Shown: piece by piece, positions 1-64,000 of the stretch
Layout of the letters: every line of letters starts with the position of its first letter
Numbering within the stretch: the first letter of the stretch is position 1
Source: an uncultured bacterium
GTDB taxonomy: Bacteria > Acidobacteriota > Thermoanaerobaculia > Multivoradales > JAHZIX01
Direction: 5' to 3'
Length of the DNA stretch: 64,000 bases
NCBI GenBank assembly: GCA_965368975.1
Contig: CBDUPA010000001.1
Coordinates: 544,001-608,000, forward strand
The notes under the pieces: model-generated
Told to the model about the DNA's origin: nothing
The model's input: only the letters and a program-made list of their open reading frames with translations
Databases searched by the model: none
Made by a program: the position numbers and the translations under genes

Positions 1-222
1 GGAGACCTGGCAGTCGGGGCCGAAGCTGCCGATATTGCCCATCACCGCCTGATCCGTCGTGGTGCTGTTGACCGCGCCGTGCTCGCAACCAGGGAGCTTG
101 GGATTTATCTGCCAGTCTGCGTCGGTGAGCGAGACGATCAGCGTGTTGCAGGCGGCGCTGGCGATGATCGGGGTGATCAGGACCAGGGCGAGGACGAGCA
201 GGGACTTGCGGATGATGTTCAT
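1..222 (-). CDS. Secreted hypothetical protein, 5' part only (runs off the window start)
   Basis: Not in the ORF track. Manual translation from ATG 222 gives MNIIRKSLLVLALVLITPIIASAACNTLIVSLTDADWQINPKLPGCEHG..., open to position 1. Signal-peptide-like N-terminus; AGGAG RBS at 229-233. Confidence 0.7.
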   Translation of the reverse strand, partial: MNIIRKSLLVLALVLITPIIASAACNTLIVSLTDADWQINPKLPGCEHGAVNSTTTDQAVMGNIGSFGPDCQVS

Positions 223-410
223 GAGGATCTCCTCGGTTCGTGGTGTTCACGGGGGTGGGACGGTCGCGGCCTCGTGCCGCGCTCGGCTTCCAACCTCCGG
301 AACAGCCTGTTCTGCCCTGTTCCACAGCAAGCGGCCGGGAAAGGGATCATCTCCGGTCGAATTTTTTTCAGATGGTAGACTCTCGCGACGCCAACGACAG
401 GAGATGAGCC

Positions 411-2975
411 TTGAGCGACCCGGACATGGAGCGGGTACGGTGGCAGCGGGTCGAAGCACTTCTGGACCAAGTCTTGGAACTGGATGCGGATGCCGCAGCT
501 GCTTTCCTCGACGCCGAGTGCCGAGACGACGATCGGCTGCGGGCCGAAGTCGAGGCGCTGTTGTCGGCCGATGCCGCCGCAGGTGACTTTCTGCGGCAGC
601 CAGCGGCCGAACGCCTGAGGGAAAGGTCGGCAGCTGATCTCGAACCGTTCTTGCCAGACGACCGGTCGATGAGCTGGGCTGAGGAGCTGTCCGGTCGCCA
701 GCTGGGCCCCTACGAGGTGCTCCGCCGCATCGGCGAGGGCGGAATGGGAGTCGTGTACGAAGCTCGGGATCCGCGCCTCGAACGCAGCGTTGCGCTGAAG
801 GTACTGCCGTTTCGCGGCGCCACCGGCGGCGACGAGCAGCGAGCCCGGTTCCTGCGCGAAGCCAGGGCCGCGTCGGCGCTGGATCACCCCAATATCTGTA
901 CGCTCTATGACGTCGGTGAGACGCCGGACGGGCAGCTCTACCTGGTCATGGCCTACTATGCCGGTGAGACCTTGGCGGAGCGCCTGCGACGCGGCCCGGT
1001 GCCGGTGGACGAAGCCCTGTCGATCGCCATCGAACTGGCGCGCGGGCTGCAAGCCGCCCACGTCGCGGGGATCGTTCACCGGGACGTCAAGCCCGCGAAC
1101 GTGATGTTGACCCGGGAGGGAAGCGTCAAGATCTTGGATTTTGGCGTCGCCCGGATTACCGACAGCCCCGTCCTCACGCGTACGGGGGCCGCGGTAGGCA
1201 CGCCCGCCTACATGGCTCCCGAGCAAGCGCGCGGCGAACCCGTGACACCGAAGGTGGACGTCTGGGCCTGGGGCCTCATCCTCTACGAGATGCTGACTGG
1301 CACGCAGCCATTTCGTACCGATTCGCACAGCAGTACGCTGCTGGCGATTCAGCAGACCGAACCGGTCCCCCTGGAGCGGCTGTGTCCGAAGGTGAATCGG
1401 GCTGTGACGCTGGTCGTACGGCGGGCTCTGGCCAAGAAGCCGAAACAGCGTTACCTCGGCCTGCGGGACGCGCTGGCGGATCTGGGCGTCGAGCCGACAC
1501 CCACCCCGGTGCAGCACGTGCCGGCGGTGCGGGGCCCTGCTTGGCTGGGCGCGTGGAAGCGAACCCGGTCTGTTCGGCAGGGGGCGCTGGTGGTCGTCCT
1601 CGGTCTCGGGGTCACTGTGCTGGCCTGGTATCTGTGGACCTCGGGCCGCTCGGGTACGCACACACCCTTGCCATCAGGAGACGGCGCCGCCGCGACGGTG
1701 CTGGTGGAGGGAGGTCCTGACGGCTCACAGATCGGTGTCGACGGCGTGACGGCGCGCGAGTGGGAGCGACGAGGCGCCGAGGCTCTGCAAGGGTTCTGGC
1801 GCGTGGGGCAGGTAGACGCGGCCGTTGAAGCCTACCAGCGAGCCGTGGTCCTGGCACCGGAGCGGGCAGCGGCCCATTCCGGGCTGGCCCGTGCGCTGTG
1901 GCGTCGCTACCGAGCGAGCCGTGATCGGGCCTGGTTACTGCAGGCGGAGGCCAATGCTCGTCGCGCCGTCGAGCTCGACGAGCACCTGGCCGCCGGCTGG
2001 GTCAGCCTCGGTCTGGTGCAGTCGGCCCAAGGGCAGCGCGAGGAAGCCGCCGATATCTTCGCGCGGGTAGTGCGGATCGATCCGGCGAACGCGGACGCGC
2101 ACCGGGGGCTGGCCGATCTGGCGCGGCAAGCCGGAGACATCGAGGCTGCGATCACCGGTTTCCAGCGCGCCGTGGCGCTGCGGCCCGAGGACATGGAACT
2201 GCACAGTCTCTTCGGTGGCCTGTACTACCGCGTCGCTCGCTATGAGGACGCCGAGGCCGAGTTCCGTCGGGCTCTAGACTTGGATCCGGACGAGAACAGC
2301 AGCTACAAGAACCTGGCAGCCGCGCTGCACATGCAAGGACGCTATCCGGAAGCCGCTCAGACGTTGCAACAGGCTCTGGCTCTGGAACCCGAGGAAGAGG
2401 TCTATACCAACCTGGGCACCCTCTATTACTTCCAGGGCCTCTACCCGCAAGCACTGTCGGCATTCGAGAAGGCCGCCGAACTGACGCCGGGAGACGCGCG
2501 CGTCTGGGGCAACCTGGGCGATGCACGCCGGCGCCTGCCGGGGCAAGAAGCTCTCGCCCGCGAAGCGTTTCGCACCGGGCTCGAGATTCTGGCGGAGGAG
2601 ATGAAGGCGGGACCGAAAGAGTCGGGGCAGGCGACTGCAGAGGCCCCCTCTCAGCTGGCCCCTTCCCAGCTGGCACTCGCCGCCGAGTACAGCGCCAAGG
2701 CCGGGGACGTCGACCGCGCTCGCCAGTGGTTGGATCGACTGGATGCGGCAGCGACGGATGGACTGGCGGTCGAGGTGCACAGCCTGTTCAACGCAGTGCA
2801 GGCAGCCGAGGTCCTGGGCGACCGACAGCGGGCCCTGGACTACTTGCGACGCACCCTGGAGGCCGGATATCCACGCCACGAGGTGGCGGCGGAACCCGAC
2901 CTGGCGGCCCTGCGCCAAGATGCCCGCTATCGAGTGTTGCTGGCGCAGCTGGCGCCTGAACGCAGCTCGCGATAG
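411..2975 (+). CDS. Membrane Ser/Thr protein kinase with C-terminal TPR repeats
   Basis: GEGGMG, VALK, HRDVKPAN, DFG and YMAPE motifs; one TM segment (LVVVLGLGVTVLAWYLW); TPR repeats; N-terminal 'W.RVEALLDQVLEL' segment typical of ECF-partner kinases; TTG start with CAGGAG RBS. Confidence 0.93.
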   Translation: MSDPDMERVRWQRVEALLDQVLELDADAAAAFLDAECRDDDRLRAEVEALLSADAAAGDFLRQPAAERLRERSAADLEPFLPDDRSMSWAEELSGRQLGPYEVLRRIGEGGMGVVYEARDPRLERSVALKVLPFRGATGGDEQRARFLREARAASALDHPNICTLYDVGETPDGQLYLVMAYYAGETLAERLRRGPVPVDEALSIAIELARGLQAAHVAGIVHRDVKPANVMLTREGSVKILDFGVARITDSPVLTRTGAAVGTPAYMAPEQARGEPVTPKVDVWAWGLILYEMLTGTQPFRTDSHSSTLLAIQQTEPVPLERLCPKVNRAVTLVVRRALAKKPKQRYLGLRDALADLGVEPTPTPVQHVPAVRGPAWLGAWKRTRSVRQGALVVVLGLGVTVLAWYLWTSGRSGTHTPLPSGDGAAATVLVEGGPDGSQIGVDGVTAREWERRGAEALQGFWRVGQVDAAVEAYQRAVVLAPERAAAHSGLARALWRRYRASRDRAWLLQAEANARRAVELDEHLAAGWVSLGLVQSAQGQREEAADIFARVVRIDPANADAHRGLADLARQAGDIEAAITGFQRAVALRPEDMELHSLFGGLYYRVARYEDAEAEFRRALDLDPDENSSYKNLAAALHMQGRYPEAAQTLQQALALEPEEEVYTNLGTLYYFQGLYPQALSAFEKAAELTPGDARVWGNLGDARRRLPGQEALAREAFRTGLEILAEEMKAGPKESGQATAEAPSQLAPSQLALAAEYSAKAGDVDRARQWLDRLDAAATDGLAVEVHSLFNAVQAAEVLGDRQRALDYLRRTLEAGYPRHEVAAEPDLAALRQDARYRVLLAQLAPERSSR

Positions 2976-3535
2976 AGGAAGGCCCGTGCCTTGCGCCAGT
3001 CGCGCTTGACGGTCGGTGCAGAGACGTCCAGAACCGCGGCTGTCTCCTCGACCGTCAAGCCGCCGAAGTAGCGCAACTCGACCAGGCGTCCGAGGCGCTC
3101 GCTCACCTGGCTGAGCGCTTGTAGGGCACGATCCAGGGCCAGTACCTCGACGGCGCCGTCGTCGCCGCTCGGGGCCGCGTCCGCCGCCATCCACGCCTCG
3201 TCCAGCGTCACCGGCCGCTCGTCACCGCCGCGCTTCTGCGCCGTCCGGGAACGGGCGTAGTTGATCAAGATGTGCCGCATCGCGGTCGCCGCGACGGCCA
3301 GGAAGTGCCCGCGGTCGTTGAAGCTGGCTCGTTTCTGGTCTATCAGCTTCAGGTACGCCTCGTGCACCAATGCCGTCGTTTCCAGGGTCTGCCCGGGGCG
3401 TCGGCGGCGCAACTGCCCGTGCGCCAGGCGTTTGAGCTCGTCGTACACCAGCGGCAGGAGACGCTCGTACGCTTCGGCGGGATCGCGCTTGCGTGCATCG
3501 AGCAGAATGTCGGTGATGTCGGCAGAACTGGACAT
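2927..3535 (-). CDS. ECF RNA polymerase sigma factor (TIGR02999/ECF43-like)
   Basis: LVYDELKRLA, TLETTALVHEAYLKL, VELRYFGGLTVEETA and TVKRDW motifs. Confidence 0.93.
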   Translation of the reverse strand: MSSSADITDILLDARKRDPAEAYERLLPLVYDELKRLAHGQLRRRRPGQTLETTALVHEAYLKLIDQKRASFNDRGHFLAVAATAMRHILINYARSRTAQKRGGDERPVTLDEAWMAADAAPSGDDGAVEVLALDRALQALSQVSERLGRLVELRYFGGLTVEETAAVLDVSAPTVKRDWRKARAFLYRELRSGASCASNTR

Positions 3536-3643
3536 GCGGCTCCGCTATCAGAAGTTCGGTTCCAGGTGATCGCGACGAGTGTAGTGTTCGTTTTCCGATC
3601 GGGCAAGCCGAACCTGCTCGACGGAGCCCTGCTAGAGTGAAGC

Positions 3644-4387
3644 ATGCTTGCCAAGCCCATTCGCGGTTTCGCGACCACTCGCTGGAGTTTGGTGCTGGCC
3701 GCAGCGGAACCGGTCGCAGGAGACAGCGGCGACGTGCATGCCGAGCAGGCGTTGGCCGAGCTGTGCGAGCGCTACTGGTACCCGCTCTACGCCTACGTGC
3801 GCCGTCGTGGCTACAGCGTCGAGGACGCTCGCGACCTGACACAGGCCTTCTTCGCCCAGCTGCTCGAAAAGCGCAGCCTGCGCGCCGCTGATCCCGACCG
3901 TGGCCGGTTTCGGACTTTCCTGCTGGCTTCGCTGCAAAATTTCTTGGGCGGCACATGGCGCAAGGCGCAGGCGCTGAAGCGGGGCGGCGGGCTCCGGATG
4001 ATCGCCCTGGACTTCGACTCTGCCGAGCAGACCTACGGTCTCGAACCCTCGCGCGAGCTCAGTCCGGAGGAGGTGTACGAAAGACGCTGGGCGCTGAGCG
4101 TACTGGAGAGCGCCGTCCACGACCTGCGTCAGCGCTACGCCGCCGACGGCAAGGCGGAGCTGTTCGAGGCGCTGAAGACCTTTCTGGGAGGCGACGGCGA
4201 CGTGCCCCCCTATGCCGAACTCGCTCAGCAGCTGGGTCAGAGTGAAGGAGCGCTGCGTACCGCGCTGTCCCGGCTGCGCGCCCGCTGGCGCAAGCGCGTG
4301 CGCGAGCTGGTCGCCGATACGGTGCGCGAGCCAGCCGAGGTGCAGGACGAACTGCAGACCTTGATAGCCTCTGTCGCACACCAGTAG
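3644..4387 (+). CDS. ECF sigma-70 family factor (FATTRWSLVLAA type, kinase-associated)
   Basis: FATTRWSLVLAA, YWYPLYAYVRRRG, DARDLTQAFF, GRFRTFLL; C-terminal HTH (YAELAQQLGQSEGALRTALSRLR). Confidence 0.9.
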   Translation: MLAKPIRGFATTRWSLVLAAAEPVAGDSGDVHAEQALAELCERYWYPLYAYVRRRGYSVEDARDLTQAFFAQLLEKRSLRAADPDRGRFRTFLLASLQNFLGGTWRKAQALKRGGGLRMIALDFDSAEQTYGLEPSRELSPEEVYERRWALSVLESAVHDLRQRYAADGKAELFEALKTFLGGDGDVPPYAELAQQLGQSEGALRTALSRLRARWRKRVRELVADTVREPAEVQDELQTLIASVAHQ

Positions 4388-4470
4388 CGCGGCAGCACAG
4401 CTGTGGTCGGCGAGACCTGAACTCGTGGAGGCTGTAACCAGGGCGGCCGTACTGCATACACACCAGGCAA

Positions 4471-5979
4471 ATGAGCACGACAACGACTTGCCCCAACTGT
4501 CATTCTCCGCTACCGAGGGACGCCCCCGCGGGTGTCTGTCCGGCGTGCGCGCTACGGGCCGGTCTGCTCGGTGAAGCGTCAGCGGCCCTGCCGCCGACCC
4601 GAACTGCGTCTTCCTGGAGTCGAGGCGTACCGGATCCGGGGGCGACGCTACCCGCCGACGAACTCGCCCGCCGCTTGCCCGAGCTCGATGACTTCCAGCT
4701 CCTCGGCCGCGGTGGCATGGGTACCGTCTACCGAGCTGTCCACCGCAAACTGCAGCGACCGGTCGCGGTCAAGATCCTGGATGCGTCGCTGCAGGACCAC
4801 GCCGCCCTCGGTGCTGCCTTCAGCCAGCGCTTCACTCGCGAGGCACGAACGCTAGCTCGGCTCGACCATCCCAACGTCGTTCGCGTCTACGACTTCGGCC
4901 ACCGTTCCGGTCTCTTCTACCTGGTCATGGAACTGGTCGACGGAGTGGATCTGCGCCAGGTGATCCAGGGTGGCGGCCTCGAACCGGCTGAAGCGCTGGC
5001 GCTGATACCCCAGATCTGTGCGGCGCTCCAGTACGCTCACGATCAGGGCGTCGTGCATCGCGACATCAAGCCCGAGAACATCTTGGTCGACCGTCGGGGA
5101 ACCGTGAAGATCGCCGACTTCGGCCTGGCCAAGCTGCTCGGCAGCGCCGGTGAGACCGACGCGCGCCTGACACTGACGCGCCAGGTGATGGGGACGCCGC
5201 ACTACATGGCGCCCGAGCAGATCGAACACCCCGAGCAGGTCGACCACCGCGCCGATATCTTCGCGCTCGGGGTCGTCTTCTACGAACTGCTGACCGGAGA
5301 ACTGCCCGTCGGCCGCTTTCCGGTGCCGTCGCTCAAGGTCGAGATCGACGCGCGCGTCGACGAAGTGGTCCTGCGCACGCTGGAGAAGGAACCGAGCTTG
5401 CGCTACCAGCGCGCCAGCGACCTGAGCGATGACGTCGAGTCAGTTGCCAGCCGTGTCGAGGTCGTGGAGGACAGCTCGTCCACCCCGTCCGTCGCCCCCG
5501 CTTCTCGGGGTGCCGCCGGGTCCGCCGGAATCGACTTCGAATACCGCTCCGACAAGACGGTTTTCGGCCTGCCGCTCGTCCACATCGCTTTCAGTCGTGA
5601 CCCGTCGGGCACACGCATGCTCCTGGCCAGCGGCATCATCGCGATCGGCGACATGGCGATCGGCGGTGTCGCGATCGGTGGGTTCAGCCTCGGGATCCTC
5701 GCCGTCGGTGGCATCAGCGCTGGTCTGTTGAGCTTCGGCGGCCTTGCCGTCGCGTTGCTCTTTGCCATGGGCGGCTTGGCTGTTGGGGGCTTCGCCTTTG
5801 GCGGAATGACCATCGGAGCCCTAGCCGTTGGTGCCGTGGAGGTGGCTCTGTGGACGCTCGACGAGGCCGCCAGCTCCCGCGCCAAACTCTTTGCCTGGCT
5901 GCTCGGCTCCCTGGTTGTGACCACCGGTGCGTGGGCCGCGATCTATGCCTGGTTGCAGGCTGTACGTAAGCAGCGCTGA
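4471..5979 (+). CDS. Ser/Thr protein kinase with N-terminal Cys cluster and C-terminal Gly-rich membrane domain
   Basis: CPNC...CPAC; GRGGMG, HRDIKPEN, DFGLAK, YMAPE; EYRSDKTVFGLPLVHI followed by GGxAIG-type hydrophobic repeats. Confidence 0.92.
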   Translation: MSTTTTCPNCHSPLPRDAPAGVCPACALRAGLLGEASAALPPTRTASSWSRGVPDPGATLPADELARRLPELDDFQLLGRGGMGTVYRAVHRKLQRPVAVKILDASLQDHAALGAAFSQRFTREARTLARLDHPNVVRVYDFGHRSGLFYLVMELVDGVDLRQVIQGGGLEPAEALALIPQICAALQYAHDQGVVHRDIKPENILVDRRGTVKIADFGLAKLLGSAGETDARLTLTRQVMGTPHYMAPEQIEHPEQVDHRADIFALGVVFYELLTGELPVGRFPVPSLKVEIDARVDEVVLRTLEKEPSLRYQRASDLSDDVESVASRVEVVEDSSSTPSVAPASRGAAGSAGIDFEYRSDKTVFGLPLVHIAFSRDPSGTRMLLASGIIAIGDMAIGGVAIGGFSLGILAVGGISAGLLSFGGLAVALLFAMGGLAVGGFAFGGMTIGALAVGAVEVALWTLDEAASSRAKLFAWLLGSLVVTTGAWAAIYAWLQAVRKQR

Positions 5980-6033
5980 GAGAATCCTGCGAACCAGGTG
6001 TAACGCTCGGTGCTCGATCGCATAGCACCAAGT

Positions 6034-7305
6034 ATGAGACAACAACACACGCACCCTGACTCTCCAACTTCCACTCCCCCGAGGCCGATCTCAGGGGCGG
6101 CGCGAGTTCTCCCCTTCGATCACCTGCGCGCCTTCCTGATTCTGCTGGTCGTCGCGCATCACGCCATCCTCGCCTACGTTTCCTTTGCCCCGCAGCCCGA
6201 CGGTGATTGGGCAAATCCCCCGCAGCTCTGGCGCGCCTTCCCGGTCGTCGACACGGTGCGCGCGCAGGCGCTGGACATCCTGGTCCTATTCAACGACGTC
6301 GTGCTGATGGCCCTGCTCTTCCTGCTCGCCGGCCTCTTCACCTGGCGAGGTCTGCGGCACAAGGGCGCCGGCGGCTTCCTGCGCGGGCGCGTGCTGCGAC
6401 TCGGCCTGCCGTTCCTCGTCGGTGCCGGCCTGCTGGCTCCGCTGGCCTACGTTCCCGCCTACCTCCAGCATGGCGGTGATGCTTCCTTGGGAAGCTTCGT
6501 CGACGCTTGGCTCTCCCTCGGTGGCTGGCCTTCCGGTCCGGCATGGTTCCTCTGGCTGCTGCTCGCCTTCTCGGCACTCGCGGCCCTGAGCTATCGCCTC
6601 GCTCCGCACTGGGGCGACGCGCTCGGGCTTCGCTTGAGTCGCCTCGGAGACCGTCCCTGGACGTTCTTCGCCCTGCTCGTCGCGTCGTCCTCGCTGGTCT
6701 ATTTGCCAGTAGCCACCTGGGTCGATCCCAGTCATTGGTTCGAAGTCGGCCCCTTCGCTGCCCAGACCAGCCGCGTGCTCTTCTACGCTCTCTACTTCGT
6801 GTTTGGTATCGGACTTGGGGCGCATGGTTTGGGCGCTCGTGGCGTGACCCGAGGATTGCTCGCACCGCGCGGGCGCCTGGCACGGCAGTGGATCACCTGG
6901 CAAGTCGTGGCCTCCGTCGCTCTCGTCGCCCTGCTGATCGCCATCATCGTCATTATGGTCCAGGTCGGTAAGGACAACCTCCATCCCGCCATGCCGACCG
7001 TCGCGAACTTCGCCTTTACCGTCTCGTGCGCTGCGTCGAGCCTGATGCTGCTCTCGTTCTTCCTGCACCGCGCGGCCAAGCGTCCGGCTGATGAATCGAG
7101 TCACATGTGGCAGAGCCTGGGTCGCAACTCCTACGGCATCTACCTGGTGCACTACGTCTACGTCAACTGGCTGCTGCTGGGCGCGTTGCAGGTCGAGTTA
7201 CCGGCACTGGTCAAAGCGCTGGTGGTGTTGGTGGTCGCGGCTGGTCTGAGCTGGGGGACGTCCGCGTTGCTACGGCGGCTTCCAGGGGTAGCGCGGGTAG
7301 TATAG
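6034..7305 (+). CDS. Acyltransferase-3 family integral membrane protein (OpgC/MdoC-like)
   Basis: FDHLRAFLILLVVAHH, MALLFLLAG, RVLRLGLP, GPAWFL and SYGIYLVH motifs; many TM segments. Confidence 0.88.
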   Translation: MRQQHTHPDSPTSTPPRPISGAARVLPFDHLRAFLILLVVAHHAILAYVSFAPQPDGDWANPPQLWRAFPVVDTVRAQALDILVLFNDVVLMALLFLLAGLFTWRGLRHKGAGGFLRGRVLRLGLPFLVGAGLLAPLAYVPAYLQHGGDASLGSFVDAWLSLGGWPSGPAWFLWLLLAFSALAALSYRLAPHWGDALGLRLSRLGDRPWTFFALLVASSSLVYLPVATWVDPSHWFEVGPFAAQTSRVLFYALYFVFGIGLGAHGLGARGVTRGLLAPRGRLARQWITWQVVASVALVALLIAIIVIMVQVGKDNLHPAMPTVANFAFTVSCAASSLMLLSFFLHRAAKRPADESSHMWQSLGRNSYGIYLVHYVYVNWLLLGALQVELPALVKALVVLVVAAGLSWGTSALLRRLPGVARVV

Positions 7306-7430
7306 CGTCGGTTGGACAGCCAGTGAGATTCTCTTAGGCCGGTTCGGCTGGACTGCGCTTATAGGCTTGAGGAGGTGGCACGAGGTTGCCTCCCTGCTTC
7401 CCTTGCCTTGAACGTACAGGAGATCTCGTG

Positions 7431-9305
7431 ATGAAGAATAGACTTGGTTTGGCACTCCCATTGTCCGTGGCGCTCTGTCTCCTTGCCGGCAGCACGGCAG
7501 CACAGCCGGCTGCATCTGAGGCAACGTATTCTCGCGCCCTGATCCCCGATCCAGTCGCCCTGGCGTGTACTTCCAGGCCTACGGCCAGCGGTGCGCTGCA
7601 GCGACCCGAACCGCCGTACCTTCGCAATGACTTCGGGTATGTCCACTCCTCGACGCATTTCCAGGGCCGGCTGGCTGCGGTCAAGTGGACCGGAGGGCTG
7701 ATCCATACGCCGGTACTGGACACCTTGCTGTCGGAGTTCACCAGCGCCGTCGTGGTCAACAACCCGGACCCCGTGCAGTCTGTGACCATCCGCATCGAGT
7801 ACTTCGATCACCTCGGCAACGCAGTGGGTGGCCCGGTCTCGGCGGTGATCCCGCCGGAAGGCACGTTCGCCGATGGCGCGGACGAGTTGACGCTCGATGG
7901 CGGCCGCGGCTTCGGCTCGGCGCGTGTCACCGTCGAGGCCGGCCCGGGTATCGTCGGCGCGACCCTCGTGCACGGAGCCCGTATTACTGACGGCAACTTC
8001 GAAGTGAGGGATACCGACAGCCTGGTGAACGGTACCCCGGCTCCTGGAGCAGCGTCGATGCAGCAGCTGCAGCTGAAGGGCACCAACACGGAGCTCTGGT
8101 GGGGCCCTCTGCCCGTGAGCACGGTGAGCAATGTTGATTTCTTCAATGGCGAGGCCCCCATCTACACGGTCGTCAATCCGGACGACACGCAGAGCAATAC
8201 GTTGAGCATCGAGCTGAAGATCTTCAACCGTCTCACTGGCAACGTCTCGACGGTGGCCTGGCGCCAGGTCACCTTGCCGCCGCGCGGCTCGCTAACGGAC
8301 GTCAGCGGCACGCATCTGTTCGAGTTGGGGACCTCGCCCGATGGCCTGTGGAATGTGATCGGCAACTACACTGGTGCCGCCATCGACCAGGACTTCCTGC
8401 TCCACATCACCAGCCTGGACGGTCTACCGATCCTGGGCGATGGCATCATGACGGACTTCTACGGCCAGAACGCCTCGAGCAACCTGGTCCCGGGAGAGCG
8501 TTTTCGCATGGCGTCGACGATGCTGGCACGACGGCCGAAGAAGGAGCTGATCGCGCCGCATTTCAGCCACGACCCAGGCAGCGACGGCATCGTCAATACT
8601 CTGATCGGTATCACCAACGTTGGTACCCAGGACGCTGGCATCGTGACCATCGAGTACTTCAACGCCAACGGTTCGCGGCATGCAGTGCATGCCGTGGGAA
8701 GTCTGCCGTCCGGCGAGTCGCTGCGCATCGAACCGGGTGCCTTGGGCTATCCGGGCAACAAGTTCAATCCCTTCGGTTGGGTCCAGGTTTCCTCTTGCCA
8801 AGAGGGAGCCCAGCTCGTGGGCTGGGCGGTCCGGGAGATTCAGAACGTGAATCAGGGGACCAAGGGCTACCAGTTTCACAAAGCCTACGGGGAGCTGCTG
8901 ATCAACAACGGTGGTGCCGAGCCGGGACTGGGCTTTGCTCTCGACGGCGATACGCGCAAGGCGATCCCACTGCTGCGGGCGGTCCGGTTCGGTGATTACC
9001 CTGGCTACAGCACCTTCGTCAATGACTCGGTGCCGAACCTGGGTGTCTACAACTGGCGCTTCTTCGACTTCTCGGGCTTCGACTGCACATCGAGCTCGAG
9101 TTTCTCCGGGCTGCCGTTCGGCCATTCCTCTCTGACCTACGAGGATTCCCTGAGCAGCGGCTGCTCGAACGCCAAGAACATGAGCGGTCGCGTGGATCAT
9201 GCCAGCGGATCGATCTCGGGTGTCACCGTTCTCGGCGATCCGTTGGCGGAGTATGAGCTCGACGATGACGACGGCTTCGTCATCCCGTTGCCGCCCGGAC
9301 CGTAA
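7431..9305 (+). CDS. Secreted beta-rich hypothetical protein
   Basis: AGGAG RBS; signal peptide MKNRLGLALPLSVALCLLAGSTAA; repeated 'N....V/I.IEYF..G' modules; host-like codon usage. Confidence 0.75.
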   Translation: MKNRLGLALPLSVALCLLAGSTAAQPAASEATYSRALIPDPVALACTSRPTASGALQRPEPPYLRNDFGYVHSSTHFQGRLAAVKWTGGLIHTPVLDTLLSEFTSAVVVNNPDPVQSVTIRIEYFDHLGNAVGGPVSAVIPPEGTFADGADELTLDGGRGFGSARVTVEAGPGIVGATLVHGARITDGNFEVRDTDSLVNGTPAPGAASMQQLQLKGTNTELWWGPLPVSTVSNVDFFNGEAPIYTVVNPDDTQSNTLSIELKIFNRLTGNVSTVAWRQVTLPPRGSLTDVSGTHLFELGTSPDGLWNVIGNYTGAAIDQDFLLHITSLDGLPILGDGIMTDFYGQNASSNLVPGERFRMASTMLARRPKKELIAPHFSHDPGSDGIVNTLIGITNVGTQDAGIVTIEYFNANGSRHAVHAVGSLPSGESLRIEPGALGYPGNKFNPFGWVQVSSCQEGAQLVGWAVREIQNVNQGTKGYQFHKAYGELLINNGGAEPGLGFALDGDTRKAIPLLRAVRFGDYPGYSTFVNDSVPNLGVYNWRFFDFSGFDCTSSSSFSGLPFGHSSLTYEDSLSSGCSNAKNMSGRVDHASGSISGVTVLGDPLAEYELDDDDGFVIPLPPGP

Positions 9306-9313
9306 GCACCGCG

Positions 9314-11974
<2,661 letters not shown>

Positions 11975-11978
11975 CGGG

Positions 11979-12590
11979 TCAGCCGGCTGTTCCTCGGGGG
12001 TGAGGCTGTGATGCCTCCGGCGGGTGGGTCATGCGGGCGAACAGCCAGGTACGCGCCAACTGCGTGTCCAGGACGACGGTGGCTTTGGAGACCCCTAACA
12101 GCTCGGCCGTGTCGCGGACGTCGAGGCCGGCGAAAAAGCGCAGCTCGACGACGCGAGCCTTACGTGCATCGGCGTTACCGAGGTCGGTCAGTGCGCGATC
12201 GAGCGCCAGCAGTTCCACCACGGACTCTCCGGCGGGTGCTGCGGGCTCCTGAGTCAAGGCGATGGTCAAGCCGCCGCCACGTTTCTCGGTCCTGAAGCGC
12301 CGGGCATGATCGACCAAGACACGCCGCATGGTGCGGGCCATCACGGCGAAGAAGTGCTTGCGGTCTTGCCACTGCGGCTGGCTCGCCGCCAGCCTCAGAT
12401 ATGCCTCGTGAAGCAGGGCCGTCGGCTGCAGTGTGTGGTTGCGACGCTCGCCTGCCATGGCTCGCTGTGCCAACTGGTGAAGCTGGCGGTAGACCAGTGG
12501 CATGAGTTCCTGCAGCGCAGCCTCATTGCCCTGGTGCCATGCATCGAGCAAGTCGGTGATGTCTGTGCCATCAGAGTCGTGGAGAGGCAT
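11979..12590 (-). CDS. ECF sigma factor (TIGR02999/ECF43-like)
   Basis: ITDLLDAW, HTLQPTALLHEAY, VVELRFFAGL. ATG 12590 has a GGAG RBS; the ORF track alternatively starts at 12623. Confidence 0.92.
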   Translation of the reverse strand: MPLHDSDGTDITDLLDAWHQGNEAALQELMPLVYRQLHQLAQRAMAGERRNHTLQPTALLHEAYLRLAASQPQWQDRKHFFAVMARTMRRVLVDHARRFRTEKRGGGLTIALTQEPAAPAGESVVELLALDRALTDLGNADARKARVVELRFFAGLDVRDTAELLGVSKATVVLDTQLARTWLFARMTHPPEASQPHPRGTAG

Positions 12591-12744
12591 ACTGTGGTGC
12601 TCCCGAGCAGGGCTCGTCGACATGCGTCTAGATCGTTGAAGTCAACATAAGAGGGTAGGTTTCTCCCTGTCAAGAAACAGGTGGAGCGTGCCAAGAGCGG
12701 TGTTCCGCGGCAGCGAGGGCCAGGCCGGTTCGCGCCGTCACACC

Positions 12745-12894
12745 CACCATGCCATCCTCGCCACGTCTCGTTCGCCCCGCAACCCGCCCCGCAACCCGCC
12801 CGGCAACCCGACGGTGATTGGGCGAACCATCCGCAGCTCTGGCGCGCTTTCCCGGTCGCCGACGGCGCGCACAGGCGCGGCACGGCTGGTATAG
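12745..12894 (+). pseudogene. Internally deleted remnant of an acyltransferase-3 paralog
   Basis: Aligns to 6157-6252 (HHAILA.VSFAPQPDGDWAN.PQLWRAFPV.D), then jumps to a match of the gene end 7282-7305 (GAARLV* vs GVARVV*). Has a 1-nt deletion and a 12-bp triplication. Confidence 0.8.
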
Positions 12895-12931
12895 CATGGC
12901 GACACAAGCTCACAACCCAAGGAGAAGAACC

Positions 12932-14383
12932 ATGAACATGCGTTCTTGCCAGCAGACTCGCTTCCGCTTCTGGAAGCTCGCTTTATCTCTGACCCTGGGA
13001 GTGGTGGTCGTTGCCACGACTCCAGCTCTCGGGCAAGACTCCCCCTGCCAGGACTCGATCGACTACCTCAATCAGCAGTACGCCAACGATCCCGCGACGC
13101 AGCAGGCGTTCGAGATGACCTATCGCGGCCTGAATCCGCTGCCGCCGGGCTATACCTACAACGGCTCCAGCATCAATCCCTGGGCGCAAATCGCCAATGA
13201 CGGTAAGAGCCTCAAGGACGCGGTGGCGAACTTCTACCTCCAGGTCTGCGAACTGCTACCGCAGATCATCGGCACCAACGACAACGCCCTCGACTCGATC
13301 CAGTACTTCGCCTGGCTCTACTACCACAACGTGGCTGGACAGCAGATGGTCGAGGGGATCGATCCCGCGAATCCGACCCAGACGCTGGACTCCGTCACGA
13401 ACTTCCTGATCATGTTCAATGACGAGTACAAGGAGTACATGGACAGCTCTGACTCCACCACCTACGTGCCTCAGTGGGTGAACGATCCTCGGTTGGAGAT
13501 CGGTGACTACCGGCGCACCCAGGCGGACGAGTACGTCAGCTGGAACGACTTCTTTGCGCGCGATCTGAAATTCGACCCGATCAGCGGGATCTACCCGGCG
13601 CGTCCGGTGACCATGCCCGGCCGTGACTACGTCGTCGTGTCGCCGACCGACTGCATCATGAATCCGCTGGTGCAGACTCTGGAGTTGCAGACCGGGCAAG
13701 TGGTGCAGGCGTTGATCGATAACCCGCTGCAGCAGGACACGGTGCTCGACGTCAAGGGTATCCCGATGTCGATGTCGCAGCTCCTGGCCAACGCGCCGAA
13801 GGATCTGAAGGAGAAGTTCACCGGTGGCAGCGGCCTGGCGTGCGTGCTGATGCCGGACACCTACCACCACTTCCACAGCCCGGTGGACGGCGTGATCGTC
13901 TACGAAGAGATCGTCGAAGCTGGCACCGACTACGCTTGGGGCACCTTCGGTTACTTCGACTGGCCCAATTGGGTGCCGCTCGACGGCAACGTCGGCCGCG
14001 CCGGCACCGACTTCAACCAGTTCCGCGGCTTCCAGCGTGGTGTGATCATCATCGAGGTGCAGTACAAGAACCTGCCGGGTAAGGAGCCCGCGATGCTCAA
14101 GGGGTACGTAGCGTCGATTCCGGTCGGGCTCGACACCGTCGGCTCTGTGGTTCTTGCTGACGAGGTCGAGATCGGCGCGGCGGTGCGCAAGGGGGTGACG
14201 CCGTTCGGCAACTTCTTCTTCGGCGGCTCGCTCGACATTCTGCTGTTCTCGCCGATCCTGAACTCGGGCGTCGAGGGTCCGCCGCAGATGCTGAGTCCGG
14301 CGGTACAGACGCGCATGGGCAACCAGATCGGTATCTTGAACACGCCGTATCCGGCGCCGAAGACGCCGTGGACGCCGGATTGA
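12932..14383 (+). CDS. Phosphatidylserine decarboxylase-family (pyruvoyl) proenzyme with N-terminal signal peptide
   Basis: SWNDFFAR, VSPTD, YHHFHSPVDG and FFFGGS (self-cleavage site) motifs; AAGGAG RBS; signal-like N-terminus ending TPALG. Confidence 0.82.
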   Translation: MNMRSCQQTRFRFWKLALSLTLGVVVVATTPALGQDSPCQDSIDYLNQQYANDPATQQAFEMTYRGLNPLPPGYTYNGSSINPWAQIANDGKSLKDAVANFYLQVCELLPQIIGTNDNALDSIQYFAWLYYHNVAGQQMVEGIDPANPTQTLDSVTNFLIMFNDEYKEYMDSSDSTTYVPQWVNDPRLEIGDYRRTQADEYVSWNDFFARDLKFDPISGIYPARPVTMPGRDYVVVSPTDCIMNPLVQTLELQTGQVVQALIDNPLQQDTVLDVKGIPMSMSQLLANAPKDLKEKFTGGSGLACVLMPDTYHHFHSPVDGVIVYEEIVEAGTDYAWGTFGYFDWPNWVPLDGNVGRAGTDFNQFRGFQRGVIIIEVQYKNLPGKEPAMLKGYVASIPVGLDTVGSVVLADEVEIGAAVRKGVTPFGNFFFGGSLDILLFSPILNSGVEGPPQMLSPAVQTRMGNQIGILNTPYPAPKTPWTPD

Positions 14384-14431
14384 ACCAGCACAGAGGTTCA
14401 TGCATGACATCCGCTGCTTGATTCAGGTTCC

Positions 14432-14662
14432 GTGAAGGAGATCCTGCGCAGTGATCGACTGATGTACTCCCTCTCCGAGACCGATCGGGGAGGGATGACG
14501 CTGGCCGTCGTCTGCGGTGGTATTGCGATGTACACCGTTGAGCTGGACTTGACGGAGGACGAGATCCACCGCTTTCGACGCGAGGGGGAGAGCTTTGTCG
14601 ACGGGCTGGCGCTGAAGGTCTGTAAGAACTGGCCCGGACTGGAGGGGCGACTGCGGCGCTGA
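14432..14662 (+). CDS. Small hypothetical protein (76 aa)
   Basis: Fills the intergenic space co-directionally with host-like codon usage; sequence LAVVCGGIAMY...LTEDE...EGESFVDGLA. Confidence 0.6.
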   Translation: MKEILRSDRLMYSLSETDRGGMTLAVVCGGIAMYTVELDLTEDEIHRFRREGESFVDGLALKVCKNWPGLEGRLRR

Positions 14663-14736
14663 TCTCTCCTCCGGAGGCTACCCCGACACTGCTAGGATGA
14701 CGCAAAATCAACGATGTGACTCAGTGAGGGTGCTAC

Positions 14737-15999
14737 ATGTCCACCGACTTCAAGAGCCGACAGACGCCCGGCGTCTACGTGACCGAACTCGACCCCTTCC
14801 CACCCTCCATGGTCGGCGTGCAGACCGCGGTCCCTGCCTTCGTTGGCTACACCGAAAAGGCGGAGGTCTCCGGCAAGCCCGTGAGGCTGAAGCCGGTCAA
14901 GTGTGGAGCGATGGTCGACTTCGACTTGATCTTCGGTGGTGCTCCGGCGAGCGGAGAGATCTTCCACCTCTACGACAGCCTGCGCCTCTTCTATGCCAAC
15001 GGTGGTGGCGAATGCTACGTGGTTTCCGTCGGTGACTACTCGGCTCCGGTGTCTCTGAAGCCCTTGCAGAAAGGACTGTCGGCGCTGGAGAACGAAGCTG
15101 AACCGACGATGTTGGTGATTCCTGATGCCGTCCTGCTGCCCGCTGACAGCAAGCCCATTGCCGGCACCTCACTGCCGAAGTCGCAAGCCTTCGCGACGCT
15201 GGTGCAGGCGATGCTGCAGCAGGCCGGGACGCTGCAGGATCGCGTCGCGATTCTCGACGTCTACGGCACGCTGTCCTTACCGGGTGCGAAGTCGGCGGAA
15301 TTCGACTCGAACCTGACGGCGCTGATCGAACAGTTCCGGCAGGATGTCGGGACCGAGTTCTTGAGCTACGGCGCGGCATACTTTCCGTTCTTGCAGACGT
15401 CGCTTGACGGCGTCGCGAATCCGTTGCCGCCGAGTCCCGCCCTGGCTGGCGTCTGCACACTCGTCGATACTTCGCGCGGCGTGTGGAACGCGCCGGCAAA
15501 TATCAGTCTGGGATCCGTTACGGCACCGACCGTTGTGATCAACGCCCAGCAACAGGCGGAGCTCAACACGCCGATCGACGGCAAGGCGGTGGATGCGATC
15601 CGCGAGTTCGTCGGCCGTGGCACGCTGGTGTGGGGGGCGCGGACCCTCGACGGCAACAGCAACGACTACCGCTACATTCAGGTGCGACGGACCCTGATCT
15701 ACATCGAGCAGAGCATCAAGGCAGCGCTCGGGCAGTTCGTCTTCGCAGCCAACGACGGCAAGACGTGGGCGACGGTGAAGTCCATGATCTCGAGCTTCCT
15801 GCACCAGCTCTGGGCGCAGGGCGGTTTGATGGGAGCGACGGCCTCGGAAGCATACTCGGTGGAAGTCGGACTGGGCAGTACGATGACGGCGCAGGACATC
15901 TTGGACGGCTACATGATCGTCCAGGTGACGCTGCAGATGATCCGCCCGGCGGAGTTCATTGAGCTGGTCTTCAAGCAGAAGATGGAGAGGAGCACCTGA
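14737..15999 (+). CDS. Contractile tail sheath protein (eCIS Afp2/3-like), orphan
   Basis: TPGVYVTE, TAVPAFVGYT, FYANGGGECYVVSVG, RGVWNAPAN, VWGARTL, YIQVRR and RPAEFI motifs. Confidence 0.92.
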   Translation: MSTDFKSRQTPGVYVTELDPFPPSMVGVQTAVPAFVGYTEKAEVSGKPVRLKPVKCGAMVDFDLIFGGAPASGEIFHLYDSLRLFYANGGGECYVVSVGDYSAPVSLKPLQKGLSALENEAEPTMLVIPDAVLLPADSKPIAGTSLPKSQAFATLVQAMLQQAGTLQDRVAILDVYGTLSLPGAKSAEFDSNLTALIEQFRQDVGTEFLSYGAAYFPFLQTSLDGVANPLPPSPALAGVCTLVDTSRGVWNAPANISLGSVTAPTVVINAQQQAELNTPIDGKAVDAIREFVGRGTLVWGARTLDGNSNDYRYIQVRRTLIYIEQSIKAALGQFVFAANDGKTWATVKSMISSFLHQLWAQGGLMGATASEAYSVEVGLGSTMTAQDILDGYMIVQVTLQMIRPAEFIELVFKQKMERST

Positions 16000-16090
16000 C
16001 GAGAGGGCTGGGTCGGGAGCACTAGCGGGATTTTTAGCGACGTCTGGTGTGTCTAACAAACCAGAACCCCGATGGTGAAAGGATCGAAAG

Positions 16091-17179
16091 ATGCGACTCT
16101 CGAAATGCCCCGTTCTTCTCCTGGTGGTTGGCCTCTGGCTGGCGGTGACTCCGCTTCGGGCGATGCCGATCCCGCCCAACCCGCTCTGGACCTTGACACA
16201 GGATGCCGAACTGATCGTCGTTGCCGAAGTGACGGACCACGAGCCGTGGCGTGACGAGCGGGAGTCAGCGGATAGGTCGATGAGTAAGACGGTGGCGCTG
16301 CTCAGCATCCTCGATACGCTCAAGGGGCCGGAGTTGGAGACGGTTCGCGTGCCGTATCCGGCCGGCTTGGTCTGTCCGCAGCCGCCGCATTACTTCGACG
16401 GTGAGGTCGTCGTGGCCTTCCTGGAGCGCTACGACGACCGCTGGCACACGGTCTCGCTGTCCTTCGGCACGCTGTATCCGCAAGGGCCGGACCTCGATGA
16501 CGTGCTCACCATGACGCGCTGGGCGGTGCGGCTGCAGGCCGAGGCCGGTGCCGGGGGTGTGCTCCAAGAGCAGCGCATGCGCTGGTTGCTGGAAGCGGCG
16601 GCTCGGTCGGGGACGCGCTGGCATGCCTTGATGGAATTACAGCATCCAGAACTCTTGGTGGACAGGAGGCCGGGGGCGGCGGAGTACCGAGCGCCGGCAG
16701 CCTTGACCGACGAGGACTTCGCCGAACTCGCGCAGGCCTTGATCCGGGAGCCGAGACCGGATCACACGTTGCCGATGATGCTAGAGCTGCTGCGCGAGCA
16801 TCCGGAACCGGCCCTCGACGAGGTGGTGCTGGCGGTGACGGAGGGGATGTTGGCGCACGAGAAGCCGTCGTTTGTCCTGGAGTGGATGTTGTCGGAGGTC
16901 ATGAGGCGATTCGGCGAGCTCGAGCCCCGCGGGACCATCGAACGTTTCCAGGCTGCGCGCGAAGCGCAGGACGTGCCAGATTGGAGTGAGCGGATGCCGA
17001 CGATCGAGGAATGGCGGAGCTTCTGGATCGAGACGAAGCGGCGTTTGGGGATTCCGGACGTGGCGCCGGCCGAATTCGATCCGGAGCGCTACGAGTCTCT
17101 GGTACAGCGTCGGCATCGGGAAGAGCTAGCGGAGATCGAAGAGCTCTTGATTCGAGATATCGCCGAAGACGGCGGGTGA
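16091..17179 (+). CDS. Secreted hypothetical protein
   Basis: Signal peptide MRLSKCPVLLLVVGLWLAVTPLRA; N-terminal 'AELIVVAEV...CP.PPHY..GE.VVAFL' domain followed by a helical region. Confidence 0.7.
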   Translation: MRLSKCPVLLLVVGLWLAVTPLRAMPIPPNPLWTLTQDAELIVVAEVTDHEPWRDERESADRSMSKTVALLSILDTLKGPELETVRVPYPAGLVCPQPPHYFDGEVVVAFLERYDDRWHTVSLSFGTLYPQGPDLDDVLTMTRWAVRLQAEAGAGGVLQEQRMRWLLEAAARSGTRWHALMELQHPELLVDRRPGAAEYRAPAALTDEDFAELAQALIREPRPDHTLPMMLELLREHPEPALDEVVLAVTEGMLAHEKPSFVLEWMLSEVMRRFGELEPRGTIERFQAAREAQDVPDWSERMPTIEEWRSFWIETKRRLGIPDVAPAEFDPERYESLVQRRHREELAEIEELLIRDIAEDGG

Positions 17180-17299
17180 TCAATATTCGGCCGCGGCTGC
17201 GCGTGAGAGGGCAGAGACCCACGTGCCGTGAGCTGCTCCGGTAATTGCTAGAGCGGCCGTGGTACACCACCGGCTGCAGAGCCGAGAAGGAGAAATGCG

Positions 17300-17530
17300 A
17301 TGAAGAAGAAGTTGCAGAGGCGTTTTGGCTTGAAGCGGGAAACCCTACGCACGCTCACGGAGTCAGTCTCGAGTCGGGCCGTCGGCGGTACGATCGGAAC
17401 GACGAATGTAGTCGACTGGACAGAGAATCCGGGTGGCATCAGCTGCATCTATCCGGGTGGTTGCGGCACCGGCTACGAGACCATCACCGATCCGGGTTGC
17501 GGGGCATCCTGCGAGCTGGAACCCTGCTGA
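17300..17530 (+). CDS. lanA: RiPP (lanthipeptide-like) precursor peptide, 76 aa
   Basis: AAGGAG RBS; leader MKKKLQRRFGLKRETLRTL...AVGG; core with 5 Cys and 9 Ser/Thr; directly upstream of a LanC gene. Confidence 0.85.
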   Translation: MKKKLQRRFGLKRETLRTLTESVSSRAVGGTIGTTNVVDWTENPGGISCIYPGGCGTGYETITDPGCGASCELEPC

Positions 17531-17541
17531 GCAGGACTTCC

Positions 17542-17578
17542 CTGGCCGTCTGCACGAAGTCTTCGGGCAGACGGCCAG
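17542..17578 (+). promoter_or_regulatory. Stem-loop between precursor and cyclase gene (attenuator or mRNA stabiliser)
   Basis: CTGGCCGTCTGC ... GCAGACGGCCAG perfect 12-bp inverted repeat with no U tract. Confidence 0.6.
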
Positions 17579-17597
17579 ACTTGCCTGGAGCCTTTCG

Positions 17598-18878
17598 ATG
17601 ACAGCTACCTTGATGCGACCGCAGCACGCGACAGCCCAGGGCACTTTGCTCGACGGTGATCTCGCGGAAGCGGCAAGAGAGTCGGTCGATGCCATCATCG
17701 CAGATCTGCTCGAATTGCCGCCCGAGCGCTGCTATAGCCGGCTCCTGCAAGCTCATAGGCCTTCCCTGGGAGCTTTGGAGCCTTGGGCTGCTTTGCTCTT
17801 CGCCTACGCGGCGGAGGCCGGGGTGACGTCGGCCGAGCCGGATGCTCTGGAGATGCGTGCACTCTTGACGCTCGACGAAGCACAGCAGCAGCTCGCCGCG
17901 GAGCAGCGCCTCGATCTCTACGGTGGTTGGTGTGGAGTCGGTTGGGCCTTGGCGCATCTCACCGAGGCCGAGGGCGACGATTTGTTGCAGTTGGATGCTG
18001 CCGTCGAGACTTTTCTGCAGGCAGAACACGAGTTCTGGAAGCTGGACCTCATTGGGGGGCTCGTCGGCTACGGGATCTACCTTCTGGAGCGCTTGCCGCG
18101 GCCGGCAGCGGTACAGGGGCTACGCTCACTGGTCGAGCAGCTGGAGCGCTTGGCGGAGCACACCGACGATGGTCTGATTACCTGGTGGACCCGGCCGGAA
18201 GTCATGCATGAGCAGGAACGCGTCGCCGCCGGTGTCTACAACCTGGGCTTGGCTCACGGCATCCCGGGTGTCGTTGGCCTGCTGGCGCGCGTTCATCGCG
18301 CCGGAATCGCGCAGGGGCAGTGCTCGGCTCTGCTCGCAGGTTCCCTTCCCTGGCTCTTGCAGCAGCGACTTCCCACGGGGATAGCTTCCTGCTTTCCACG
18401 CCAGCTGACGGCCGGTGAGAAGCCCGAGCCGTCGCGCATTGCCTGGTGCTACGGAGAGCTCGGTGCCGCCACTGCGATGCTGGCTGCTGCGCGCGAACTC
18501 AGCGATGTGGCCCTAGAACAGCAGGTGATCGACCTCGCCCTGCACGCCGCTCGCATTACCGGGCCAGTAGCAGGCGTCGTCGACCCGGGGCTGTGCCATG
18601 GTGCGGCTGGTAATGGGCACATCTTCCATCGGCTGTACCGCGCTACTGGCGAAGATGCCCTACGGCGGGCTGCGGTGTTCTGGTTCGAGCAGACTTTGGG
18701 GTATCGCCGGCCCGGGACGGGAATCGGCGGTTTTCAGTCGTTCTATCCGGGACGTCCTGAGCGACCTTGGTACGACGATGCCAGCCTCGTCATGGGCTCC
18801 ACGGGAATCGGTCTGGCCCTGCTTGCAGCCTTGACGCCTGAAGAGCCGGCATGGGATCAACTGCTACTGCTTTCTTGA
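17598..18878 (+). CDS. lanC: LanC-like lanthionine cyclase
   Basis: GLAHGIPG, WCYG and GLCHG (Cys/Cys/His zinc ligands present); GxxG alpha/alpha-barrel repeats; ATG 17598 with GGAG RBS. Confidence 0.9.
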   Translation: MTATLMRPQHATAQGTLLDGDLAEAARESVDAIIADLLELPPERCYSRLLQAHRPSLGALEPWAALLFAYAAEAGVTSAEPDALEMRALLTLDEAQQQLAAEQRLDLYGGWCGVGWALAHLTEAEGDDLLQLDAAVETFLQAEHEFWKLDLIGGLVGYGIYLLERLPRPAAVQGLRSLVEQLERLAEHTDDGLITWWTRPEVMHEQERVAAGVYNLGLAHGIPGVVGLLARVHRAGIAQGQCSALLAGSLPWLLQQRLPTGIASCFPRQLTAGEKPEPSRIAWCYGELGAATAMLAAARELSDVALEQQVIDLALHAARITGPVAGVVDPGLCHGAAGNGHIFHRLYRATGEDALRRAAVFWFEQTLGYRRPGTGIGGFQSFYPGRPERPWYDDASLVMGSTGIGLALLAALTPEEPAWDQLLLLS

Positions 18879-19977
18879 GGCGTCCTGTCTGGGATGCTGG
18901 TCCGCAGCTCCGCGGCCTCCTCATTGCGCCCAAGTAGCCGCAAGCACTGGTCGAGGAGGTCGGCCGCCTCCGCTAGCCGTGGGTCGCCGCCTTCTCGAGT
19001 CCGGTAGTGTACTTCCAGGATCTCGCGCAGAAGCGGTTCCGCGGCCTCGGGCTCGCCAGCTGACAGCTTGTAGCGGCCGAGGCCGAGCACATAGCGAGCC
19101 CGGTCCGGGTTTTCCGGCGGCAGTAGCTCGCGTGCCAGGTCCACGGCACGCTCATGCAGCGGTGCAGCCTGACCGTGGATGCCTCGGGCTTCCAGCAACC
19201 GTGCCAAGTTGTGCAGGCTGTTCGCGACAGCCGGGTGCTCACCCAGGCGCCTTTGGCGCAGGTCCAGAGCCTGCCGGTAGAGCACTTCTGCTTTGTCGAG
19301 GTTGTCCTTGTGCGTGTAGGCCTCGGCAAGACGATCCAGCGTGTTGGCGAGTCTCGGGTGATCTTCGCCCTGCACGCGCCGCCGTCGTTCCAGGTTTTGC
19401 TCGTGCAGGACGATGGCTTGATCGAACTTTCCTTGCTGGACCAGCATGGTGGCCAGATTGTGTGTGTTGGTGATGATCTGCGGGTGATCCTCGCCCAAGA
19501 AGCGGCGATTGATCTCCAGGGCTCGGCGGACGTAGTGCTCCGCCTCGGCGTACTTGGCCTGGTAATAGTAGACATTGCTCAGGTTGTTCAAGATCGTCGC
19601 CAGGTCCGGGTGCTCGTCTCCAAGCGCCGTGCCCCAGCGCTCGATGATCGGGACACGCGCTTGCCCTTTCCCCGCTTGGCTGCCAGATGCTTGCGTGCGT
19701 GATCCAGTAGCAACCGGCGCATGATCTGGGCGGCGATACCGAAGAAGTGCGCACGGTTCTGCCAGCGCACACTGTCCTGGCCGATCAGGCGAAAGTAGGC
19801 CTCGTGAACCAGATCGGTCGTCTGCAGTGTATGGTCGCTGCGTTCTCGACGTAGGTAGCTGGCCGCCAATGATCGCAGTTCGTCGTAGACGATTGGCCAC
19901 AGCTGGGCGAGAGCTGCTTCGTCGCCCTCGGACCAGGCAACCAGCATCTGAGTGACAGGTACGGGTAGGGTGCTCAT
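18857..19977 (-). pseudogene. Collapsed ECF sigma / TPR-kinase pair: sigma region 2 joined out of frame to a TPR tail
   Basis: 19977-~19652 encodes the ECF43-like N-half ([13 protein letters not shown]...AAKRG) without region 4. ~19650-18857, in the -1 frame, encodes LGDEHP/LGEDHP TPRs without kinase or TM. Confidence 0.75.
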
Positions 19978-20074
19978 TAGGAACGAAGGCGACTGTAGCT
20001 CGGAGGTATTTGTGCTAGTTTATCCATCCCTTCCATGAGCTGCCGTGGCGGCTCGAACCCTTCCAGAGAGGTCC

Positions 20075-20740
20075 ATGATGAGCGTCGATACTCTCCTGCT
20101 GACAGAGCCCCTGTACCGCTACATGCGCTCGATCTCGCCGCCGGAACCGGAGCCGCTACGGCGGGCGCGGCAGGACGCCGAGGCGCTGGGCGACAACATC
20201 CGCCAAATCGCCCCCGAGCAGGCGCAATTTCTCGGCCTGCTGGTGCGCCTGGCACGCGTCGAGCGGGTGCTGGAGATCGGCACCTTCCGCGGCTACAGCG
20301 CGCTGGCCTTCGCGCTGGCACTCCCGGAGAATGGGCGCGTGGTGACCTGCGACATCGACGATATCTGGTCCGACTTCGCGCGCCGACACTGGCGCGATGC
20401 CGGCGTGGCGCACAAGATCGAGGCGCACGTGCAACCAGCCCTCGAGTGGCTCGATGGGTTGCTCGAGAGCAGGCGGGAGGAGACCTTCGACTTGGCGCTG
20501 GTCGATGCTGACAAGCACAACCACGGCCGGTACTATGAGCGGGCGCTGCGGCTGGTTCGACCCGGAGGTCTGATCGTGCTCGACAATGTTTTTTGGACTG
20601 GCAAGGTCGTCGATCCCGCGGCCGATGATGAGGACACGCGCACCGTGCGTGCACTGAACGAGAAGGTGGCATGCGACGAGCGGGTGAAGATGGTCGTGGT
20701 GCCGCTGGGCGATGGGTTGACGGTGGCGTTGAAGCTGTAG
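20075..20740 (+). CDS. SAM-dependent O-methyltransferase (caffeoyl-CoA OMT / Methyltransf_3 family)
   Basis: LEIGTFRGYS, FDLALVDADK, GGLIVLDNVFW and PLGDG motifs. Confidence 0.92.
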   Translation: MMSVDTLLLTEPLYRYMRSISPPEPEPLRRARQDAEALGDNIRQIAPEQAQFLGLLVRLARVERVLEIGTFRGYSALAFALALPENGRVVTCDIDDIWSDFARRHWRDAGVAHKIEAHVQPALEWLDGLLESRREETFDLALVDADKHNHGRYYERALRLVRPGGLIVLDNVFWTGKVVDPAADDEDTRTVRALNEKVACDERVKMVVVPLGDGLTVALKL

Positions 20741-20747
20741 CCCGCGC

Positions 20748-21914
20748 TCAGGGCGAGTAGAGGCGCTCGAAGGCGGCGCGGTTGCGCGCCAGGCTGGCGG
20801 CATCCATGAAGTCGTTGTGCACGGCCAGATCGACGGGCACGTCGTAGACTCGGGGTAGCCACTCGGAGCGCAGGCTCTTCTGGGTGTGCAGGCGGCACGT
20901 GGCGGCGGGGGCGACGATGTCGGCCGGGCTATAGAAGTTGAACACTTCGACGCCGTCCTGGTGGGTCGCCGCGAAGAAGCGCTGGTTCAGATCGTGAGTC
21001 TGCCGGTTGCCAGGGCTCAGCTGGAGGGTGCCGCGGCTGTTGTAGATGCGTCTCAGTTCGGCGGCTTTGCGTGCCTGGAATTCCCGGTCCGAGCGTTCCA
21101 GGTAGTTGCGCTCGGCCTGGGTGCCGCCTGTGTAGCGGGTGCGCTTCTGCTCCCAGGAGAGGGCAATCAGCTCGCCCGCCACTCCCAGCAAGGCGACGGT
21201 GTCGGTGCCGGCGTGCGGCGTGCCGAGGAAAGCGATGGTGGTGCGGGTCGGTCGGTAGCCGGCGGGGGCGCCGCCGGTGGGGGCCCCGCCCAGGCTGGCC
21301 AGCTTGTCGCGCCATTGCAGGTAGGCGTCCTTGGCGTAGTTGCCGCCGGCGGAGTAGCCGACCAGTGTGATGCGGGCCTGCGCATCGAAGTACGCTGGGC
21401 TGTCTTTGAGCCAGCGCAGGGCGGTCAGGAAGTTGCCGATCTGGCGCTGGTTGGAGCCGTAACCATCGGACGAGTCGAGCGAGATCATGCACACGGCGGT
21501 GCCGCCCTGGTCGCCCGCGCTGAGTCGGTGCAGGAAGTCGAGGTGCCCTCGCCAGCCGGAGAGCACGTGTTCGCGGTTGGGCCGGCCGGTGTCGGGATAG
21601 GGTTCGATTTTCCAGTAGAAGCCGTGGATCAGCACCACGACGCGGCGGTGACGGGCCAGTTGCACCAGGATCTCGGCGCTCGACGTGCTGCTGGAAGGGC
21701 TTCCGGAGGCCTTACCGCCCAGGTCGCGCCAGCTATCGGGCGTGCGCGTGTAGCAATACAGCGGTCCGTTGAGCGAGATCTCGTACTCCTGCACGAAGCT
21801 CTGAGCCACCTGCAGGCTGGCCTCGGCCGGCCGCGCCGGTAGTAGGACCACGAGTAGCAGGAGCACGAGGTGACCCGTTCCGACCGTGGAGCGCAGCGAG
21901 ATCGAGCGCGTCAC
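20748..21914 (-). CDS. Secreted alpha/beta-hydrolase (lipase/esterase-like)
   Basis: VLIHGF, GYSAGG nucleophile elbow, FLGTPHAG, SPADIV (Asp), VHND (His); signal peptide; GTG start overlaps the upstream TGA (GTGA). Confidence 0.75.
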   Translation of the reverse strand: MTRSISLRSTVGTGHLVLLLLVVLLPARPAEASLQVAQSFVQEYEISLNGPLYCYTRTPDSWRDLGGKASGSPSSSTSSAEILVQLARHRRVVVLIHGFYWKIEPYPDTGRPNREHVLSGWRGHLDFLHRLSAGDQGGTAVCMISLDSSDGYGSNQRQIGNFLTALRWLKDSPAYFDAQARITLVGYSAGGNYAKDAYLQWRDKLASLGGAPTGGAPAGYRPTRTTIAFLGTPHAGTDTVALLGVAGELIALSWEQKRTRYTGGTQAERNYLERSDREFQARKAAELRRIYNSRGTLQLSPGNRQTHDLNQRFFAATHQDGVEVFNFYSPADIVAPAATCRLHTQKSLRSEWLPRVYDVPVDLAVHNDFMDAASLARNRAAFERLYSP

Positions 21915-22732
21915 TGCTTGGGTCTCCAGCTGGCGCAACCGTTCGGGTCCGTGCCGATGTCGTGTATCGGATGATCTTTGGAAAGCCGCGACAGAATTTC
22001 CTGGCTCGGCGGATACAAGGGGTGCCAGTTGAAGTACTCGCGGCTGATCGCGCCGGTGCTCCCGACGTCGTAGCCGCAGCTCAGAACTGGATAGTCGAGA
22101 ACCTCGCGCGGGGCGTGCTGGAGGAGTTCCTCGCGGAAGGCATCGCGCAGTGGACGCATTGTATCGTTCACCTGCTGTCGCTGGGCGTAACTCAAGCCCG
22201 GGGCCGAGAACCCGAAGCGCTCAGCCATGATCTTGGTCATGGCAAGGTCGAGAGTGCTCGTGTTGGTGCGGCGCAGCGAGCCTTCACCGGTCGGCCGTTC
22301 GCGTGCCGGCCCGGGCGTCGGTCGCACGATCGTCTCGCTCGGTTCGCGGTCAGCGTCGAAGTAGCCGTTGGCAAGGTCGACGTTCGCCAGGCAGACATCG
22401 ACCTTGGGAAATAGTTCCTTGACCGCCAGTTCGTGATTGCCCCAGTAGCTGATTCTTTCCAGTACCAGGACTTCACCGTAGCCATAGTCCTTCAGGTAGC
22501 GATCGGGCGGTAGCCGCGCCGCGTCGAAGGCGGTCTGCATGCAGCGGCAGGCGGAGCGGATGTCGCCGGTTGTGGCTGGGGTAGTCAAATAGTGCTCGAT
22601 CAGGCGCTGACAGGCCGCCTCGACGCGGGTCTGCTCGCGATCGGGGAACTTGGGCAGCGGCGTGTCTTGGGCCGCCAGCAGCAGTGGGTAGGCGAGGGTG
22701 AGGTGCAAGAGGATGGAGAGCGTGCGTCGCAT
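21911..22732 (-). CDS. Secreted hypothetical protein
   Basis: Signal peptide MRRTLSILLHLTLAYPLLLAAQ; AAGGA RBS; several Cys including CxC. Confidence 0.7.
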   Translation of the reverse strand: MRRTLSILLHLTLAYPLLLAAQDTPLPKFPDREQTRVEAACQRLIEHYLTTPATTGDIRSACRCMQTAFDAARLPPDRYLKDYGYGEVLVLERISYWGNHELAVKELFPKVDVCLANVDLANGYFDADREPSETIVRPTPGPARERPTGEGSLRRTNTSTLDLAMTKIMAERFGFSAPGLSYAQRQQVNDTMRPLRDAFREELLQHAPREVLDYPVLSCGYDVGSTGAISREYFNWHPLYPPSQEILSRLSKDHPIHDIGTDPNGCASWRPKQ

Positions 22733-22999
22733 GCTGGGTTCCTTCAACCTGGTTTGTGCGTTGGTGAGAACACGAGGACTCGAACAGGGCGATGGCGGAA
22801 GGATAGCTTAGTGGCGCTGAAGCTGTCGGTTCCAGCTACCTGGAGCCAGCCGGCAGTAGACGCTTCGAAGGGAGTTCGGTCTCGACTACCGCGAGACCAG
22901 GAGCGTGTGGGGCGCCTTCGGCGTCCACTTGCGTTGGCTGAGGACGCTCGGCCGGGGCGACGATCCGATGGTGGCCGCCGAAGGTGCTGTTTCTAGCGC

Positions 23000-24889
23000 T
23001 CAGCCGGTGATCTCCAGGTACAGGGGATTGCTCTCCAGGCCGCGATTTTGGACATAGACCAGAGTCCAACCCAGGTCCAGACCCGCAGGGACTTCGACCT
23101 GCAGGTAGCGAGAAGGTGCGCCCTGGACGCTCGCCTGATTGGTAAGATCGACGGTCACGGCGGTGTTGCCGAAGTAGACGACCGGCGCTGCGTAGTCCGG
23201 CGGACGCACGCTGGCGCTGCCTTCGTTGCTCCAGCGCAGCGTCAAGCGTGAACCCTCGAGCAGCAGGGTGTCGCCCATGACCGCCGAGGTGGTTTCTTGC
23301 CAGGGCCAGCCCGGGGTGACGATGGCTCGGTGCAGGCTGTCGAGGATCGGGAAGGGATGCAGCACCGCGCGGGCGATGTCGTCGCTGGTGATCAAGGCAT
23401 CGAGCGTGGTGCCGGCTGGATTGCCGTAGAGCAACTCGATCGCTTCGGTCTCGATCGGGGTGTAGGCCGAGTACGTGCCGCCCATGCCCTCGTAGCCGAT
23501 GACCCGGTTGCCGCGGAAGGCGTGTGCCAGTCCGGCGACGTGCCCGAGCTCGTGGATCGCGGTGTCGTAGGCCTGGGCATCGGCCGCATAGCCGGTGGTC
23601 CAGGCAGAGCTGAGGTGGAGCTCGCCGCCGATGATCGGCGCCCCGGCTCGTTCGAGCGCATGTCCGGCGTCGTTGCACGCGGCGTCGACGCCCTGGCGGA
23701 AGGCGACTCCGCGCGGGGTGTCGAAGGTCACGGTCACCACCCGGCAGCGATCGGCGGGCGGATCGGCGCTTTCCAGGAAGGTCGCGGAGTAGAGGCCGTG
23801 GGTCAGGTCCGGCACGGTGGCGGTGAGCATGGCGCGCGTGTCGGTCTCACCCTGCGTGCCGCGACCGGTGGCGTCGAACCAGAACACCGGATCGGCGGTG
23901 AAGCGGCTGGTGCCGTCGATGCGCGGGCCGGTCGGGAGGTCGAGCGCACTCAAGACGGACTCGACGAAGTACTCCTGCGCCGGCTGGCTCCAGGCATGGC
24001 CGCCGTCACCATCGAAGGCTCCGATGTCGGCTCGGGTCCCGTCGGCGTCGTTGTAGGCGGCATCCGGATGCCCCGCGTCGCGGCACGGCGAGCCGGCGGC
24101 CAGCCGGTAGTCGCCGTCGTTGCCCTGGGTGTTGGCGTTGTGCGTCGTGTAGGCGAACAGCGGATCGGCAGCGATCGTACCGGTGCCGCCGCTGGCGTCG
24201 TAGCCGTAGTCGCGACGGTTGCCCCAGATGTCGTTGTAGGACTCGGCCGGCGTGCACTGGTAGGGTGCGTAGCCGGTGTGGTTGCCGGTGATGATGTTGT
24301 TGACGATCGTCGGCGTGGCGCGCTCGGCGTAGATGCCGTTGGGTCGCGGATTGTAGGAGCTGCCCAGGTTGCCGAGGATCGTGTTGTTGCGAATCTCGGC
24401 AGTGCAGCCGTCGAGACAGACGATGCCGCCGTCACCGTAGTTGGCGATGATGACATTGCGGGTGATCAGTCCGGACGTACCGTCGCACTTGATGCCGTCG
24501 TAGCCGCCGGTGATGGTGAAGCCGCGTAGCTCGGCGCCGTTCGCCATGGTCACCGTCGGGTGTCCGCCGTCACGATCGGCGCCGCCATGGATCACCGCCG
24601 CGCCGACGCGCGGTGACACCAGGCTGACGCCCGCCGGCAGCGTCACGTGTTCACGGTAGAGCCCGGAGGCCACCACCACGGTATCGCCCGAGGAAGCATG
24701 GCCGAGACCGGCGGCGATGGTGCGAAAGGGTTGCGCCTCGGTGCCGACCTCGATGCCGGTGTAGGCACCGTGGACATAGTAGGTGGTAGGGGGCGGGCAG
24801 CCGGTGGTGAGGAGCAGTAGGATTCCGAGGCCGAGGATCAGTCCGCGCGCGTCTCGGAGCGTCGAGAGTGAACGCAGGGGGGTGTTCAT
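23000..24889 (-). CDS. Lipoprotein: DUF1565-like right-handed beta-helix plus zinc metallopeptidase domain
   Basis: Lipobox-like LLLTTGC; GTEAQPFRTI...GDTVVVASGLY; NN-ladder repeats; DYRLAAGSPCRDAG; HELGHVAGLAH. Confidence 0.8.
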   Translation of the reverse strand: MNTPLRSLSTLRDARGLILGLGILLLLTTGCPPPTTYYVHGAYTGIEVGTEAQPFRTIAAGLGHASSGDTVVVASGLYREHVTLPAGVSLVSPRVGAAVIHGGADRDGGHPTVTMANGAELRGFTITGGYDGIKCDGTSGLITRNVIIANYGDGGIVCLDGCTAEIRNNTILGNLGSSYNPRPNGIYAERATPTIVNNIITGNHTGYAPYQCTPAESYNDIWGNRRDYGYDASGGTGTIAADPLFAYTTHNANTQGNDGDYRLAAGSPCRDAGHPDAAYNDADGTRADIGAFDGDGGHAWSQPAQEYFVESVLSALDLPTGPRIDGTSRFTADPVFWFDATGRGTQGETDTRAMLTATVPDLTHGLYSATFLESADPPADRCRVVTVTFDTPRGVAFRQGVDAACNDAGHALERAGAPIIGGELHLSSAWTTGYAADAQAYDTAIHELGHVAGLAHAFRGNRVIGYEGMGGTYSAYTPIETEAIELLYGNPAGTTLDALITSDDIARAVLHPFPILDSLHRAIVTPGWPWQETTSAVMGDTLLLEGSRLTLRWSNEGSASVRPPDYAAPVVYFGNTAVTVDLTNQASVQGAPSRYLQVEVPAGLDLGWTLVYVQNRGLESNPLYLEITG

Positions 24890-24997
24890 GACGATCTCCT
24901 GGAGTTGGGTAGGTTCAGAAGATGGGGAGAGGGAGGAAGCTTGGATCAGGGTCCGGCGGGTTCAGCAGGAGAAGGTATACCTTCCCCATCATCCAGT

Positions 24998-25100
24998 GTA
25001 GGAGCCCGCTCCGCAACACCCACAGAGGTAGGGTGGCTGACCGGCTGGTCGGCAGGGACTACCGGTCAACGGCGCTACTATTGCGGGGTCGCACTCCTGC
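24998..25100. repeat. REP-like imperfect inverted repeat pair
   Basis: GTAGGAGCCCGCTCCGCAA (24998-25016) vs TTGCGGGGTCGCACTCCTGC (25081-25100). Confidence 0.35.
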
Positions 25101-25211
25101 GGGGCCGTACTCTTGCGGGGACGAGTGTCGTCAGGGATCGCCTCGGCACTGGCATGCGCTCAGCTCATCTCAAAGACAACTTCCAGGGTTCAGCCCGAAG
25201 GTGAAGAACGA

Positions 25212-25991
25212 ATGATCGAAACAGGACTTGCGGGAAGAGTCGTCATGGTGACTGGCGGCGCCGCCGGTATCGGCCGTGCTGCTGCGCTGCGCTTCGCGGC
25301 CGAGGGAGCCCGCGTTGCCGTTTGGGATGTGCGGCCAGCTGTTGGTGACTTGCAAGGTGCACTCCGGCAGGCTGGCGGTGATGGAGTCTTGCAAGCCGTC
25401 GATGTGACGGACGGGGAGGCCGTGTTGGCGGCGGTCGAGGAGGTCGTTGAGCGCTGGGGGCGTGTCGACGTGCTGATCAACAACGCCGGTATCGTGCGCG
25501 ACTCACAGCTGGTCAAGTGGAAAGACGACGAAGTAGCCACGATGATGAGCGACGAGGCTTTCGATGCTGTCATCGCGGTCAACCTCAAGGGCGTCTTCCT
25601 GTGTACCCGTGCGGTGGTGCCGCACATGATCCGCCAGCAGGGCGGCGTCATCCTCAGTGCTTCTTCGGTGGTCGGGCTGTACGGGAACTTCGGCCAGACC
25701 AACTACGCTGCCACCAAGGCAGGCGTCATCAACATGACGCGCACCTGGGCCCGCGAATTGGGGCGCTACGGCATCCGCGCCAACGCCGTGGCGCCGGGCT
25801 TCGTGGCCACCGAAATTGTGAAGGACATGCCGCCGAAGGTCATCGAGTCGGTTCAGGCTCGCACGCCGCTCGGGCGCATGGGCTCGGTCGACGATATCGC
25901 CAACGCCTACGTGTGGCTGGCCTCGGATGCCGCCGCCTTCGTCAACGGTACCGTTCTGTCGGTCGACGGTGGCTTGGTGCTGGGCACCTGA
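25212..25991 (+). CDS. fabG: SDR oxidoreductase, 3-oxoacyl-ACP reductase / acetoacetyl-CoA reductase family
   Basis: TGGAAGIG, NNAGIVRD, GNFGQTNYAATK and NAVAPGF motifs. Confidence 0.88.
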   Translation: MIETGLAGRVVMVTGGAAGIGRAAALRFAAEGARVAVWDVRPAVGDLQGALRQAGGDGVLQAVDVTDGEAVLAAVEEVVERWGRVDVLINNAGIVRDSQLVKWKDDEVATMMSDEAFDAVIAVNLKGVFLCTRAVVPHMIRQQGGVILSASSVVGLYGNFGQTNYAATKAGVINMTRTWARELGRYGIRANAVAPGFVATEIVKDMPPKVIESVQARTPLGRMGSVDDIANAYVWLASDAAAFVNGTVLSVDGGLVLGT

Positions 25992-26039
25992 GGGCCAACA
26001 AGGCTGCAAGCTGTTCGAGATCTCCTCTTCCGCTTCAAT

Positions 26040-26373
26040 CGCCTGGTGATCGTCGGCTTGGTGCTGGTCAGTCTGGCGCTGGCCTACTGGCAGCTGGTAG
26101 CCTCCAACCTCAGCGTCGCGATCTTCGCCCAAACCGGCGTCTACGCCTACTTCGCCGCCGCCTTCGTGCCGGTCTTGTTCGGAACCTTCCTACCCAAGAC
26201 CCCCACCCAAAGCCGCCGCGATCTCAGCGTCCGTGGTGGCGGTGGTCGTCCACTTCACGCTCTACTACACCGGCGACGCGTACTTCCCCTAACTTCATGG
26301 ACGTCAGCGTCAAGAATCCGGGGATCTCGACCGCGCTGGGGATCGTCGCGGTGGTGGTTGGTGGGGGAGAGTA
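26040..26373 (+). pseudogene. Frameshifted C-terminal fragment of a probable sodium:solute symporter
   Basis: NLSVAIFAQTGVYAYFAAAFVPVLFG continues in other frames as AAISASVVAVVVHFTLYY and KNPGISTALGIVAVVVG; the N-terminus is absent. Confidence 0.55.
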
Positions 26374-26451
26374 GTTGGCGTCAAGGCGATCTCTTGATTA
26401 GAATTCAATATTCCTGGAAGGTCTACTCTTCCCGTTAACAGAACTTTTTGG

Positions 26452-26709
26452 ATGTCTATCAGAAGATTCCGAGACGTCAGCGAGATGGAGGGCAATACCT
26501 GGAAAGAACCGGGTAGCCCAGAGCTCATGCGTGCCATCCGTTCGACTTGGGACTTCGCGCAGCGCACGCTACAGCCGAAGTTCCCGCCGGGCGTCTACAA
26601 GTACCGCTCGATCGAAGAGATGAAAGCGCAGCGCGAGCGCTGGGCGCAGGCGAACTTCGAGGCGTACCAGGAGCGGTTACGGCAGAAGCGGGTCGAAGGC
26701 GCTAAGTAG
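26452..26709 (+). CDS. Small hypothetical protein with duplicated (V/I)x(K/R)(F/Y)RxxxE motif; paralog of 35638-35925
   Basis: IRRFRDVSEM ... FPPGVYKYRSIEEM...RERW. Confidence 0.75.
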   Translation: MSIRRFRDVSEMEGNTWKEPGSPELMRAIRSTWDFAQRTLQPKFPPGVYKYRSIEEMKAQRERWAQANFEAYQERLRQKRVEGAK

Positions 26710-26753
26710 ATACCGCTTCCAGATCTTGGACTCGGAGACGCGTACCGAGGCTT

Positions 26754-27449
26754 TCAATCCATGACCAGCTCGATCGGGACTTCGTCTGCGGCGAACGGAC
26801 CGAAGACCTTCTGTAGCCCGGTCCACCAGGCACCGTCGGGATTCCCAGGCGCCGGGCGCTCCACGAGCACGTAGATCGGCGACGTCGTCTCGACGGGCAG
26901 CAGCCACTCCACTTCGCTGTCGAGCGGAAACGGCGGAAACTGCTTGGAGCCCAACGCCACCATTTCTCCTTGCGGCCCGGTGGGTGGTGGGCCGAAGCAG
27001 ATGACGGCTCGGACTGGGCCTGCGGGGCTGTTTGGTGCGGCCCGAATGACCATGCGATGCGGTCGCAGGTGATCTCGGAGGTCGATGCGCCCGAGGTCGA
27101 TGTGGCCCGCCGTGTCTGGCTGTGGGACGTTTGCAGCGGTGAGAGAGTGGATCTCAGCGCGCAGGCCGGTCACGACGGAGACGCGCACTACGCTTCCTTG
27201 AATCGCTGCTGTGAAGTGTCCGTGCTCGTCGACGGGCAGCCACCGCTCGCGCGCCTCGCCATCGACGTTCCGAAGCGCCAGCCAGACTTCGACGCCACGG
27301 CTACCGCTGCCGTCAGGCAGAAGCACTTGGCCGACCAGGTTCACGTGAGGGGCGACACTGCGCTGATCGCCAGCAGCGTCTCGAGGGCTCGCTCCGATGG
27401 TTCCCAGGAACATGAGCACGGCGGGAAGAGCTGCCGCGAATCGCTTCAT
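26754..27449 (-). CDS. Secreted hypothetical protein
   Basis: AAGGAG RBS before ATG 27449; signal peptide MKRFAAALPAVLMFLGTIGA. Confidence 0.65.
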   Translation of the reverse strand: MKRFAAALPAVLMFLGTIGASPRDAAGDQRSVAPHVNLVGQVLLPDGSGSRGVEVWLALRNVDGEARERWLPVDEHGHFTAAIQGSVVRVSVVTGLRAEIHSLTAANVPQPDTAGHIDLGRIDLRDHLRPHRMVIRAAPNSPAGPVRAVICFGPPPTGPQGEMVALGSKQFPPFPLDSEVEWLLPVETTSPIYVLVERPAPGNPDGAWWTGLQKVFGPFAADEVPIELVMD

Positions 27450-27561
27450 GAGTGTCTCCTTGGTGCCTACTCGAAGCCAGAAGTATACCGGCTGACTTGC
27501 TGGCTCAGGACGAGGACCCCGGGCGCCTGGAGGGGAGCTGAAGTAGTAGAGTTGGACCACT

Positions 27562-27927
27562 ATGACCCAAGTTGAAACCGACGATCCTCTGATCCACTAC
27601 TGCCGCGGTTTGCCTGGCGCTACGGAAGACATCAAGTGGGACGACGATCTCGTCCTCTCCGTCGGGGGCAAGATGTTCGCGGTCTTCGACCTCAAGGGCA
27701 GCGACTGGCTGTGTTTCAAAGTCGACGCCCTGGTGTTCACCAGCCTGGTCGAGCAGGAAGGGATCCGGCCGGCGCCCTATCTGGCGCGTCATCACTGGGT
27801 ACAGGTGACGGATCGGGACGTGCTGACGCGGACCAACTTGGAAGACTTCTTCGTCGAGTCGCACCGCCTGGTGGCGTCGAAGTTGACGAAGAAGTTGCAG
27901 CGGCAGCTTGGGCTGCTACCTGGCTGA
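27562..27927 (+). CDS. MmcQ/YjbR family protein
   Basis: LPGATEDIKW, VGGKMFA, PAPYLARHHWV and SHRLV..KLTKK motifs. Confidence 0.9.
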   Translation: MTQVETDDPLIHYCRGLPGATEDIKWDDDLVLSVGGKMFAVFDLKGSDWLCFKVDALVFTSLVEQEGIRPAPYLARHHWVQVTDRDVLTRTNLEDFFVESHRLVASKLTKKLQRQLGLLPG

Positions 27928-27934
27928 ACCAGCG

Positions 27935-29515
27935 TCAGTACGACTTTGCCCAGACCACCCGCTTCGGACTCGGCTTGCCGGTGAACGGGCAGGTACCGGG
28001 TTCGTCGGCTTCGGGGTAGATGCCGTCGAGCGGGATGCAGCGCACGGTGACGGCGAGATCTTGCTTGATCTGTTCTTCCAGCTCGGGATCTTCACCGTAA
28101 TGAGTCAGCGCGAAGCCGCCGTGGATCGGGGGCGGTGCGTTGGGATCGTCGCGCTCGGCGGTGAAGAAGTCGTAGAAGTCGTCTTTGCTGTCGATCACGT
28201 GTGTGTTCTCATCGCGGTAGGCGCGAGCACGCTCGAGCATCGAGTCCTGAATCTCTTGCAGCATCGATCCTACGCCCGCGACGAACTCGGCACGCGGTAG
28301 GCTCTGCTTGCCTTTGGCACCCAGGTCGCGGCGGCCGACGAAGACGGCTTCGTTCTCGATGTCACGCGGTCCGACCTCGGCCCGTAGCGGAATGCCCTTC
28401 TTGACCCAGCCCCACGTCTTCTCGCCGCCGCCCAGGTCACGCTCGTCGACGATCACCTCGACGGGACGGCCATCGAAGCTCTGCGCCCGCAGTTCGGCAG
28501 CCAGACTGTGGCTGTACTCGAGCACCTGGGCTCGCGACTCTTCCTTGTGCAGCACGGGCAAGATCACCACGTGGGACGGCGCCACCTTGGGAGGCAGGAT
28601 CAAGCCGTCGTCGTCGCCGTGGGTCATCACCATGCCGCCGATCAGGCGCGTCGAGACGCCCCAGCTGGTGGTCCAGGCGTGCTGGTGTTCGCCGTCTTGG
28701 TTTAGGAACTGGATGTTGCTAGCGCGCGCGAAGTTCTGTCCCAGGAAGTGGCTGGTGCCGGCCTGCAGCGCCTTGCGGTCCTGCATCATGGCCTCGATGC
28801 AGTAGGTCTGGACGGCGCCGGGGAAGCGCTCGGCGGCGGTTTTCTCGCCGCGGATCACCGGCATGGCGAGGGTGGTCTCGGCGAAGTCGGCGTAGATGTC
28901 GAGAATGCGCAGCGTTTCTTCGATCGCGTCCGTGTCTGTCGCGTGGACGGTGTGACCTTCTTGCCACAGGAACTCGGCCGTGCGCAAGAACAAGCGCGTG
29001 CGCAGTTCCCAGCGCACCACGTTGGCCCACTGGTTGATCAGCAGCGGCAAGTCGCGGTAGCTCTGCACCCACCTGGCGAACGCTTCGCCGATGATCGTCT
29101 CTGAGGTCGGGCGCACGATCAGAGGCTCTTCCAACTCGCCGGTGGGGACCAGCTTGCCGTCCTGGGTGGCCTCCAAGCGGTGGTGCGTGACGACCGCGCA
29201 CTCTTTGGCGAAGCCCTCGACGTGGGCGGCTTCCTTTTCCAGGTAGGAGAGCGGGATGAACAGCGGGAAGTAAGCGTTCTGGTGACCGGTCGCCTTCAGG
29301 CGGCCGTCGAGATCGCGCTGCACATTCTCCCACGTACCGTAGCCCCATGGCTTGATCACCATGCAGCCGCGCACCGGTGAGTTCTCCGCCAGATCGGCGG
29401 CGCGGACCACTTGCTGGTACCACTCGGCGTAGTTCTCCTCGCGCGTGGGGGAGATCGCGGTTCTGGGTTTCTTACCCTGCTTCTGGCCTTGCTTCTGCTG
29501 TTGTTTGCTCATCAT
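27935..29515 (-). CDS. proS: Proline--tRNA ligase (archaeal/eukaryote-like type)
   Basis: EAAHVEGFAKE, VRPTSETII, FLRTAEFLWQEGHT, LQAGTSHFLGQNF, SWGVSTR; C-terminal AKSY. Confidence 0.97.
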   Translation of the reverse strand: MMSKQQQKQGQKQGKKPRTAISPTREENYAEWYQQVVRAADLAENSPVRGCMVIKPWGYGTWENVQRDLDGRLKATGHQNAYFPLFIPLSYLEKEAAHVEGFAKECAVVTHHRLEATQDGKLVPTGELEEPLIVRPTSETIIGEAFARWVQSYRDLPLLINQWANVVRWELRTRLFLRTAEFLWQEGHTVHATDTDAIEETLRILDIYADFAETTLAMPVIRGEKTAAERFPGAVQTYCIEAMMQDRKALQAGTSHFLGQNFARASNIQFLNQDGEHQHAWTTSWGVSTRLIGGMVMTHGDDDGLILPPKVAPSHVVILPVLHKEESRAQVLEYSHSLAAELRAQSFDGRPVEVIVDERDLGGGEKTWGWVKKGIPLRAEVGPRDIENEAVFVGRRDLGAKGKQSLPRAEFVAGVGSMLQEIQDSMLERARAYRDENTHVIDSKDDFYDFFTAERDDPNAPPPIHGGFALTHYGEDPELEEQIKQDLAVTVRCIPLDGIYPEADEPGTCPFTGKPSPKRVVWAKSY

Positions 29516-29581
29516 GCCTCCGGGGCGGGAGGTATATCACAGATACCGGAAGTGCTGACGGGCAGGCCTTCTGATCAATTA

Positions 29582-29657
29582 TATGAGTCCGTATAACTAA
29601 GAAATGAGGGGGTCGGACTTGCAATTTCGGGGTGAAGTTGAGTACAATCATCTCAGA
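29582..29657 (+). promoter_or_regulatory. Sigma70-type promoter of cbpA-clpB with two HAIR-like operators
   Basis: TTGCAA(29619-24)-N18-TACAAT(29643-48); TATGAGT-N7-ACTAAGA (29582-602) and GTTGAGT-N7-TCTCAGA (29637-57) vs HspR consensus CTTGAGT-N7-ACTCAAG. Confidence 0.55.
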
Positions 29658-29720
29658 TTTGGTGACCAGGTCTGCTGGTACACCTTCACCAACCCGGTAG
29701 GACGTGAGGAGGATTCTCAG

Positions 29721-30680
29721 GTGGAGTTCAAGGATTACTACGACATTCTCGGAGTCGACCGGAAGGCTTCCAAGGACGACATCCAGAAGTCCTACCGCAA
29801 GCTGGCCCGCAAGTTCCATCCGGACATCAACAAGGCGCCGGAGGCGGATTCCCAGTTCAAGGAGGTCAGCGAGGCCTATTCCGTGCTCAGTGATCCCGAG
29901 AAGCGAGCCAAGTACGATCGCTTCGGTTCCGCCTGGGAGCACGCCCAGACCACCGGCGGACCGCCCCCTGGCTTCGAGGGCTTCCACGTCGACTTCGGCG
30001 GAGGCGGTGGCGGAGGGGGCTTCGGCGGCTCGGGTTTCAGCTCGTTCTTCGAGAACTTGTTCGGTGGTCGTCAAGGCGGGCGAGATCCGTTCGGTGGCTT
30101 CGGCGGTGGCCGCGGAGCTTCGCGTGCCGGGCAGGACCACAACGCGACGCTGCGCCTGACGCTCGAAGAAGCGGCGCGCGGCGGCAAGAAGCAGTTGACG
30201 CTCACCGATCCGCTGACCCGCAAGCACCGCACGCTGACCGTCAGCATTCCCAAGGGCGTCCAGCCGGGGCAGAAGATACGTGTCGCGGGGCAGGGCGGAG
30301 ACGGTTTGGGTAGCGGTCCCAAGGGCAACCTGATGCTCGAGGTCGAGTTGCTGCCGAGTGAACGGTTCGAGCTCGACGGCAATGATCTCAAGACCCTGCT
30401 GCCGGTCACCCCGTGGGAAGCTGCCCTGGGCGGCGAGGCGCGGGTCCACACGCTCGACGGCAGCGTGACCGTGCGGGTGCCGCCCGGCTCGTCGTCCGGA
30501 CGCAAGATCCGGCTGCGCGGACGAGGTTTCCCGGCACGCTCCGGCACCGGCGACCTCTACGCTGAAATCCGCATCGTCATCCCCAGCTCGCTGTCCGAAC
30601 GCGAGCGCGAACTCTACGAGGAGCTGTCCCGGGTGTCCACCTTCGGTGCTCGCCGCGAGACGGTGTCCGAGGGGGCTTAG
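29721..30680 (+). CDS. cbpA: DnaJ class B co-chaperone (CbpA-like)
   Basis: [14 protein letters not shown]-rich region, no zinc finger, VTPWEAALG; GTG start with GGAGG RBS. Confidence 0.9.
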
Positions 30681-30808
30681 TCAACGCTCGTCGAGCCGCA
30701 GTCCCCTTCGCCCAATTAGAAAAGCGGGGTAGCTAGAACAGAGCTACATCACTCCAGCCGTAGACGGTCCCGCCGGCTACGCGGTCAGACCTCAGAAGGA
30801 GAACTGAA

Positions 30809-33454
<2,646 letters not shown>

Positions 33455-33480
33455 ACGGAGAAGAGCGTCCGTGAAGGTCG

Positions 33481-33511
33481 AGAGCCCGGCGTCCAGGGGA
33501 TGCCGGGCTCT
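33481..33511 (+). terminator. Hairpin downstream of clpB
   Basis: AGAGCCCGGCGTC...GATGCCGGGCTCT inverted repeat; weak U tract. Confidence 0.6.
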
Positions 33512-33873
33512 GTGACCCTGGGGATAAAGATCCGCTCACAAAGCTGAGAGTTCGGGAAATCCTCATGAACTACGGGTTGAAGGTCTTATTATATTGACAT
33601 TAAATAGAATTTTATTTATAGATATAGTGATATTGGGTTTATTGAGCTGGTATTATGAGTCAGACCCGCGTCCTCAACCGGGGGCGGCAAGAGCTAGAGC
33701 CCTGGATGTTTTGTAGAGGAGAAACGAAGGTTTGTTAGACAGAAGCCACATTTTCCGCCACAATTCATGCGGAAACAACGACTCATGAATACGGACTTTA
33801 GCGCGAAGTGCCAGAGGGGGGATATTGCGATGCTCAGTGAAGCGCAGCGCGTTAGGTGCCCCGCATCAATCCA

Positions 33874-35190
33874 ATGGCACAGCTAAGCTTCGTCGAACGT
33901 AGAAAGCTTGAGACGCTCTTCGAAATGGGCGGCGGGTACGTTCTCGACTTCTCAAACCGCACTCTTCAGGAATTTGTTGCGGACAGTGTTGGAGTCGAGA
34001 TTTACGACGAGCGATACAATTATGATTCCGGATCGAAGGCGAACCGGCTACGCGGGTTCTGGAAGATCGAATCCGATGCGAACGTTGCCAAACTCATCCG
34101 GGATTTGGTGGACTACGCGGAATTCCTAAACAAGAACACCGATGCGGACCTTGTTTCCGCATGTAGGGCCATAGCTGATCGGCTCGTTGCCAGGTCGAAC
34201 ACGAGCGATTCTGAGAATTCCGCTATGTCCCGTCCGATTCGCGTTTTCATTGCGTACAGCCATGATTCGCCCGAACACGTTCGCCAAGTACTAGCACTCT
34301 CGGACTCCCTGCGGCGGGACGGAATCGACGCCGACCTCGACCAATATCACTTATCGCCGACCGATGGATGGCCCGCGTGGGTCAGTAACCAACTCGCAAC
34401 TGCTGACTTCGTGATCATCGTCTGCACCAAGGTGTTCTTGCGACGTTTTCGCGGCGAAGATAAAGCCAGTATTGGACTTGGGGTTGAATATGAAGGCGCT
34501 CTCCTTCAGGAAACGAACTTCAATGACTCGTCCTTATTTGAAGTCGGTCGCAAGACAACAAGGTACCTGCCGGTTGTGTTTTCGAACACCGATTCAGCCT
34601 ACATTCCCCCGCAGTTTCGCGCGCTTACCTTCTACAACCTAACTGGGCCTGAAGGGTACGGTTTCCTATACCGGCGGCTTACCAATCAACCAAAGCTCGC
34701 CGCTTCCCCTATCGGTGAACTCTTCAAGCCGCCACCAAGAGCTACCGAAGATAAGCTCAACGGGCTACGCACGTTCCTCTGCCATTCGTCAAAGGACAAG
34801 CCAGCGGTCCGCGATCTCTACAAGAAGCTACTGACGCACAACGTAAGACCTTGGCTAGATGAAGAGGATCTATTGGCGGGGCAAATATGGCGCGAAGAGA
34901 TACCCAAGGCTATCCGTGGCTCGCATGCGGTAGTGGTTTGCTTATCAGCCAATGCCGTGAGCAAGGCCGGCTACTTTCACAAAGAGGTGAAATTCGCGCT
35001 TGACGTTCTGGACGAACAACCTGAAGGTACAGTTTTTGTCGTTCCGGTTCGTCTGGCAGAATGCGATATACCTGAACGCCTTGGGCATATTCACTGTGCA
35101 AACCTTTACGACCACAATGGATTCGAGAAATTGCTTCTCGCACTACAATCGCGCGCAAAGCAAGTCGCGGCTAACAACAAAGACATCTAG
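33874..35190 (+). CDS. Putative defence protein: abortive-infection-type N-terminal domain + SEFIR + TIR
   Basis: GGGYVLDFSNRT...GSKANRLRGFW; VFIAYSHDSPEH...LDQY...GWPAW...GVEYE (SEFIR); FLCHSSKDK...PWLDEEDLLAG...GYFHKEV (TIR); atypical codon usage. Confidence 0.85.
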   Translation: MAQLSFVERRKLETLFEMGGGYVLDFSNRTLQEFVADSVGVEIYDERYNYDSGSKANRLRGFWKIESDANVAKLIRDLVDYAEFLNKNTDADLVSACRAIADRLVARSNTSDSENSAMSRPIRVFIAYSHDSPEHVRQVLALSDSLRRDGIDADLDQYHLSPTDGWPAWVSNQLATADFVIIVCTKVFLRRFRGEDKASIGLGVEYEGALLQETNFNDSSLFEVGRKTTRYLPVVFSNTDSAYIPPQFRALTFYNLTGPEGYGFLYRRLTNQPKLAASPIGELFKPPPRATEDKLNGLRTFLCHSSKDKPAVRDLYKKLLTHNVRPWLDEEDLLAGQIWREEIPKAIRGSHAVVVCLSANAVSKAGYFHKEVKFALDVLDEQPEGTVFVVPVRLAECDIPERLGHIHCANLYDHNGFEKLLLALQSRAKQVAANNKDI

Positions 35191-35274
35191 CAATTGCGTG
35201 AGCCGGAGCAGTGAATCCGGCGGAATCTGAAAATAACGCGTAACGTCGCCGCCCGGTTACGCTGGTTGTTAGGC
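35185..35274 (+). mobile_element. attC recombination site
   Basis: R'' ATCTAGC (contains the stop codon; one mismatch to RYYYAAC); L'' GCGTGAGCCGG pairs with L' CCGGTTACGC leaving an extra G; R' GTTAGGC; 90 bp. Confidence 0.7.
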
Positions 35275-35297
35275 ATCGCTCCGCCAGCGCAGGCGGT

Positions 35298-35570
35298 ATG
35301 ATCGACCACGCGCTCGACCGGCTGACCGACGACCTCCGCAGCTTGAGGCTGTGGTCGAGTGGTGCGTTCGACGAGGTGCGACATCTGTCCTACGGCGACG
35401 TCAAGAACAACGGTGTGTACTACCATCCGCGAGCACGCCTCCTCTATTCCGACCTGTCCGGGAGGGAGCTGCGTCATGAGCCGGCTCGGGCGAGCCGCTC
35501 GCTGAACTCGCAGATGTTGTCACTATGGACGAGGTCAGAACTCTATCCACCGCAGGGTCTTAAGAGTTAG
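35298..35570 (+). pseudogene. Probable truncated cassette ORF
   Basis: ATG 24 nt after the attC; the ORF reads through an attC-right-half-like segment (GCTCGCTGAACTCGCAGATGTTGTC) with no left half. Confidence 0.4.
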
Positions 35571-35637
35571 CGCTAGCATTGAAGAGGTCTCAGTTTGGGA
35601 ATCTCGTCTGACGGCGGGGGACATCCTTGGTGCGAGA

Positions 35638-35925
35638 CTACCGCTCGCTCTTCGGCCTCTGAATCACCCGCATCGTCCCCTGCTCCTCTCGCTCCCGCTG
35701 CAACTTCTGCACGTGCTCCGTCAGCCACCGATCCCGCTCTGCCTGAGCTTCTTCGAGCGTCCGATACTTCCGGACTCCCTTCGGATAGCTGCGTGGATTC
35801 AAGAGCGCACTCCGTCGCCACAATTGACGAACCCGCTCGAGGTACGCGTCGTCTGGCTCATCGCACCACATGTCGCGGTCGGCGGCGTTCATTTCTTCGA
35901 GCGTTCGGAACTTTTGTACTGGCAT
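35638..35925 (-). CDS. Small hypothetical protein with duplicated VxK(F/Y)RTLEE motif; paralog of 26452-26709
   Basis: MPVQKFRTLEEM ... YPKGVRKYRTLEEAQAERDRW. Confidence 0.75.
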   Translation of the reverse strand: MPVQKFRTLEEMNAADRDMWCDEPDDAYLERVRQLWRRSALLNPRSYPKGVRKYRTLEEAQAERDRWLTEHVQKLQREREEQGTMRVIQRPKSER

Positions 35926-36065
35926 TGGAGCGGAGCCTCAATCCTCAAAGAAGAACCGTTGTAGAAGGCGTGAAGAGCTGCCTCGAGCGCCCATGACTAT
36001 CGAACGATGTTATCTCGCTTGGCGCCACGACGTCTGAGCGGCTCGGCTGTGCGCCCAGAAAATGC

Positions 36066-36096
36066 AAAAGCCCGGCATCTTCGAGATGCCGGGCTT
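36066..36096 (-). terminator. Intrinsic terminator after the small precursor gene
   Basis: AAGCCCGGCATCT-cga-AGATGCCGGGCTT 13-bp stem ending in TTTT, then GCATTTT, on the minus strand. Confidence 0.8.
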
Positions 36097-36117
36097 GACC
36101 GAAGGAGGTACTAGCCT

Positions 36118-36291
36118 TCAGCAGGCGAAGCAGGATCCGCCGATGTCGCAGGTCTGCTGGGAGTTGCAGGGATAGCACGTGAACGTGCAAACGACGGTGC
36201 AGACCTCGGTAGCAGCGCCCTTGGCTTGTTGCGTGGAAGATTCGCTGAGCACGGAGAGTGTTTCGCGGCTGAGGCGTAGCTTCTTCTTCAT
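36118..36291 (-). CDS. lanA: Second lanthipeptide-like precursor (57 aa, below the ORF-track cutoff)
   Basis: MKKKLRLSRETLSVLSESSTQQAKGAATEVCTVVCTFTCYPCNSQQTCDIGGSCFAC*; AAGGAGG RBS; own terminator; TTGACT-N18-TACCCT upstream (36382-36353). Confidence 0.85.
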   Translation of the reverse strand: MKKKLRLSRETLSVLSESSTQQAKGAATEVCTVVCTFTCYPCNSQQTCDIGGSCFAC

Positions 36292-36505
36292 AGGTATGAC
36301 CTCCTTGAAGATTTCTCAGAACCTGCTTAGGTTCAATGAATAATGTGTTCTTAGGGTAGTGTGCTTGGTAGGTCGAAGTCAATGCCCTGGTGGCGCTTGC
36401 TCGGTGGTCCGTGCCGGAATTGTCCGGTAGACGATCTGGTTGTTGAGCAAAACGACTGTCTCTCACGCGGAGCCCGACGCTATCCGCAACTACCGGAGGC
36501 CCCTG

Positions 36506-39500
36506 ATGCGAAACCGTGTTCGTCCCCTCGTTCTGCCGACCTTCGGCCTGTTGTTGCTGACTCTGACTTCGGCGGCGCACGCCCAGGAGCCGCTCTTCAC
36601 GTCGCAGGTGCGCAGTGCCCAAGGCGACGGATGGCGTGTGATGGTGAACGTGGACGGGCTCTTGACGGCACCGGAGTTGCTCACGTTCGAGTTACCTACG
36701 GGAGAGACGGTGTGGGCGCGTCAGGACCACTTCGAGGTCGACGGTTCGTTCGTCGACGACGAAGGCGACGTCCGAGAGACGTTTCGCTGGTGGGGCAAGA
36801 CGGACGATGGCGAAGACGTCCTGCTCAACGGCGTTGGGAACCAGGTGGCGGGAACGGTGATGCTGCAGTCAGGGATGTATCGGCTGCAGCCTACAGGCAG
36901 TCGTCAGCACCGCTGGTTCCGCGCAGCTGACCCGGAGGCGGGCTGCGGGACCGATCAGGATGTGGTGCAACGAGTCCGTTCGGTCCTCGAATCACGAGTG
37001 GCCGCTGAGGCCACGGCCTCGGCGGTGGTCACCGGACAGGACACGGGCACCGAGGATGTCGCGGCCGGCAAGGCGGGGCCGACAGTCGACGTGGTCATGG
37101 TCTACAGTCCTTCGGCCCGCGCGCGCGTCGGTGGGGATGCGGCGATGCTGGCGGAGATCCGCAGTGATATCGATTACACGAATCGGGCGCTGGGCAACAG
37201 CTTGATCGACGCGAGCGTTCGCCTCTTGCAGGTAGAGCAGGTGAACTATCAGGCGGACGCGGGCAGTGATGCCGGGCTCAACTGGTTGATCACCAACGGT
37301 GACGGCATTCGCCGCGCCTGGGGAGCAGATATCGTTGGGATCATCCACCACGTGACCGACTATTGCGGCATCGCTGCGTATCGGGGTATCCGCGGCAATG
37401 CCGACGGTGGCTTTTTCCTGACCGCCTCGAACTGTCTCGGCCGGGGCACGACGGCGCACGAGTTGGGGCATTTATGGGGTGCCGATCACGATCCTGAGAA
37501 CGCGGGCATCGCGCATGGCACGCAGTCGTTCGCCACCTATCCCGATGCCTATGGCAACTTCTATGACGGCATCTACCGCACGATCATGTCGTACAGCCGT
37601 CCGTGTGACCTGGGATGCCCCAAGGCACCGTACTTCTCCAATCCTGCGGTTTCGTATCTCGGTCGGCCGACGGGCACGAGCCAGCGCGCCAACCATCGCG
37701 TCATCCGCGACTACAGCCCGACAGTTTCGCGCTATTTCACGTCCAAGGCCGGGCCGCCGGCAGGGCCCACGGATCTGACCGCGGAAGTGGTGGAGACGGC
37801 GAGTGGCTTCGAGGTGATGCTGACCTGGACCGATCGCGCCAGCAAGGAGGGGCACTACGAACTCTACCGGGCGACGGACGGCGGCGCGCTGCCACGTTTG
37901 ACCCGGCTGAGCAAGAATAGCGAGCGTTATGTCGACCGGGCGGTCGAAGGGCGGCGAACCTACAGATACCAGGTGGAAGCGGTAAACCTGCAGGGCAGCA
38001 GCCGCTCGGAAGAGGTCGAGGTCGAGGTGGTGGCACTGGCGGCCCAGTTGGAGGTGCAAGCCAACCTGCTACGGGCCGGTGAGCCGGTGGTCTTTGACCT
38101 GCGGGTCGAAGGGAGTGGCCGGCGGGCACTGTGGTCCTTCACGCCGATTCTCGGCACACAAGCGACGGATGGGCTTGCGGTCACGGATGCCGCGAGTGGT
38201 TGGGGAGCGGTCCACGTGTTCGACACGCCCGGTGTGTATGAGGTCAGGGTGAAGGTGCAGGGCGGCCACGGACAGGAGGTCGCTGCGAACCTGACGCTCG
38301 ACGTACGTGGCGCGACGCCAGTCTGGACGCGCACGGCGTCGCGGTTGCAGAGCGTGATCCATGGTCCGCGCGGCGGCGGTGGCGTCTTCGAAAGCCAGCT
38401 GTGGCTGCACAATGCGGGCGCCGCGCCCGCGCTGGTCGACCTGGCGTTCCTGGCGCGCGGCCAGGACAACCGCACGGCGCGTCGGCGTGCGTTGACCTTG
38501 TTGCCGGGGCGGACGCTGCACTTGCCGGATGTGGTGTCGACGCTAGACGCCGAGGGCGCCGGGGCGCTGAGCGTCGAGGCGCGAGCCAATGCGGATCTGC
38601 ACAGCGCTGCGCCACGCGTGCTGGCCTTCGGTCGGTCGTTCGTCGAGCGTCCCCAGGGCCCGAACGGTGCGAGCTTCGGCCAGCGGGTGGGGGAAGAGCC
38701 GGCGGAGCTGTGGAGCGACGCCACGCGCTGGATCGTCGGGCTCTACGATGGTCCCGAGGTCGACGACGTGACCGAAGCTGACGACGGAGCCGAGACGGGC
38801 TGGCAGGCGACGTTGCACGGTGTCAACCTGGAGGATCGTCCCGGCCGCCTGACGCTGGAGCTGACGGACGCGCTGGGTCGTGCCGTCGGTGAGCCGGCAG
38901 AGCTGGGCTTGCCGCCGCAGGGCATGCGCTTCCAGCGGCTGATTCAGCTGTTCCCCGAGGTGCGTGCCTTCCAGCCACCGTTCACCGCGCGGGTGACATC
39001 CAATGGCATCCGCTTCCTGGCGTCCGGGACGCTGCTCGAGAGCGGCTCGGAGGATCAGGCGTTCTTACCAGGACAGGGTGAGCTGGTGGGGCCGGCGAGT
39101 GTCCAGACACGCCTGCTGATTCCGCGTGTCGTCGAGGGACCGGGGCAGTTTGGTGTCACGCTGAGTACGAGGCTGCTGCTGCACAATCCGGCTGACGTCG
39201 CGCGTACGCTAACGCTGGAGCTACTCGAACGGGGGCAGGACAACTCGCAGCCCAAGACTGCGACCGTGACGGTGCCGGCGGGACAGACGCGGGAGATCCG
39301 AGCGGTGTTGCCGTCGCTCTTCGACATCGACAGCGGTGCTGGTGCGCTGGCTCTCAGCTGGCAAGGGGAGGGACCTGCTCCGCAGGCGGCCGCGTTGGTC
39401 TTCGCGCGCGCTGAGGCGGGGGAGCGTTTCGCCACGCGCGTCGAGGCGCGCCCACCTACTGCAGCGGCGACCGAGCGGTCGATCGACTTCGGTGCCGAGC

Positions 39501-39805
39501 AGTCGTCGCGTTTCACGTCTGCCTACGGTGTGCTCAGCCTGTTCGAGCGCACGACGCGGCTGGAGCTGATCCTGCGCGACGGCCAGGGCGTCGAGCTGGC
39601 ACGGCGGACACAGAACTTGCGGCCACATCAGCATCTGGAGCGGAGTCTGCTCGGGCTCTTCGAGGACGCGGCTGGTCAGCTCCAAGGCGTCCAGGATCTG
39701 GCTGTCGAGACGCGCGTGCTGGCAGGTGGGCCAGTGCTCACGTACCTGATCAATGTCAACGTCTCGGGTGACGTCTTCTACGTGCCGGGGCGTGGGTGGC
39801 GCTAG
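36506..39805 (+). CDS. Secreted reprolysin-like (M12) zinc metalloprotease with FN3, PKD-like and C-terminal repeats
   Basis: Signal peptide; AHELGHLWGADHD; Met-turn RTIMSY; YFSNP; FN3 (LTWTDRAS.E..Y); two 'GP.G.....L.LHN' repeats; GGAGG RBS. Confidence 0.88.
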   Translation: MRNRVRPLVLPTFGLLLLTLTSAAHAQEPLFTSQVRSAQGDGWRVMVNVDGLLTAPELLTFELPTGETVWARQDHFEVDGSFVDDEGDVRETFRWWGKTDDGEDVLLNGVGNQVAGTVMLQSGMYRLQPTGSRQHRWFRAADPEAGCGTDQDVVQRVRSVLESRVAAEATASAVVTGQDTGTEDVAAGKAGPTVDVVMVYSPSARARVGGDAAMLAEIRSDIDYTNRALGNSLIDASVRLLQVEQVNYQADAGSDAGLNWLITNGDGIRRAWGADIVGIIHHVTDYCGIAAYRGIRGNADGGFFLTASNCLGRGTTAHELGHLWGADHDPENAGIAHGTQSFATYPDAYGNFYDGIYRTIMSYSRPCDLGCPKAPYFSNPAVSYLGRPTGTSQRANHRVIRDYSPTVSRYFTSKAGPPAGPTDLTAEVVETASGFEVMLTWTDRASKEGHYELYRATDGGALPRLTRLSKNSERYVDRAVEGRRTYRYQVEAVNLQGSSRSEEVEVEVVALAAQLEVQANLLRAGEPVVFDLRVEGSGRRALWSFTPILGTQATDGLAVTDAASGWGAVHVFDTPGVYEVRVKVQGGHGQEVAANLTLDVRGATPVWTRTASRLQSVIHGPRGGGGVFESQLWLHNAGAAPALVDLAFLARGQDNRTARRRALTLLPGRTLHLPDVVSTLDAEGAGALSVEARANADLHSAAPRVLAFGRSFVERPQGPNGASFGQRVGEEPAELWSDATRWIVGLYDGPEVDDVTEADDGAETGWQATLHGVNLEDRPGRLTLELTDALGRAVGEPAELGLPPQGMRFQRLIQLFPEVRAFQPPFTARVTSNGIRFLASGTLLESGSEDQAFLPGQGELVGPASVQTRLLIPRVVEGPGQFGVTLSTRLLLHNPADVARTLTLELLERGQDNSQPKTATVTVPAGQTREIRAVLPSLFDIDSGAGALALSWQGEGPAPQAAALVFARAEAGERFATRVEARPPTAAATERSIDFGAEQSSRFTSAYGVLSLFERTTRLELILRDGQGVELARRTQNLRPHQHLERSLLGLFEDAAGQLQGVQDLAVETRVLAGGPVLTYLINVNVSGDVFYVPGRGWR

Positions 39806-39942
39806 TCGTTGCGCCAGTTTGCAGGACGCTGTAGGGAATCCGCGTCCGCGTGTCCAAGCACCGTTCGGCTCACGTACAACATATATACAGTGTTTATCTG
39901 AGCCCTGGATTGCCATGCCGGATTGGGGCATAATCTCGCTCT

Positions 39943-40947
39943 ATGACTTCCGAAACAGCAGCCGCACCGACCCTCGACGAGATCCGGGACGCGCGTCGCC
40001 GAGTCGGTGACTTGATCGTCACCACGCCGACCTGGCACTGGCGCGGCCGCGAGGCCGAGAGGGCCTTCGGCGACACCCAGGTGTTCCTCAAGCTCGAGCT
40101 GTTCCAGTACGCGGGTACCTTCAAGCCGCGCGGCGCTCTGCTCAACATGCTGGAGATGGACGACGACGCGCGCCGTCGAGGTGTCACCGCGGTGAGCGCG
40201 GGCAACCACGCGATGGCGGTGGGGTACGCCGCCAAGGCCTTGGGCATGCAGGCCAAGGTGGTGATGCCGAAGACGGCCAGCCCGGTGCGTGTGCAAGGGT
40301 GTGAGGCGTACGGCGCCGAGGTGGTGCTGGTTGACGACGTGCATCAGGCCTTCGACGAGGTCAGGCGGATCGAGCGCGAAGAAGGCCGCACCTTCATTCA
40401 TCCCTTCGAGGGGCGCAACGTGGCGCTGGGCACCGGCATGGTGGGCCTGGAGCTGGCCGAGCAGGTCCCGGATCTCGATGCGGTGATCATTCCGGTGGGG
40501 GGCGGTGGTCTGGCGGCTGGTATCTCGACGGCGTTGCGTGCGGCGCAGCCGAGCTGTGATTTGTTCGGCGTCGAACCCGAGGGGGCCGACTCGATGCACC
40601 GCAGCTTCGCTGCTGGCAGTCCGCAGGCGATCGAGCGCGTGCGCACCATCGCGGACAGCCTCGGCGCCCCGCATGCGGCGCCGTATAGTTTCGAGCTCTG
40701 CCGCCGCAACCTGACCGGCCTGGTGAAGATCGACGACGATGCGTTGCGTGCGGCCATGGGACTGCTGTTCGCGGACATGAAGCTGGCTGTGGAGCCAGCG
40801 GCCGCGGCGGCGACGGCAGCTCTCTCCGGCCCTCTGGCCGAGCGCTTGCGCGGGCGCCGGGTGGGACTGGTGGTCTGTGGAACCAACTACGATCTGGCCA
40901 GCTTCGCGGCCAATGCCCAAGGCGGAACTGCCCGGCGGCCGACCTAG
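39943..40947 (+). CDS. PLP-dependent threonine/serine dehydratase family protein
   Basis: LKLELFQYAGTFKPRG, SAGNH, PVGGGGL and VEPAAA motifs. Confidence 0.9.
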   Translation: MTSETAAAPTLDEIRDARRRVGDLIVTTPTWHWRGREAERAFGDTQVFLKLELFQYAGTFKPRGALLNMLEMDDDARRRGVTAVSAGNHAMAVGYAAKALGMQAKVVMPKTASPVRVQGCEAYGAEVVLVDDVHQAFDEVRRIEREEGRTFIHPFEGRNVALGTGMVGLELAEQVPDLDAVIIPVGGGGLAAGISTALRAAQPSCDLFGVEPEGADSMHRSFAAGSPQAIERVRTIADSLGAPHAAPYSFELCRRNLTGLVKIDDDALRAAMGLLFADMKLAVEPAAAAATAALSGPLAERLRGRRVGLVVCGTNYDLASFAANAQGGTARRPT

Positions 40948-40984
40948 TCGACCCGCTGCCCAGGCGCCCGTGGCGTGCCACCTG

Positions 40985-43900
40985 ATGCTGGACATCGGAA
41001 CCAAACTCCTCGATCGCTACGAGATCCTCGCCGAAATTGGCCGCGGTGGCGTGGGCGTGGTGTACGAGGCGAGCGACATCAAGCTGCAGCGGACCGTGGC
41101 GGTCAAGTTGCTCAACGCACCGCGCGCCGATGCCGAGACGCTGGCCCGCTTCGACCGTGAAGCGCGTTTGATCGCACGCCTGGACCATCCGGCGATCGTG
41201 CCGATCTTCGACGTTGGCAGTTGCGACCTCGGGGCGGAAGGCGAAGTGCCGTACTTTGTCATGCCGCACGTCGGTGGCGAGAGCCTGCGTTCGCGCCTGC
41301 GCCTGCGCTCACTGAGCCTGTCCGAGATGCTGGATGTGCTGGTGCAGGTAGCGCGCGGGCTCGACTACAGCCACGCCAAGAACGTCGTGCACCGTGACGT
41401 CAAGCCGGGCAATATCGTGTTGTCGCAGGAGCCCGGCGGCGGCTTGCGTGCACGGCTGACGGATTTCGGCATGGCGCGCAGCGGAGAGTTCGACGAGCGG
41501 CTGACCGATACCGGTTCGGTCATGGGCACGATGGTCTATCTGAGCCCGGAGCAGGCCTGCGGACACGATGTCGACGCGCGCTCCGACATCTACTCACTGG
41601 GCGTCGTGCTCTACGAGTGCCTCGCCGGCACGCCGCCGTTCACCGGCAATCCGGCGGCGGTGGTGATGGGAATCACTCAGCTGCAACCGGCGTCGCTGTC
41701 CGAGCGTGGGCTCGGGCTGGACGACGAGCTGGAGGCTCTGGTGCTGCAGTGCCTGGAGAAAGACCCGGCCCTACGGCCGCCGACCGCTGGCGAAGTGGCC
41801 GCGCGCCTGCTGCGTTTGCGGGCGCGGCTGGTCGAAGGTGAGACGATGACGGTGCCGGTTCTGCCGCCGGTGGTCGGCCGCGGTCAGGAAGCGACGCGGA
41901 TCCTGCATCCCAGTGGCGAGGCGACCGCTGTTTTCGAGTCGCAGCCGCGGAAGCCACGCGGTGCACCTGGGGTACCGCTTTCGTGTCTGTGCCGTGAGGA
42001 CGAGCTGGACGCGCTGGAGAGGCGTCTGCGCGCGGCGGTCGAGACGGCGGGTTGTCAGCTGGTGCTGATCGGTGGTGAGACCGGCATGGGCAAGACCGAA
42101 CTAGTAGAGGAACTCGGACGGCGCGCGCAGAACGGTGGCGGTTTGGTTCTCAGTGGTCGCTTTGTCGAGGACGATGCCTTCGCCCACCAAGGTTTCTGTG
42201 AGTTGATCCAAGATTATTTCGATGGCGGTTCAGTGCGCGGCATGACGCTGGTGGAAGATCTCGCCGACCTGGTGCCGGATCTGCTCGGCCTCTTTCCCAG
42301 CCTGGGCGAGATCGAGGCGCTGCGCGGCTTCGCCTCGTCGCGCGGCTGGCGCAGCGGCGACCGCCGCCGCAGCGAGGATCCGACCCACATCTTCGAGCTG
42401 ATCTCCCGCACGCTGATCCGGATGGGAGAAGGCCGTGTGCTGGTGCTGCTGCTGGAGGAGCTGCACGCCACACATGCCGGTATCGAGGCGTTGCATTACG
42501 TGGTGCGGCGGCTGGCCGCAACGACGACCCTGATGGTGGGTACCTTCCGTCCCTCGGCCACGACCGGCGAGCATCCCCTGGACCAGATGCGTGCGGCCTT
42601 CGCCGGTGATCCCCGCTTTCAACTCCTGGAACTCGAGCGTCTGAACGCCGAGCAGCACCTGCGCCTGCTGCGCGCGATCACCGGTAAGGAACACATTGAC
42701 CCTAAACTGGCACGGCGCCTGCTCGAGATCACCGAAGGCAACCCCTTCTTTACCCGTGAAGTGGTGCGCTCACTGAGGCCGGAGGGGGGCACTTTGCCCA
42801 GGTCGCCGTGGCAGATCGGAGCCGATGCAGGTTCGGATTCGCAAGCCGGCTGGGACGTCGAGTCGGCCGTCGGCATGCTGCCGGACACGATCCAGCAGGT
42901 GGTCAGCCGCCGACTGCAGCGCCTGTCGGCGGAACTGCGGCAGGTGCTCAGCGTCGCCGCGGTGCTTGGCCGTACCTTTGCCTTCTCCGACCTGGGTGCA
43001 CTGGTGCAACTGCCCGGTGATCTGGATGATGCGGTCGATGCTCTGGTGACGGCGGCCTTTCTCGAAGAGGCTCCGCAACTGGCCGGTGATCAGCTGCGTT
43101 TTTCCAGTGCCATCGTCCGCGACGTGCTCTACGACGAATTGCCACCGCGCAAGCGGCGGTCACTGCACCGCGCTTTCGCCAACCACCTGGAAGCGACCTA
43201 CGCCGGACGTTTGGAGCAGGTCTACCCGCAGCTGCTGCATCACTACGTCTGTGCCCGCGTGGCCGAGCGCGTGCGAGATTATGGGCTGCGGCTGGCCAGC
43301 TTGAAGGTGGAGCTTTCGAGCGGTGCCGCGGCGCTGGCCGCTGCCGAGCGCGCCGCCGCGGCGCAGGCCGAGCTGACGGAGGTGGGGCCGGCCGCCGCCG
43401 GTGAATTGAGCCGGGTGCTGGGGCAGTCCAAGCACCTGACCGGGGACTTCGACGGCGCGCTGGAGGCTTTTTCCGAGGCCGATCGACACTTTCGGCGCAG
43501 CGGCCAGACGGCGGAACGCACGCATGTCGCGGCCCTGGCGGCCGAGGCTGCCTGGCGCGCGCGGCGCGTCGACGAGGTGGGTGCCTGGGTGGATCGCGGC
43601 CTGGCCCAGGTCGGGCCGGGCGTCGAACTGCACCGCCGACGCCTGCTGCGCCTGGGCGCCACGCTGGCCAACCTGCGCGGTGAATACCACCGGGCGCGTC
43701 AGTACCAGCAGCAGGCCGACCAGTTGCGTCCGCGCCAGCTCGAAGGGCGCACCGAGATGCCGCGCGGTGGCCGCCTGGTGGTCGGCTTGCCGGCGGAACT
43801 GCGGGGTCGCCACCCAGTGGAGCTGCGACTGGTGGAGGAGATGGAGGTGCTGGCCAACGTGTTCGAGACGTTGTTGGTCAAGGACAGCCAGGGCGTGCTG

Positions 43901-46792
43901 CTGCCGCACTTGTGTACCCGCTGGCGCCTGCACAGCTCCGGCCGTTCGGTGCGCCTGGAGCTGCGCAACGACGTGCTCTTGCACGACGGCCGCCCGCTGA
44001 CGGCTGCCGATGTCAAGGCCTCGATACAGTGGGCCGTGCGCCGTTGCAGTGAGCGCCTACCGCCGGCGCTGGCCGCGATTCGGGGCGTGGGTTCCTGGCG
44101 TCGGGGCGATGCCGACGACCTGGAAGGGGTCTGTGTGCTGGCGGCGAGTGAGTTGGAGGTGCTGCTCGAGGAGCCATTGCCGATCTACCCGGAGCTGCTC
44201 ACCGATACACGCACAGCGGTCGCCATTCCGGTTGCCGACGCGAGTGAAGCACAGCTGGAAGCCGGTATTCGCGACCAGGCGGGCCTGCTGCTCGGGACCG
44301 GTCCTTTCCGTCCCGTGCAGGTGGCCACACAGCGCGTCGAGTTGGCCCGCCAGGAAGCCTACTGGGATCAGCCGCCACGTCTCGACGTGCTCGAGTTCCA
44401 GGCCGGCCTGGAGTCCGAGCAGATGGCCGAGGGGCTCCGCGGCGGTAGTCTCGACATGGCTCTGGAACTGCGCCCGGACGATCTCGAAAGCCTGTTGCGC
44501 GACCGCCGCCTGCGTCGCCGCCTGGTGGAAACTCCTTGGACCAACAGCTTCTTCGTGGTCTTCGACCGCGCCGGCGAAGTCGCCCGTCACTACGCACTCC
44601 GCCGAGCGCTGTCCGGCGTCGTGCAAACCGATAGCCTGGTACGCCGCTTGCTCGGCCGCCTGGCCCAGCCGGCCGACGGCTTGTTACCGCCCGGTATCCT
44701 CGGGCACGACCCGGGGCGGCGGCGCGAGCGCCTGTCGCTGGTGCAGGCACGAGAGGTCTTGGAGGACGTCGGCCTGCGGCCTCCGATCCGCCTGCGCGTC
44801 ATGCTCCATCCCAGCTTCCGCAATCGCTATGACCAACTGGCGCGGGAACTCTTCGAGCTGTGGGCGCAGTTGGGGGTCGAGGTCGACATCGAATCGGGCG
44901 GTCTGACCCACTATTTGTCGCACCCTGAGCGGGGGACGGAAGAAGGCGCACCGCACGTCGATGTCATCCTGGCTCGCTGGATCGCTGACTACCAGGACCC
45001 GGACATCTTCACGCACGGTCTTTTTCACTCGCAGCAGGGGCGCTTCCGCCACTCGTGCTCGTCACCTCAAGGTGATCGGCTGCTCGAACAGGCGCGCGCA
45101 AGTGCCGATCCAGATGTCCGCGCCGACTTGTATCGTCGCTTCGAGGATCAACTGCTCGACAGCCATCTCTTGCTGCCGCTCTTCCACGAGATCAACTACC
45201 GTCTGCTGGGTCCCAACGTGCGCGGGCTCGAAGTGTCGGGCACACCGCCGTACGTCAACTACCGGCAGCTGGCCAAGCTCGGTACGCGGCCAGCGGGGTC
45301 ACTCCTACCCGCCGAGTCCAGCGGCCGCGCTACCGGGGCGGGACTCTCGGTGGCACGCATTCCGGTGGCCCGTATCCCGATGATGGGGCACCTCAATGAC
45401 CTGGACCCAGCGGTGCCGATCGCTTCTCGCCTGCAGGCACTGAGCGCCCTCTACGAAACGCTCATGCGCCAGGGGGACAGTGCACGTATCGAGCCCTGGC
45501 TGGCCGAGTCGGTCGACAGGCTCGACCAGGGCCGATGCCTACGCCTTCGCCTGCGCCGCGACGTTCGTTTCCACGATGGGCGTCGTTTCGGTGCACGCGA
45601 CGTGCGTTTCTCCTTCGAGCGCCTGCTGCGCAGCTCCAGCTACAGTCGCTGGTTGCTGGCACCGGTGCGGGGAGCCCGCGACGTGCTCGAAGGGCGTACG
45701 CGCGAACTCGTCGGTCTGCGGCTGCGCTCGGCCTTCGAACTCGATATCGAGCTGGAGTATCCGGTTGCGTTCTTTCCCGCGGTGCTTACCGCGGTAGCTA
45801 TCGTCGCGGAGGGCAGTGACGATTTCACTGGCGACTGGCGTACCTGCGGTGGTGCTACCGGTCCCTTCCGAGTCCGCCGCTTCGACCCAGGCCGCGGCCT
45901 CGATCTGGAGGCCAACCCGGACTACTGGCGCGAAGGCTTGCCGCGCCTGGATCGTCTGTGCTTTGACTTCAACGTGCCGCCCGCGTCGGCGCTCGAAGGC
46001 TTGCACAGCGGCCGCTTCACCCTCGCCTGGGAATTGCCACCGTCAGCGCTGGAGAGCCTGGAGCAGGATGGGGACTTGCTGTTCCGGGAGATTCCTGGCC
46101 TGGCTACCGCTTTCCTTGCGTGCAACGTTCACCGGGGGCCGCTGGCCGATTCTGAAACGCGCCGACGGCTGGCCGCGGGGCTTGGTGTCCCGGACCTGGT
46201 GCAACGTCATCTGGGCCGCCTCGGAACCGTGGCGCGTAGCCTGATCCCACCCGATCTGCTGGGCTACGAGCCGCTGCAGTCACGACAGCCGAAGTCGTCG
46301 TCGCAGCCGCCGGTCGAGCTGGCGGTCATGCTGCAGTCTGCCTTCCAGAGCCAGTATGCAGACATGGCGCGCGACCTGCTGAGACAGCTGGAGAATTGTG
46401 GCTTCCGCGTACGCTTGGTCGAGCCGCACCCTTTCTACCAGGCGCTGCTGCCAAACCAGCGGGTCGACCTGGTGATCAGTCGTTGGATCGCCGACTATCC
46501 AGATCCCGACGCCTTCGTGCACAGCGTGTTGCACAGCGTCGAGGGTGGGGTCGGGGCGCTGTGTGGCGATCGCGCCCTCGACGCGCTGATCGATGAAGGG
46601 CGCAAGACCGCCGACACGGTCCGTCGACGTGAGATCTACCGCGACATCGAAGGCCTTCTGGCGCGCGAGCAGCGCCTGCTGCCACTGTTTCACGAGCAGA
46701 TCTACCGCTATGCGCGGCCGGAAGTACGCGACTTCGAGATCCACCTGTCGCCGCCGCAAGTCGCCTATGAGAAGTTGTGGCTGCAGGGCTGA
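40985..46792 (+). CDS. Ser/Thr kinase - STAND/AAA ATPase - TPR - tandem family-5 solute-binding domain protein
   Basis: HRDVKPGN/DFG/YLSPE; GETGMGKT, LLLEELH, EGNPFF; two OppA/DppA-like repeats (FETL/YETL, HDGR....DV..S, TGPFR, WIADY.DPD). Confidence 0.88.
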   Translation: MLDIGTKLLDRYEILAEIGRGGVGVVYEASDIKLQRTVAVKLLNAPRADAETLARFDREARLIARLDHPAIVPIFDVGSCDLGAEGEVPYFVMPHVGGESLRSRLRLRSLSLSEMLDVLVQVARGLDYSHAKNVVHRDVKPGNIVLSQEPGGGLRARLTDFGMARSGEFDERLTDTGSVMGTMVYLSPEQACGHDVDARSDIYSLGVVLYECLAGTPPFTGNPAAVVMGITQLQPASLSERGLGLDDELEALVLQCLEKDPALRPPTAGEVAARLLRLRARLVEGETMTVPVLPPVVGRGQEATRILHPSGEATAVFESQPRKPRGAPGVPLSCLCREDELDALERRLRAAVETAGCQLVLIGGETGMGKTELVEELGRRAQNGGGLVLSGRFVEDDAFAHQGFCELIQDYFDGGSVRGMTLVEDLADLVPDLLGLFPSLGEIEALRGFASSRGWRSGDRRRSEDPTHIFELISRTLIRMGEGRVLVLLLEELHATHAGIEALHYVVRRLAATTTLMVGTFRPSATTGEHPLDQMRAAFAGDPRFQLLELERLNAEQHLRLLRAITGKEHIDPKLARRLLEITEGNPFFTREVVRSLRPEGGTLPRSPWQIGADAGSDSQAGWDVESAVGMLPDTIQQVVSRRLQRLSAELRQVLSVAAVLGRTFAFSDLGALVQLPGDLDDAVDALVTAAFLEEAPQLAGDQLRFSSAIVRDVLYDELPPRKRRSLHRAFANHLEATYAGRLEQVYPQLLHHYVCARVAERVRDYGLRLASLKVELSSGAAALAAAERAAAAQAELTEVGPAAAGELSRVLGQSKHLTGDFDGALEAFSEADRHFRRSGQTAERTHVAALAAEAAWRARRVDEVGAWVDRGLAQVGPGVELHRRRLLRLGATLANLRGEYHRARQYQQQADQLRPRQLEGRTEMPRGGRLVVGLPAELRGRHPVELRLVEEMEVLANVFETLLVKDSQGVLLPHLCTRWRLHSSGRSVRLELRNDVLLHDGRPLTAADVKASIQWAVRRCSERLPPALAAIRGVGSWRRGDADDLEGVCVLAASELEVLLEEPLPIYPELLTDTRTAVAIPVADASEAQLEAGIRDQAGLLLGTGPFRPVQVATQRVELARQEAYWDQPPRLDVLEFQAGLESEQMAEGLRGGSLDMALELRPDDLESLLRDRRLRRRLVETPWTNSFFVVFDRAGEVARHYALRRALSGVVQTDSLVRRLLGRLAQPADGLLPPGILGHDPGRRRERLSLVQAREVLEDVGLRPPIRLRVMLHPSFRNRYDQLARELFELWAQLGVEVDIESGGLTHYLSHPERGTEEGAPHVDVILARWIADYQDPDIFTHGLFHSQQGRFRHSCSSPQGDRLLEQARASADPDVRADLYRRFEDQLLDSHLLLPLFHEINYRLLGPNVRGLEVSGTPPYVNYRQLAKLGTRPAGSLLPAESSGRATGAGLSVARIPVARIPMMGHLNDLDPAVPIASRLQALSALYETLMRQGDSARIEPWLAESVDRLDQGRCLRLRLRRDVRFHDGRRFGARDVRFSFERLLRSSSYSRWLLAPVRGARDVLEGRTRELVGLRLRSAFELDIELEYPVAFFPAVLTAVAIVAEGSDDFTGDWRTCGGATGPFRVRRFDPGRGLDLEANPDYWREGLPRLDRLCFDFNVPPASALEGLHSGRFTLAWELPPSALESLEQDGDLLFREIPGLATAFLACNVHRGPLADSETRRRLAAGLGVPDLVQRHLGRLGTVARSLIPPDLLGYEPLQSRQPKSSSQPPVELAVMLQSAFQSQYADMARDLLRQLENCGFRVRLVEPHPFYQALLPNQRVDLVISRWIADYPDPDAFVHSVLHSVEGGVGALCGDRALDALIDEGRKTADTVRRREIYRDIEGLLAREQRLLPLFHEQIYRYARPEVRDFEIHLSPPQVAYEKLWLQG

Positions 46793-47002
46793 GTCGCTCC
46801 TGGAGAGTCGTAACGTCACCATGGTGCAAGAGTACTTGAGTACGGCAATTTATTTCTTTTTTGCTATTAGGCATATCACAAATAATCCTTGCTCTGATGT
46901 CCGTGTCGGCGATACACTGGCAGAAGTCGGTGCTTTCGTCGCCTATTGTGCAATCCCATGATTTGACTTCTCAAGGTCAGCCTTCTCTAGAGGGCAGCAA
47001 GT

Positions 47003-48610
47003 ATGATCCAAGGTCCGATATCTATCGGTAGGAACGCCGCTGGGGATGGTGCGTCCGCGCCACCGGAGCAGCCAAGCTCCATCTTTCTTTCCGGAGATCT
47101 CGTCGGAGGGCGTTTTCGGGTCATCCAGCTCCTGGCCACGGGTGGCATGGGGGAAGTCTACGAGGTCGAGGACCAGGATCTCGGAGAGCGCTTGGCGCTC
47201 AAAGTCATTCGGCCGGAGCTGGCGTGCGACGAGATCAACCTCGAGCGGTTCCGCCGCGAGCTGCAACTGGCCCGCCGGGTGACGCATCGCAACGTCTGCC
47301 GCCTCTTCGATCTGGTACGCCACCGCGCGCGCCGACGTGAAGACCGGCTGATACCGTCGGAACTCGCCTGTGTCACGATGGAACTGCTGCAGGGAGAGAC
47401 GCTGGCCGAGCGGCTACGGCGTGTTGGCCGGCTGCCGCCCAAGCAGGTTCGGCAGATCGTGCACCAGGTTGCCGAGGGTCTGGCCGCCGCACACGACATG
47501 GGTATCGTGCACCGTGACCTCAAGGCGTCCAACATCATGCTGGTCCCCGATGGTCGCGGCGGCGAGAGGGCGGTGGTCATGGACTTCGGTCTGGCCCGTC
47601 TGGGTGCCGTGCACCGAGAGACGGATTCACTCGAACCGATGACGCGCACTGGCCAGTTGATCGGCACGCCCGACTACATGGCACCCGAGCAGGTGGCCGG
47701 AGGCCGCGTGACACCGGCGACCGACGTCTATGCCCTCGGTGTCCTGATGTACGAAGCGATCACGGGCCGCCTGCCGTTCTATGGCAAGAGCGCCATGGCG
47801 ATCGCGCTCAAACGTCTACACGAGATCCCCGAGACGCCGATCCAACTCGTCGACGGCCTGGACGTGCGGTGGGAGGCGGTCATCCTGCGCTGTCTGGAGG
47901 CGGATCCGGAGCTGCGCTTCCAGAACACCATTGACATCCTGCACGCGCTCGATCTGGCGCCGGTGACTGCCCCGAAGCCAGCAGCCAGTGCGGACGACAA
48001 GGGCCTGGTAGCTCGCTGCTGCCGCTACGTGCTGCCGATGGCCGTCATTCTGGCCTGCCTGCTCGCCTTCGAAGCCTGGCGTTACCGCGCCGTTTGGCTG
48101 CCCAGCACCGCCGTGGAGTCCGTGGTTACGGTGCCGCAGGTCGCGGTCCTTGGCTTCAGCAATAGTTCACCCGGAGGACAGCTGCGCTGGGTCGGTACTG
48201 CACTGGCCGACGAGTTGCGCGGCCAGCTGGCCTCCGAGTCGCTGGGCGTCGTGCCGGGGCATCGTGTCGCGGCGCTGCGCGCAGACCTGCCGCTGCCCGA
48301 AACCGGACCGTTGAGCCTGGGGACTCTCGAGGCGGTGGCGGAGCGGCTGAGTGCCGACTACGTGGTCGTCGGTAGCTATGTTGCGCTGAATTCGCCGGCT
48401 GGGGCGGTGGCTGCGAGTGGTACCAGTACCATTCAGCTTCGCTTGTGGCTGCAGAACGTCGCATCGGGCAAGGTGTTCTTGATGGTCGACACCTTTTCGG
48501 AAACTGGACAGCTGTCACAGCTTGCGCGGCAGGTTGACGAGCAGATACGCTCTATCCTCACCAGTGGCCGCTTGACCGAGGCAGAGCCTCGAGATGTCGA
48601 GCGAGACTGA
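47003..48610 (+). CDS. Membrane Ser/Thr kinase with C-terminal TolB-N/FlgO-like domain
   Basis: GGMGEVY, HRDLKASN, DFGLAR, YMAPE; TM segment; VAVLGFSN...ADYVVVGSY. Confidence 0.88.
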   Translation: MIQGPISIGRNAAGDGASAPPEQPSSIFLSGDLVGGRFRVIQLLATGGMGEVYEVEDQDLGERLALKVIRPELACDEINLERFRRELQLARRVTHRNVCRLFDLVRHRARRREDRLIPSELACVTMELLQGETLAERLRRVGRLPPKQVRQIVHQVAEGLAAAHDMGIVHRDLKASNIMLVPDGRGGERAVVMDFGLARLGAVHRETDSLEPMTRTGQLIGTPDYMAPEQVAGGRVTPATDVYALGVLMYEAITGRLPFYGKSAMAIALKRLHEIPETPIQLVDGLDVRWEAVILRCLEADPELRFQNTIDILHALDLAPVTAPKPAASADDKGLVARCCRYVLPMAVILACLLAFEAWRYRAVWLPSTAVESVVTVPQVAVLGFSNSSPGGQLRWVGTALADELRGQLASESLGVVPGHRVAALRADLPLPETGPLSLGTLEAVAERLSADYVVVGSYVALNSPAGAVAASGTSTIQLRLWLQNVASGKVFLMVDTFSETGQLSQLARQVDEQIRSILTSGRLTEAEPRDVERD

Positions 48611-48708
48611 TTTCCTCAGACAAGCCAAGGCCCCCAAAACCAGCAAACGGCGGAGTTCACGCCGCGACAGCCTCGGCAGCCGATGAGTGTGCCGAACCGA
48701 GACCCACG

Positions 48709-49212
48709 ATGTACGTCCGTAACGCCCTGCTGGAAGCCCCTCTGACCGTCCATCCGGACGAACCCTTCGAGTCCTTGCTGCACCGCCTGCTCGAGTTCCG
48801 TCAGGCCACCGCCGCGGTACTCGACGACGAAGGTAGCCTGGTGGGTATTGTTGGGATTCACGACATCTTGCGCAAGATCGTACCCTTGTATGTGGATCTC
48901 GATCAGAAGTTGATGGAAGTCATGCACGAGGGCTACTTCGAAGAGCGCCTGGGCCGCCTCCAAGGGCTCAGCGCACGCGACTTCATGACCTCTCCCGTCG
49001 ATACGGTGTCCCCCGACGATACCCTGATCAAGACCGTCGGTCTGATCGTCGAGAACCGTCGCAAGACCCTACCGGTACTCGATGACGGCAGGTTTGTCGG
49101 TATGATCACGCGCCGCAGTATCCTCGAAACCGTCACGTCGAGTCTTCGCGGCGAAGACTCGGGCGCCGACGGAGAAAGTCCCCAGCCTGCCGAGGCTGAC
49201 GGAACTGTCTGA
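48709..49212 (+). CDS. CBS-domain pair protein
   Basis: VLDDEGSLVGIV, ARDFMTSPV.TV, LPVLDDGRFVGMITR. Confidence 0.88.
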   Translation: MYVRNALLEAPLTVHPDEPFESLLHRLLEFRQATAAVLDDEGSLVGIVGIHDILRKIVPLYVDLDQKLMEVMHEGYFEERLGRLQGLSARDFMTSPVDTVSPDDTLIKTVGLIVENRRKTLPVLDDGRFVGMITRRSILETVTSSLRGEDSGADGESPQPAEADGTV

Positions 49213-49297
49213 TCCGACCCGCCACAGCTGCCACTGCCCCAAGCGCCAACAACCCCTGAGTCCTTCCCCCGGAGTCCCTTTCCCCGGAGCCCAACCC

Positions 49298-50686
49298 ATG
49301 CATACCGCAAGCGAGGCCGCTGGCCTGGTGCCGGCAGGCCTGCACTACTGGCTAGCCTGTGGCATTTTCCTCGTCAGCTTCGTGCTGATCGTGTCCGAAA
49401 AGGTGCACAAGACCAAGGTGGCGCTGATCGGCGCCGCCCTGACGCTGCTGCTGTCCATCCTGACGCAGCACGAAGCCTTCCACTCGTCCACCTTGGGCAT
49501 CGACCACAGTGTCATCTTCCTGCTCATCTCGATGATGATCATCATCAACATCATGGGCAAGAGCGGCATCTTCGACTGGAGCGCCGTCAAGCTGGCCAAG
49601 ATGGCCAAAGGCCGCCCGTTCGCCATCATGGTCGCCTTCCTGATCTTCACCGCAGTCTTCTCGGCGCTGCTCGACAACGTCACCACGGTGCTCTTGTTCA
49701 CGCCGGTCACGTTGCTGATCGCCGACGAGCTCGATCTCGATCCGATTCCTTTTCTGATCGGTGAAGCCCTGGCCTCCAACATCGGTGGCACCGCGACGCT
49801 CATTGGTGATCCGCCCAACCTGATCATTGCTTCGCGCTCCGACCTCGGTTTCGTCGACTTTCTGGTCAACCTGGGGCCGGTGGTCGTGGTGATCCTGGGG
49901 GCATACTTGATCTTTGCCTACTTCGCCTTCGGCCGAGGCTTGCAGGTCGACGAAGAGCGGCGCAACCACATCCTGAGCATGGATGAGAGGCGCTTGATCA
50001 AGGATCCGCGCTTGGCCAAGCAGTCGCTCTTCGTTCTCGCCATCGTAACGGTCGGCTTTGTGCTCCACGGTGTGACGCACATCGAGCCCGCTACCGTCGC
50101 GCTCTTCGGTGCTGCGCTGTTGCTTCTCATGTCGCCCGCTGATCCCCACAAGATCCTCGCCGATGTCGAGTGGCCGACCATCTTCTTCTTCATCGGCCTG
50201 TTCATTATCATCGGCGGTGTCGTCAAAGTCGGCTTTATCGGCGACCTTTCCGGCTTGGTCATCGACCTCACTGGACCTACCGCCGAGAGTATGTTTGGCA
50301 CCTCGATGGTTCTGCTGTGGTTCTCCGGCATCATCTCCGGTTTTCTCGACAACATCCCCTACGTCGCCACCATGGCCCCCCTGGTCACCGATATGGCGGG
50401 TGCCGTCCTCCAAGATGGTGTGGCTGGTGCCGAGCTGACGAAGGAGACGCTGCACGCCCCTGTGCTACTACCGGTGTGGTGGTCCCTGGCCTTGGGCTCT
50501 TGCCTGGGCGGTAACAGCACGCCGATAGGCGCTTCCGCTAATCTGGTCGTCCTCGGTATCGCCGAGCGTTCGGGCACGAAGATCTCGTTTCTCAAGTTCA
50601 TGCGCTACGGCATGCCGGTCATGTTCATGAGCTTGATCATCGCGACCGCCTACGTGTGGCTGCGGTACTACGTGTTGGGGTGGTGA
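49298..50686 (+). CDS. ArsB/NhaD (IT superfamily) ion transporter
   Basis: SALLDNVTT, SNIGGTATLIGDPPN, LDNIPY and LGGNSTPIGASAN motifs; many TM segments. Confidence 0.9.
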   Translation: MHTASEAAGLVPAGLHYWLACGIFLVSFVLIVSEKVHKTKVALIGAALTLLLSILTQHEAFHSSTLGIDHSVIFLLISMMIIINIMGKSGIFDWSAVKLAKMAKGRPFAIMVAFLIFTAVFSALLDNVTTVLLFTPVTLLIADELDLDPIPFLIGEALASNIGGTATLIGDPPNLIIASRSDLGFVDFLVNLGPVVVVILGAYLIFAYFAFGRGLQVDEERRNHILSMDERRLIKDPRLAKQSLFVLAIVTVGFVLHGVTHIEPATVALFGAALLLLMSPADPHKILADVEWPTIFFFIGLFIIIGGVVKVGFIGDLSGLVIDLTGPTAESMFGTSMVLLWFSGIISGFLDNIPYVATMAPLVTDMAGAVLQDGVAGAELTKETLHAPVLLPVWWSLALGSCLGGNSTPIGASANLVVLGIAERSGTKISFLKFMRYGMPVMFMSLIIATAYVWLRYYVLGW

Positions 50687-50791
50687 ACGTCGGCGAGGCT
50701 TGATGAGCAAAGAGAAACGCCGACCCCACGTAGGGACCGGCGTTGTTCTCGAAACGGGGTTGAAGCTCGGGGCGAATCCCCTAGGCTCGAC

Positions 50792-54091
<3,300 letters not shown>

Positions 54092-54283
54092 GGCGCCTCC
54101 GAGAGATTGGGGAGAATCTGGGGAATGGATCGACGAAAGGCATCGAGGAAAGACGTAGCGATGCGCACCTCGTCCAAGGTGTGCGGCTACGGTTCGATCT
54201 TGTAGCTTCGATCCTGTACGGGTAGGTGGCACCGGGGTTGCGCCCGGCACCGTCGGTGGGGTCGAGGATATAGCGTCGGCGCG

Positions 54284-55555
54284 TCAGACGCTAGCGGCGC
54301 TCTGCTCGTCGACGATGCGCTCCAGACGACCGAGCAGGCGGTCGAGCTGGTCGACCATGGGGAGGGTAGAGCGCTCGCCCTGGGTTTCCCCGAGGACGTT
54401 GAGCCACAGGTCACGCTGGCTGTCGGCCAGCACCTCGGGGCGCAGGCGCAGACCGTGACGCTCGAAGATGGGCGTCAGTTCCGCTTGCCGTGTGCGCAGC
54501 TCGTGGAGTGTCGCTTCGTAGGCGTGTTGGCACAGCTCGCGCCGGCCGCGGAAGCTGAAGATGTTGCGGAAGAACATGCGGTAGTCGTCGCGCTTGGGCT
54601 CGAGCAGCACCACGTCGCGATCCGCGAAGGTGGTGTCGTAGCGTGCCATGCCGACGTCCAGGCGGGAATGTACGAGGGTGCGTACCGCCTGCGACAGGAC
54701 GGTTGGCAGACCTCGGTCGATCAACTTGCCGCGGCGCATGATGCCGGCCTCGACGGCACGCACCGTATCCACCGGCACGATGGGATTGACGCACAACAGC
54801 AGTTGCGCGCCCGCCTCCAGGGCGACCGAGGCGTGCAGCGTCTTGAGCAGGACGCCGTCGGCGTAGTGTCGGCCGTCGATCTCGACTGGTGAGTAGAGGC
54901 CGGGCAGCGCCGAGCTGGCCTGGATGGCGCGCGAGATCGGAATGTCATCGGCACCGGGTTCACCGAAGCGAATGGCCTCGCCCGAGTCGAGATCGGCGGC
55001 GACGACGACCAAGTGCTGTCCGAGCTCACGGAAGTCGTCGGTGCGGCCCGGAATGGTGAAGATCTTGTTCAGGTACTGCCGGATCGGTTCGTTGTCGAAC
55101 ACGCCGACCGGCAAGGCCTGCGACAGCCGCACCAGCGCCTCTTTGAGCGTCTGCTCGCCGCCGAGGTAGGCTCGGATGGCCTGGAGTAGCAGCCGGGGGA
55201 CGGTCAAGGCCCGCTGTCCCAGCTCTTTGACCGCGGGGGTGAAGAAGGTCTCGGGCACGAACGGGTGCTCCCCGGGTTCGCTCTTGACGATCGCCCGGCA
55301 CATCTGCGCTGTCGACAGCTGATTGGCCAGGCAGGCACCGATGAAGGCTCCGGCACTGACGCCGACGTAGACGTGGAGGTGGTTGAGGTCCAGCCCCTCG
55401 ACGGCTTCGTCGAGGGCCCGCAGCACACCGATCTCATAAATCGCGCCGCCGGGGCCGCCACCGGCGAGGGCCAGACCGATCGCCGTCGGGTCCGCGGCCG
55501 CCGTCGGGTCCGCGGGCGCGGATGGGTTGATGCTCGAGTTCGTCTTGTCAGCCAT
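54284..55555 (-). CDS. Patatin-like phospholipase/esterase (PHA-locus associated)
   Basis: LAGGGPGG, GVSAG and YADGV motifs. Confidence 0.88.
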   Translation of the reverse strand: MADKTNSSINPSAPADPTAAADPTAIGLALAGGGPGGAIYEIGVLRALDEAVEGLDLNHLHVYVGVSAGAFIGACLANQLSTAQMCRAIVKSEPGEHPFVPETFFTPAVKELGQRALTVPRLLLQAIRAYLGGEQTLKEALVRLSQALPVGVFDNEPIRQYLNKIFTIPGRTDDFRELGQHLVVVAADLDSGEAIRFGEPGADDIPISRAIQASSALPGLYSPVEIDGRHYADGVLLKTLHASVALEAGAQLLLCVNPIVPVDTVRAVEAGIMRRGKLIDRGLPTVLSQAVRTLVHSRLDVGMARYDTTFADRDVVLLEPKRDDYRMFFRNIFSFRGRRELCQHAYEATLHELRTRQAELTPIFERHGLRLRPEVLADSQRDLWLNVLGETQGERSTLPMVDQLDRLLGRLERIVDEQSAASV

Positions 55556-55755
55556 ACCAACAACCCTCCTTCAAGAAACCGATGTCCCCAGACAGCCTCC
55601 GTCGGCAAGTGCGATTCTCGTCGAGTCCAGGCAGCTGTTGCTGCCATGGGTCCGACGCGGCCCAAGCCGCGGAATTGGGGGTGAGAAGCGAAGGACCGCG
55701 CTCCTTCGGTTCGAGGGGGGCTGGAACAGCCCCCCTGACGAAGTAAGAACTGGAT

Positions 55756-55788
55756 CCAAACGCCCGCGGCTAGGCCGCGGGCGTTTGG
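55756..55788. terminator. Hairpin downstream of the phasin gene
   Basis: CCAAACGCCCGCGGC-tag-GCCGCGGGCGTTTGG 15-bp stem. Confidence 0.7.
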
Positions 55789-55794
55789 CCCAGT

Positions 55795-56196
55795 TCAGTT
55801 TGCGGCCGCCGTGGTCTTGGCCGTGGTCTTGGCCGGCGTCTTGGCTGGTGTCTTCAACTGGTCCACCTTGGCGGTCAGTTCCTCGACGCGCTTGGTCAGC
55901 TTCTGGATCTCGTCGCGGCTCGGCACACCCAGGCGGTGCAGCGTGCCGGTGACGCGCTCGTCGATCGTCGAGGTCAGGTTGTCCCAGGCCTTGTCAGCCG
56001 ACTTCTTGGCCTTGGTGACTTGCTCTTCGAACTGCTCCTTGTTGCGGCCCTCGAAGTCTTCGCCCTTGGCGACGAGCTTCTTGAACATCTTGCCGCCTTC
56101 TTCCTCGGCGGTGGCGAGGGCGCCCAGGCCGGCCAGCCAGATCTTGTTCGCGGCGTCGCGCAGTTCAGTTCCGGATTTCTTGCTCTTCTTGCTCAT
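55795..56196 (-). CDS. Phasin, PhaF/PhaI-type PHA granule-associated protein
   Basis: KIWLAGLGAL...EEGGKMFKKLVAKGE, RLGVPSRDEI; Lys/Thr/Ala-rich tail. Confidence 0.9.
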   Translation of the reverse strand: MSKKSKKSGTELRDAANKIWLAGLGALATAEEEGGKMFKKLVAKGEDFEGRNKEQFEEQVTKAKKSADKAWDNLTSTIDERVTGTLHRLGVPSRDEIQKLTKRVEELTAKVDQLKTPAKTPAKTTAKTTAAAN

Positions 56197-56296
56197 GATG
56201 CACTCCTCAGCCGCTCTTGGCGGCTAGCTGTATTGCGGTCAGGTCTGTTTCCGTAGTCTCGGATTCGTCCGGCGCTGAAGTCGGCACAAGGCCTTC

Positions 56297-56875
56297 TCAG
56301 GCGGATGCTGAATCCTGACTCTTGGTGGCGGTGGTCTTCTTGGTCTTCGTTGCGGTCGTCTTGCCCGCGGCGGTCTTGCGACTCGTCTTGCGAGCTGGCT
56401 TGGCCTGCGTGGGCTGGTCGCTCGCGGTCGCCTGATCCGCCGTGGTGCTTGCCGGCTCGCTGTCCTGCTGGGTCTCGAGGTCGACCAGGGTCCGCTCCAA
56501 CTGTTCCAGCCGCTCGCGCAGCTGCTCCATCTCGTCGCGGGCCCGGCGCACGGGTCCCAGTTTGTCGATCGAGGCTCGCACCAAGCGATCAACGCCCTGC
56601 GAGACTTGCTCGACGCCGCTGCTCAGCGCCTGTTCGCCTCGACGGATCAGGTCGTGTAGCAGCTCGTTGGGCAGACGCGAGGTTCCCTTGCGACCACCTT
56701 CGAGGATGATCTGGGTCAGCGTCTGTGCGGTAACGTCCGTTCCAGTGGCGTTGTCGGCCACCTGAATTTCCTGCCCCTGACGCACCCACTCGGCGATTTC
56801 GTCCAGGGACACATAGCGGCTCTCTTCAGTGTCGTAGAGCTTGCGGCTTTCGTAGCGCTTGATCAGCCGTACCAT
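56297..56875 (-). CDS. phaR: PHA synthesis regulator (PhaR DNA-binding domain)
   Basis: IKRYESRKLYDTEESRYVSL...TG.DVT..TL.QII. Confidence 0.85.
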   Translation of the reverse strand: MVRLIKRYESRKLYDTEESRYVSLDEIAEWVRQGQEIQVADNATGTDVTAQTLTQIILEGGRKGTSRLPNELLHDLIRRGEQALSSGVEQVSQGVDRLVRASIDKLGPVRRARDEMEQLRERLEQLERTLVDLETQQDSEPASTTADQATASDQPTQAKPARKTSRKTAAGKTTATKTKKTTATKSQDSASA

Positions 56876-56912
56876 GGTGTGCGTCCTCTCGATTTCGGTT
56901 CATTGGATTCAT

Positions 56913-56984
56913 TGCCGCCTTGCGGCATGTTCAAGATACCGCGCTGCGGCATAGGTGTCAAGGGTTTCTTTCCGCACTGCGGCA
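56913..56984 (-). promoter_or_regulatory. phaR promoter with three palindromic operators
   Basis: Minus strand TTGACA(56961-56)-N17-TATCTT(56938-33); boxes TGCCGCCTTGCGGCA 56913-27, TACCGCGCTGCGGCA 56937-51, TTCCGCACTGCGGCA 56970-84. Confidence 0.75.
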
Positions 56985-57006
56985 AGGTCGTTGGCAGGTC
57001 GTGTGA

Positions 57007-58143
57007 TCAGCAACCGGCCAGACGGCGCCCGAGATGGCTCAGGGCCGTCAGATTCGTCGGCTCTTCCGTCATCACAGGCACTTCCAGCACGTCGTGACGA
57101 CCCCCCAGTAGCTGGCGCAGGCGGCTCAGACCCTGATGGTCTCGCTCGCCCAGCCAGGCGAGCAGGTCGAGGCCGGTGAGGGAGAGGCCCGCTTCAGGAT
57201 TGGTTGTGCCGCGTTGCGGCAAGTCCCTGGGCAGGTCGAGTTGCGGGTCGAGTTGCGGGTCGAGGCATGGGTGCACGCGGTTGACCACCAGCGGTCCCAG
57301 ATGGTGACCGGCTTCCTGTAGCTTGCGGGTAAAGAAGAGTGTGTCCGGAATACGTTCCTCGCCGGGACCGGAGACCAGCGTGAAGCGGGTATCGGCGGAG
57401 CGCAGCAGCGCCTGGACGCCCTCGGCGCGCTGGCGGAAGCCCTCGTAGAGCGGGGCGAAGGCCTGGAAGAACTCGACCATGTCGCGCAGGAAGTCGAGTC
57501 CGATCAGCTGGTCGAGCGTACTTTCGACCTTGCGCCGCAGCGGCCCCCAGAGCTTCAATTGTCCCTCGGCGTCGAACCAAGGTCGCATTGCCGCCTTGAG
57601 TACGGTGCTATCCAGAAAGCCGACGATGCGCTGCGGCGCTTCCAGGAAGTCGAGGGCCTGGCGCGTCGGCGGCGTGTCGAGCACGATGCGGGAGTAAGCA
57701 CCGCGCCGGTGGACCTCGAACAGACGCTCGACCGCCATGTACTCGAGAATGCCCGCGAGTGAGCCGGAGAGGTGGTGGTAGTAGCGATTGTTCAGGATGC
57801 GCTGGCGTGCCTCGTGGTCTGGCGCGTAGCGGTCGACCAGGCCATCGAAGGTCGACTGCGCATCGAGCAGGCTGGCAGCCAGCCGCCCCGGTTCGGTACC
57901 GGTATTTGGCTCCGCATCTAGCAGAGAACTCAGGTCGACGTCGACTTCGCGCTCCTTGGCCTCTTCCCCGACGCCGAGGGCATCCTTGAGTCGGTGCGAT
58001 GGGTCGAAGGTCATCACCAGCGTGTCGTGCCCTTGTCGCGCGAGCTCAACGCCGATGGCCGCCGCCAGCGTTGTCTTGCCGACACCGCCGGAGCCGACTA
58101 CGACGAGCAGTGGGACGTCGAACAGCGCTTGTGCCGCCGTCAT
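57007..58143 (-). CDS. ArsA/Get3-family ATPase (subunit 2)
   Basis: GSGGVGKTT, TFDPSHRL, LDTPPT. Confidence 0.88.
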   Translation of the reverse strand: MTAAQALFDVPLLVVVGSGGVGKTTLAAAIGVELARQGHDTLVMTFDPSHRLKDALGVGEEAKEREVDVDLSSLLDAEPNTGTEPGRLAASLLDAQSTFDGLVDRYAPDHEARQRILNNRYYHHLSGSLAGILEYMAVERLFEVHRRGAYSRIVLDTPPTRQALDFLEAPQRIVGFLDSTVLKAAMRPWFDAEGQLKLWGPLRRKVESTLDQLIGLDFLRDMVEFFQAFAPLYEGFRQRAEGVQALLRSADTRFTLVSGPGEERIPDTLFFTRKLQEAGHHLGPLVVNRVHPCLDPQLDPQLDLPRDLPQRGTTNPEAGLSLTGLDLLAWLGERDHQGLSRLRQLLGGRHDVLEVPVMTEEPTNLTALSHLGRRLAGC

Positions 58144-59087
58144 GACGCCGCTCCGTCCGCGTCGTCGATGGAGGGCAGTGCTTCGATGCCGGCGAGCAGT
58201 TCCTGCCGCAGTGCGGCGACCAGCTCGGGTCCGCGCTCCAGTGGTAGCAAGGGTAGGCTCAGCTGAGGACCATCCCAGGCCGCCGCGAGCCGCCGCAGCT
58301 CACGTTCGTTGATGCGCCGGCGCCGGTGCCAGGCCGCCAGGGCCTCGTGGTTGGGCGAGTCAGCCGGCACATCGTCCAACCCTTCCGGCAACGGTGGGTA
58401 GAGGGCGTTCACCACCAGCAATTCCGGCTGCCGGCCCAGACGCTCGTCCATCGTGCGTCGCAGTTCTAGCGATTCCTGCACCGGCATCTCCTCGGCCAGT
58501 GCCACAACAACGATGCCCAGGCGCTGCGGATCGGCGACGAAGTCCGACAGATCGCGCGCCTTGCGGCCCACCGGCCCTTGTTGCAGTACTTCGGTGACCA
58601 GCAAGGGCGCCGCTAGCAGCGTGACCCCATGCCCGGTCGCTGGAGCGTCGAGAATCACGGTGTCGAAAGGACCGAGGCCGTCGTCTCCCCGCTCGCGAGT
58701 GCGTCGATCCGCGTAGTCGAGAATCGCCAGCTCCTTCAGCCCCGGCGCGCCTTCCGCGGTGTGGTGATATCCTGACGACTTGACGATCCGGTTGTAGACG
58801 AAGCCGTCTCCCATTTGATCGCGCACCAGCAGATCCAGGGCCTGTCGCGGCTTGAGGTTCTGCAGGTAAAGATGGCTACCTTGGTCGACCACATCGCCGC
58901 CGGACGGCGGCACCTGGAACAGCTGGTGGATGTTCTCGCGCGGGTCGATCTCGATGATCAGGACCGAGCGTCCGGCCTGCGTCAACGTCTGTGCCAACGC
59001 TGCCGAGACGGTCGACTTGCCGACACCTCCCTTGCCGGTGACGACGAGGAAGCTACGGTCGGCGAGCGAGTGGAGAAGGGGATGCAT
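58140..59087 (-). CDS. ArsA/Get3-family ATPase (subunit 1)
   Basis: GKGGVGKST, APGLKE, LDAPATGH, EEMPVQE; ATGA overlap with subunit 2. Confidence 0.88.
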   Translation of the reverse strand: MHPLLHSLADRSFLVVTGKGGVGKSTVSAALAQTLTQAGRSVLIIEIDPRENIHQLFQVPPSGGDVVDQGSHLYLQNLKPRQALDLLVRDQMGDGFVYNRIVKSSGYHHTAEGAPGLKELAILDYADRRTRERGDDGLGPFDTVILDAPATGHGVTLLAAPLLVTEVLQQGPVGRKARDLSDFVADPQRLGIVVVALAEEMPVQESLELRRTMDERLGRQPELLVVNALYPPLPEGLDDVPADSPNHEALAAWHRRRRINERELRRLAAAWDGPQLSLPLLPLERGPELVAALRQELLAGIEALPSIDDADGAAS

Positions 59088-59127
59088 GATGGCTTGCCGC
59101 GCGGCGTGTGAGCGTTACGTCAGGGAA

Positions 59128-59142
59128 TGCCGCGCTGCGGCA
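59128..59142. promoter_or_regulatory. Palindromic operator upstream of the ArsA pair, same motif as the phaR boxes
   Basis: TGCCGCGCTGCGGCA, just downstream of a possible minus-strand TTGCCC-N18-TACTCT promoter. Confidence 0.65.
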
Positions 59143-59233
59143 AGAGTATCGCAACGATCGAGGGTAGGGCAAGTCAGAAAACTGCGTAACTCAGGGGTGA
59201 GGCGGAGTGTGGGCATGGGGTACAGTGCATCCT

Positions 59234-60724
59234 ATGAGTACTCGCATCCGCATCGAAGACCGCAATCCCGACGGCCGTGGCCGTGGCTACGTCGGTAAGC
59301 CTCCCAACGCCAAGACGGTTCTCGTCTCGCAGGCTCACCCAGGCGAAGAGATCGCGCTGCGGCTCGACCGCAAGACGAAAGGGACGCTGCAAGGGCGAGT
59401 GCAGAAGCTGATCGAGCCGGATCTGCGCCGCATCCGGCACGACTGCCAGCACGAGTTCCACTGTACCGGCTGCCCGCTGCTGGCGGCGCATCCGGACGAG
59501 GAAGCGGGATTCAAGATGACTCGGGTACGGGCGGCGTTGCGGGATGCCGGGTTGCCGGAGAGTGACGAGGTCGTACAGCCGCTGGTGACGCCGGTGGGAC
59601 CCTTTCATTACCGGCACTATGCCAAGCAGGTGGCCGCGGTGCGGCGTGGCTTGGTGGTCTTGGGGTCCTATGTGGCCGGGACGCATCAGGTGGTGGACAA
59701 CTCGGGGTGCCCGGTTCTGGTGCCGGAGCTGGTGGTGTTGCTCGACGAGGTGGCGCGGCGGGCGACGGAGATGCGGCTGTCCGTGGACTACGCGCGGCGC
59801 GACGGGGAGGAGCAGACGGGATTGCGCTATGTCGTGGCGCGGCAGTCGCGGGCGACGGGTGAGCAGCTGCTGGTGTTGGTGACGTCGAACGAACACGTGG
59901 ACGCGGAACGAGACCTGGTCGACGGACTGCTCTTGGACTCGGCCTCCGTCTCCGGTCCCAAGCTGGTGGGGGCCTGCGTGCTGCGCAACCTGGGCGACGG
60001 CAATGTCTTGCTCGACGGTGACATCGTGTACCGCGTCGGTGCGGCCTTCCTGGTCGAGGAGCTAGCGGGATGTCGGCACCAGATCGGGCCGACGTCATTC
60101 TTCCAGATCAACCCGGCGGCCGCCGAGGTGTTGGTGCAGCGGGCGCTCGAGGATGCCCTGGGTGGGGTCCTCGATGGGGCAGCAGAGGAGGGTGAGCTGT
60201 GCCTGGAGGGCTTCGCAGGCGTCGGCGCTTTGACCTTGCCTTTGGCGCAGCGCTTCCGCAAGGTGCGCGCCGTGGAGGCGTCGTCCGAAGCGGTTGAACA
60301 TCTGCAGCGCGCTGCGGCTGAGCAGGGATTGGCGGACCGGCTGGAGGTTGCGACCGGCAAGGCGGAGGTGGTGATGCCGACCTGGCTGGCCGAGGCCGAG
60401 CCGTCGACGGTGGTGGTGCTCGACCCGCCACGCAAGGGGCTGGGCCCGAGACTGGCGTCGGCGCTGGCAGCGAGTCGGGTGCGGCGTGTGGTGCTGTTGT
60501 CATGTCAGCCCTCGACTCTGGCGGCGGATCTGCCGCCGCTGCGCGCAAGCGGCTTCGAGGTGATCCGCGTGACGCCGATCGACCAGTTTCCGCGCACCGG
60601 GCATGTCGAAACCGTGACACTCCTCGAACGGCCGATGGAGAACGGCGCGGCCAGCGGGTCCTCCGTCGAGTCCCCTGTCGGGTCCCCTGTCGAGGAGGGC
60701 TCTCGGGGCTTGTCTGGAAGCTGA
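59234..60724 (+). CDS. rlmD: 23S rRNA (uracil-5)-methyltransferase RlmD/TrmA family
   Basis: TRAM-like N-terminus, C.H...CTGC Fe-S motif, SFFQIN, LDPPRKG, LSC.P.TLA.D, DQFPRTGHVE. Confidence 0.88.
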   Translation: MSTRIRIEDRNPDGRGRGYVGKPPNAKTVLVSQAHPGEEIALRLDRKTKGTLQGRVQKLIEPDLRRIRHDCQHEFHCTGCPLLAAHPDEEAGFKMTRVRAALRDAGLPESDEVVQPLVTPVGPFHYRHYAKQVAAVRRGLVVLGSYVAGTHQVVDNSGCPVLVPELVVLLDEVARRATEMRLSVDYARRDGEEQTGLRYVVARQSRATGEQLLVLVTSNEHVDAERDLVDGLLLDSASVSGPKLVGACVLRNLGDGNVLLDGDIVYRVGAAFLVEELAGCRHQIGPTSFFQINPAAAEVLVQRALEDALGGVLDGAAEEGELCLEGFAGVGALTLPLAQRFRKVRAVEASSEAVEHLQRAAAEQGLADRLEVATGKAEVVMPTWLAEAEPSTVVVLDPPRKGLGPRLASALAASRVRRVVLLSCQPSTLAADLPPLRASGFEVIRVTPIDQFPRTGHVETVTLLERPMENGAASGSSVESPVGSPVEEGSRGLSGS

Positions 60725-60757
60725 AAAGATGTACAATGGGTCTGTCCTTGGAAGACT

Positions 60758-63437
<2,680 letters not shown>

Positions 63438-63463
63438 TCGACCTTCACCAACTGAGTTGAGAT

Positions 63464-63494
63464 ACGGCGGTGTGGCCTTGGGCTGCGCCGCCGT
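63464..63494. terminator. Hairpin between the convergent katG and phosphatidyltransferase genes
   Basis: ACGGCGGTGTGGCC-ttg-GGCTGCGCCGCCGT (with G-U pairs). Confidence 0.6.
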
Positions 63495-63533
63495 TCTCGC
63501 TATGGGCCGTTCCAGGTACCGGTCCCCATTTGG

Positions 63534-64000
63534 CTACCGGCCAGTTTCCAGCTGCGCGCTGCGGTGCTGTCGGTGGTAGGCCCACAGACGCTGAGCAGCC
63601 GTGAACAGCGTCAGGACGGTGTAGGTCCATGCTAGCGCTGTGAACCAGCCGGGCACGAGCGCCATGACGAAGATCAGCAGGAAGCTCTCCGGTCGCTCGA
63701 TCAGGCTTGGCAGGTCGGCGTAGCCCTTGTGATTCCGGGTGCGCGTGAAGACACTGAGGATCAGGTAGGTGCTCATGTTGATGTAGAGGCTACTCAGCAT
63801 GGCCAGGGTCTCCCAGCCTCGTTCTGCCGGGGCGACGCTGAAGAGGCCGACTAGCAGGGCGGTATCAACGAAGCGATCGGCGATCGAGTCGAGGACGGCG
63901 CCGCTTTCGGATTGCACACCCGTGCGCCGGGCCAGGGCTCCGTCGAGACAATCCAGGTAGCCGGTCAGCAGGATCAGCACCAGGGCTGTGGCATGGTGGT
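63534..64000 (-). CDS. CDP-alcohol phosphatidyltransferase family protein, 3' part (start outside the window)
   Basis: DCLDGALAR...G...D...D motif; IERPE. Confidence 0.88.
   Translation of the reverse strand, partial: HHATALVLILLTGYLDCLDGALARRTGVQSESGAVLDSIADRFVDTALLVGLFSVAPAERGWETLAMLSSLYINMSTYLILSVFTRTRNHKGYADLPSLIERPESFLLIFVMALVPGWFTALAWTYTVLTLFTAAQRLWAYHRQHRSAQLETGR

Follow-up and report, generated by a model that had tools for sequence, protein, structure and literature searches.

SEFIR and TIR are two TIR-fold domains common to bacterial and animal immunity. Signaling nucleotides are among the possible products of TIR domains, and both SEFIR and TIR domains may also serve purely as interaction scaffolds. 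According to bioRxiv 10.1101/2022.05.11.491447, a SEFIR protein guards B. subtilis against phi29, and bioRxiv 10.1101/2024.02.11.579819 attributes the depletion of NAD+ by a SEFIR protein to its SEFIR domain. The closest described system is bSEFIR (Bacillus sp. NIO-1130; Millman et al., 2022; PADLOC PDLC03957), a single gene whose family was selected, by the rule stated in the methods of the former report (bioRxiv 10.1101/2022.05.11.491447), for a SEFIR at the N-terminus. A second relevant system is the AbiJ family, in which an Abi_C HEPN RNase is preceded by variable heads (AbiJ-NTD1 to 5).

Single-gene abortive-infection defense as such is already known. Here, we analyzed a gene for a 438-amino acid protein (P0001), whose architecture of an N-terminal head (NTD) followed by SEFIR and TIR domains is new. 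The gene lies in a stretch of 64,000 nucleotides, which we refer to as the window.

Results

Domain architecture of P0001

The gene occupies 33874..35190 on the plus strand, from an ATG at 33874 to a TAG stop codon at 35188–35190. We preferred this ATG over an upstream GTG at 33856 because the relatives of P0001 begin with MAQL or MAKL. An AT-rich stretch 5' of the gene contains a sigma-70-like promoter match (33627..33656, plus strand; consensus match only). A first-pass annotation had described a low-GC ORF with a YVLDFS-type N-terminal domain, and both features are borne out: the GC content is 0.526 and GC3 is 0.58, compared with 0.658 and 0.87 for the neighboring clpB and with a genome GC of 0.65, and YVLDFS is present at residue 22. 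The gene is intact and was horizontally acquired.

Pfam scans of P0001 returned SEFIR at residues 123–256 (8.4e-15, 55.8 bits, cut-off 23) and TIR_2 at residues 301–421 (2e-34, 119 bits, cut-off 28), and no Abi_C (HEPN) domain at E ≤ 1. On the plus strand, an N-terminal AbiJ-family helical domain (residues 1–115, 33874..34218), which has no Pfam model and is supported by homolog searches and AF2, is followed by the SEFIR domain (residues 121–270, 34234..34683) and the TIR_2 domain (residues 297–432, 34762..35169). The AF2 model of the whole protein has a pLDDT of 80. Pfam, PADLOC, AF2, and Foldseek agree on the three-domain NTD-SEFIR-TIR architecture that had been proposed.

It had also been claimed that each TIR-fold domain keeps a Glu at the expected catalytic position (GVEYE, residues 203–207; FHKEV, residues 368–372), and our alignments place these residues at E207 (codon 34492–34494) and E371 (codon 34984–34986). 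A profile of aligned relatives (alignment A1) matched 5y8e, the crystal structure of a B. cereus SEFIR, with an E-value of 6.4e-35, and aligned Glu207 to the Glu of GVGTE in that structure. E207 is nearly invariant among the 29 relatives in A1; human Act1 has no Glu at the matching position. Foldseek searches with the SEFIR part matched 5y8e and IL-17R/Act1. Glu371 aligned with the Glu that 3jrn, a plant TIR, and TLR2/15 have in helix C, K370-E371 is kept in 16/16 TIR-bearing rows of A1, and Foldseek matches of the TIR part were MyD88, SPARTA, AbTir, and SARM1, of which AbTir, SARM1, and SPARTA are NADases. Judged by alignment, Glu207 is the conserved Glu position of SEFIR and Glu371 that of TIR, and P0001 carries both features of a putative TIR-domain NADase, namely a TIR fold above the Pfam cut-off and the helix-C Glu.

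Comparison with known defense systems

The gene had been put forward as a candidate single-gene defense system, and the PADLOC check points the same way: the bSEFIR model matched P0001 with an E-value of 3.7e-40 over profile positions 16–195 of 412, that is, over the SEFIR half only. P0001 resembles bSEFIR in being a single gene with a homologous SEFIR that keeps its Glu, and the two may be expected to have the same output, NAD+ depletion. By contrast, the SEFIR domain is N-terminal in bSEFIR and central in P0001 (from residue ~121, behind the 115-residue AbiJ-type head), and P0001 has TIR_2 instead of the ~215-residue family-specific C-terminal half of bSEFIR (profile positions 196–412). Of the marks of bSEFIR membership, P0001 has a SEFIR score above that of TIR on the matched stretch, but neither the N-terminal SEFIR nor the C-terminal half.

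Alternatively, one or both domains might act as a signal producer like Thoeris ThsB, making a cyclic ADP-ribose-type messenger for an effector encoded elsewhere instead of depleting NAD+. The capacity of TIR domains to make signaling nucleotides is established; the TIR part of P0001 weakly matches PADLOC ThsB models (4.5e-4 to 0.019), and an NCBIfam Thoeris type III protein match reached 0.076, under any cut-off. However, the ThsB matches are far weaker than the bSEFIR match, and no ThsA-like, SLOG, Macro, or SIR2 partner was found by PADLOC on the 21 neighboring ORFs of the window or by Pfam. The neighbors of two two-domain relatives (L015 and L095) are likewise unrelated, with TPR and ADH at one locus and an Mrr nuclease at the other. 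We consider the production of a messenger quite improbable.

The locus is flanked by clpB and a metallopeptidase, and the same 21 neighboring ORFs gave generic kinase, AAA, and TPR matches only in PADLOC, with no recognizable defense island around the NTD-SEFIR-TIR gene. The lack of an island nearby favors a role outside defense, in which P0001 would be an adaptor or scaffold with no catalytic activity, a toxin that stabilizes its islet by addiction, or a host factor in cell death or kin recognition. So does the original view of bacterial SEFIR as a domain for interactions in general (Yang et al., 2018, cited in bioRxiv 10.1101/2022.05.11.491447), as does the fact that the same genome encodes three or more other large proteins with a SEFIR domain. 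Nevertheless, both conserved Glu residues are retained, the SEFIR domain closely matches the model of a validated defense family (3.7e-40), and toxic effector enzymes and viral contigs are nearly the only settings in which the head occurs. On balance, a role outside defense appears unlikely.

The N-terminal head

The head (residues 1–115) gave no Pfam match at E ≤ 10 except one at chance level. Pfam AbiJ_NTD3, 4, and 5 were considered for its identity and rejected, as none matched in the Pfam scans. AF2 modeled the head as five helices (pLDDT 95, pTM 0.86). Searching the PDB for this fold gave no clear match with Foldseek (best E 0.7) or with VIA-align, where the best Z was 6.2 and a CARD domain at Z 5.3 fell in the noise range of helical bundles. 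On ESM Atlas, the best score was 0.86, with AbiJ_NTD5 at rank 25 (0.83), all sub-threshold, and a two-copy complex prediction gave a score of 0.00 and a mark of 0.42.

Homologs of the head formed 1854 clusters (50% identity) at E ≤ 1e-3 in a representative library. They nearly always lie at the N-terminus, and the proteins that carry them include Abi_C (AbiJ HEPN), TIR, Mrr, kinase, deaminase, and CHAT proteins. We counted partner domains in 85 hand-picked longer homologs: TIR_2 and Abi_C were found in 19 each; CAP12-PCTIR_TIR, Mrr_cat, Pkinase, and EAD1/5/7 in three each; CHAT and DUF4145 in two each; and DpnII-MboI, a deaminase, SduA_C, and Ymh in one each, with no partner in 27. Every head copy on a viral contig (17/17) was fused, 13 to Abi_C, three to Mrr_cat, and one to Ymh. 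This partner list agrees with what Anantharaman et al., 2013 (PMC3710099) give for AbiJ-NTD1/2. The earlier assignment of the N-terminal domain to AbiJ-like proteins thus holds, because the head recurs at the N-terminus of Abi_C and other effector proteins, with Abi_C in 19/85 of the head-bearing proteins and in 13/17 of the viral-contig copies. The head is thus an AbiJ-associated N-terminal domain, possibly of numbered type NTD1 or NTD2 to judge by the partner list and secondary structure.

P0001 and the AbiJ family share a head that is common to many Abi_C proteins, and the same logic of a head joined to a toxic enzyme; the HEPN domain, however, is absent from P0001. The PADLOC AbiJ model covers only the HEPN half of head-bearing Abi_C relatives, not the head.

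Mosaic origin

Two families of two-domain relatives account for the parts of P0001. SEFIR-TIR proteins (family A; ~295–345 amino acids; P0003–P0018, L015, and L095) have the same body order and linker as P0001 but not its N-terminal domain, two of them (P0008 and P0012) having another head of ~95 amino acids. NTD-SEFIR proteins (family B; ~290 amino acids; P0028–P0083) have the same head and the same NTD-linker-SEFIR order but no C-terminal TIR. The head of P0001 is 62–75% identical to that of family B, whereas its SEFIR is only 27–32% identical to family B and 41–60% identical to family A, and its TIR is 49–74% identical to family A. P0001 is a mosaic, with the head of the NTD-SEFIR family on the body of the SEFIR-TIR family. 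Among the matches listed, one full-length three-domain relative was seen besides P0001. The tandem of TIR-fold domains that had been highlighted is present, but it is not special to this gene, since SEFIR-TIR is a recurrent two-domain family. We found no name for the SEFIR-TIR proteins in the literature searched. We also noted that NTD-SEFIR proteins from Planctomycetes are annotated as 'TIR domain-containing protein'.

The integron-cassette question

The first-pass annotation had the gene carried as an integron cassette, bounded by GTTAGGT upstream and by an attC site overlapping the stop codon. A GTTAGGT is indeed present 17 nt upstream of the ATG (33851..33857, plus strand; no R'' partner upstream), and an attC-like inverted repeat of 106 nt overlaps the stop codon (35169..35274, plus strand; one mismatch), with R'' GGCTAAC at 35169–35175 and R' GTTAGGC at 35268–35274. 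Like an integron cassette, the locus consists of one compact ORF with GTTRRRY on either side and an imperfect palindrome over its stop codon; unlike a cassette, it has neither IntI nor an array, its R-L spacing is wrong, and it did not pass the L-box test.

An orphan cassette, with boundaries between G and TTAGGT at 33851 and between G and TTAGGC at 35268 and with a degenerate attC, could have arisen, for example, by secondary-site insertion or array decay. GTTAGGY lies on both sides of the ORF, the R''/R' pair forms a 10-bp stem (one mismatch) over the stop codon with an inner stem that has a bulged G, and such R pairs number only two in the 64-kb window. Moreover, integrases above the curated cut-off are found in 48/151 genomes of the same order and in 2/5 genomes of the same family, those of the same-order genomes being 57% identical to IntI1. 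Against this origin, no IntI was found in the 99.3%-complete genome that carries the gene (best TIGR02249 score 108 bits, cut-off 265), nor was a second attC found in the islet described below (one R pair only), and there were no arrays above chance genome-wide. R''/R' pairs of this quality number 330 in the 7.13-Mb genome, compared with about 356 expected from a Markov simulation (150 per 3 Mb, scaled to the genome), and the window has three GTTAGGY where 5.6 would be expected. The L-like stem (GCGTGAGCCGG/CCGGTTACGC) is separated from R'' by 20 nt and from R' by 5 nt, and at canonical spacing the L-box scores 4 of 7, compared with 6–7 of 7 for 5/5 real attC sites (three class 1 arrays) caught by the same scan, the sensitivity of which is limited because it caught 5/9 expected sites. 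The fold energy of the repeat is unremarkable (z 0.47), and the repeat has no similar copy elsewhere in the genome. At both SEFIR-TIR loci in other genomes (0/2), the R pair at the gene end is missing, and metagenome relatives are collinear over both supposed boundaries (see below). A separate search for attC sites specific to the lineage, beside the IntI genes of relatives (four loci) and on a cyanobacterial plasmid, yielded odd tandem repeats but no canonical arrays.

Hence, the upstream GTTAGGT and the inverted repeat over the stop codon stand, but the identification of the repeat as attC does not, given chance-level R boxes, the L-box score, and the fold energy. With no IntI, no second attC, non-canonical geometry, and contigs collinear over its ends, we abandoned the proposal that the gene is carried as a cassette; even a decayed, orphan cassette is a doubtful explanation. 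Flanking GTTRRRY motifs do not by themselves make a foreign gene a cassette.

An islet at the clpB hairpin

The NTD-SEFIR-TIR gene lies instead in a low-GC islet of ~2.4 kb (33507..35925, GC 0.54; boundaries from short metagenome contigs compared at 85% likeness), at the terminator hairpin of clpB. By composition and metagenome contigs, the islet is a likely acquired unit; it is single copy in the genome and about 90–96% identical to sludge-metagenome contigs. These contigs span 33581–35925, crossing 33851 and 35274, and the homology ends at 35925 in two runs (X2 and X3). Contigs on the clpB side stop at 33506, and in X3 position 35925 is joined to 33462 (one contig in one run, with a 37-nt side). 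A further run (X1) had only small identical pieces, at 34980–35235 and 36396–36600.

The left boundary repeat is the hairpin after clpB (33481..33511, plus strand), detected as an inverted repeat and by pattern search. The pattern GCCCGGC[AG]TC..GA[TC]GCCGGGC occurs in the 7.1-Mb genome only at this hairpin and at 36070, where a second copy (36068..36096, minus strand) is the intrinsic terminator of a minus-strand peptide gene (36118–36291). Local alignment of the two copies scored 30, and shuffles had a mean of 20.4 (sd 2.2) and a maximum of 30. Rfam gave no match in 33300–36600, nor did ARAGORN predict a tRNA anywhere in the window. The window's neighboring genes are absent downstream of clpB in relatives, within ~1.4 kb in nine and up to ~12 kb in four, so that related genomes offered no empty site from which to delimit the islet.

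The islet also contains a conserved hypothetical gene of 95 amino acids (35638..35925, minus strand), convergent with the TIR gene, for which homolog searches returned 66 clusters at E ≤ 1e-3. It is found in 34/151 genomes of the order; we rejected it as a conserved partner, as NTD, SEFIR, or TIR was within about 1.5 kb at 0/14 of the relatives' loci, both counts including the unpublished genome G144 (locus L155).

Discussion

Taken together, we lean toward the explanation that P0001 is a single-polypeptide, NAD+-depleting abortive-infection defense protein of mosaic make-up, acquired with an islet at the clpB hairpin and not as a cassette; this seems to us somewhat probable as a whole. The gene would have arrived by horizontal transfer within the ~2.4-kb islet and been inserted at the hairpin downstream of clpB. 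Its head is of the exchangeable kind that AbiJ-family and other 'suicide effector' proteins carry, and, following a hypothesis of the 2013 comparative paper, would most likely sense a phage cue or restrain the enzyme. By analogy with bSEFIR and the TIR defense literature, the SEFIR and TIR domains most likely oligomerize on activation and would then hydrolyze NAD+ to ADP-ribose and nicotinamide, upon which the infected cell would be arrested.

A more speculative proposal, to which we give little weight, is that SEFIR and TIR form a heterotypic pair with a composite active site, within or across chains, and that the head is a transferable switch that senses phage or clusters and can drive any effector activated by proximity. 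If true, P0001 would be the first example of a polypeptide in which two different TIR-fold classes work together; instead of simply consuming NAD+, it might yield a nucleotide that neither domain can produce by itself. As a natural fusion of SEFIR and TIR domains that both retain their Glu, P0001 is a clean system for asking whether such domains act alone, in parallel, or jointly.

The head belongs to a large group that has no Pfam model and precedes at least 10 kinds of toxic effector. Identifying the cue that the head responds to would reveal at one stroke what triggers many abortive-infection proteins.

An AbiJ-type head precedes SEFIR and TIR domains

Between clpB (30809–33454) and a reprolysin-like peptidase gene (36440–39805), GC content drops to about 0.50–0.55, in a window of 65% GC that holds numerous Ser/Thr kinases and the housekeeping genes proS, a dnaJ-type gene and clpB. 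Here lies an ORF of 438 residues (33874–35190, + strand), whose start we placed at ATG 33874 rather than GTG 33856 because relatives begin MAQL or MAKL. Its GC (0.526) and GC3 (0.58) are far from those of clpB (0.658 and 0.87, respectively), hence it is foreign to its genome. The first-pass annotation had divided the product into N-terminal, SEFIR and TIR domains, and this reading was correct: the gene is real, and an AbiJ-type head is followed by Pfam matches to SEFIR (residues 123–256, 55.8 bits, cut-off 23) and TIR_2 (residues 301–421, 119 bits, cut-off 28). NCBIfam gave no match above a cut-off to the protein. The PADLOC bSEFIR model matched at 3.7e-40, limited to profile positions 16–195 of 412, its SEFIR half, and the TIR part had weaker PADLOC matches to TIR-bearing Argonaute, SAVED-TIR, retron-TIR and ThsB models.

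A profile built from 29 relatives matched the Bacillus cereus SEFIR crystal structure (5y8e) at 6.4e-35, human Act1 at 2.6e-15, and the TIR domains of AbTir, BtTir and TLRs at 1e-6 to 1e-4. An AlphaFold2 model of the full protein (pLDDT 80) resembles SEFIR and TIR structures, the latter including the NADases AbTir, SARM1 and SPARTA; the relative placement of the domains is uncertain since pTM is 0.43. Each domain had been said to keep a Glu at the expected position, within GVEYE (residues 203–207) and FHKEV (residues 368–372), and the alignment bears out these putative catalytic residues as E207 and E371. E207 is nearly invariant among relatives and pairs with the Glu of GVGTE in 5y8e; Act1, a non-enzymatic adaptor, has no Glu at the equivalent position. 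For E371, the counterpart is the Glu in helix C of both the plant TIR 3jrn and TLR2/15, and an invariant Lys directly precedes E371 in 16/16 TIR-bearing alignment rows. In the available portion of the SEFIR defence-protein preprint, the sole mutant reported is D40A, at an interface (bioRxiv 10.1101/2022.05.11.491447).

The head is widespread and promiscuous

Residues 1–119 match no Pfam family. With residues 1–120 as the query against 1.84 billion representatives, 1854 clusters passed E ≤ 1e-3 and 907 passed 1e-10; among the 150 matches listed, the head lies nearly always at the extreme N-terminus of proteins of 90–660 residues. Eighty-five of these 150 proteins, hand-picked among the longer ones, were scanned with Pfam, and none of the 85 had a match on the head itself. 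Their partner domains were TIR_2 (19/85, two with SEFIR too), Abi_C (19/85), CAP12-PCTIR_TIR, Mrr_cat, Pkinase and EAD1/5/7 (3/85 each), CHAT and, weakly, DUF4145 (2/85 each), and DpnII-MboI, Deaminase, Shedu SduA_C and Hypoth_Ymh (1/85 each); 27/85 had no Pfam partner. In IMG/VR, the head occurred on 17 contigs and was fused in all 17, to Abi_C (13), Mrr_cat (3) or Ymh (1). Abi_C corresponds to the HEPN domain of AbiJ, and the PADLOC AbiJ model spans only this HEPN half of the head-Abi_C proteins. Judged by its partners (19/85 and 13/17 with Abi_C), the earlier attribution to an AbiJ-like head is right in substance.

Anantharaman et al., 2013 (PMC3710099) describe five exchangeable heads (AbiJ-NTD1 to 5). 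The partners found here agree with those given there for AbiJ-NTD1 (AbiJ, DUF4145, Ymh, kinase, REase and deoxyribosyltransferase), and the size of the head, together with its TIR and Mrr fusions, is consistent with AbiJ-NTD2. Pfam scans ruled out AbiJ NTD3, 4 and 5. Modeled with 130 relatives, the head forms five helices with very high confidence (pLDDT 95, pTM 0.86). We found no convincing relative among solved structures: the best Foldseek E was 0.7 and the best VIA-align Z was 6.2, with CARD at 5.3, all within the noise range for helical bundles.

The gene is a rare mosaic

Our homologue search scored 8000 candidates, of which 1431 reached E ≤ 1e-3 and 120 were listed. Among the matches listed, only P0002, an 89% identical protein on a 1.9-kb contig, covers the query at full length; the three-domain form is rare, at 2 of the 120. 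The remaining listed homologues fall into family A (SEFIR-TIR, about 295–345 aa, without the head) and family B (head-SEFIR, about 290 aa, without TIR). The head is 62–75% identical to family B and the TIR domain 49–74% identical to family A, while the SEFIR domain is 41–60% identical to family A versus 27–32% to family B. The gene therefore joins a head of type B to a body of type A. The head-X-TIR layout also occurs in other proteins, such as P0148 (head 51% and TIR 46% identical, with a different middle).

No other genome among the 41 searched (40 relatives plus the source genome) encodes the full three-domain protein, the best match being 49% identical over residues 122–431. Across 84 surveyed loci (79 in a set with a single genome per species, plus 5 in relatives), SEFIR-TIR occurred in two (L015 and L095) and the head in none; most of the others join an N-terminal SEFIR to C-terminal regions of 200–1770 residues. 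At L095 (G030:C5), a relative's SEFIR-TIR homologue is followed by a gene for a 292-aa Mrr_cat nuclease (2467–3345, + strand, 4.8e-26) with PADLOC PDC-S02 and type IV REase matches, the only defence-like neighbor found beside a family A gene. The source genome holds at least three more SEFIR domains, N-terminal in long ORFs of 753–929 aa (C1:359484–360008, C2:343750–344259 and C12:231909–232427), and a short or broken one (C13:153535–154025).

The gene lies in an islet at the clpB terminator

The first-pass annotation had the gene carried as an integron cassette. The motifs it relied on are present: GTTAGGT stands 17 nt upstream of the ATG, and a 106-nt inverted repeat, GGCTAAC...GTTAGGC, contains the stop codon and has an inner stem (GCGTGAGCCGG/CCGGTTACGC) with a bulged G. 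Integron integrases are also common in the order (48/151 genomes exceed the curated cut-off, including two from the same family), one being 57% identical to IntI1. However, we found no IntI in the source genome (99.3% complete), where the best match to the IntI model is a Xer-like recombinase (108 bits, cut-off 265) of a kind also matched in 14/14 control genomes. The repeat has no relative elsewhere in the genome, and its bottom-strand fold is no better than that of shuffles (z 0.47). A scan for R''/R' pairs (GTTRRRY plus a partner ending AAC, ≤1 mismatch, 55–145 nt), cruder than the IntegronFinder covariance model, found 330 in the genome versus about 356 expected from a first-order Markov simulation (150 per 3 Mb, scaled), two of them in the window, with no arrays above chance genome-wide.

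The L boxes of the repeat score 4/7 at canonical spacing, with the inner stem separated from R'' by 20 nt and from R' by 5 nt. In a positive control on three class 1 arrays, with the scan relaxed to ≤2 mismatches, 5/9 attC sites expected from annotated cassettes were caught, and each of the five had spacers of 4–6 nt and an L-box score of 6/7 or 7/7; a score of 6 was reached by 37/330 genome-wide pairs. Within the islet, every other GTTRRRY is unpaired, which means that the upstream GTTAGGT does not terminate an earlier attC. R pairs are also absent from the gene ends at both SEFIR-TIR loci of other genomes. Lastly, metagenome relatives are collinear through both supposed cassette ends, 33851 (spanned by single contigs, records 5 and 15) and 35274 (records 9 and 17). 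The cassette claim was thus not borne out, nor was the repeat as an attC; an orphan cassette is quite improbable.

We also examined four IntI loci from relatives and a cyanobacterial plasmid: on the expected side these had tandem repeats only, with no canonical attC array. The relatives' integrase genes adjoin tandem repeats of about 103 nt or 20–80 nt (L124 19035–19652, L125 19202–19621, L123 2669–2856); in G096, the repeats are 83 nt long and TATATATA-rich, beside an ECF-sigma-like ORF. The integrase of the plasmid (L126, NZ_CP083584.1) shares 64.5% identity with the IntI of the relatives. About 1.3 kb from it lies a gene for a TIR-domain protein of 1049 aa (16232–19381, – strand), with a methyltransferase and an AAA ATPase on the other side.

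The gene instead arrived as part of a small islet inserted at the terminator of clpB. The hairpin after clpB (33481–33511) resembles one at 36068–36096, which serves a minus-strand peptide gene as its intrinsic terminator. These are the only two matches in 7.1 Mb to GCCCGGC[AG]TC..GA[TC]GCCGGGC, and their local alignment scores 30 (shuffle mean 20.4, sd 2.2, maximum 30); the intervening DNA is single-copy. In X2 and X3, two sludge-metagenome runs of one study, contigs matched at ≥85% likeness contain a relative of 33581–35925 at about 90–96% identity, and homology ends at 35925 in both. One X3 contig joins 35925 directly to 33462–33498, the sequence right after clpB (37 nt, 1 mismatch). Contigs from the clpB side end at 33506, and word depth is 9–16 there versus 3–5.5 on the islet. 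These short, low-depth contigs from one study, with the joint in a single contig, fit a ~2.4-kb unit (33507–35925) bounded by a repeat of the clpB-terminator sequence, or a circular form of that unit, in part of the population. No recombinase gene lies within the islet.

A second islet gene (35638–35925, – strand) encodes 95 aa; its family comprises 66 clusters and occurs in 34/151 genomes of the order. A head, SEFIR or TIR lies nearby at none of 14 loci of its relatives, so this gene and the TIR gene are not partners. The unpublished genome G144 is counted both in the 34/151 and in the 14 loci. The 95-aa protein has an internal repeat (KFRTLEE/KYRTLEEA), no Pfam model for its family and a weak paralogue at 26452–26676. 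The 57-aa Cys-rich peptide encoded at 36118–36291 (– strand), with the C-terminal half CTVVCTFTCYPCNSQQTCDIGGSCFAC and its own intrinsic terminator, looks like a RiPP precursor; weak paralogues of its leader part occur at four further places in the genome. A LanC-like gene lies at 17433–18878. Near it and TPR proteins, an ORF at 14737–15999 (+ strand) has a phage tail sheath C-terminal domain (PF17482, 3.4e-11) and may be part of a contractile injection system or a prophage remnant.

Proposed function and place among known systems

The three-domain protein is probably an NAD+-cleaving abortive-infection defence protein. The head would keep the enzyme off or sense a phage cue, as hypothesized by Anantharaman et al., 2013 (PMC3710099). 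Activation would bring the TIR-fold domains together, and NAD+ would be cleaved to ADP-ribose and nicotinamide, aborting the infection, by analogy with what is reported for the SEFIR defence protein (bioRxiv 10.1101/2022.05.11.491447 and 10.1101/2024.02.11.579819) and for TIR effectors. We infer that the partners of the head (HEPN, TIR, REase, kinase and CHAT) are nearly all enzymes usually activated by dimerization or clustering, therefore a clustering or sensing role is favored over a tailor-made inhibitor. That the TIR domain makes a signal for a distant effector is distinctly doubtful. A non-defence role would suit the lack of a defence island around the gene (PADLOC on 21 neighboring window ORFs gave generic kinase, AAA and TPR matches only) and is unlikely. 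The literature searchable here held no experiment on any SEFIR-TIR or head-SEFIR protein.

In bSEFIR, an N-terminal SEFIR is followed by a family-specific C-terminal half, whereas here SEFIR is internal and that half is missing; the protein is therefore not a bSEFIR sensu stricto. Nor is it an AbiJ, since it has no HEPN domain. Parts of both kinds are combined with TIR in a three-domain architecture that is new, although its constituent kinds are already known. The head is a widespread domain without a Pfam model.

Follow-up and report, generated by a model that had tools for sequence, protein, structure and literature searches.

The question raised by this locus was whether a short open reading frame (ORF) lying apart from any recognizable modification gene encodes a lanthipeptide-type precursor and, if so, which enzymes could act on it. 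The window, by which we mean the whole 64,000-nucleotide stretch of DNA that was analyzed (G000:C1:544001-608000), belongs to a genome of 7.13 Mb, 59 contigs and 65.4% G+C (G000). The initial annotation had placed in this window an isolated precursor gene of 57 amino acids (aa), with an AAGGAGG ribosome binding site, a candidate promoter and a terminator of its own. The 57-codon ORF was present in the ORF list at 36118..36291 on the minus strand, with an ATG start and a stop codon at 36118-36120. The Shine-Dalgarno (SD) sequence AAGGAGG was read on the same strand at 36300-36306, 8 nt 5' of the ATG, and an intrinsic-terminator-like hairpin with a T-rich tail (36058..36096, minus strand) was located 3' of the ORF. 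This hairpin (36096..36068, minus strand) comprised 13 bp, including 8 G-C pairs, and began 22 nt past the stop codon. The 86-nt terminator stretch had a predicted folding energy of -40.1 kcal/mol (z = -3.99), a value equalled by 0 of 200 shuffled sequences. The ORF, the ribosome binding site and the terminator were all confirmed by these analyses. The candidate promoter was not, as a consensus scan of positions 35600-36700, specific to promoters of the sigma-70 type, returned 0 sites. The frame of the ORF had the highest codon-usage score among the six frames, though this score was approximately zero, and its GC3 was 0.79 compared to 0.60 overall. A Pfam scan of the peptide gave nothing meaningful (UL92, E = 0.32).

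The leader was assigned to residues 1 to 26 (36214..36291, minus strand) using alignment A3. It contains the motif L5-x-L7-x-R9-x5-L15, which reads L5-R-L7-S-R9-ETLSV-L15 in full and corresponds to the LxLxKx5L pattern with Arg replacing Lys. The predicted cut site was placed by alignment with protein P0002, which has Gly-Gly at the position of Gly25-Ala26, giving the target a leader end of the double-glycine type. When the NCBIfam models were scanned at an E value of ≤1, only NF038153 (lant_leader_L1a, "class I lanthipeptide") matched the target, over its first 25 residues. The score of this match was 18.9 bits in the peptide scan and 19.9 bits in the genome scan and did not reach the curated cut-off of 22 bits; across the genome, the same model produced 36 matches at an E value of ≤1, with 16 above the cut-off. 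Judged by its sequence, the predicted product is a new, sub-threshold member of this known leader family. A second protein, P0003, was identical to the target in its first 15 leader residues and had a different core (E = 0.88 in a search of 5.8 billion proteins).

A likeness between this leader and that of an ORF at 17300 had been reported in the initial annotation, which had also suggested a six-frame scan of the genome for further precursors. A search with the motif KK.{0,6}L.[RK]ETL..L, in which the spacer was widened to 0-8, detected 20 matches, and a looser version detected 27. A leader profile was built from the 27 regex-defined leaders and searched against 119,434 stop-to-stop six-frame segments of at least 30 aa. 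Fifty-two short ORFs were detected at an E value of <0.01, and addition of 3 weaker but plausible ORFs resulted in a family of 55 ORFs on 21 contigs, a count that includes defective rows (one ORF whose core has 4 residues and two that lack an ATG after trimming). The reported likeness held, with both the target (35.8 bits; E = 3.1e-8 over all 119,434 segments) and the precursor at 17300..17530 (23.9 bits; E = 2.5e-9 with the A3 profile) matching the genome leader profile. The family leader spans 25 to 30 residues and has the consensus M-KK...K-L-x-L-x-R-E-T-L-x-x-L...G-G/A, and GG, GA or AG was found at its end in most paralogues. The cores that follow it are rich in Cys and Ser/Thr and unrelated to one another. 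Among the 47 leaders of alignment A3, M1 and L7 were invariant and L5, T11 and L12 were kept in at least 90%. The mean column identity was 41% in this leader alignment but only 19% over the whole peptides in alignment A1. For all 55 members (55/55), the annotated frame was the best of the six by codon usage, and an SD-like core was present at positions -4 to -17 in 50 of 55 members, compared to 577 of 5,000 random ATGs. The target ORF is a real gene and shares a leader family with ~55 dispersed ORFs.

The genes surrounding the target and the other precursors were then compared. Approximately 10 kb around the target encodes ProRS, DnaJ, ClpB, a TIR/SEFIR protein, two small ORFs without assignment, a PLP enzyme, a kinase/AAA/SBP fusion of 1971 aa and, transcribed divergently, an M12B-type metalloprotease that looks secreted and carries a PKD domain. 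No known RiPP-modifying enzyme was found by the Pfam scan of these neighbors within ~10 kb, in agreement with the earlier statement that no such enzyme is adjacent. Clustering with LanB or LanC, the usual operational criterion, was not observed for the target, and the LanB gene is on a different contig. The M12B-like metalloprotease was considered as a dedicated leader protease and was rejected as unsupported, as the Pfam scans detected no Reprolysin-type protein at any other precursor locus. These scans took in the called genes (90 aa or longer) up to 4.5 kb from each precursor, for the 2 loci of the window and for 33 elsewhere in the genome (L018-L050). A LanB or LanC was present beside 2 of the 33 outside loci and 1 of the 2 window loci, i.e., at only three loci. 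Other RiPP-type neighbors were detected at only two, namely, a radical-SAM protein divergent from the precursor at C10:200.8 kb and an MbnB/TglH-type protein ~2 kb from that at C27:37.4 kb. The remaining precursor loci are flanked by unrelated genes (for example, rho, ccm, methylmalonyl-CoA mutase, rpoC, groES/EL and pan). These neighborhoods rest on a simple, crude codon-usage gene caller, and proteins without a Pfam match were common near the loci; an unrecognized local enzyme may occur at some of them.

The second leader-family precursor of the window (17300..17530, plus strand) is 76 aa in length, has Gly-Gly before its core and lies directly 5' of a gene for a stand-alone LanC-like cyclase (PF05147, E = 8.1e-37) with no LanB nearby. 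The longest ORF for this cyclase is 17433..18878 (plus strand), and an ATG at 17598 is a more likely start than 17433. The protein contains the motifs H-G-I-P-G, W-C-Y-G and C-H-G, which are of the Cys-Cys-His type. Among genome contigs, one locus encoded a relative of it, with 38% identity and a label of uncultured Myxococcales MAG.

A dehydratase encoded somewhere in the genome was a prerequisite of the initial proposal, and the genes for LanB, LanC and a peptidase were therefore located. One full-length LanB, several LanCs and three peptidase-C39 ABC exporters were found. The Lant_dehydr_C domain occurs twice in the genome, in the full-length LanB on contig C13 and in a split LanB on C12. 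The C13 protein, which is the only full-length LanB of the genome, has 1159 aa, with scores of 558 bits for the N domain and 223 bits for the C domain, and its gene adjoins a pair of LanC genes and two precursors that carry the family leader. Two further stand-alone LanCs are each found 3' of a family precursor, one in the window and the other at C13:186 kb. Such LanC cassettes without a dehydratase are chemically sensible only if a LanB acts in trans. The C39 exporters are encoded at C13:97 kb, C13:122 kb and C8:194 kb, none of them near the LanB. Taken together with the results described below, the target is probably a LanA-type precursor from a dispersed library of ~55 members that would be dehydrated by the shared C13 LanB, cyclized and exported by a C39 transporter.

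An unlikely alternative is that the family consists of secreted double-glycine peptides, bacteriocin- or signal-like, that are cut and exported by C39 proteins and remain unmodified or disulfide bonded, with the leader serving as an export signal. The GG or GA leader ends, the location of all three C39 exporters away from the LanB, the Cys-rich cores and the scarcity of enzymes near most precursors are all compatible with this explanation, whereas the arrangement of residues within the cores argues against it. The target core (36121..36213, minus strand; 31 residues) opens with three consecutive T-x-x-C units. A composition count returned the 7 Cys and 7 Ser/Thr that had been claimed for the region after the Gly-Ala, residues from which (methyl)lanthionines could form. 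It contains six T/S-x(2-3)-C units compared to 2.9 in shuffled cores, a mildly unusual number that was equalled in 178 of 5,000 shuffles. The sole core homologue among 5.8 billion proteins was P0002 (78 aa; E = 1e-5; 49% identity), a weak match that keeps target positions T28, C31, T32, C35, T/S36 and C39 and in which Gly-Gly replaces Gly-Ala. Besides this protein, no core orthologue was found in the 5.8 billion proteins or in 150 other genomes of the order; the target peptide matched 19 of these 150 genomes (15 of 21 in one family) at the level of the leader only, with a best identity of 45%.

It is a general feature of lanthipeptides that the dehydratable residue is usually N-terminal of its Cys partner. 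The 55 cores of the family contain 189 Cys and 316 Ser/Thr in 1646 residues, and Ser/Thr were at least as numerous as Cys in 54 of 55. A Ser/Thr was present 2 to 5 residues before 148 of the 189 Cys, compared to 101 ± 6.7 in within-core shuffles, and the motif [ST]x(2-3)C occurred 91 times, compared to 66.7 ± 6.9; neither value was reached by any shuffle (0/2000 in each case). The reverse order, Cx(2-3)[ST], occurred 63 times, against the forward-motif shuffle mean of 66.7, and hence the bias is directional. The core cut sites were derived from a crude regex and were 1 to 2 residues off in some rows, with little effect on these counts. The number of Cys per core was odd in 27 and even in 28, and purely disulfide-bonded peptides are disfavored because the counts exhibited no even-number bias. 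The presence of the same leader on the two precursors inside the LanB/LanC cluster and beside the stand-alone LanCs likewise argues against the export-only explanation.

The distribution of the leader among related genomes was also difficult to reconcile with a role in export alone. The sample for this analysis was 40 relatives, 5 from the same family as G000 and 35 from the same order. NF038153 was detected at an E value of ≤0.01 in 7 of the 40 (G007, G010, G011, G020, G030, G038 and G039). Lant_dehydr_C was detected in 17 of the 40, with scores of at least 206 bits in exactly the 7 leader-bearing genomes and a next-best score of 145 bits. The ORFs with these high scores were ~1130 to 1430 aa in length, except in G030, where the ORF was cut by a contig end. 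None of the 33 relatives lacking a strong full-length LanB had a leader match; this group comprises both genomes without any Lant_dehydr_C score and 10 with weaker matches. This co-occurrence (7/7 versus 0/33) is a pattern rather than a statistic, as the genomes are kin, and it spans three families besides that of G000.

Physical linkage of leader and LanB varied among these relatives. Leader ORFs were located ~4 kb from the LanB in G007, G010 and G038, and there was no NF038153 leader match on the LanB contig in G011, G030 and G039. Searches with the A3 profile at an E value of ≤0.001 detected 55 matches in G106, 40 in G096, 28 in G011, 18 in G039 and 7 in G007. The first two are complete, single-contig genomes in which the leader matches were spread along the chromosome. 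A single LanB scoring at least 556 bits was found in each of G106, G096, G011 and G039. The leader system is patchy, because no match was detected in the other genomes of G000's own family (0/5) and because an even sample of the phylum (E ≤ 1e-7) contained only 2 matching genomes of 250 besides G000. As each of these 2 genomes had 1 or 2 matches, large libraries are not general in the phylum sample.

A further explanation, to which we give little credence, is that the library is modified by another enzyme. This could be the class II LanM encoded on C18, the split LanB of C12, a LanC-domain protein of class III/IV type or an enzyme not yet recognized. Candidates for this role are present in the genome: besides the split LanB and a single LanM, it encodes four proteins with only a LanB_N domain (C9) and three larger ORFs with a LanC domain. 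LanM-sized LanC-domain ORFs were also found in G106 and G096 (5 and 4, respectively), and libraries of the prochlorosin type are class II (PMC7268733). Against this, a LanM-sized LanC-domain ORF was not detected (E ≤ 1e-10) in G011 and G039, in spite of their 28 and 18 leader matches. Their LanC-domain matches (3 in G011 and 2 in G039) were all ORFs of 414 to 502 aa on contigs other than that of the LanB, and two of the G011 LanCs were beside leader ORFs. No precursor of G000 was located within 4.5 kb of the LanM or the split LanB, and no leader match was detected in genomes whose LanB_C matches were all weaker, split or short.

The interaction of the leader with the full-length LanB was also modeled. 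The input was residues 1-850 of the C13 LanB (alignment A2, 7 orthologues) and the target precursor (alignment A1, 53 paralogues). The complex had a score of 0.64 (0.66, 0.64 and 0.64 in separate runs), and the best of 3 controls scored 0.00. In calibration, 116 of 157 solved complexes and 2 of 215 mismatched pairs passed the mark applied to this score; the calibration is rough for the present model, which was run with alignments of our own making. The runs shared at least 41% of contacts, and the partner, whose fold is uncertain, had a pLDDT of at least 39. The predicted contacts were between leader residues 4-18 and LanB residues 256-263, in antiparallel pairings, and 290-316. The model supports docking of the leader on the C13 LanB. 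LanB-leader complexes have already been solved, and the pass of this model may reflect likeness to them.

Overall, the suggestion in the initial annotation of a dispersed class I-type library served in trans gained genomic support from the dispersal of the precursors, the co-occurrence with LanB, the libraries without a LanM and the docking model. In the mechanism that we favor, the shared leader would first dock on the sole full-length LanB (C13), which would then dehydrate core Ser/Thr via glutamyl-tRNA. One or more LanCs would add the seven Cys to dehydro residues, forming up to seven thioether rings, the first three of which in the target would probably be T-x-x-C rings. One of the three C39 ABC exporters would cut after Gly25-Ala26 and secrete a 31-residue product. 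In this best explanation the binding is that of the model, and we infer the dehydration, cyclization, cleavage site, export and any activity. It is very improbable that the target is instead a decaying or silent copy, a family member by descent that is unexpressed or unprocessed, since the absence of sigma-70 consensus promoters, the near-zero codon score and the damaged appearance of some family members (the 4-residue core and the two ORFs without an ATG) are offset by an intact frame, a strong and well-spaced SD sequence, its own terminator, a complete leader motif and balanced Ser/Thr and Cys (7 each).

If the reading of a LanB-served library is correct, the class I enzymes involved would be substrate tolerant and would come with a compact, portable leader for peptide engineering, of which ~15 residues contact the LanB in the model. 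Mining of a few genes around LanC would, in these lineages, undercount class I products by an order of magnitude, and cassettes of a precursor and a LanC without a dehydratase would be explained. The complete genomes G106 and G096 make the library idea directly testable if the organisms are cultured.

The leader class defined by LxLxKx5L...Gly-Gly and NF038153 is presumably that of the pinensin family. Walker and coworkers (BMC Genomics 2020, PMC7268733) described this leader in class I LanAs from Bacteroidetes, where it replaces the FxLD box and is often accompanied by a C39 protease. The precursors of that study were found within seven genes of LanC, and remote precursors were missed, by a remark of the authors themselves in the same text. 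The target resembles this class in its basic N terminus, the L-x-L-x-K/R-x5-L motif, the GG/GA end and a core rich in Ser/Thr and Cys, and in the presence of a full-length LanB, LanC and C39 exporters in the genome. It differs in being on another contig than the LanB, in scoring below the cut-off, in the replacement of Lys by Arg and of GG by GA, and in the ~55 copies of the family.

As in the nisin system (NisA/NisB/NisC), the dehydratase and cyclase are separate proteins, and NisB is known to recognize its leader. The target leader is likewise predicted by the model to lie as a strand on an N-terminal LanB element. In contrast to nisin, L-x-L-x-R-E-T-L is present instead of an FNLD-type box, the substrate gene lies apart from those of the enzymes and cleavage would be of the double-glycine type rather than by a subtilisin-like LanP. 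The double-glycine class II bacteriocins share with this family the GG/GA cleavage motif and, with three C39 ABC transporters in the genome, a potential export route, but differ from it in that the family exhibits a Ser/Thr-before-Cys bias, no even-Cys bias and co-occurrence of the leader with LanB.

The closest parallel in organization is with the prochlorosins, for which many ProcA precursors, alike in the leader and hypervariable in the core, are scattered in the genome at a distance from the enzyme (PMC7268733; PMC10783134). In the literature covered, large natural lanthipeptide libraries made by one promiscuous enzyme have so far been tied to class II synthetases of the ProcM type (PMC7268733). 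The parts of the literature that were available, including PMC12328550, PMC8692599 and PMC13083261 and covering subscription journals to a small extent, contained no description of a dispersed class I library of this kind. The present family is like the ProcA/ProcM system in its many dispersed precursors, 55 ORFs over 21 contigs, in which the leader is conserved and the core hypervariable. Unlike in that system, no Nif11 or NHLP model matched the target in the NCBIfam scan at an E value of ≤1, a LanB and separate LanCs are implicated, the lineage is a different one and satellite cassettes of a precursor and a LanC are present. With regard to a single class II LanM maturase, there is one LanM in G000, and the libraries of G011 and G039 occur without a LanM-sized ORF. 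The prospect that this is a functional class I counterpart of the prochlorosins, with one LanB for ~55 precursors here and for 18 to 55 in relatives, and with the satellite cassettes supplying dedicated cyclases for particular cores, appears evenly balanced to us. In its architecture, with ~55 dispersed precursors, one full LanB, LanC cassettes and unlinked exporters, the system is a class I variant of the prochlorosin idea.

The 57-aa precursor (window 36118-36291, minus strand) lies 148 bp from a divergently transcribed gene (36440-39805, plus strand) whose product is a 1,121-aa metalloprotease of the reprolysin/M12B type that looks secreted and carries a PKD domain. As no protease of this type was found among the neighbor genes scanned at other loci of the leader-sharing precursor family, a functional link between the two was unsupported. 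Farther along on the plus strand, a 1,971-aa fusion protein (40877-46792) combines Ser/Thr kinase, AAA_16 ATPase and family-5 solute-binding domains. Immediately downstream of the precursor locus, a gene on the plus strand (33856-35190) encodes a 444-aa protein that has a SEFIR domain at its N terminus and a TIR domain at its C terminus (TIR_2, E = 2.2e-34) and weakly resembles anti-phage TIR proteins.

Immediately upstream of the window's other family precursor (17300-17530) and its stand-alone LanC are genes for a phage-tail-sheath-like protein (14737-15999, plus strand; Phage_sheath_1C, E = 3.4e-11) and for a 362-aa protein with no family match (16091-17179, plus strand).

Further enzyme genes lie near family precursors at other loci of the source genome. 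Peptidase_S9 (prolyl-oligopeptidase family) genes immediately adjoin family precursors at L020 (locus coordinates 5496-7670; contig C1, ~266.5-268.7 kb) and L028 (4921-7338; C7, ~120.9-123.3 kb), and the precursors beside them have Pro-rich cores with a Cys pair at the C terminus; these precursors may form a subfamily with its own protease. An MbnB/TglH/ChrH-type RiPP enzyme gene (L050:5497-6537; C27, ~34.5-35.5 kb; E = 1.2e-61) is situated ~2 kb from a family precursor, immediately downstream of which is an asparagine-synthase-like gene. A radical-SAM gene (L033:14721-15737; C10, ~199.7-200.7 kb) is divergent from the adjoining precursor at 200.8 kb, which had the highest leader score in the genome in the leader profile search.

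Six family ORFs form an array on C11 (L035:7991-9392 and 15475-15942; ~198-206 kb), near CHAT/TPR genes, kinase/TPR genes and an ECF sigma factor. One of them, with a core of only 4 residues after Gly-Gly, is probably a truncated copy.

In the complete genomes of two relatives, G106 and G096, five and four LanM-sized LanC-domain ORFs, respectively, were detected, and each genome also encodes a single strong LanB together with several stand-alone LanCs. Large leader libraries therefore coexist with several lanthipeptide classes in these relatives.

The source genome encodes a stand-alone LanC-like protein at L040:7395-8705 (C13, ~186.4-187.7 kb; PF05147, E = 1.4e-26), in which the usual zinc-ligand motifs Trp-Cys-x-Gly and Cys-His-Gly were not detected by a simple motif search; the same search detected all three motifs, these two and the His motif, in the window LanC (17433 or 17598 to 18878) and in one C13 LanC. 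On C9, four consecutive LanB_N-only proteins of 811 to 905 aa without an elimination domain (L053:6538-19062; ~118.5-131 kb) are adjoined by an ATP-grasp/CoA-ligase protein, and this locus looks like a cluster of the tRNA-dependent peptide-aminoacyl-ligase type.
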